Assembly (NCBI GenBank): GCA_964035545.1
Contig: OZ037766.1
Span: 33,511,672-33,575,671, forward strand
DNA length: 64,000 nucleotides
Direction of reading: 5' to 3'
DNA from: Bugula neritina
Taxonomy: Eukaryota > Animalia > Bryozoa
A model generated the notes under the pieces. The model had not been told where the DNA came from. It was given only the letters and a program-made list of their open reading frames with translations, and made no database searches. Shown here piece after piece: positions 1-64,000 of the stretch. How positions within the stretch are numbered: position 1 is the stretch's first letter; every line of letters begins with the position of its first letter. The translations under genes were made by a program, and so were the position numbers.

Positions 1-3000
1 GATATATTGTGATATATTAGTATGATATATTGTGATATGATAGTATGATATATTGTGATATAATAGTATGATATATTGTGATATATTAGTATGATATATT
101 GTGATATAATAGTATGATATATTGTGATATATTAGTATGATATATTGTGATATGATAGTATGATATATTGTGATATATTAGTATGATATATTGTGATATA
201 TTAGTATGATATATTGTGATATAATAGTATGATATATTGTGATATAATAGTATGATATATTGTGATATATTAGTATGATATATTGTGATATGATAGTATG
301 TTATATTGTGATATAATAGTATGATATGTGATATAATAGTATGATATATTGTGATATGATAGTATGATATATTGTGATATATTAGTATGATATATTGTGA
401 TATGATAGTATGATATATTGTGATATATTAGTATGATATATTGTGATATGATAGTATGTTATATTGTGATATATTAGTATGATATATTGTGATATATTAG
501 TATGATATATTGTGATATATTAGTATGATATATTGTGATATAATAGTATGATATATTGTGATATAATAGTATGATATATTGTGATATAATAGTATGATAT
601 ATTGTGATATAATAGTATGATATATTGTGATATAATAGTATGATATATTGTGATATAATAGTATGATATATTGTGATATATTAGTATGATATATTGTGAT
701 ATATTAGTATGATATATTGTGATATATTAGTATGATATATTGTGATATAATAGTATGATATATTGTGATATAATAGTATGATATATTGTGATATAATAGT
801 ATGATATATTGTGATATAATAGTATGATATATTGTGATATGATAGTATGATATATTGTGATATATTAGTATGATATATTGTGATATAATAGTATGATATA
901 TTGTGATATAATAGTATGATATATTGTGATATATTAGTATGATATATTGTGATATGATAGTATGATATATTGTGATATATTAGTATGATATATTGTGATA
1001 TATTAGTATGATATATTGTGATATAATAGTATGATATATTGTGATATAATAGTATGATATATTGTGATATATTAGTATGATATATTGTGATATGATAGTA
1101 TGTTATATTGTGATATAATAGTATGATATGTGATATAATAGTATGATATATTGTGATATGATAGTATGATATATTGTGATATATTAGTATGATATATTGT
1201 GATATGATAGTATGATATATTGTGATATATTAGTATGATATATTGTGATATGATAGTATGTTATATTGTGATATATTAGTATGATATATTGTGATATATT
1301 AGTATGATATATTGTGATATATTAGTATGATATATTGTGATATAATAGTATGATATATTGTGATATAATAGTATGATATATTGTGATATAATAGTATGAT
1401 ATATTGTGATATAATAGTATGATATATTGTGATATAATAGTATGATATATTGTGATATAATAGTATGATATATTGTGATATATTAGTATGATATATTGTG
1501 ATATATTAGTATGATATATTGTGATATATTAGTATGATATATTGTGATATAATAGTATGATATATTGTGATATAATAGTATGATATATTGTGATATAATA
1601 GTATGATATATTGTGATATAATAGTATGATATATTGTGATATAATAGTATGATATATTGTGATATGATAGTATGATATATTGTGATATATTAGTATGATA
1701 TATTGTGATATAATAGTATGATATATTGTGATATAATAGTATGATATATTGTGATATATTAGTATGATATATTGTGATATATTAGTATGATATATTGTGA
1801 TATATTAGTATGATATATTGTGATATATTAGTATGATATATTGTGATATGATAGTATGATATATTGTGATATATTAGTATGATATATTGTGATATAATAG
1901 TATGATATATTGTGATATAATAGTATGATATATTGTGATATATTAGTATGATATATTGTGATATATTGTGATATAATAGTATGTTATATTGTGATATGAT
2001 AGTATGATATATTGTGATATATTAGTATGATATATTGTGATATAATAGTATGTTATATTGTGATATAATAGTATGATATATTGTGATATATTAGTATGAT
2101 ATATTGTGATATATTAGTATGATATATTGTGATATAATAGTATGATATATTGTGATATAATAGTATGATATATTGTGATATAATAGTATGATATATTGTG
2201 ATATGATAGTATGATATATTGTGATATAATAGTATGATATATTGTGATATGATAGTATGATATATTGTGATATAATAGTATGATATATTGTGATATGATA
2301 GTATGATATATTGTGATATAATAGTATGATATATTGTGATATATTAGTATGATATATTGTGATATGATAGTATGATATATTGTGATATATTAGTATGATA
2401 TATTGTGATATATTAGTATGATATATTGTGATATGATAGTATGATATATTGTGATATGATAGTATGATATATTGTGATATATTAGTATGATATATTGTGA
2501 TATAATAGTATGATATATTGTGATATATTAGTATGATATATTGTGATATATTAGTATGATATATTGTGATATATTAGTATGATATATTGTGATATGATAG
2601 TATGATATATTGTGATATATTAGTATGATATATTGTGATATATTAGTATGATATATTGTGATATAATAGTATGATATATTGTGATATATTAGTATGATAT
2701 ATTGTGATATATTAGTATGATATATTGTGATATATTAGTATGATATATTGTGATATATTAGTATGATATATTGTGATATATTAGTATGATATATTGTGAT
2801 ATATTAGTATGATATATTGTGATATATTAGTATGATATATTGTGATATATTAGTATGATATATTGTGATATATTAGTATGATATATTGTGATATATTAGT
2901 ATGATATATTGTGATATATTAGTATGATATATTGTGATATATTGTGATATAATAGTATGATATATTGTGATATGATAGTATGATATGTGATATAATAGTA

Positions 3001-4450
3001 TGATATATTGTGATATGATAGTATGATATGTGATATAATAGTATGATATATTGTGATATATTGTGATATAATAGTATGATATATTGTGATATGATAGTAT
3101 GATATATTGTGATATATTAGTATGATATATTGTGATATATTAGTATGATATATTGTGATATATTAGTATGATATGTGATATAATAGTATGATATATTGTG
3201 ATATATTGTGATATAATAGTATGATATATTGTGATATGATAGTATGTTATATTGTGATATAATAGTATGATATGTTGTGATATGATAGTATGATATATTG
3301 TGATATAATAGTATGATATATTGTGATATATTAGTATGATATATTGTGATATAATAGTATGATATATTGTGATATGATAGTATGATATATTGTGATATAT
3401 TAGTATGATATGTGATATAATAGTATGATATATTGTGATATATTAGTATGATATATTGTGATATATTAGTATGATATATTGTGATATGATAGTATGATAT
3501 ATTGTGATATAATAGTATGATATATTGTGATATATTAGTATGATATATTGTGATATGATAGTATGATATATTGTGATATATTAGTATGATATATTGTGAT
3601 ATATTAGTATGATATATTGTGATATAATAGTATGATATATTGTGATATAATAGTATGATATGTGATATAATAGTATGATATATTGTGATATATTAGTATG
3701 ATATATTGTGATATATTAGTATGATATATTGTGATATGATAGTATGATATATTGTGATATAATAGTATGATATATTGTGATATATTAGTATGATATATTG
3801 TGATATGATAGTATGATATATTGTGATATATTAGTATGATATATTGTGATATATTAGTATGATATATTGTGATATAATAGTATGATATATTGTGATATAA
3901 TAGTATGATATATTGTGATATAATAGTATGATATATTGTGATATATTAGTATGATATATTGTGATATAATAGTATGATATATTGTGATATGATAGTATGA
4001 TATATTGTGATATATTAGTATGATATATTGTGATATAATAGTATGATATATTGTGATATATTAGTATGATATATTGTGATATAATAGTATGATATATTGT
4101 GATATATTAGTATGATATATTGTGATATGATAGTATGATATATTGTGATATATTAGTATGATATATTGTGATATGATAGTATGATATATTGTGATATATT
4201 AGTATGATATATTGTGATATGATAGTATGATATATTGTGATATATTAGTATGATATATTGTGATATATTAGTATGATATATTGTGATATAATAGTATGAT
4301 ATATTGTGATATGATAGTATGATATATTGTGATATATTAGTATGATATATTGTGATATAATAGTATGATATATTGTGATATATTAGTATGATATATTGTG
4401 ATATATTAGTATGATATATTGTGATATATTAGTATGATATATTGTGATAT
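1..4450. repeat. 23-bp minisatellite (GATATATTGTGATATATTAGTAT)n, intronic, about 190 copies
   Basis: Directly visible tandem array with variants ATATTAG/ATAATAG/ATGATAG. No C seen on the + strand. It runs off the window start and ends about 20 bp before a 3' splice site. Confidence 0.97.
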
Positions 4451-4469
4451 AATTATTTGATATCTGCAG

Positions 4470-21937
<17,468 letters not shown>

Positions 21938-21941
21938 TAAC

Positions 21942-21947
21942 AATAAA
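21942..21947 (+). terminator. Putative polyadenylation signal AATAAA of the OLF gene
   Basis: AATAAA a few nt after the stop codon. Confidence 0.45.
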
Positions 21948-21951
21948 CTCA

Positions 21952-22100
21952 CTATTACTGTAATACTATAATATGTTATTCAATATTACTGACAGTAATT
22001 TACTGTAATACTATTATAGGTTATTCAATATTACTGATAGTAATTTACTGTAATACTATAATATGTTATTCAATATTACTGACAGTAATTTACTGTAATA
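21952..22100. repeat. Short tandem repeat of about 3 units (about 45-50 bp) with palindromic CAGTAATTTACTG core
   Basis: Repeated TACTGTAATACTATAATATGTTATTCAATATTACTGACAGTAATT. Confidence 0.8.
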
Positions 22101-22554
22101 TTTTACCCAGTTTGCCTAATTACCTTTTGAGCCAATATGGATATTTTCCGTTATTTTGGCATAATGTAAGTATACAGCTAACCATGTTTATCATTTTAAT
22201 GGTTTTTCATAATTTTAAGTTTTATATAAATGCTTCATTATTGGTTTGATGTTCCATATAGTAGTTTAATAAAACACATATATATGTTTTAGCTTGCTTG
22301 TCAATATATTACACACCTGTGCTACATTATATGATAGCTCATTCCACTTTTTCTAACCACTGTATAAATTGAAATACCGAAAAATGTGGTAACATTGGCC
22401 GTTTTGAGACATATTTTGGGTGTCATATGAAAGGATCACAATATTCTTTAAAATTTTTGGATGCTAAATGAAGCTTATCAACATATGCATTAAATGAAAG
22501 AATCATTTGCAGTTTGGGACTGCTAGATCTCTTGTGGTATTAAAAAAAGTAGGT

Positions 22555-24103
22555 GGCCAAAGTTACCCTATTTTCGGGGTTACTTTGGTCGGTATCGTTA
22601 TTCTCCATGTAGCTAAAGTTAGCAGCACTTGGAGCTTTTTTAGCCTGTTAGAAATTAAAGAACAACATTATTCAACTTCATTACTACAAAAAAAAATATT
22701 TTAGACAAAATGCAAGCTATAATAGTGTAATTATTGCATTGAAACCACAGCTATTCGAGGTACATTGTTATTAGGTGTAAAAATTTTTGTATATGTATAA
22801 AAAATCATGTAATTTGCTGGCAACGTTGAATAAATCACTGTACAAGTTCAAATTCCATTGAGTTTAATCTAAAATTCAAGTATGCCCTTTCAAATTATAG
22901 GCTGTGGCAGTTGTCTGTAGATTTTTTAAATAAAGCGTAATGTCTTCAGAATTAACTGTTGCTCATTCCGGTGCTATGTTTTGGCTACAACCTGTGAGAC
23001 AAGCTATCTTTACGTCTTGACATAAAACTAAGACTCCAGTGATCTTGAGGGTATATAGTTGCTTTTGAACTGTTGCACTCTTCTCTCACATTTGTCAAAA
23101 TAGGTCTTGACCATAATTCGAAAGTCTGTTTTATTTAATGGAAAGCCCCATTGAGCCAGCTTTGTAGTATGGTCAACAATGGCTACCTCCTCTACTTGTG
23201 TTAACACAGTTTGGTGTCCAGGCTTCAGCTTGTGTCTTCATGCTGCTCTGTTTTGTAGTGTTCCCTTGGTAATATCATATTTTTAGCCACTTCTTGTCAA
23301 GACTTTCCAACTGCCAATTCTTGTGAATAAAGCAAAACCAATGATCTCCTCAGATATACCATATCTTGAAGATGTTACTTTTCTTTAATATTTTCTGAGT
23401 ATGATTGTCCTGAAAAATACATTTTACAATGCATGGTCAAATTCTTATATAAAAAAAAACATTCAAACACAAAATTGCTGTCTGGGAACAAAAATGCATA
23501 ATTCCCCATGTAATTATTTCATATTTCGGACTTAGCTAAGTTGTTTCAAATATATAACTAAAGCCTTGGGTATAGGTGAATCAAATGATTGTGCCTTTAG
23601 AGAGTAATGTACTATGTGTCTGAAGTAACAGAAAATTTGCATCGCTGCCAGAAACCTACTTAGGAGTACCATTTAGTCATGGCCAAAGTTACCCCAAATT
23701 CGCCAAAAATTGTACACAGTGAATTTAAGACACATATTTTAATTTTGCATGGATTTCAATTTATTTACCTAAATTACAAATATCCTGGTTAAATACTTAC
23801 CAAAGTTCTTTAATCCAAAGAAAAAATGAGTCGAGCTTCTCTAATGCCTCCAAATAGATTAAAGTTGGACAGCGCTGAAAATCTTGTTGTCAAACAGGAA
23901 ATCAAAAATGGCTGACAGCAAGAAGCAGCAAATAAGTATATCAATTATTTTTCAGGAATAGGATGCACCAATCTACAGTCAGTGCATATATACAATTAAA
24001 ATATCTTTAGACTTCATAGATATAGCACCAGCTACATTTTAAACATTTTTTCCAAAGTGGCCAAAGTTACCCCACGTGGCTAAAGTTACCCCATTTTACT
24101 GTA
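22555..24103 (-). mobile_element. Decayed, internally deleted pogo/Fot1-like (Tc1-mariner superfamily) DNA transposon
   Basis: Minus strand of about 22960-23320 translates, with stops and frameshifts, as EVAKKYDITKGTLQNR...KPGHQTVLTQVEEVAIVDHTTKLAQWGFPLNKTDFRIMVKTYFD, an HTH_psq plus CENP-B-type HTH pattern. The right terminus is ...AAAGTTACCCCATTTTACTG|TA, with repeated GGCCAAAGTTACCC subterminal motifs (also at about 22555 and 23680). The left end is unclear. Confidence 0.75.
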
Positions 24104-24639
24104 ACATGTTTTATGACCTACGTCATTCTTTTTGCCTATCTATTCCACATCTTCATAAAGACATAAAATTTTTTACAAAATTACGACTATATACAAATAA
24201 GTTTCGGGGAATCAAGACAGACATGTTTTTATAGGAATGGCTGTAGACACATGTGGGAAGTTTATGGCTGAAAGGGTGGATGTTGTACAAACAGATAATT
24301 AGCTGAATATTTACAGCAGACAAAATGGTAGCCCCAGAGTCATTTCAGAGTTTTTATTCTTCTCATTCTTCTGATCTAACTTTACGATGTGTAATGACTG
24401 CAATGCGAGCTAAATAGGACATCATAATATCTTCAAAGAGGGCCGTAGGTGTTGCTAGATTAAATAGACCGATGTAGGTATCGTGTTGATGCAGGCTATT
24501 ATTAACTTTGATATTATAATTACATTGTTATTTTGGACATGGCATCATAAGTAATTGTGATTAGATGCGAACAATGTTTGACACCCCCTCTTATTTCTTA
24601 GTCCTCCAAAACTGTTGCTTGATTATCAATATCACTTCA

Positions 24640-24970
24640 CTTCGCAAGGCACCCTCAGCCATCGAACTCAATAATATTCCAGCTCAGTGCCCTCAGCCCT
24701 TTCCTTAGTACTCCGTCCTCGCAAACTGAAACATAGCCATGGGCCTCATAAAACCAAACGCTTGTGAAAATGGCTTAAAACAGCACAAGGTTGGTAGTCA
24801 CTGAATTCATTGACTCGAGTTGATGTTTTGGCTCTCGGAAAACGATATCTATACAAACACTGCATTCAACAACCCACTATTTTCGGCTGCTTTTAGCGAT
24901 TTCAATACTTGCAATGCATTCGCTGATGCTGGGCATCAGAAGTCGTAGAAATGGCAGAGACTACGTACGA
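24640..24970 (+). promoter_or_regulatory. CpG-enriched promoter/first-exon-like patch of the C2H2 gene
   Basis: Local CpG excess in a CpG-poor background; ends in ATG GCA GAG ACT AC|gtacga. Confidence 0.5.
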
Positions 24971-27900
24971 CTTTAAGTTTTACATGCATTCTAGTCTGAT
25001 AGTGAATAAGAATTAATAATACTATTAGTACCTCGGTATTAGCTAATGCGTATCAATTAAAGTTAGTATGGCTATAGTCCATAATCATAATGGATATCAA
25101 ATTCAATATGAATCACTATGAGTATGACTATCAGTATCACTATCAGAATGAGAATGTCAATTTCATTATGATTTTGATAATGTAAATGATACTCATAATG
25201 ATGATGATTATCGTTATGATAACCAAATCTGAAATCAAGTGAAATGATAATGATATTGATAATCGCTTATCAGTATGACAGTATGGGTATCACTTAAAAT
25301 TAAAGTGAATCATAAACATAATGATAATCATAATCACTTGATAATGATGATCCTAATCATAGTGGAAAACTAAAAGTAAATGTTCAGCATAATGGTAATG
25401 ATAATTTTTAACTTAAAGTTGATGAATATCATTAAGTTTAATTATAAAATTTTTAGTGAGGCTGAAAGGTTTAAGTTTGAGTTTCACTGTGGCTATCGGT
25501 ATCATACTGATACTATGACTATCAGTATTGGTAAGGCGATCTTATTTTTTATCTTTAAGTCTAGGATTATAAGTATAACATTAAGTTTAACTATAGTCTG
25601 TCTCTATAAGTATAAGTAAGTGTATAACTAGAGGTATATCACTATGACTATCAGTATCGTCACCACTGCCCGTATGAGTATGAGTATCACTAGGGGTATG
25701 TAGCTAGTGCAGGTGATTTTATATACGAGTCTTTTTGTACACATCTGCTAGTGATAGGTTGAGTCATACAACACTTCTTATAAGTAGCCGGCATATTTTA
25801 TTTCACTGTATGCTTTGGCTAATTATTATTGTGATATGTAGATGTTGCTTAGGAACTGCTCTTTTGCTTTAGATATTGTTATCATCAGTGGGACTAGATG
25901 GCAGCACATAGGGAATAGGTAACATAGGTACTGTATTAGTGTGGCCATAGGCTACCAATATAGGCATGGTAGTAGCTATCAAGTGTCACTCATTAGTATC
26001 CCTATCCTTATGACTATGATATTTATAGTTGTTTAATAACAACTGTAGTATTGGTATCACAACTCCTGAAATAACTACAAATTGGGGACTCAGTGAAAGA
26101 TTAAAGGAGTTTAAATGACATGGAGTAGATATACTATTAGCACAGCACAATATCGTATCTTTAAATGTCAATGAAACTGTTGTAGACAGCTTCATATGTG
26201 ATGGTGTGAACAGTAATGAAGTAGCAGAAGCTGTCCATAAACATGAGATCATATGATTCAACAGCTAACCCTCCTCTTGCTATGGCCCATTGTGTAAGTT
26301 TCTTTCTTCCAAATACACTGTTTCTATGCATGTATGTAGCTTTATAGAGTATAGAGTTTATAATGTAACTCAGGTGAGAGATGCTGGAAATAATGGTTAC
26401 ACTGGAGTACTATTTCTCTACCACACACTCACTAATCAGGTTATAGTTCAGTGGACAGGAGAGAATCTTGATGAAGATATCAAGGTACAGCTGGAGAGAT
26501 CGTTGTTGAGCAATATAAGAGCTAAAACTTCAAAGTTGAACTCGGCAGGTCTATCATCTCTACTGTCTATATCTATTATAACTATGTCCACCAACTCTAC
26601 TGTCTATATCTATTATAACTATGTCTACCATCTCTACTGTCTATATCTATTATAACTATGTCTACCAACTCTACTGTCTATATCTATTATAACTATGTCT
26701 ACCAACTCTACTGTCTATATCTATTATATCTAGGTCTACCAACTCTACTGTCTATATCTATTATAACTATGTCTACCAACTCTACTCTATATCTATTATA
26801 ACTATATTTACCAACTCTACTGTCTATATCTATTATAACTATGTCTACCAACTCTACTGTCTATATCTATTATAACTATGTCTACCAACTCTACTGTCTA
26901 TATCTATTATAACTAGGTCTACCAACTCTACTCTCTATATCTATTATAACTATGTCTACCATCTCTACCCTCTATATCTATTATAACTATGTCTACCATC
27001 TCTACCCTCTATACACATATACATGACAGACATGATGGAGAACATACGCCAAAAGTCCCATCTCCTGAATACAGACAAAACCATCACAAACCCTCAGCCT
27101 ACATCAGTTGATACATCTCTAAGCTCACGTCAGGGGCCTGTGACCACTACCTCTTACTCTGACACAAGCTCCAACCCTCCACTCATGTCTACTGCAGTCT
27201 CTCAACGTCTTAAACCTCAGTCTGAAGTTGCCTCGCTATCATTCAGTGAACCTTTAGCTCTGGGTGAGTGCATCTTATATCAAACTATTTCTACATGTTG
27301 TACTGTTTCATTACAACTATATTAATACATGATAATATTCAATATTAATACAAATAATCGTATAGCATTTTATGCTTTATATTAGTGGTGGCTACAATAT
27401 GCATAATTATAACTACTGGCCAAACTTTACTTCATAGTGTGAAGTCACCTTATTTATAATATAATACATCTGCATTTGTGTATGCTTGATATTTTAGACT
27501 TTGAAGTGAAATCAGAATCCGGGTTTGAAATTGACAATTTAGGTAAGTCAACATTTGGTGGGAATCACTCTTAGTTTTAGTTATAGTGTTAGTTGATATA
27601 CTCGGTTAGTTAGTTGATATACTCAGTTAGTTAGTTGATGTACTCGGTTAGTTAGTTGATATACTCAGTTAGTTAGTTGATATACTCAGTTAGTTAGTTG
27701 ATATACTCAGTCAGTTAGTTGATATACTCGGTTAGTTAGTTGATATACTCGGTTAGTTAGTTGATATACTCGGTTAGTTAGTTGATATAACTCAGTTAGT
27801 TAGTTGATATACTCAGTTAGTTGATATACTCAGTTAGTTAGTTGATGTACTCGGTTAGTTAGTTAATATACTCGGTTAGTTAGTTGATATACTCAGTTAG

Positions 27901-28763
27901 TTAGTTGATATACTCAGTTAGTTAGTTGATATACTCAGTCAGTTAGTTGATATACTCGGTTAGTTAGTTGATATACTCGGTTAGTTAGTTGATATACTCA
28001 GTTAGTTAGTTAATGTACTCGGTTAGTTAGTTGATATACTCAGTTAGTTAGTTGATATACTCGGTTAGTTAGTTAATATACTCAGTTAGTTAGTTGATAT
28101 ACTCAGTTAGTTAGTTGATATACTCAGTTAGTTAGTTAATATACTCAGTTAGTTAGTTGATATACTCAGTCAGTTACATGCTGTGTTGCAGAATCTGATC
28201 TACCATCACAATATTTGGAACAACCTCCAGCACTCTCAAGAAATAAGTCAGCTTCAACAAAGGTCAGCGTGCCTGTAAGTAGCACAGTGAGACTGCATCG
28301 GTGTAGGATGTGCGACTACAACGCCAAGTCTAGGGGTGACTTGATAAGACACAATCAGTGTCACACTGGGCTCAAGCGCTACTCCTGCAGTATCTGTGAC
28401 TTTACCTTCAGTCACCTAAACTCTCTGAAGAGACACTTTCTCTGTAGACATACGTCAGAGAAGCCTCACCAATGTCCTCTCTGCTTCCGGCGTTTCTCCA
28501 GACAAGATATCTTCGCCAGTCACATGAAAACTCATAACCAGAGAGGTCACATGACCCCTTCTAGTCAAATGACTACCACTGGTGTCAGCAGTGTTGGTGA
28601 TGGTGCACAGCCGCCCGTATTCCAGAATGAACCAATTATGTTTCCATTCAACTTAAATAGTCCTTCTCAGTGTAGCATCTCTGCAGCTAACACATCACTC
28701 AGTCACGCTTCACCAAAGTCTCCCAGGAAACATTCTGAGAATACTTCTGACTACTGTGATTAG
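24951..28763 (+). CDS. C2H2 zinc-finger protein with 3 C-terminal fingers, multi-exon
   Basis: Exons 24951-24964 and 25853-25918 (both tentative), 26340 or 26355-26548, 27030-27263, 27498-27542 (DFEVKSESGFEIDNL), 28192-28763, all phase-consistent. Fingers CRMC..H..H, CSIC..H...H, CPLC..H..H with TGLKRY/TSEKPH linkers. AATAAA at 28891. The 5' structure is uncertain. Confidence 0.8.
24995..25700. repeat. Cryptic 3/6-bp periodic low-complexity tract with drifting motif (tract A)
   Basis: For example ATGAGT ATGACT ATCAGT ATCACT ATCAGA ATGAGA; no single consensus over the whole tract. Confidence 0.7.
26549..27012. repeat. 37-bp minisatellite (GTCTACCAACTCTACTGTCTATATCTATTATAACTAT)n filling the intron
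   Basis: About 12 units starting at the donor GT. Confidence 0.95.
27587..28175. repeat. 21-bp minisatellite (GTTAGTTAGTTGATATACTCA)n filling the intron
   Basis: About 28 units. Confidence 0.96.
28192..28763 (+). CDS. Last exon of the C2H2 gene, three zinc fingers
   Basis: ORF 28215-28763 with three canonical CxxC-x12-H-x3/4-H motifs; acceptor ttgcag at 28191. Confidence 0.93.
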
Positions 28764-29179
28764 CTGTTTGGCCTTGCACATGACAATACTTAACACATGC
28801 AGTTTTTTCCCACACAACCACCAACTAATGTAATAGCATTGTATTTGGTTTCATTCCAATACTTTTATATCAGTTCTTTCTTCCAATCAAAATAAAATTA
28901 TAATTCAGGTTTTACTTGATAGAATCTTTGTCAAAGTACGCAATCGAATAATGTATTTGCAAAATAAAAATATATATACGGACTAGTGAATTTAAAAGTA
29001 TGAGAATTTTCCTCAAAATCCTATAAATAGTAAATTTCAAAATATTAGAAAATGCCTACCAGAGCTGCCTTCCACTAGCAAGGATGCTTTGCTGCTGCAA
29101 TTTTTGTTTAATGCATGCTTAAAAAATCATTCACGGTATTTTGTACTTTTATAAATGTAGGCAGTATACCAGTAGAATC

Positions 29180-29450
29180 ACTACATCGTCTGCAGCCAAC
29201 TCTCCATGACCATCAATCACGTGGTCTGTTACGGAGGACAAAGCCGCAGACGTTGTAGCAAGGTCACTCGTAATGCTGCGTCCTAACCGCGTGGAGGTGA
29301 CTCGACAGATATTCGCTCACTTACAGTATTTGGCAACTGCTTCTAAACGTAGTCAGCAAAAAGGTTTTACTTTGCTCTAGATCTAATAGTCAAACTCACT
29401 ACTGTTATTGTCAAATGGAGTTTAAATTAAGTGATTGTGTGTGCGAGTAG
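29180..29450 (+). promoter_or_regulatory. CpG-enriched promoter-like patch with E-box CACGTG (about 29218)
   Basis: Local CpG excess upstream of the second zinc-finger locus; possible ATG at about 29415. Confidence 0.45.
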
Positions 29451-29454
29451 AGTA

Positions 29455-30030
29455 ATCAAATTGATTATCATAATCATAATGATGATAATCATCTTATCAT
29501 GATCGCAAAGTGATGATCATAATAATATTAACACTAATAGGTAATAACTAATATTACTGTTAGTATTACTAAATATAATTATAAGTACAGCCATTAGCAT
29601 TATAATTATATAACTGTTAGCAGCTAAGTATTGCATTTACTACCACTACTATTACTATTAGTATTAGTATTACTATTACTATTAGTATTATCATTATGAC
29701 TTAGTCGTATGACTATGAGTATGAGTATAAGTATAAGTATAACTAAACTATGAATTTCCGCATGTATACTCACATACTGTTACTCATACTGTAAGACTAA
29801 CTGTAAGAGTCAGTGAACAACTTATATTTTGAGAACTACTCACATCCTTATTCCTCATCATATTTCATTAACTGATTAAGGACTTGGAATTGTTTATGGC
29901 CTGTAGTGTAGACAATAACTATGTGTATATTTTTATTATAATTAATATTATGTAATTTATAATTAATAATTTAATACTAATACTAATAATAATGTTAATA
30001 GTGATACTCATACTTAACACTCACAACGAG
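29455..30030. repeat. Cryptic 3/6-bp periodic low-complexity tract with drifting motif (tract B)
   Basis: ATCATA..., TATTAG TATTAG TATTAC, TATGAC TATGAG TATGAG TATAAG TATAAG, ACTCAT... Confidence 0.7.
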
Positions 30031-30039
30031 TGGTCATTG

Positions 30040-30405
30040 ATGGAATATCTTCGGATTAACACCAGTGACTTCCGGGGTTCCACAAGGAAGTGTGCTGGGT
30101 CCAACATTATTCGTTTTGTTTATTAATGACATTGTAAACCGCGTTACACATAGTACAATCAGGCTTTTGCTGATGACACTCTTGTCTATCTGCCCATTAC
30201 TGATCCAAATGACTATCATAAATTACAGGGAGATCTTTCTAGACTTTATAGGTGAGCAAAAAACATTTTGAAGTTTATCATCAAGGAAAAGTAATGTTAT
30301 CACTTTTGGTAAAAAATAGAAAATATAAAAAATGTCTTTACTTATAAATTAGGAGATGATCTCCGGAATAGAGTTGGAATCGTAAAATATCTTGAATTAT
30401 TGTTA
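30040..30405 (+). mobile_element. Non-LTR retrotransposon (LINE) reverse transcriptase fragment, frameshifted
   Basis: [24 protein letters not shown] followed, after a frameshift, by (F)ADDT. These are LINE RT motifs typical of CR1/L2/RTE-like clades. Confidence 0.88.
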
Positions 30406-31799
30406 TCAACAGTGGCGGATTTCTGAGCCTAGATAGATCCAAGGGTCCCACAATTACTCTTTTCGAGAGGTCTTGGGACTTAACCCAGTCAAGATTAAGA
30501 TACTGATTGTTTATATCATGTTTGTTGGTTCAAATTTCTACATCGACAGGGCAAAACATTACTACTCAGTACTAGTAGAATAGTAGTACTAGTACCGGGT
30601 ATTTATAAATATAAGCTTGTTGGTTGTTAGTAAGTTGTGTACAGTAACTGTAAAATTTTCATTACTATTCATTATAATCTAAGTTGTTTATCATGGCGAC
30701 TAGATATTTAAATCCTTTTGTTTGTCATGCATTAGGGCACTCTTCTAAAATTTAATGTGTCATTTATTTGACTCTATAAAGTGTTCAGTTCTCTAACTAG
30801 CCTAATAGTATAGTCAGACATGACAAATTTTCATTTGTTTGGTTCAACAATCATCACACCTCTTTGTCACTCCAACTGCAGTAGTAGTGTATAGTTGCTT
30901 AGCAGTGGTGCTTTTACTAGCAAAGTTGTTACTAGTTAAATTTAATCATAGTTGTGCAATAACAAAGTGAAAGTTTTTCGTTAATAAACTAATTATAATC
31001 AAATATGACAAATTAAATTTATTAGCTAAGCAAAAGCTGAAATTTTAGTAAATTTATGTTTAACAACAATTGGACTATGAAAAGTAAATGAAAATGACAC
31101 GTATAGCTAAATGTCCTGTTCGTGTTTTTATATCAAACTCAATCTGATTATATATTCTTTCGTAGCCTTTCATTACTTATTACTTATATTTTTTATTGTT
31201 ACTGGATAAAAATCAAAATGCCCTGTTTTATAGTATTTTCTCTATAAAAGAACTATTGCTAAGACATTTTTAGCTAAACTAATTATAAAATAAAATAGAA
31301 GTTGGTGTCAACTTTAGGTGAAATGATTCAGTTGCATCAATTTCAATTTAACCACATCTTTCCTTTTTTTCAAATCGCTGCTACTCATTGTGCACCTCGA
31401 CTCAGTTGTTTCTGAGGATCTTTGTAGTCAGGATTAGAAAGATTATACTGATACAGTGCAGCTGGTCAAGCTCTGACAATTGCTATAAAAAAACCGTACT
31501 TCTGTCATAAAAACTGCTTGAAATAATTTTAAGATGCTGCTGACTAACAAAATAATATATTTCCTACAAATTTTGTTTATTTTAATTTATTATTTTTTAT
31601 TATTAATATTAGTAAATATTAATTATTTAATTAAGTTACAAGCAATGCCGCTTGAGCAATTTATTTGCCATGTGAATTATGCCAGCACTTCTTGCTTTTT
31701 GAAATAAGCCAATGGAGTGCAAGCAGATAAAATTGTGAGCTGGAACCTAGCTGGGTCATAGACTTTGCCACTATGGAGTGAGTAACAAACATATAACTC

Positions 31800-31900
31800 T
31801 ACACGACACTAACTACACTACACAACACTAACTACACTACACAACACTAACTACACTACACAATACTAACTACACTACACAACACTAACTACACTACACA
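31800..31900. repeat. 19-bp tandem repeat (CACTAACTACACTACACAA)n
   Basis: About 5 units ending at a CAG acceptor. Confidence 0.9.
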
Positions 31901-32318
31901 GATTGAAAACACAATCAATGTGCAAATCACACTGATTGCAGACCTCCCAAACTCAACTACAGAAAATTTAGTAAGCAGTATTTTAGTTATTATTTCCATG
32001 GGATGCACCCTTTATTCCGTTAATATCTTATGTTTTATCTGCAAAGCTATTCCTGTTGCATGTGTCAATAGAGAAAAGTTACTTAATTGAATGTATTCCA
32101 AACAGTTTAAACTCATTGATAATGAAATATTTGCAGCTTAGCTGCACACAGCATTTTAAAGCTTTCTTCTTTTTTATGTTAAGCTAAATTTTGGCTATTG
32201 TTGCTGTTTAGAGAGAAGTATAATAGCTGTATCTCTCTCTACGACTGTTTGAAGTCAGGTGCAGTCATGGTGGAGCATTTCAGACACTTTTGTGTTCATC
32301 CAGATACAGCAGCAGTAA

Positions 32319-32515
32319 CAGACCTCTCGCTCACCCACCACAGACCTCTCACCCACCACAGACCTCTCACCCACCACAGACCTCTCGCCCACCACAGACC
32401 TCTCGCCCACCACAGACCTCTCGCCCACCCACCACAGACCTCTCACCCACCACAGACCTCTCACCCACCACAGACCTCTCGCCCACCACAGACCTCTCGC
32501 CCACCCACCACAGAT
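32319..32515. repeat. 18/22-bp tandem repeat (CAGACCTCTCRCCCACCA)n
   Basis: About 10 units. Confidence 0.92.
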
Positions 32516-34303
32516 GTCTCTTTCACTTGCAGTAATTATGGTAACTATTATTAACCATAACCAGTCACTACTTAAATATTAGTTGACAGACTACAATATT
32601 CTCCAGGTAGAAATTTTTATGGTTACTTGTGGCATTTAGAAGTGTTTTATATCAAGTTTTTCACATTTGTAATTTATTGAACCGTATAGGCCATCATGTT
32701 TTATATTTTACTTTCATGTTATTTCAGGTCTGAGAGAATGAAAGCTGTTACAGATGAATGTTCTAGTCTTATGGACTGAACTATCCTACAGGTAATGCAC
32801 AAGATCTCTACTAAAGGTGACACATTGTTAGATGAGTTCCTTTTGTGACTCAAAACTCCTTTACTGGTGAGACTCAGTCATATTCCATGAGTCACGAGGT
32901 GAAACCTCCAGAACTCATCAGAATTTCTCTATATTAGCAGATCTGTAACTCTATAATGCTCTTTCTTATATAGAAGTTAAGGATTGATAGTTAATGTAGA
33001 ATGTTCTCTGTTGTGTATATTCTGTACACTGTGGGTTAAGTTTCACACTCCATAACTGAAATACCACCAGAGTAGAGAATACTAAGTAAAGCTGACTTGA
33101 AAATTTGCTCTAAAGTTTAGAAATAGACTTGAAGCTTCTCGGGCATTACTTAATTTCAGCTGGTGGTAGTATTTTAGGTAACTTTAGTTGGGAAACTTCA
33201 TATATCAATTTACTTAATTTTCCAATTGGATGAAATTCTACATTTATTTAGCTGCTTTGATATAATATTTAAAGACACACTAGTATCTGGTTGTCTATAT
33301 GTAATAATATTTTTATATGTAGATCATCCTTTGACAAATTGGGGAGTTTGAGTTACCTTGTTGTGTCTTGTAGCATTGGGAAGTTTGGCTTTGCTGTGAA
33401 ATAGCTGCTCTGTGTTTATAATAAATGATGACGTAACAGAAAATCTATAGCTTGACTAAAGAAAATGGGAAGGTGTGACTTCTATAACCAGCTGGTGCCA
33501 AACTTCCAAAAGTGGTGAGCAAAAAACATTCAAATACGGATTTTATTTGATATGCTAACAATTGCTTTAGTGTAATACACAACGCATCATCATGTTTCCC
33601 TAACTTATAAAATTCTGGCTGCAGATGTATCTGATTTTGTTTGAAAATTATGAATCATGACCACAACCAGTTGCTAAACCAGTTGCTGTCAAGGCAGCAT
33701 GATGTCGTATTCTGATCCAAGTTGCTATAAACTCCTTCATTTTTATTTGTCTCAGGTCGAAAGTGTGCTGTGCAGAGTAGAGTTAGCCAGCAAACTAAAG
33801 AAGATACCCTTAAACTGCTGTGTCAGGCTTGTGGTTTCCAGGCTATGACTAAGGCTAATGCATCTCCGAGTGTTGATTCACAAGAATAATTAGAACAGGT
33901 ATATGAAAGTTGTATGCGAGAGCTTTCGATGTCTTGAGTTTTGGTTTGTCTCGTAGTTATCTTCAAGTTTACGAAAGAAGATTCTAGTAAGTTAGCTGTT
34001 TGGTGACTTTCTCTAACAATAAATAAGAGTATTTTGGTCATGAATCATTCATTTTATATCTCAACTTTCTTACTCTTTACCTTCTTTACAATCAAATGGT
34101 GTTTTGTGTGTTGCTCATTTACACTACACTGTTAACACTGTGTACATTGTTTTCTATCAACTCAGTATCCTGCACCATGTGTCGTTATACTGTAGGGTTG
34201 AGTGTACAGAGTGTAGTTTCAGCTGTCCTTACCCTAATGGTTTTCAAACACACATGAGAGCACATACAGGATACAAGCCGTTCATCTGTAGTATGTGTGG
34301 TAG

Positions 34304-34460
34304 GTACTCTGTAGTAGTTACTGTATACTCTCTGGCCGTTACTGTATATTCTGTGGTAGTTACTGTACACTCTGTAGTAGTTACTGTATACTCTCTGGCC
34401 GTTACTGTATATTCTGTGGTAGTTACTGTACACTCTGTAGTAGTTATTGTATACTCTGTT
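34304..34460. repeat. 21-bp (63-bp higher-order) intronic tandem repeat
   Basis: TACTCTGTAGTAGTTACTGTA variants filling the intron between zinc-finger exons. Confidence 0.88.
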
Positions 34461-36299
34461 AACAGGGAAGTGCTTCATAACGGGCAGTGAACTAAGGAAA
34501 CATGGATGCCTTCACACTGCGCCTGTATAAAGGAGGTACTCATGTGAAATCTGCAACAAAACCTTACACAACTCTGCAGCACCTGGAGTTGCACACGAGG
34601 CGGTATACAGGTGAGTTACCTTACGGCGTTATATCAGAATGACTTTATCTGGTAACACTGGTTATTGAGTGTGTCTGTTTTCATATTCGTGAATGCTTTA
34701 TCCTGGCTATGACTCATTTCATTTTATTACTGAATGTTAGCATTTAAAAAAAGATATTAATAAGCTTTTTGGATCCAACTCTGTTATAGAATATAACTTT
34801 TATGTGTCATAAACATGTTTTTTCTCTTGTACAGAATTGTATTCAGTGTGGCTAAGCCCCAACTTCTATAGAACCAAAGCTACAATTTTGCTCCAGTTTC
34901 TTATATATAGCCTGTGGTCACATACTCCTCAGTGGGTACCCCCCCTCTGTCACCTCCAGATTGTAACACTATCTCAGTCTACTGTAGTATTATAGCTTTG
35001 TTATACAGGCTTTAAGAGAAAAGGCTATGCAAAGCTTTCAGATGAAAAGCTATGTAAAGCTTTCAGATGAAGAGCTAATGCTTCATGTACAAACTGTTGT
35101 TCACTCTCTCTTTACGACTCAACCTAGTAACATGTGCTGTGCCCAGTAAAGCTTTTTCACATGATACTGCATCTACCTGACAGGTGAGAGGCCGGTCAGT
35201 GTCCATTCGCTCCTCCATCCAAATCAGTGCTGCTGAATCATCAGACGGGACATACTGGAGAGAAGAACTACAGCTGTCATCTCTGCTCCTTCACCTGTGC
35301 TAGCAGTGGTAAGATAATACTATACTTATTTATACTACTAGCTGTATTGAGACAATGCTACACCCACTTATAATTTTTTCTTGAACTAGACGATAGGCTG
35401 CTTCACCACTAGTTTTTATTACTAATTCAATTGCAAAGCTAGAATGACTCAGCTATATAGCTGGCTGCTGTTAAGCCAGTGCATTAGAGAATAGCCTTTA
35501 TTTTAAGCTATTTACAGCAAGCTGATGACAAATACAATTGGTAATCAGTATTCTATTAGGCATAGACCCACAAGGTAGCTATTTTGTGTTATATTATATT
35601 ATTATATATTCAAATTTTGTTCTTTTGATAGTTTATAGTGTTGTAGCTTCACTGAATAATGATATTTCTTGTATTTATGTTTTGTATTGCAGTCAGTTGG
35701 TCATGTGTTATATAGTTGACATTGTTTAATAGGTTTCACAGTTAGTAAAGGTTGGTCACCTAGAAATAAAAGATAAATCCAGCCTCTCAGGCCTAGTAGT
35801 TTATTCAGTGGCAAATTAGCATCAGACTCTACTTATGGTCATAAGTCTTGAGAATGAAAATTTTATACTTCTGTTGCAGACACACCCACCAATGGCGTTG
35901 GCGGAGACAACTCTCCAGACTGTCATGGTTGCTGCCAAGCCATCACTTCCAGAGTCATCTCAGCAGATGCCTTTCATTAAATCAGCCCATCAGATTCACT
36001 TGAGTGAAGCACAAATATGACCAGCCTTTGATTCTAGCTGCACGTTGCTACAGCAGGTGCCTGGTACCACGACTCCAAAGTTTGACATGAGCTGTAGGCA
36101 CCCTATGCCTCAGGAGATAATTCTCTTGCATAGCTGTGTATCATCATATTAGGCTCTTGTATACAATATTGACATGAGGACAAATTGTATGCTTGCCGAT
36201 TTTGTTGCTACATTTTGTTTGGCTACAAGTTAATTACTTATAAGAATATAACTAATTTTTTAAATGTTTTTTTAATTAACTAGATTAAAATTGCAACAA

Positions 36300-37261
36300 T
36301 AAAATCTAGTGGCTTTGACAGTGAACATATACTTCTTACCTGCAAAGAAAAATCAAAATCAAACCTTAGCCTTAGCTTTAGTCTTCATACATATATTTTG
36401 ACATGCAAAGTGAACAGAGAAGTGCATTAAGAAAGGGGAACAGAATGGACTAACCTCTCCTGTTGAGTTTGCTTTATCTGATGTAATCTTTGTGTAACGC
36501 AGAGGTCAATGTGGGAACCTGGGCCCAGGTCATTAAATATTCCGACAGCAGCTTTTTCACGGGCTCAAACTACAAAAGTCTTAAGACTTTAGAGAGGAAA
36601 GCAAACTGGAAAACAAAAACTTTGATCGGAAAGAGAAAAGGTAACTGCTATAAGAGGAAAGCAAACAGGTTTACAAGAAATATAACAAAGAGAAAAGTGA
36701 ACAGCAAAACAAATTTACTAGAATGATTTCTACATGCTACATATCACGTACCTACTTGTCCGGTTTCTATCCGTTCTTGAAGACGGTCATAGCAATTAGC
36801 GAGCGGAACATCAGAGGATCCATGAGAGAGTTTGGGGCCTGTAGGGACCACTCAAAGAAGTAGAGACTAAAGACAGCATGCCAGCTTATCAGCAGTAGAT
36901 GTTTGGTGCCATATAATGTATCTTGGAGCAGTTCTTGTTAGCTACCACAGTATCTTCTGTAGCCCTAGTATCCATGCCCAGGATAACTCCATCCTAAAAC
37001 ACAGTTTAGAGATATAAGTTGTGTAAACTCAATACTTTGCAACTAACATTTCCTATTTTTATTATGGCCATAACAATTGTTAAACAATAATAGCAATAAC
37101 ACCTAATCCACAAACAACTTTGTCTCAAACTGAATTTATTAACTATTTTTCAACAAATAAATTATGTGCATCAAAAAATGAAAAATGAAACTTACCTTAT
37201 AGTCGTGCCAGTACTGTAACCTTTTGATGCTGTAAAACCTTTAGATGAAAGATGAGCATTT
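36300..37261 (-). pseudogene. PSMB7: Proteasome subunit beta-7 (beta2) pseudogene, intron-containing, heavily deleted
   Basis: Minus strand: 37196-37261 NAHLSSKGFTASKGYSTGTTI; from 36993 downward [34 protein letters not shown]; then TGPKL..HGSSD and SLIAMTVFKNG*KPD; at about 36490-36550 GIFNDLGPGSHIDLCV. These are recognisable PSMB7 motifs in the correct order, with stops and deletions. Confidence 0.9.
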
Positions 37262-37438
37262 CTAAAACAACCAACTCTCAAGTTAATTCCTGTTGCTTGA
37301 AGAGAGATGTGCGTTTCCAAAGACTGAATGAAGAAAGAGCTGAAAGTGCAGGGTTTATATTAGTCTAGAAAATAGCTTTTTTCTGAAATAGCCAAAATAG
37401 CTGCACACAAGCAAATAACACAACAGAGGAAAACATAC

Positions 37439-37511
37439 TGTAGCTAACATAGCCTAATGTAGCTAACATAGCCTAATGTAGCTAACATAGCCTAATGTAG
37501 CTAACATAGCT
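37439..37511. repeat. 19-bp tandem repeat (TGTAGCTAACATAGCCTAA)n
   Basis: About 4 units. Confidence 0.9.
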
Positions 37512-40500
37512 ATGTTAATACAATCAAAGCTGTAATGATTCAACAAAAGCTTTCCATGCTCATGTAATGCCCAAACAATTTTTATGCCTTACAGTGTACC
37601 TGTAAAAGCACATATGCCCAAATGTCAACAGCGAACAGGTTATGCAGAATAGATAAGGTGGACAACATATTTTCTCCCTTATAGTTCAGTAGAAATATAT
37701 AACACAGGAGTTACCAACCTTTCCCTAATATTCCCCCTTTCATGAATATTTACTATTAATTTCCCCCTTTTGACAAACTGTGAAATTTTTTTATAACTGG
37801 CATCATGATAATATAGGATACAACAATATACATTATATGAAAAGTGAAGCAGTATTTACAGCTCTAAATCCTGCATGGCACACTAACAACTATCAAGACA
37901 AACATCCACAATAAAAGTGACTTTAAAAACAACAAAATTTAGTTGAAGGACCAATAACCAGTTTTAGAGACTATAGAGAATAAGAACATTGTATATAATG
38001 CATAGTACCAGAGGCATATAGTTTAAATGTGAGACTTTGGCAGAATTTGGCTGCTACTGGTAAAACCCATTCGGTAGTAATTTAAAATTGGAATATTCAG
38101 CTGATTGTGGTAAAATAATATAATTAGGGTATAAAAGTAGACATCAACCACCGAGGGTATCGTAATCAGGTTAAGATAAACTGCATAAAACATCCAGGCC
38201 ATACCAACTTATAGAGAAGCAAAATAGTATATCAGTTCAACTTTAGTCAAATTTTATTAGTAATTCTTGAAAATATAACTGGATAAAAAGTTTGAAACTG
38301 TTTACTGGTAAAATTGTGATTAATTAAAAATTTCCGAATAATTCTAGAAGTAGTTTAATCAAGGATTCATGTTATACTTATTAGGAATTGTTGGGACTTT
38401 ACATAAGTTGGGAAAGCTTTTCCCTAATGCATTATAGCTTTTCATGCATTATTACAGCTATGCAAGCTATATTACAATTTTCTGACACTCATTACGGCTA
38501 CTAAACAATAGCTGACTTTTTTGACTGGTATAACAACCCAGTATTTTCATCTATCTTTAAACTTGCGTCTTGCAACTTATGATGTAAAGGCTTTTACATC
38601 GCTTCTTTCTTTTAGACTGCTACAATAAATATCTCTATATATTAAAAACAACAGGAATTACCTCCATATAGCTCATCCAGCTGACCCATGTGAAGAATAA
38701 TCTAGAATGGCTTTGTCCAACTTTATACCCAATTGGTTGGTTGTCTAGTAGATGACCATGTGACCATTACAGCAGTTACTGCAAGAAGAAAGCAGTCTAT
38801 AATTATGTGGTGTTGCATATCATGAAAAACAATGAAATAAAATACTATAAATATAACTTATTTTATAAAACATTATAATTGAAGAAAGCAACGAAAGTAA
38901 AAATGGAGAACAACAGGGGGAGATTCACATTTTTTATTGATGTATAGGTGTACAGAAGAGTGTCACAATTAATTTTAAAAAATGATTTGTTGAAAAAGCC
39001 ATAACCAAAAATCAAAAATGAAAGCCTGACTTCGTTTTCTTACCACAAGCAAGCATAGCACTATGTAAACTTATATTTTTTAATAAGAGGTTTTCACACA
39101 TTCAGCAATAAATTGACAGACCAACAAATATGATTGAAGAGTGCTCATTTAGATGGAATGAGGTTTGGTAGTATTTACAAGCTCCAAAATCAAATGAATT
39201 ACTTATTGATGGTTTTCAATGAATACAATGATTGTATTAACATGAAATTAAAATCCTAAAATAAAATCCCAATCATGTGCTGATTTTTCATCTCTTCAGT
39301 CAAGTTTGTATGGAGCTAGGGTAAGGTTGGCAAGAGCTATTACAATAGGCTGTTTTAACTTTCATTAGAAACACATATGGCAATTCTTGAATGAAATAAA
39401 CAGCTAAAACTTTTAAAGCTAAATATAACAACAGAAAAACAGCCAAGTGTTACGGTAGAATTAATCAACAGTGGACTTCATAGCTAACAGGACATATAGT
39501 ATCAGTATTTTATGTGCCGAACAGTACAGTTTCATTTTAATCATCACTTTATAGTACAATTCTATGTGCACAACTTCCCAAAGTTATATATTCTACACCT
39601 TACACAATTATATTGCAACTTTTATCAAAAGCACATGCTTCAGTGTTTGAGTAGTAACGCTTGTTATGCTTATCCTAAATCATACTTTGTCCAAGGGAAG
39701 GTAGAAAAAGCTGAATCTAACATCATTTATGAGAGTAGCTATCCCCTGGTAGTAGCTTTATGAATGCTAAAACCTAAAACCTACTAGCACATAACATAGG
39801 GAAAGAGCAAATATTGTTACAATAAACAATTCATTTAGATACAAACCTGAACCGATGAAAACTTTCATTGAATCAAACACAGAGAGAAGACAACTTCTAC
39901 ATCGCATCTCATGGATTTAAAACCAGTCTTGATAGCAAGGGAACTTTTATCTGCATGTGGTTGAACACGACTACAAAACAGACAATAAATATTCTAAACT
40001 ACCTTAATATATAAAACATTTTATTTTAATTTGCTAATAGTAATTGTTTGCAGAGCTGCGATACTAGTCTACTGACTACAAGTGATTAACTTAAACAAAT
40101 TCACAAGACTTGGAGTTAACAAGACTAAAATAATAAATAAACCACAACATTGTTACTACCACTTCAAACAGAAATAGATATACATGAATTATGGACATCA
40201 GTTATCAAGAAGAATACAAGAAGCACAAGATAATTCTTCCAATACATCGTGTAAAACTAGTAAAATTGAAACCACAGAGAAAATTATTGTAAATAATAAA
40301 TACCTAATTATAACCAAGATGGGGCTCACAGAACTGACCACAGTTGACTAGGTCACATCTTCCTGGTGTAGACCATATGTTCCCTAATCATGTGTGAATA
40401 TCTGAGCTGCTCGGAGACATTCTAAAAAACAAAACACATTTGACAAATTCAAGTTGTTGAATAAATGATGACAGACATGTATGAGACAAATTATAGACTG

Positions 40501-40512
40501 TAGAATCTAGAG

Positions 40513-41034
40513 CATGGGTGCTCAACCTTATTGGAAAAAAGGCCGCAAAAAAATTTGAGCCACCATAAAGGCCACTAGAAAATTCAATGTCAATTTCACT
40601 GTCAAAACCCTCCATATATCATTAAAGCCTATTTTTAAATTTATGTGTTTATTTTGTTATGAAAAACAGATCCAGGAGAATAACTTGAATTGTTCAAGAA
40701 AGTAAGTCTTTTTTGTACATTGTACAAAGCACAGTATGGTTTGATAATTTGGTTTAATGTCCGATGCCGATATGTGAAGAATATCGTCCAGATAGAAGTC
40801 CGTTAGCCTCTATCTGAATTTACTTTGGGCATATCCCATCCGAGAGAATAAGTGTTCACATCAATATGTACTAGCAGTCATGATTCATATAGTAAACTTG
40901 GGAATTAGTAAAAAGCAAAATTTAGGAAGGATTGAAACTGAACTAAATTCTCATTTTACTAAGAGACCAAAAGGCGACATTTACCAGCTCAAAAGGCCGC
41001 CAAAAGTCAAAAGGCCGCAGGTTGAGCATGGCTG
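40513..41034. mobile_element. hAT (Buster/Charlie-type) non-autonomous element, 522 bp
   Basis: Perfect 8-bp TSD ATCTAGAG (40505-40512 and 41035-41042). Imperfect TIRs CAtgggTGCTCAACCT / AGGTTGAGCAtggcTG. Empty site in the paralogous block at 47048-47055. Confidence 0.92.
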
Positions 41035-44000
41035 ATCTAGAGTATGGGAAATTTGTATCATGATAAAATCAACTTAGTCTACAGAACCAGGAAAGACACT
41101 TCGTTGAATCAGAAACTTTTTCAGTTGAAACAACGTAGACTGAATATTCCACTTTTTAATTTCAAGGAATGATTATGACTATAATATGAGTATGTAACTG
41201 AAATAAAGTCAAACAAATTGAATTATTGGGTAGGAGTTAAAATTTATTGCACAGTTATGGCTATTTTGAAAAGAAAAGCTGATTTCAATTATGAGCCACA
41301 CAGTACAGAGCAGCAAATCAATGAATTAAAATCATAAGCTTGTACATGTGGTGAGCAAAGCAACAGCCGCACTATTACAGAAAGGTCATTGTAAAATGTT
41401 AGTGTAAATATTTGTGCAGAGGGATTGATATAGAATCACAAAAATTATGTCTAATGATCATATATCACAACAAAATACCTTAATTATTAAAACGGCATTA
41501 TATTAATATATAAATTAACCATCCCTTCAGTGTGGATAACAATTAATTAAGGCAAGCAGATAAAATCAAGCTGAAGACCATGATGAGTATGTAACTGAAA
41601 TAAAGTCAAACGAATTAAATCATTGGGCAACAGTTAAACTTTATTATACTGGTAAGGCTGTAGTGAAAAAAATTAAAACATTTGATTTCAATTATACTAT
41701 TATTCTCAGTATTGATTTTGTAGTTCAGTTCAACAGACCAGAGAAGAACAGGGTAGAAGTTGTGTTGAAATTAGGCTAATTTGGAGCTAAGCTAAATTGA
41801 AATTCATTATATGCCTTGCAGTTGTATTAACTCAAATGACTGCATAATCAAATTGATAAAAAATGAGTGGCAGCTTATAAATTGAATAAAATATTCAATT
41901 TGAATTCTAAGCCTATTAATGAATACAGATTAACAAACAGTTTACTAAAGACGGTACAAAATTATTAAATGACGTGCTAAATAAAGGATTACTTTGGTAA
42001 GATGACCAAGCAGTTTCAGTTGCTGGACCAGTCAGTTTGAAGGGCAACTTAGTAATGACAGGGCAGAAATTGGCAGAAATTGAACAGGTGAGCTAGAAAA
42101 ACTGCTTGTTCGAGAAGCTATTCAGGTGAATGATGAAAATAAATGTTGCAACTTGTGATTTGACTTTTCAAATTTTTATGGAGCTTTATCATCCTTCTAA
42201 CCATTCACCATTAAATCACTAATTTCTCTTATCGTATGCAACTAGATATTACCATGAGGTTAGGGACCTAAAGAAAAAGGACAGGGCTGTGCATGCACTT
42301 GCTTACTCCCAACTCTTGCTTACTCCCAACTCTGACTACTGGTTGCAGGTAAACATTCAACTACTTGTTTGAAATGTGTTGGGAGGTCATGGTCATGAAT
42401 TACTAGACATTCTGTATAGCATTAAGTTTACTATAATATGTGTGTACTGTCACTGTATGCCTGATGAAATAACTTTTATGGACATCGATATTAAATAGCA
42501 GGAATTTGGGATAAGGTAACTTTAGAAAATAAAGATTTAAAATAAAACATACCACGGACAGATAAAGATGAGGCTTACAGGGATGGGAAGAATAACACAG
42601 AGAGAAAAAGAGTAGAGGTTGCTGTTCCTCTGCCCATTCTGTAACACAAAAAAATAGTGAATAAACTTGTTCAAAATACATTAGAAAAAAGGAAGCAATA
42701 GAAACATCACCTGTAGAATTTTTTCTATCAAAATGACAAATTTACTAGTAAATTCCAAGCATTCAAAAAACACTCAACACTATGTTAACTCTGTAGAAGT
42801 ATATATTATATCTAAAGTTTCTAAGTGGTTAAATGATTGAACCAACATCAAAATTTTCTACTCATATATAATACAGATGTGTGATATAAATAGGAAATCT
42901 AGTAATGTAATGAGTCTTGTGAAACAGTATAAATTTACAGCTCTAAAACCCACGTCGCAAACCAACAATTGAAAGAATCAAGACAGAAATTCACAATAAA
43001 AGTAGCTTTAAAACAATAAAATTTAGTTGAAGCATGAAACACCAGTTTTAGAGAATATAGAAAATAAGTATATTGTATAATGCATACTACGAGAGACTTT
43101 GACAAAATTACGCTGTACATGCCACAGTTAGCCCTAATTTGCTAATAATTCAAAAATGCAACATCCAGCAGCATGACTTAATGCAATCTCATATTTCTAA
43201 ACATTTATAGTTCTCAATAATTTAAACGTATACTGAAAATACATCAAACTTGAATATTTGGTAAATAATAGTAAGAGAAGTAGAGGCTATGATATAACAA
43301 CAGAAAACAATTACAGGACTGGAGAAAATAATGAGTTGAAATAACACATACCACGGACAGATACAGATGAGGCTTACAGGGATGGGAAGAATAACACAGA
43401 GAGAAAAAGAGTACAGGTTGCTGTTCCTCTACACATCTTGTAAAACAAAAAATAGCATATAAACTTGTTCAAAATACAATAGAAAAACGGAAGCATGAGT
43501 TATGGCAATAGAAACATAACCTGTAGAAATTTTTCCTCCAAACTGACACTCAACACTATGTTAATACTGTATAGGAGTATATGTTATATCTAAAGTTTCT
43601 AACTGGTTAAATGATTGAACCAACATCAAAATTCTCTACTCATGTATATAATACAGATGTATGATATAAAGTAGGAAATCTAGTAAAGCAATGAGTCTTG
43701 TGAAACAACTTACAGAGAAGTAAAATGCTATATCGGTTTAGCTTGAGTTCAACTATAATTGTTAATTCTTGAAAATACAACTTGATGAAAAATTTGAAAC
43801 TGTTTACTTGTTGAATTGTGATTAAATGCAAATTTGTGAACAATTCTATAGATATATAAATAGCTTCACCAAGGAGACATGTTATACTTAATAAGTATTA
43901 CCTCCATATAGCTCTTACAGCTGACACATGCCAAGAATAATCTAGAATGAAATTGTCCAACTTTACACCCAATTGGTTGGTTGTCTAGTAGATGACCATG

Positions 44001-47000
44001 TGACCATCACACCAGTTACTGTAATAATAAAGTAGTTTATAATTATGTGGTATTGCATATGATGAAAAACAATGAAATAAATATAAAAATCTAAATACAG
44101 CTCATTTATTACAACAGCAGTAGGAAAAGCCAAAAAAATGAGAAATGGAAAAATACAAAACAATCATATTTAATCTTGAAGATTAATCATTACTCAAATA
44201 AGTAGAAGAGTGTCATCATGCTCAATTAAGTTAAAATATGATTTGTTGAAAGAGCCATAACCTGATAAATGATAAAGCTTATAGCAAATATACCTGATTG
44301 TTACCAGCAAGCTAAACATAGTTACCAAGTGAGAACAAAATACTTCCCTAGTCTGGAGGCTGCTGAGTCACAATAAACTGATCAAACTATTCTTACTGAT
44401 AGAGCAGACAATTTGAAAGTGTGAGCCTTTGAATATCCTAAAGAAAACAACTACCTCATCATATTCCAAGAAACTGAGAGAAGACAACTACATAATGAAA
44501 ATTTAGGAAAACAAAAGAAGACAACTTCGCAATGGAACTTCGGGAAAACAAGAGAAGACAACTACATGATGAAACTTTAGGAAAAGACAACTACATTAGG
44601 AACAAGCAGCAAGTTGAACGAATTCCTATTAGAAAAGTTGGCAGAGAATAAAATTATAACCTCACGTGAAACAGTATGGTACATTATTGATTATAACCAA
44701 AGATACACTATAGAATAAATACATCTACATACATATGTGGATTTAAATTTATAGAATGTGGTTGAAAACCACAAGTTTTCTTTATAAATAACTAGAATAG
44801 TCAGAATGTGACACAACATTATAAACATCATAGTTTGGAATGTTTTACAATATTGGAGAAGATGTTAAATATTAGAAGAAATTATAAATCGGAAAACAAC
44901 ATCAGTAGATTAAAACACTGAAGGGAGCTAACCTAAAAAATACTGAGTAGAAACAAACAACAGCTTTCACACTGATGAGAAACTGTCAACAGTCTGAAAT
45001 AGCAAAAGTGACAACTAAGAGCCACAGAGGCAGCATTATCTAAGGGACTTTCAACATGCATCACAAAACATGCTAAATAAACTGAAAGAAATGAATCAAC
45101 ATATTATAGACTGTTGAAACAAAAAAAATTAACTAAGCAGAATCGGAAGGAACAGAATGCATGGGGAGGCAGCAGCAGCTGTTAACAGACAATATTAGTA
45201 GCTTGAATATGCACCAACTAATAGATATAGGAGTAATGGCCTAGTAATACTAGACATACTAGGTAAATTATGCATGCAGATCATATATAATAACGGTGGT
45301 AACCTTTTACTATACTGTAATCGGTGTTAGTAATGACAATAAATTATGCATATTATAATAATTACAAAATAAAATGCCTAACCCAAAATTTTAAAATGAA
45401 AGCCCGACTTCGTTTTCTTACCACAAGCAAACATAGCACTATGTAAACTTATATTATTTAATAAGAGGTTTTCACACAGCTAGCAATAAATTGACAAAAT
45501 AACAAATATGATTGAAGAGTGCTCATTTAGTTGGAATGAGGTTTGCTGCTAGCATTTACAGGAAACAGCTTAAACAACTTCGAAATCAAATAAATTGCTT
45601 ATTGATGGTGTTCAACAGAGGTAATGACTTTATTAACAAGAAAGTAAAATCCTAAAATAAAATCCCAATAATGTGCTGATTTCTCATCTCTTCAGTCAAA
45701 TTTTGTATTGACATTCAGACAAACAAGGATAAGATGCATATATTTTCACTTCTACTCAGCTCATATTCTCCTGGCTATATGTTCCAACACACTACTAAAA
45801 ATTTAGACATGCGAAAGATTATAACCAGCTAACCTCACACTGCCAATAGAGTAGTATGCAGTTCACCTCAGTCTGAAAATAGCTCAGGTCAAGTAGAGAT
45901 CAAACAACTCCAACTAATACCAAACCATCCAGAAGGAATATTATGAAGCAGCAATCAGTAACCTGTAAGTGAAACAAACCAGCACTGAGTCTGAGTCACT
46001 CAGGTTGCAGACGCATCTAAAGCAAATGAAGCTGTAAAGGTATATATATGGCATCTTTCCATATGGAGCTAGGGTAAGGTTGGCAAGAACTTTTACAATA
46101 TGCTGTTTCAACTTTTATTAGAAACATGTTTGGCAATTATTGAATCAAATAAACAAATAAAACTCTTAAAACAAAATAAAATGACAGAAAAGCAGCCATG
46201 TGTTACAATAATGCTAATCAACAGTAGATTTCATAGCTAATAGGAGCAGATATAGGTCAACTGATTTTACTTCACAGCCGTGCACTGGAAGTTTTACTAA
46301 TTCCAAGAGTTGGTAGTGAAGGTTAGACAACTTCAACTTAATGAAAGGAAAAGTGAATATTGTTGCAATAAGCAATTCACTTAGACACAAACCTGAACCG
46401 ATGAAAACTTTCATTGAATCAAACACAGAGAGAAGACAACTTCTACATCGCATCTCATGGATTTAAAACCAGTCTTGATAGCAAGGGAACTTTTATCTGC
46501 ATGTGGTTGAACACGACTACAAAACAGACAATAAATATTCTAAACTACCTTAATATATAAAACATTTTATTTTAATTTGCTAATAGTAATTGTTTGCAGA
46601 GCTGCGATACTAGTCTACTGACTACAAGTGATTAACTTAAACAAATTCACAAGACTTGGAGTTAACAAGACTAAAATAATAAATAAACCACAACATTGTT
46701 ACTACCACTTCAAACAGAAATAGATATACATGAATTATGGACATCAGTTATCAAGAAGAATACAAGAAGCACAAGATAATTCTTCCAATACATCGTGTAA
46801 AACTAGTAAAATTGAAACCACAGAGAAAATTATTGTAAATAATAAATACCTAATTATAACCAAGATGGGGCTCACAGAACTGACCACAGTTGACTAGGTC
46901 ACATCTTCCTGGTGTAGACCATATGTTCTCTAATGTGTGAATATCTGAGCTGCTCGCAGACATTCTAAAAAACAACACACATTTGACAAATTGAAGTTGT

Positions 47001-48055
47001 TGAATAAATGATGACAGACATGTATGAGACAAATTATAGACTGTAGAATCTAGAGTATGGGAAATTTGTATCATGATAAAATCAACTTAGTCTACAGAAC
47101 CAGAAAAGACACTTCTTTGAATCAGAAACTTTTTCAGTTGAAACAACGTAAACTGAATATTCCACTTTTTAATTTCAAGGAATGATTATGACTATAATAT
47201 GAGTATGTAACTGAAATAAAGTCAAACAAATTGAATTATTGGGTAGGAGTTAAAATTTATTGCACAGTTATGGCTATTTTGAAAAGAAAAGCTGATTTCA
47301 ATTATGAGCCACACAGTACAGAGCAGCAAATCAATGAATTAAAATCATAAGCTTGTACCTGTGGTGAGCAAAGCAACAGCCGCACTATTACAGAAAGGTC
47401 ATTGTAAAATGTTAGTGTAAATATTTGTGCGAAGTTTAATACTCCTGCAGGGGGGTTGATATAGAATTACAAAAATTATGTCTAATGATCATATATCACA
47501 ACAAAATACCGTAATTATTAAAACGGCATTATAATAATATATAAATTAACCATCCCTTCAGTGTGGATAACAATTAATTAAGGCAAGCAGATAAAATCAA
47601 GCTGAAGACAGGTCTACTGTAAAATGAAAAATTTATAGAACGAAAATGAAAAAAAAACTGTAAACACTGAAATAAAAATAAAATATGATACAAGCAAAAA
47701 TGGCTTGGCATATTATATAATTAATGGTACAGCAGCACCAATATTATGCCTAGACAAGAAATTATCCCAAAGGATAAATTTTCAATAAACTAAAGAAATG
47801 AGCACTGAGTCACTGCATCAACTATTAGCTAGAAAAACTTACATGGAACTAAAAGCAGTATAACAGCTAGGGTGCTAAAATGTATAGCTCACTATTTGTA
47901 GTATTACTAACATTATTATTCTTAGTATTGATTTTGTGGTTTAGCTCAACAAACCAGAGGAGAACAGGGTAGAATTGTTACCTTGAAATCAAGCCAATTT
48001 AAAGCCAAGCTAAATTGAGATTTATTATATAAGCCTTGCAGCTGCATTTCCTCAA

Positions 48056-48451
48056 TTGAGTGCTTTAAATATTTGTTTTTGGAAATTTTTTAAAAGTTCT
48101 TAAACTTGTTCATTGAGCTAAAACATATAAAACACTATAAATTAAGCTCATGAATTACAACCATGTTCAGTACCAGTGAGATGCACAGAATAAAAAGTGT
48201 CTATCATTGAAACTGTAATTAAATCAAGTTTATGTTGATAATCGAATAAAATTTGTTCAATTAAACAATTCATTTATAATTTTTATTATAAATCTTTAGT
48301 GAAAACATGTAACAAAGGGCAAAAAACTGGGTGAAATCATCCGCAACTACCCTCTGTAAACATATAATAATATGAGCCACGCCCCCTACCGATAAGTAGC
48401 ATAATGGTGGACAACGCCCTAAAATCGCCGCTCTCATATCAATCATATCTG
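48056..48451. mobile_element. Right half of the TIR element at 51452-52278, captured in a duplication
   Basis: Similar to about 51885-52278, including the right TIR and flanking GGGTGAGG. Confidence 0.7.
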
Positions 48452-51451
48452 GGGTGAGGTTGACAAGAGCTTTTACAATAGGCTGTTTTAACTTTTATTA
48501 GAAACATATTTGGCAATTTTTGAATGAAATTAACAGCTACAACTTTTAAAACAAAATAAAACGACAGAAAAACAGCCATGTGTTACGGTAGTGTTAATCA
48601 ACAGTGGATTTCATAGCTAATAGGAGCAGATATAGGTCAACTGAGTTCACCTAACTGCCTAGCACTGGAAGTTTTACTAATTCCAAGTGTTGGTAGTGAA
48701 GGTTAGACAACACAAACTTAATGAAAGGAAGAGTAAATATTGTTGCAGTAAGCAATTAATTTAGACGCAAACCTGAACTGATGAAAAGTTTTGATGAATG
48801 AAACACAGAGAGAAGACAACTTCTACATGTCGGCTTGTGAGCATCTCACAGATATAAAACTGGTCTTGATATCAAGGTATAGCTTCTATCTGCATGTGGT
48901 TAAACACAACTACAAAACAGACAAGAAATATTCTAAACTACCTCAATAAATAAAACATTTTATTTTAATTAGCTAATATAGTAAATGTTTGCAGAGCTGG
49001 GATACTAGTCACAAGATGTCGAGTTAACAAGACTAAAATAATAAATAAAACATTACTTTTTCACTATTAAAGATGAAATAGATAAACATAAATTATGGAC
49101 ATCAGTTATAAAAAAGAATACAGAAAGTACAAGATAATTAATTCCTAATATTCTGTTAAATTGGTAAAATCAAAAACACAGAGCTAATTATCATAAATAA
49201 TAAATACCTAATTATAACCAAGATGGGGCTCTCAGAACTGACCACAGTTGGCTAGATCCTATCTTCCTGGTGTAGACCATATGTTCTCTAATGTGTGAAT
49301 ATCTGAGCTGCTTGGAGACATTCTAAAAAATGAACACATTCGATGAATTAAAATTGTTGAATAAATGATGACAAAACATGTATGAGACAACTTACAGACT
49401 GTAAAATCTAGAGTATTGGAAATTTACATGGTGATAAATTTTTATTATGATAAAATCAGCATAGTCTACAGAACCAGGAGAGAAACTTCTTTGAATCAGA
49501 AACACAACTTGTTTTAGTTGAAGCAGCTTAAACTGAATATTCCACTTTAACTTTTGAATTTCGATCCATGATTATGACCATGATGAGTATGTAACTGAAA
49601 TAAAGTCAAACGAATTAAATCATTGGGCAACAGTTAAACTTTATTATACTGGTAAGGCTGTAGTGAAAAAAATTAAAACATGTGATTTCAATTATACTAT
49701 TATTCTCAGTATTGATTTTGTATAGTTCAGTTCAACAGACCAGAGAAGAACAGGGTAGAAGTTGTGTTGAAATTAAGCTAATTTGAAGCTAAGCTAAATT
49801 GAAATTCATTATACGCCTTGCAGTTGTATTAACTCAAATGACTGCAGAATCAAATTGATAAAAAATGAGTGGCAGCTTATAAATTGAATAAAATATTCAA
49901 TTTGAATTCTAAGCCTATGAATGAATACAGATTAACAAACAGTTTACTAAAGACGGTACAAAATTATTAAATGACGTGCTAAATAAAGGATTACTTTGGT
50001 AAGATGACCAAACAGTTTCAGTTGCTGGACCAGTCAGTTTGAAGGGCAACTTAGTAACGACAGTGCAGAAATTGGCAGAAATTGAACAGGTGAGCTAGAA
50101 AAACTGCTTGTTCGAGAAGCTATTCAGGTAAATGATGAAAATAAATGTTGCAACTTGTGATTTGACTTTTGGAACTTTTATGGAGCTTCATCATCCTTCT
50201 AACCATTCACCATTAAATCACTAATTTCTCTTATCGTATGCAACTAGATATTAGCATGAGGTTAGGGACCTAAAGAAAAAGGACAGGGCTGTGCATGCAC
50301 TTGCTTAGTCCTAACTCTGACTACTGGTTGCAGGTAAACATTCAACTACTTGTTTGAAATGTGTTGGGGGAGGTCATGGTCATGAATTACTAGACATTCT
50401 GTATAGCATTAAGTTTACTATAATATGTGTATACTGTCACTGTATGCCTGATGAAATAACTTTTATGGACATCGATTTTAAATAGCAGGAATTTGGGATA
50501 AGGTAACTTTAGAAAATAAAGATTTAAAATAAAACATACCACGGACAGATCAAGATGAGGCTTACAGGGATAGGAAGAATAACACACAGAGAAAAAGAGT
50601 ACAGGTTGCTGTTCCTCTGCCCATTCTGTAATACAAAAAAATAGTAAATAAACTTGTTCAAAATACACTAGAAAAAAGGAAGCAATAGAAACATAACCTG
50701 TAGAGTTTTTTCTATCAAATTGACAAATTTACTAGTAAATTCCAAGCATTCAGAAAACACTCAACACTATGTTAACTCTGTAGAAGTATATATTATATCT
50801 AAAGTTTCTAAGTGGTTAAATGATTGAACCAACATCAAAACTTTCTACCCATATATAATACAGATGTGTGATATAAATAGGAAATCTAGTAATGTAATGA
50901 GTCTTGTGAAACAGTATAAATTTACAGCTCTAAAACCCACGTCGCAAACCAACAATTGAAAGAATCAAGACAGAAATTTACAATAAAAGTAGCTTTAAAA
51001 CAATAAAATTTAGTTGAAGCATGAAACACCAGTTTTAGAGAATATAGAAAATAAGTATATTGTATAATGCATACTACGAGAGACTTTGACAAAATTACGC
51101 TGTACATGCCACAGTTAGCCCTAATTTGCTAATAATTCAAAAATGCAACATCCAGCAGCATGACTGAAACTGAAAACTTGGACATGCGAAAGTAATAACC
51201 GGCTAACCTCACACTGCAAATAGAGTAGTATGCAGTTCACCTCAGTCTGAAAATAGTTCAGGTCAAGCAAAGATCAAACAACTCCAACTAATACCAAACC
51301 AACCAGAAGGAATATTATGAAGCAGCAATCAGTAACCTGTAAGTGAAACAAACCAACACTGGGTTTGAGCCAGAAAAGTTTCAGACATATCTAAAACAAA
51401 TAAAGTTGCAAAGATATGTAAATGATATCTTCATACGAAGCTAGGGTGGGG

Positions 51452-52278
51452 CAAAGGTGATCTATATGAGAGTGGCGACTTTAGGGAATCATGGGGACAT
51501 CATTATGCAGAATTCTGAGCTGCGAGTTTATATAAGTTAAAAAGGGAAAATTTTGTCACTTTTTTATTTCATTATTATTTCTATTTTATGTGTACATTTT
51601 TAATTTTACTTATTGCTATAGTTTTTAAACACATTCTTTATGCATATAAAATTAAAAGCAAGTTTAAAACTCGCTCACTAATAATTATGCACGTGTAGCT
51701 TAATATATTGACAATAGAAAGCCCAAAGTTATTCAATTTAATTTTAAATAGCATGATTCTTAGGATGAGGAAATTTATTTGAATTAAATTCTTAAAAATT
51801 ATCATTATTTGAACTATTTTAAAAAGTTTTATCTAATACTAAGCTCACACCTTTTAAGCCATAAAAACAATCATTAAATAATTCATTGAGTGCTTTAAAT
51901 ATTTTTTTTGTTTTTGGAATTTTTTTAAAAGTTCTTAAACTTGTTTTTTGAGTTAAAACATATAAAACACTATAAATTAAGCTGATGAATTACAACCGTG
52001 TTCAGTGCCAGTAAGCTGCACAGAATAAAACGTGTCCATGATTGAAACTGTAATTAAATCAAGTTTCTGTTGATAATCAAATAAAAATTGTTGAATTCAT
52101 TATAATTTTTATCATAAATCTTTAGGGAAAACATGCAAAACAGGACCAAAAACTCAGTGAAATTATCACGCAACAATCCACTGTAATTATATAATAATAT
52201 GAGGCACACCTCCTACCAATAAGTAGCATAATGGTAGACAACGCCCTAAAATTGCCACTCTCATATTGATCATCTCAG
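51452..52278. mobile_element. Non-autonomous TIR element (about 830 bp, about 35-bp TIRs, degenerate 8-bp TSD; P- or hAT-like)
   Basis: Left end CAAAGGTGATCTATATGAGAGTGGCGACTTTAGGG; right end CCCTAAAATTGCCACTCTCATATTGATCATCTCAG. Flanks are GGGTGGGG and GGCTGAGG. Empty sites GGGTAAGG occur in paralogues at about 39318 and 46072. Confidence 0.78.
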
Positions 52279-55200
52279 GGCTGAGGCTGACAAGAGCTTT
52301 TACAATAGGCTGTTTTAACTTTTATTAGAAACATGTTTGGCAATTTTTGAATGATATTAACAGCTACAACTTTTAAAACAAAATAAAACCACAGAAAAGC
52401 AGCTATGTGTTACGGTAGTGTTAATCAACAGTGGATTTCATAGCTAATAGGAGCAGATATAGGTCAACTGAGTTCACCTAACTGCCTAGCACTGGAAGTT
52501 TTACTAATTCCAAGGGTTGGTAGTAAAGGTTAGACAACTTTAACTTAATGAAAGGAAGAGTTAATATTGTTGCAATAAGCAATTCATTTAAACACACACC
52601 TGAACGGATGAAAAGTTTTGTTGAATCAAACACAGAGAAAACAACTTCTACATGTCGGCTTGTGAGCATCTCATGGATATAAAACGGGTCTTGATGGCAA
52701 GGTGACTTCTATCTGCATGTGGTTAAACACAACTACAAAACAGACAATAAATTTTCTAAAATACCTTGATATATAAAACATTTCATTTTAATTTGCTAAT
52801 AGTAAATGTTTGCAGATCGAGCTGATTAACTTGAACAATTCCACGGGACTTGGAGTTAACAAGACTAAAATTATGAATAAAAGATAACATTTTTACTACT
52901 TCAAACAGAAATAGATAAACATGAATTATGGACATTAGAATACAAGAAGTACAAAATAATGATTTGCCTAACATCATTTAAAATTGGTAAAATTGAAAAC
53001 GGAGAGAATTATCGTAAATAATAAATACCTAATTATAACCAACATGGGGCTCTCAAAACTGACCACAGTTGGCTAGGTCCTATCTTCCTGGTGAAAACCA
53101 TATGTTCTCTAATGTGTGAATATCTGAGCTGCTCGGAGTGATTCTAAAAAAAAACAAAACACATTTGATAAATTAAAATTGTTGAATAAATGATGACAGA
53201 TACATATGAGACATCTCATAGGTTCTAAAATCTAGAGTATTGAAAATTGTATCATGATAGAATCAACATAGTCTACAGAACCAGGAAAGAAACTTCTTTG
53301 AACAAGAAATATAACTTGTTTTTTTATAGTTACAGCAGTTTAAACTGAATTTATTCCACTTAAACTTTTTAATTTCGAACCATGATTATGACCATGATGA
53401 GTATGTAACTAAAATAAAGTCAAACAAAATAAATCATTCAGCATAAGTTGAACGTTACTATAGCGAGAAAAAAATTAAAATATTAGATTTCAATTATACT
53501 ATTATTCTTAGTATTGATCTTGTAGTTCAGTTCAACAGACCAGAGTAGAACAGGGTAAAAGTTACGTCAAAGTCAAGCCAATTTGAAGCTAAGCTAAATT
53601 GAAATTTATTATAACTATAATTATAAGCCTTGCAGTTGCATTTACTCAAATGACTGCAGTATCAAATTGACTAGAAATGGGTAGCAGTCTATCAATTAAA
53701 TAAAATATGCAATGTGAAATCCAAGCCTATGAATAAATACAGATCAACAATCAGTAAACTAAAAGATAACGTTGATAAAAAGTTATTAAATGACATGCTA
53801 AACAAAGGTTTACCTTGGTAAGATGACCAAACAATTTCAGTTGCACGACCATTCACTATGAAGAGTAACTTACTATAATGACCGTGCAGCAGACGTGCTC
53901 AGTGATCCGTAACCAATCATTGCTCAGTCGTCTGTAACTGACCACGTGATTATTGGGGCATGCGCTATATCTCATGACTCACTTCCAATGGTGTTACCAT
54001 TGAACTATAACTATAAGGTTATTGTTTCAGTTCAGTGGGTGTTACCAAATCAGCGATTTGTATGCAGCAAAAAGATCAATACTAATTTTAGTGCCTCAGA
54101 TTCTATGGGGCCTCAAGTTTCAGAATATAATGAAGGGAAAACAGAGATGTAGCAATCAAATACTTTTAAAAATTTGTCCTCTTTATGCAGCATTATCAAT
54201 CATGTTTAGGGCAAAATAAACAGGAAAAGATATCACTATGCTAAATTAACCATCAAGAAAAGAAACACAAATTAATGACCCAAAAAAACACAAAGAAATT
54301 GAACAGGTGAGCTGAAGAAACTGTTGTTTAATTCTAAAAGCTATTCAGGTAAATGATGAAAATGAGTGTTGCAACTTGGAATTTGACTTTTGCAATTTTT
54401 ATGGAGCTTCATCGTCCTTCTAACCATTCACCATTAAATCACTAATTTCTGTTATTGAATGCAACTTATAGATATTAGCATGAGGTTAGGGACCTAAAGA
54501 AAGAGGCCAGGGCTGTGCATGCACTTGCTTACTCCCAACTTTGACTACTGGTTGCAGGTAAACATTCAACTAGTTGTTTGAAATAAGTTGGGACAGGTCA
54601 CGGTCACGAATTACTAGACAATCTGTACAGCATTAAGTTTATTATAAGATGTGTGTACTGTTACTGCCTGATAAAATAACATTAATCCATAATTTTAAAT
54701 AGCATGATATTTAGGATTAGGGAATTTTTCGCTTATATAAAGCAATCTCATATTTCTAAACACTTGTAATTCTCAATAATTTAAACAGATGTTGAAAATA
54801 CATCAAACTTGAATATTGTTAAATAATAGTAAGAGAAGAAGAGGCTATGATATAACAACAGAGAGCGAAGAAAGGACTAGAAAACAAAGGTTTAAAATAA
54901 TACATACCAAGAGCAGATAGAGATGAGGCTTACCGAGATGAAAAGAATAACACAGAGAGAAAAAGAGTACAGGTTGCTGTTCCTCTGCCCATCCTGTAAC
55001 ACAAAAAGTAGTAAATAAACTTGTTCAAAATACAATAGAAAGAAGGAAGCATGAATTATGGCAATAGAAACCTAACCTGTATAATTTTTTCCTCCAAACT
55101 GACAAATTAATAAGTAGATTCCAAGCATTCAGAAAACACTCAACACTATGTTAACACTGTAGAAGTATATATTATATATAAAGTTTCTAACTGGTTAAAT

Positions 55201-56859
55201 GATCGAACCGACATCCACATTCTCTACTCATGCATATGATACAGATGTATGATATAAGTTATAGGAAATCTAGTAACGTAATGAGTCTTGTGAAACAACT
55301 TACACAGAAGTAAAATACTATATCAGTTTAACTTGAGTTCAAATATAATTAGTAATTTTTGAAAATACAACTTGATGAAAAGTTTGAAACTATTTACTTG
55401 TTGAATTGTGATTAAATGAAAATTTGTGAACAATTCTATAGATAAATAGCTTCATCAAGGAGACATGTTATACTTAATAAGAATTACCTCCATATATAGC
55501 TCTTACAGCTGACACATGCCAAGAATAATCTAGAATGACTTTGTCCAACTTTACACCCAATTGGTTGGCTGTCAAGTAGCTGACCATGTGACCATCACAC
55601 CAGTTGCTGTAAGAGTAAAGTAGTCTATAATTATGTGGTATTGCATATGATGAAAAACAATGAAATAAACATAAAATTATAAATTTATACAGCTCATTTA
55701 TTACAACAGCAGTAGAAAAAGCAAAAAAAAAGAAATGGAGAAATACAAAAAAATCAAATTTAATCTTGAAGATTAATCATTACTCAAATAAATAGAAGAG
55801 TGTCATCATGCTTAATTAAGTTGAAATATGATTTGTTGAAAGAGCCATAACCTAATAAATAATAAAGCTAGCAAATATACCTCATTGTTACCAGCAAGCT
55901 GAAAATAGTTACCAAGTAAGAACAAAATACTTCCCTAGTCTGAAGGCTGCAGAGTCACAATAAACTGATCAAACTATTCTTGCTGACAGAGCAGACAATT
56001 TGAAAGTGTGAGCCTTTGAATATCCTAGAGAAGACAACTACCTCATCATATTCCAAGAAATTGAGAGAAGACAATTATATAATGGAACTGTAAGAAAATA
56101 GGAGAAGACAACTACATTATGAAAGTTTAGGAAAACAAAAGAAGATAACTTCATAATGGAACTTCAAGAAAACAAGAGAAGACAACTACATTAAGAGCAA
56201 GCAGCAAGCTGAACAAATCTCTATTAGCAGAGTTGGTTGATAATAAAATTATAACATCACGTGAAACAATATGGTGCATTATTGATTATAATCAAAAACA
56301 CACAACAGAATGGATATGTAATTATACAGGGGTGTAAATGATATTTAGAAAAGACTGCAAATTTCCTCTACAAATAACTAGAATATTCAAAATGTGAATC
56401 AGAAACTTAAACAGATGGAAAATTTGTAATGTTTTACAATAATATTAGAGAATTTGCGAAATGGGGTTTGAGGTTTGAACTGAAAAACTGAAGAGAACTA
56501 ACATAAAAATACTTAGAAGAAACAAACAAAAGCTTTTACACAAATCTGAGAAACCGGGAACAGACAGAAATGGCAAAAGTGAAGCAGAGTGAAGTGAAGA
56601 CAACAGTCATAAAAGCATTCTACTGCCTGCATGTGTTACTAATCTGAATTCAGCAGATGAAGTGTTATATTAGGATCATAATTGACTTTGTAAACACTAT
56701 TCATAAAATACAGTAGATTACAAGAAGCAGGCCGTAATGGTGAAACTGATTGCCTCGAAATATTGAGTAGTGATTTAAAAAAATCAACTTTGGCAAAATC
56801 TGAGCATGATCATGGTGTTTAAACGGTATGAAAATACTTAATAGGGGATGAGGGAATAA

Positions 56860-57780
56860 ATTGCCAAAACTCAAAATGAGTGAATCATAATACATGCAAA
56901 TTAAATGATTTTGAACTGAAAATGAGCTCAAACTGAGTAACTTAAATGAATGAAAAATAGGAACAAATTACCATTCTAATATAACATAAACTTGAGTATG
57001 AAAATACAAAACAGATTATATTTCTATATTACCATTACCTGTTTGTCACTAGTATAAAAACAAACAAAACTAATGGAGTAAAATTTTTACTTTATTCATA
57101 ATATCAATTTGAATGATGAATATAAATTTTCGTAGTCATATAGTGATGGTAAAAAAGTAAAATAGTAGTGATTATAACAATGAATATCAATATGCATAAA
57201 ACCCCATTTCCAAGAGACTAGAACAAGTACTAAAACTAGACGAACGAAATACAAATAAAAACACCCAACTTGAAATAACATTTCATTACAATTATGCCTC
57301 ATGGTCATAGTCATGCGTATAAGTTACCAGAGTTATGGGAAAATAAAACAAAAAGGGAGACTGGAAGAGAATGAAAATGAGAATAATAATCAATAACATA
57401 ATTTAAATTATTATCATAATGATAATCATTAGGCATTGCAGTTATGATTATAATTATTAAAGTATAATAATAGTTGACATTATAATCATTATCGACTTTT
57501 GTTACCTAGGACTATCAATATCATATTGATAATTATTCTGATAATCAAAACAAAAATGACAACTATAACTATTAATATTACTGTTAGTGTTAGTGCAAGT
57601 AAATTGAAGTATTTGAGTTAGTAATAGTAATAAGATACTAAAACTACTAACAATAGTCGAGTGAGCTACTATTACTCTAATACTAATAGCATTACCCAAG
57701 ACTTAGTATTGCTATTACTAACATAATCATAATGATGAAGTTAATCATAAAATGAAAGCGATCAAAATTAAATCCAATGA
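56860..57780. repeat. Cryptic 3/6-bp periodic low-complexity tract with drifting motif (tract C)
   Basis: ATAATG ATAATC ATTAGG, TTACTG TTAGTG TTAGTG, AGTAAT AGTAAT; the ORFs here show dipeptide alternation (MTMTM, LVLVLVLV, CTNTNSNIN). Confidence 0.7.
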
Positions 57781-57986
57781 GCCGGGTCTTGAAATTTAAT
57801 TGAATTAGCAGTTAATACAAACATATTACGGCGACAGGGTTAACAATTTTCTAAACAGAACTTGCAGAAGAGATCAATGTAGGTTCAGCCGAATGAATGA
57901 TGACTGGCAATCCAATTAGAACCACGATTGAACATGTGGCTGTTACGTCATGTATCGTAATGCATGACTGGCCGTGCGCAAGTTTA
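57780..57986 (-). promoter_or_regulatory. CpG-enriched promoter/first-exon-like patch, probably minus-strand
   Basis: CpG excess, CRE-like TTACGTCA at about 57942, CCAAT at about 57912, and a possible minus-strand donor GCC|gtaat at about 57830. Confidence 0.4.
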
Positions 57987-58670
57987 ACCCCCTATTCACA
58001 CTTACCGTACCGTACGCCGTAACAGCAAATTTTAGCAATTTTTGTTAACATCCGGGATAAATCGTACTCCGGTTTACGTTGCGGCGTTGATCAAGCAGTG
58101 CTTGATTCAAAAAATCACGGCGGGCTCCTATTGGGTAGAGTTGATCTGGTACTAAAATTAAAGAACATTTTCGCTAGTTTATTTTAATCGCTTATTTTTG
58201 ATTTAATTTAATCAATTCAAAAGTTTTAAAAGATTAAAAAATCTTTATCCGGCTTGTTTGAATTAAACTTAGCTTAAAAATCTAGCTTTCCCTAATTACA
58301 AAATCAAGCAAAACAAAAACTTAAAAATGATTTGGACGGCTTAAATATTCATTATTTAAATTAGTTTGCACAATTATTTTAAAAACGAATATATTTAAAA
58401 AAAAGATTCTTTTCATGTAATTGCTTTTATTTAGTAAATAGCATTTATATAACATCTTTTGATAAGAATGTTGCGAATAAGTTGTAAATAATATTCAAAG
58501 GCGTTCAAATCACCGCAGACAAGAGTTGGCTTTATTACGATTGGTCACAGCTCACCGTCATGCATTGTACTTTTACGGCAATGTGTGAACACCCGTTGAC
58601 AAAATGCAACAGCGTCGCCATTTTATTTTTGCTGTTACGGCGTACGATACGGTAAGTGTGAATGAGGGGT
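57987..58670. mobile_element. PIF/Harbinger-like MITE, 684 bp
   Basis: TIRs of about 43 bp: ACCCCCTATTCACACTTACCGTACCGTACGCCGTAACAGCAAA and TTTGCTGTTACGGCGTACGATACGGTAAGTGTGAATGAGGGGT. Flanks TTA / ATA fit a TWA-type 3-bp TSD with one mismatch. Confidence 0.85.
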
Positions 58671-59130
58671 ATAATCCATGAACTGTGAATAGCCGCTGTC
58701 CATTAGTTGAACAAGTATGGAAAATGACAACATACTGAAGAGGGTGCGAGCTGTAGATTAATAGTGTATAATATTAAGATGATTCATTGATCAGCAATGG
58801 AAGAGAGTGGGTGAAGCATTAAGTTTAAAAAGCATAGCCCTAAAAAGCATTAAGTATTAAAGAAACCATGAGGCCAATATACTTTGAAATATAACAAGTT
58901 TCATTCAATTTAGGATGAGGATAACTCTAACATGCTGAAGAGTGACTGTAAGATATGATAGAAAAGTGAAGTTGTATACAAAACCACCAAATGGGAGGTT
59001 ATGTAAGTTGTATGTTGACTTTGATTAATGCAATCTGCTAAATTAACTCCTCATCAAATCAGTCCAGCATTATGTATCTGATCACGAGTTTGGCATACTG
59101 GCCATATGTAAGCTTGCAGTTGCAGTTGCT

Positions 59131-62100
59131 GGGGTTTAGGGTTTGGGGTTTGGGGTTTGGGGTTTGGGGTTTGGGGTTTGGGGTTTGGGGTTTGGGGTTT
59201 GGGGTTTGGGGTTTGGGGTTTGGGGTTTGGGGTTTGGGGTTTGGGGTTTGGGGTTTGGGGTTTGGGGTTTGGGGTTTGGGGTTTGGGGTTTGGGGTTTGG
59301 GGTTTGGGGTTTGGGGTTTGGGGTTTGGGGTTTGGGGTTTGGGGTTTGGGGTTTGGGGTTTGGGGTTTGGGGTTTGGGGTTTGGGGTTTGGGGTTTGGGG
59401 TTTGGGGTTTGGGGTTTGGGGTTTGGGGTTTGGGGTTTGGGGTTTGGGGTTTGGGGTTTGGGGTTTGGGGTTTGGGGTTTGGGGTTTGGGGTTTGGGGTT
59501 TGGGGTTTGGGGTTTGGGGTTTGGGGTTTGGGGTTTGGGGTTTGGGGTTTGGGGTTTGGGGTTTGGGGTTTGGGGTTTGGGGTTTGGGGTTTGGGGTTTG
59601 GGGTTTGGGGTTTGGGGTTTGGGGTTTGGGGTTTGGGGTTTGGGGTTCGGGGTTCGGGGTTCGGGGTTCGGGGTTTGGGGTTTGGGGTTTGGGGTTTGGG
59701 GTTTGGGGTTTGGGGTTTGGGGTTTGGGGTTTGGGGTTTGGGGTTTGGGGTTTGGGGTTTGGGGTTTGGGGTTTGGGGTTTGGGGTTTGGGGTTTGGGGT
59801 TTGGGGTTTGGGGTTTGGGGTTTGGGGTTTGGGGTTTGGGGTTTGGGGTTTGGGGTTTGGGGTTTGGGGTTTGGGGTTTGGGGTTTGGGGTTTGGGGTTT
59901 GGGGTTTGGGGTTTGGGGTTTGGGGTTTGGGGTTTGGGGTTTGGGGTTTGGGGTTTGGGGTTTGGGGTTTGGGGTTTGGGGTTTGGGGTTTGGGGTTTGG
60001 GGTTTGGGGTTTGGGGTTTGGGGTTTGGGGTTTGGGGTTTGGGGTTTGGGGTTTGGGGTTTGGGGTTTGGGGTTTGGGGTTTGGGGTTTGGGGTTTGGGG
60101 TTTGGGGTTTGGGGTTTGGGGTTTGGGGTTTGGGGTTTGGGGTTTGGGGTTTGGGGTTTGGGTTTGGGGTTTGGGGTTTGGGGTTTGGGGTTTGGGGTTT
60201 GGGGTTTGGGGTTTGGGGTTTGGGGTTTGGGGTTTGGGGTTTGGGGTTTGGGGTTTGGGGTTTGGGGTTTGGGGTTTGGGGTTTGGGGTTTGGGGTTTGG
60301 GGTTTGGGGTTTGGGGTTTGGGGTTTGGGGTTTGGGGTTTGGGGTTTGGGGTTTGGGGTTTGGGGTTTGGGGTTTGGGGTTTGGGGTTTGGGGTTTGGGG
60401 TTTGGGGTTTGGGGTTTGGGGTTTGGGGTTTGGGGTTTGGGGTTTGGGGTTTGGGGTTTGGGGTTTGGGGTTTGGGGTTTGGGGTTTGGGGTTTGGGGTT
60501 TGGGGTTTGGGGTTTGGGGTTTGGGGTTTGGGGTTTGGGGTTTGGGGTTTGGGGTTTGGGGTTTGGGGTTTGGGGTTTGGGGTTTGGGGTTTGGGGTTTG
60601 GGGTTTGGGGTTTGGGGTTTGGGGTTTGGGGTTTGGGGTTTGGGGTTTGGGGTTTGGGGTTTGGGGTTTGGGGTTTGGGGTTTGGGGTTTGGGGTTTGGG
60701 GTTTGGGGTTTGGGGTTTGGGGTTTGGGGTTTGGGGTTTGGGGTTTGGGGTTTGGGGTTTGGGGTTTGGGGTATGGGGTTTGGGGTTTGGGGTTTGGGGT
60801 TTGGGGTTTGGGGTTTGGGGTTTGGGGTTTGGGGTTTGGGGTTTGGGGTTTGGGGTTTGGGGTTTGGGGTTTGGGGTTTGGGGTTTGGGGTTTGGGGTTT
60901 GGGGTTTGGGGTTGGGGTTTGGGGTTTGGGGTTTGGGGTTTGGGGTTTGGGGTTTGGGGTTTGGGGTTTGGGGTTTGGGGTTTGGGTTTGGGGTTTGGGG
61001 TTTGGGTTTGGGGTTTGGGGTTTGGGGTTTGGGGTTTGGGGTTTGGGGTTTGGGGTTTGGGGTTTGGGGTTTGGGGTTTGGGGTTTGGGGTTTGGGGTTT
61101 GGGGTTTGGGGTTTGGGGTTTGGGGTTTGGGTTTGGGGTTTGGGGTTTGGGGTTTGGGGTTTGGGGTTTGGGGTTTGGGTTTGGGGTTTGGGGTTTGGGT
61201 TTGGGGTTTGGGGTTTGGGGTTTGGGGTTTGGGGTTTTGGGGTTTGGGGTTTGGGTTTGGGGTTTGGGTTAGGGGTTTGGGGTTTGGGGTTTGGGGTTTG
61301 GGGTTTGGGGTTTGGGGTTTGGGGTTTGGGGTATGGGGTTTGGGGTTTGGGGTTTGGGTTTGGGGTTTGGGGATTGGGGTTAGGGTTTGGGGTTTGGGGT
61401 TTGGGGTTTGGGGTTTAGGGGTTTGGGGTTTGGGGTATTGGGGTTTGGGGTTTGGGGTTTGGGGTTTGGGATTGGGGTTTGGGGTTTGGGGTTTGGGGTT
61501 TGGGGTTTGGGGTTTGGGGTTTGGGGTTTGGGGTTTGGGGTTTGGGGTTTGGGTTTGGGGTTTGGGGTTTGGGGTTTGGGGTATGGGGTTTGGGGTTTGG
61601 GGTTTGGGGTTTGGGGTTTGGGTGTTTTGGTGTTTGGGTTTGGGGTTTGGGGTATTGGGGTATGGGGTTTGGGGTATTGGTGTATTGGGTTAAGGGGTTT
61701 GGTGTTTGGGGTTTGGGGTTTGGGGTTTGGGGTTTGGGTTTTGGGTTTGGGGTTTGTTGGGTTTGGGGTTTGGGGTTTGGGTTTGGGGTTTTGGGTATGG
61801 GTATAGGGGTTTGGGGTTTGGGGTTTGGGTTTTGGGGTTTGGGGTTTGGGGTTTGGGGTTTGGGGTTTGGGGTTTGGGGTTTGGGGTTTGGGGTTTGGGG
61901 TTTGGGTTATGGGGTTTGGGGTTTGGGGTTTGGTGGTTTGGGGTTTGGGGTTTGGGGTTTGGGGTTTGGGGTTTGGGGTTTGGGGTTTGGGGTTTGTGGT
62001 TTGGGGTTTGGTGGTTTGGGGTTTGGGGTTTGGGGTTTGGGGTTTGGGGTTAGGGGTTTGGGGTTTGGGGTTTGGGGTTTGGGGTTTGGGGTTTGGGTTT

Positions 62101-62940
62101 GGGGTTTGGGGTTTGGGGTTTGGGGTTTTGGGGTTTGGGGTTAGGGGTTTGGGGTTTGGGTTTGGGGTTTGGGGTTTGGGGTTTGGGGTTTGGGGTTTGG
62201 GGTTTGGGGTTTGGGGTTTGGGGTTTGGGGTTTGGGGTTTTGGGGTATGGGGTAGATTGGGTTTGGGGTTTGGGGTTTGGGGTTTGGGGTTTGGGGTTTG
62301 GGGTTTGGGGTTTGGGGTTTGGGGTTTGGTGGTTTTGGGTATGGGGTTTGGGTGTATTGGGTTTGGGTTATGGGTTTTGGGGTTTGTGGGTTAGGGGTTT
62401 GGGGTTTGGGGTTTGGTTTGGTTTAGGTGTTTGGTGGTTTGGGTTTGGGGTTTGGGTTGTTTTGGGGTTTGGGGTTTGGGGTTTGGGATTGGGTTTTGGT
62501 GTTTGGGTTTGGGATTTGGTGTTTTGTGGTTATGGATTGGTTTTGGGTTTGGGTATTGGTTGTTTTGGGTTATGGGTTTGGGTTTTGGGGTTTGATGGTT
62601 ATGGGGTTTGGGTTTGGGTATGGGGTTTTGGGGTTTGGGTGATTGGGTTTGGGGTTTGGGTTAGGGGTTTGGTGTATTTGGGATTGGGGTTTGTGGTTTT
62701 GGGTTTGGGTTTGGGGTTTTGGGGTTTGGTTTTGGTATTGGGTTTGGTGTTTGGGGTTTGGTGGGTATGGTGTTTGGGGTTTGGTGTTTGGTGTTATGGG
62801 TTTGTGTTTAGGGTTTATGATTGTTATGGGTTTGGGGTTTGGTGATTGGGTTTTGGGTTTTGGTGTTATGGTGGTTATGGTGGTTTTGTGGGTTATGGGT
62901 ATTTGGTGTTTGGGTTTGGTGTATTGGGTGTATTGTGGTT
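59131..62940 (+). repeat. Telomeric array (TTTGGGG)n; nearly pure to about 61200, degenerate beyond
   Basis: G-rich strand runs 5'->3' toward the sequence end. About 300 near-perfect units, with one TTTAGGG at the junction and four TTCGGGG at 59646-59673. Confidence 0.93.
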
Positions 62941-64000
62941 AAGGATTGTTGTTATGTAATTTTATGTTTAATTGTAATATTTTAAATTTGGTTTATGTTT
63001 AATTTTTTAGGTTAATTGTATATGATAATTTTATGTTATTTGTTTATTTTTTAAATTTTAAATTTTTATATTTTTATTTTAATTTTAATTTTAATTGTTA
63101 ATTTTAAATTTTAATGTTAATTTTAATATTTTAAATTTTAAATTTTAATTTAATTTTAAATTTTAAATTTTAAATTTTAAATGTTTATATTTTATAATTT
63201 TAAATTTTATTTTTTAAATTTTATATTTTAAATTTTAAATTTAAATTTTAATGTTTAATTTTAAATTTTAAATTTTAAATTTTAAATTTTAAATTTTAAA
63301 TTTTAAATTTATAATTTAATATTTTAAATTTAAATTTTAAATTTTAAATTTTAAATTTTAAATTTTAATTTTAAATTTAAATTTTAATTTTAAATTTTAA
63401 ATTTTAAATTTAAATTTTAATTTTAATTTTAAATTTTAAATTTTAATTTTAAATTTTAAATTTTAAATTTTAATTTTAATTTTAAATTTTAAATTTTAAT
63501 TTTAAATTTTAATTTAAATTTTAAATTTTAAATTTTATAATTTTAAATTTTAAATTTTAAATTTAAATTTTAAATTTTAAATTTTAAATTTTAAATTTAA
63601 ATTTTAAATTTAAATTTTAAATTTAAATTTTAAATTTTAAATTTTAAATTTTAAATTTTAAATTTTAAATTTAAATTTTAAATTTTAAATTTTAAATTTT
63701 AAATTTTAAATTTTAAATTTTAAATTTTAAATTTAAATTTTAATTTTAAATTTTAAATTTAAATTTTAAATTTTAAATTTTAAATTTTAAATTTTAAATT
63801 TTAAATTTTAAATTTTAAATTTTAAATTTTAAATTTTAAATTTTAAATTTAAATTTTAAATTTTAAATTTTAAATTTAATTTTAAATTTTAAATTTTAAA
63901 TTTTAAATTTAAATTTTAAATTTTAAATTTTAAATTTTAAATTTTAAATTTTAAATTTTAAATTTTAAATTTTAAATTTTAAATTTTAAATTTTAAATTT
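62941..64000. repeat. (TTTTAAA)n terminal array, probably a miscalled continuation of the telomere
   Basis: Same 7-bp period and 4+3 run structure as GGGGTTT, reached through a gradual G>T and T>A transition zone. Confidence 0.75.

Follow-up and report, generated by a model that had tools for sequence, protein, structure and literature searches.

A drifting six-base lattice behind promoters in the genome of Bugula neritina and its possible mutational origin

In the window analysed here, a stretch of 64,000 nucleotides from the genome of the bryozoan Bugula neritina, the DNA directly behind a CpG-rich patch consists of hexamers which resemble their neighbours while the motif keeps changing, and the question raised by this locus is what writes or maintains such a tract. 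We lean, with modest confidence, towards a mutational lattice linked to transcription starts, arising from 6-nt slippage together with short template switches; no function is required by the data. The features around the first tract are the following, with positions given in the window.

24690 to 24990, unstranded: CpG-rich patch 1 (o/e about 0.9), candidate promoter
24766 to 24789, plus strand: candidate 24-nt non-coding first exon, AG at its end and then GT
24995 to 25780, unstranded: tract 1, a drifting hexamer lattice with A-S-T / T-S-A triplets every 6 bp
25504 to 25528, unstranded: perfect inverted repeat within tract 1, 9-bp arms and 7-nt spacer
26186 to 26293, plus strand: first RNA-supported exon (related-lineage RNA contigs)
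26374 to 26548, plus strand: coding exon (related-lineage RNA contigs)
27030 to 27263, plus strand: coding exon (related-lineage RNA contigs)
28192 to 28932, plus strand: last exon, with three C2H2 fingers and the 3' UTR (RNA contigs)

The roughly 700 bp of drifting hexamers pointed out in the initial annotation proved to be real, with a lag-6 identity over 24995-25700 of 0.53 as against 0.297 +/- 0.018 in 1000 Markov-1 shuffles (maximum 0.35). Over the successive 6-bp lags from 6 to 30 the identity decays through 0.53, 0.44, 0.42, 0.38 and 0.35, reaching background by about lag 60, which indicates that the motif drifts; TRF recovers short pieces of the tract and no more. Since the identity at lag 3 is just 0.32, the period is 6 and not the "3/6" originally described. 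Tract 1 is strand-symmetric and lies in non-coding DNA at the 5' side of a gene with C2H2 zinc fingers. It had been thought to fill the predicted first intron, but it ends at about 25780 while the first RNA-supported exon begins at 26186, and it occupies about two thirds of the gap up to that exon.

For the exons of the zinc-finger gene, protein searches were run exon by exon, and the start codon is probably at 26243, where the long frame begins. A word search returned no relatives of this gene, and the lattice is absent at two unrelated zinc-finger loci. The ATG at 24951, previously proposed to open a coding first exon, probably does not do so, as an A-to-T change at 24975 in another lineage turns codon 9 of that frame into a stop. 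The CpG patch at 24690-24990 is presumably an unmethylated promoter, and no RNA depth was found over the CpG patches. RNA contigs (X3 and X5) from two studies share 22 extra, unplaced 5' letters before 26184, which the 24-nt exon at 24766-24789 would fit, as would a spliced leader of equal length. No cross-lineage differences are listed within 24765-24809, and no paper on trans-splicing in bryozoans was found. A sigma-70 promoter scan stayed at chance level, this being a bacterial signal that is not applicable to a eukaryote.

Further tracts and their neighbours were recognized in the same window.

29100 to 29370, unstranded: CpG-rich patch 2
29393 to 29985, unstranded: tract 2, lag-6 identity 0.49
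about 53330 to 53720, unstranded: weak fourth tract; a small CpG patch adjoins it at 53800-53960
about 57100 to 57790, unstranded: tract 3, lag-6 identity 0.48 over 57172-57787, with a weak tail to about 56860
57987 to 58670, unstranded: young MITE of 690 bp with 43-bp terminal inverted repeats

The lag-6 identities of tracts 2 and 3 bear out their earlier description as equivalents of tract 1, and no collinear alignment exists among the three, in agreement with what had been seen by eye. The weak fourth tract was overlooked when it was stated that nothing comparable occurs elsewhere in the window; the CpG patch is gone from its relic copies near 41.6 and 49.6 kb, and the changes that separate its paralogous copies are too few to be informative. 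Tract 3 appears to sit behind the start of a minus-strand gene. The claim that each tract adjoins a CpG-rich patch holds in the counts of CpGs in the 600 bp to the left and right (18/2 for tract 1, 16/11 for tract 2, 4/25 for tract 3), except that the MITE supplies much of the CpG density next to tract 3. This MITE, which may be piggyBac-like, has at least 40 copies at 93-99%, some of them in tandem, and a TTAA-like flank; related ends also stand beside CpG patches at loci L003 and L023, which suggests that its insertion is promoter-targeted. Apart from the tracts, window positions 37800-57000 hold tandem duplications, nested in one another and 76-98% identical, of a gene on the minus strand; one exon of this gene lies at 55507-55624, and copies occur near 38.7 and 43.9 kb. 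Proteasome beta-2 (PSMB7-like) exons on the minus strand at 36740-37330 carry in-frame stops after the conserved N-terminal part and are probably a pseudogene fragment. Positions 59130-64000 consist of long 7-bp arrays, a G-rich telomere-like unit in 540 copies and then an AT unit, which are interstitial because the contig runs on past them.

Beyond the window, the class was surveyed in 200 kb of another chromosome (G000:C1:20.0-20.2 Mb) and nine loci, which together with the window make up about 0.15% of the genome. We observed about 13 tracts in the 200 kb, totalling some 8 kb or about 4% of that DNA, and the lattice detector found nothing in 600 kb of Markov-simulated DNA. All of these tracts fall in the 128 kb containing CDC20, SRP receptor alpha (SRPRA) and eIF3L, where reading of the ORFs also indicates genes for an ASPH-like protein, GW182 and a dynein intermediate chain; the 72 kb with the genes for ankyrin, VWA and carboxylesterase proteins contain none, and there is no tract behind a DIRAS-like gene. 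A CpG-dense patch lies within 1.3 kb of 10 of the 15 unsupervised lattice peaks, compared with 31% of random points. Wherever protein matches fix the direction (CDC20, SRPRA, eIF3L, CDK, THAP, P2RX7_C and the window gene), the CpG patch comes first, then the tract and then the gene body, which upholds the proposal of a promoter-proximal, gene-side class; divergent promoters have one tract per side, and at SRPRA the tract begins directly past the donor of the coding first exon. The density of the lattice declines from 9 per 200 bp next to the start to the background of 1 by about 1.2 kb, and the CpG o/e passes from 0.85-0.98 before the start through 0.67 in the first bin to about 0.37 beyond, the sharp onset being partly by construction, as the anchors of these profiles were set by eye. 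The initial annotation had named three outcomes that would count against it, namely no enrichment downstream of starts, tracts aligning as copies of one mobile element, and tracts being coding exons; none of these was found in the 200 kb, the window and the nine loci. No published description of the class turned up in the literature searched, whose coverage mostly leaves out subscription journals. Two side observations arose from the same material. Between L028:9322 and L029:4500, two convergent promoter-plus-tract units, with no terminal repeats found, appear to be nested within a 6-kb eIF3L intron. On the small contigs C33, C66, C101, C110, C160 and others of G000, the reading frames of Ras and proteasome genes continue through TAA and TAG codons, by which we identify these contigs as ciliate contaminants in the assembly.

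The tracts have 27% GC, are nearly strand-symmetric, and are depleted of side-by-side C/G pairs and of A-runs, with T-A-S-T-N-A as the commonest unit. Where adjacent hexamers differ, the change is mostly a swap to the complement at the middle base of an A-N-T or T-N-A triplet. Counted at positions with identical flanks at lag 6, C/G swaps occur in 267 of 448 cases with complementary flanks (60%) and 3 of 27 without (11%; p 7e-7), and A/T swaps in 81 of 331 and 34 of 586, respectively (p 1e-15). The swap rate is likewise 59-61% in the 13 tracts not picked by BLAST, and alternation exceeds 50% (p 6e-5). Whether a position is strong or weak is taken over from the neighbouring unit; which base it carries is not. 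Odd palindromes with arms of at least 5 number 104, against 33 in Markov and 52 in block-shuffled sequence, and perfect hairpins reach 0.86 versus 0.19 per kb. Hexamers correlate with their reverse complements at r 0.82, and C and G are balanced at the sites. Past the triplet, complementarity is 0.32 versus 0.29 at the next pair, with a slight excess further out. The stems of swapped pairs are hardly longer than those of unswapped pairs, so that most flips look like single-base events and are poorly explained by a true hairpin.

Turnover was followed by comparing the CDK tract (L004) with its orthologues L041 and L043, which represent two sister lineages or haplotypes; this evidence comprises one locus and summary counts for tract 2, and alignment within repeats is ambiguous. 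Against L041, the CDK tract shows 22 indels in 674 columns and the downstream DNA 6 in 933 (p 1e-4), a fivefold excess. Indels in multiples of 6 make up 11 of 27 in the CDK tract versus 0 of 16 in the flanks (p 0.003), the units gaining and losing length in 6-nt steps, and complement swaps account for 27 of 67 substitutions (40%) as compared with 16 of 85 (19%; p 0.006). When tract 2 is aligned with another lineage, gap letters number 121 in 520, and in its flank they number 30 in 1239, a gap density about ten times lower. In a DNA run of the same lineage, which may be the source sample, few differences were seen in tracts 1 and 2. One clear event stands at the start of the CDK tract.

L004 reverse strand 931-1100, G000:C1 near 22.624 Mb: near-perfect hairpin of 82 bp within the CDK gene's 5' intron

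This fold-back duplication has a 4-nt loop and two mismatches and occurs, as assembled, in the Bugula neritina sequence alone, whereas L041 has ordinary lattice at this place; it is a candidate template switch that would postdate the split of the lineages. A 56-nt insertion with an 8-bp hairpin was also met in the CDK comparison. Separately, the 82-bp hairpin is a candidate de novo hairpin RNA, and at L043:1-90 the tract is interrupted by an insertion which ends in a short tandem tail and is probably a retroelement. Outside this lineage, the lattice is absent at the CDC20 orthologues of two other species (L035/L040, 11.8 kb including the promoter region; L039, 3.3 kb upstream), L031 ending too early for the comparison. 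These orthologues have 57-66% protein identity and come from metagenomes of plastic debris or biofilm and from a single run of undeclared species, the sources probably being other bryozoans. On these two informative loci, the class looks lineage-restricted. The two lattice-free species have a CpG o/e of 0.65-0.68, that is, less CpG depletion.

Read together, the sequences testify that strand-switch (fold-back) copying occurs within the tracts and leaves inverted duplications, that the middle base of A-N-T or T-N-A turns into its complement whereas the remaining positions are faithful copies, and that the lattice, strand-symmetric and hairpin-rich, turns over fast but keeps its place. On the mutational reading, the lattice would form in non-coding DNA within the first 1 kb or so behind active promoters of this lineage. 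DNA unwound or broken just behind germline-active starts may let a polymerase slip and briefly copy the opposite strand. A-S-T every six bases, being in phase and identical on both strands, would survive both slippage and switching and so spread, until halted by a coding exon or by distance from the start. The link to transcription and the enzyme behind the lattice are what we infer in this scheme. Fast turnover and absence in other species favour such an origin. Toy models with template switching show the same bias towards flips (11/13, 12/14 and 18/27) and yielded the observed words once, but none of about 28 parameter sets gave a uniform period of 6, 7-12-bp palindromic units appearing instead; for the fixed period, an enzyme step size or weak selection has to be added.

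The main alternative, which is possible although on balance we doubt it, is that selection keeps the lattice as a chromatin element, a boundary or a licensing signal, where the unmethylated promoter gives way to the methylated gene body; it would be recognized either by a protein that steps 6 bp at a time or by way of DNA mechanics. Swaps at complementary-flanked centres would then be neutral, as they keep the set of dinucleotide steps. The tract lies where CpG o/e falls from 0.9-1.0 to 0.37, mutation models do not yield the uniform period, A-tracts are depleted, an active transposon retains tracts at both of its promoters, the two tract-free species are the less CpG-depleted ones, and nematode PATCs offer a precedent (PMC4947018; bioRxiv 10.64898/2026.08.08.743475), all of which agree with a chromatin element. 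Very fast indel turnover speaks against it, as does tract strength that ranges from strong to faint among housekeeping genes, with SRPRA and eIF3L weak. Linkers around a site are direct in 364 cases versus inverted in 68, ruling out a palindromic bZIP-type site array, and the context dependence of the swaps rules out a plain W/S minor-groove code. A bolder form, about which we are slightly more doubtful still, is that in Bugula a dedicated promoter-proximal process or reader with a 6-bp step writes or selects the strand-symmetric lattice behind active promoters, those of transposons included, and that the lattice marks the edge of gene-body methylation, as a second and independent periodic self-mark after PATCs.

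That transposons carried the units in, with later remodelling, was considered with regard to the following element.

L018:4230-8812, equal to G000:C1:20074230-20078812: non-autonomous Kolobok element of 4.6 kb

It combines the hallmarks of Kolobok, that is, a TTAA target, an RR terminus, terminal inverted repeats and a THAP domain (PMC6004289). Between its TTAA ends and 146-bp inverted termini it holds convergent spliced THAP and P2RX7_C-like genes, and at least 25 copies of it, complete or nearly so, exist at 95-99%, many of them longer by about 280 bp at position 2424. No DDE transposase core and no long ORF were found in it, and the copy is for the latter reason taken as non-autonomous. Seeding of the lattice by Kolobok or other elements could draw on the two tracts within this young element, and on the C. 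elegans precedent in which Helitron minisatellites gave rise to PATCs. We nevertheless consider it unlikely, because the element's tracts lie behind its own two first exons, one behind each, and not at the element ends; no inverted or element ends flank tracts 1-3; and genome matches of tract 1 are pieces of 34-130 bp at 70-91%. With no collinear alignment among tracts and best local scores of 48-58, close to those of block shuffles, the tracts are not copies of one transposon, and the earlier view that the class is defined by periodicity, through a shared lag-6 signal, rather than by collinear sequence was sustained.

An RNA-level role, as a structured or binding-site-rich 5' intron or outron serving, for example, spliced-leader trans-splicing, seems more unlikely again. 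The 22 letters that extend the RNA contigs before the first acceptor, together with the lack of depth over the CpG patches, would suit it, and about half of the tracts fold better than shuffles. Several tracts do not fold, however, the antisense strand folds as strongly, and the near symmetry of the strands also argues against a role in RNA; at SRPRA and in the transposon genes, what precedes the tract is a coding exon with its cis donor, which leaves no outron. A conserved RNA fold was rejected, the z-scores being inconsistent among tracts and no Rfam match being found.

That the tracts are nothing but hexanucleotide microsatellites in decay (cryptic simplicity), with an enrichment in 5' non-coding DNA, is very improbable. 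Indels in unit multiples and the known 5' enrichment of microsatellites in plants (PMC1781443) are in favour of this, but unrelated loci share one period and one triplet rule, and the swap spectrum and its context dependence already largely refute this reading. Neighbouring units are not identical or transition-rich, as slippage would have them, complement swaps forming 165 of 264 in-context differences; ordinary minisatellites in the window mostly differ by transitions. Simulations of slippage with point mutation produced C/G swaps in 0 of 28 and 1 of 42 cases versus 268 of 449 observed, so the plain slippage footprint suggested at the outset does not account for the tracts. Finally, a coding exon for alternating beta-strand peptides is hardly credible: a 79-aa ORF with alternating residues does run through 25380-25619 inside tract 1, but no Pfam match was found, spliced RNA contigs leave it out, the period is 6 instead of 3 and orthologous tracts carry frame-breaking indels, and the coding reading of tract 1 is refuted as far as present data go.

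If the 200-kb sample is representative, the genome would hold, very roughly, 10,000 or more tracts. Should the lattice be mutational, it would be the clearest case known to us of start-targeted strand-switch mutation rewriting several percent of an animal genome, and would provide thousands of replicate loci, with sister lineages, for measuring template switching, which is otherwise seen as rare events only. Should it be selected, it would represent a chromatin mark of a new type. In both cases, the lattice can serve to show where genes start, and which way they run, in the Bugula neritina genome.

With reference to known systems, one that comes close is that of the PATCs, non-coding clusters of periodic An/Tn (PMC4947018) which protect genes from silencing in the germline and for which transcription-coupled remodelling into a period has been described (bioRxiv 10.64898/2026.08.08.743475). 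The initial annotation had drawn a loose analogy to them, which fails in sequence terms: the 10-bp AA/TT signal is absent from the tracts (autocorrelation 0.20 at lag 6, 0.11 at 12 and about 0 at 10-11) and A-run hexamers are depleted 3-10 fold, so that identity with PATCs is ruled out, although the tracts may act in a similar way. Like PATCs, the Bugula tracts are pervasive, non-coding, intronic, lineage-restricted and defined by periodicity, and they have apparently been shaped by transcription-linked mutation; unlike PATCs, they have a period of 6 and not 10, A-tracts that are depleted and not clustered, a limit of about 1 kb behind the start, and a complement-flip rule. The 5'-enriched microsatellites of plants (PMC1781443) resemble them in being enriched behind the start, in decaying downstream and in unit-length indels, whereas the Bugula tracts lack a homogeneous unit, are dominated by transversion swaps, are strand-symmetric and keep one period genome-wide. 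Short-range template switches create short inversions and new hairpins and are enriched in AT-rich, intronic and regulatory DNA (PMC5453318, PMC7954356), and the Bugula tracts share all of these features, with one clear event of 82 bp. Known switches are isolated events, however, while those of Bugula appear to saturate about 4% of the genome and to build, mostly through single-base flips, one in-phase lattice at gene starts.
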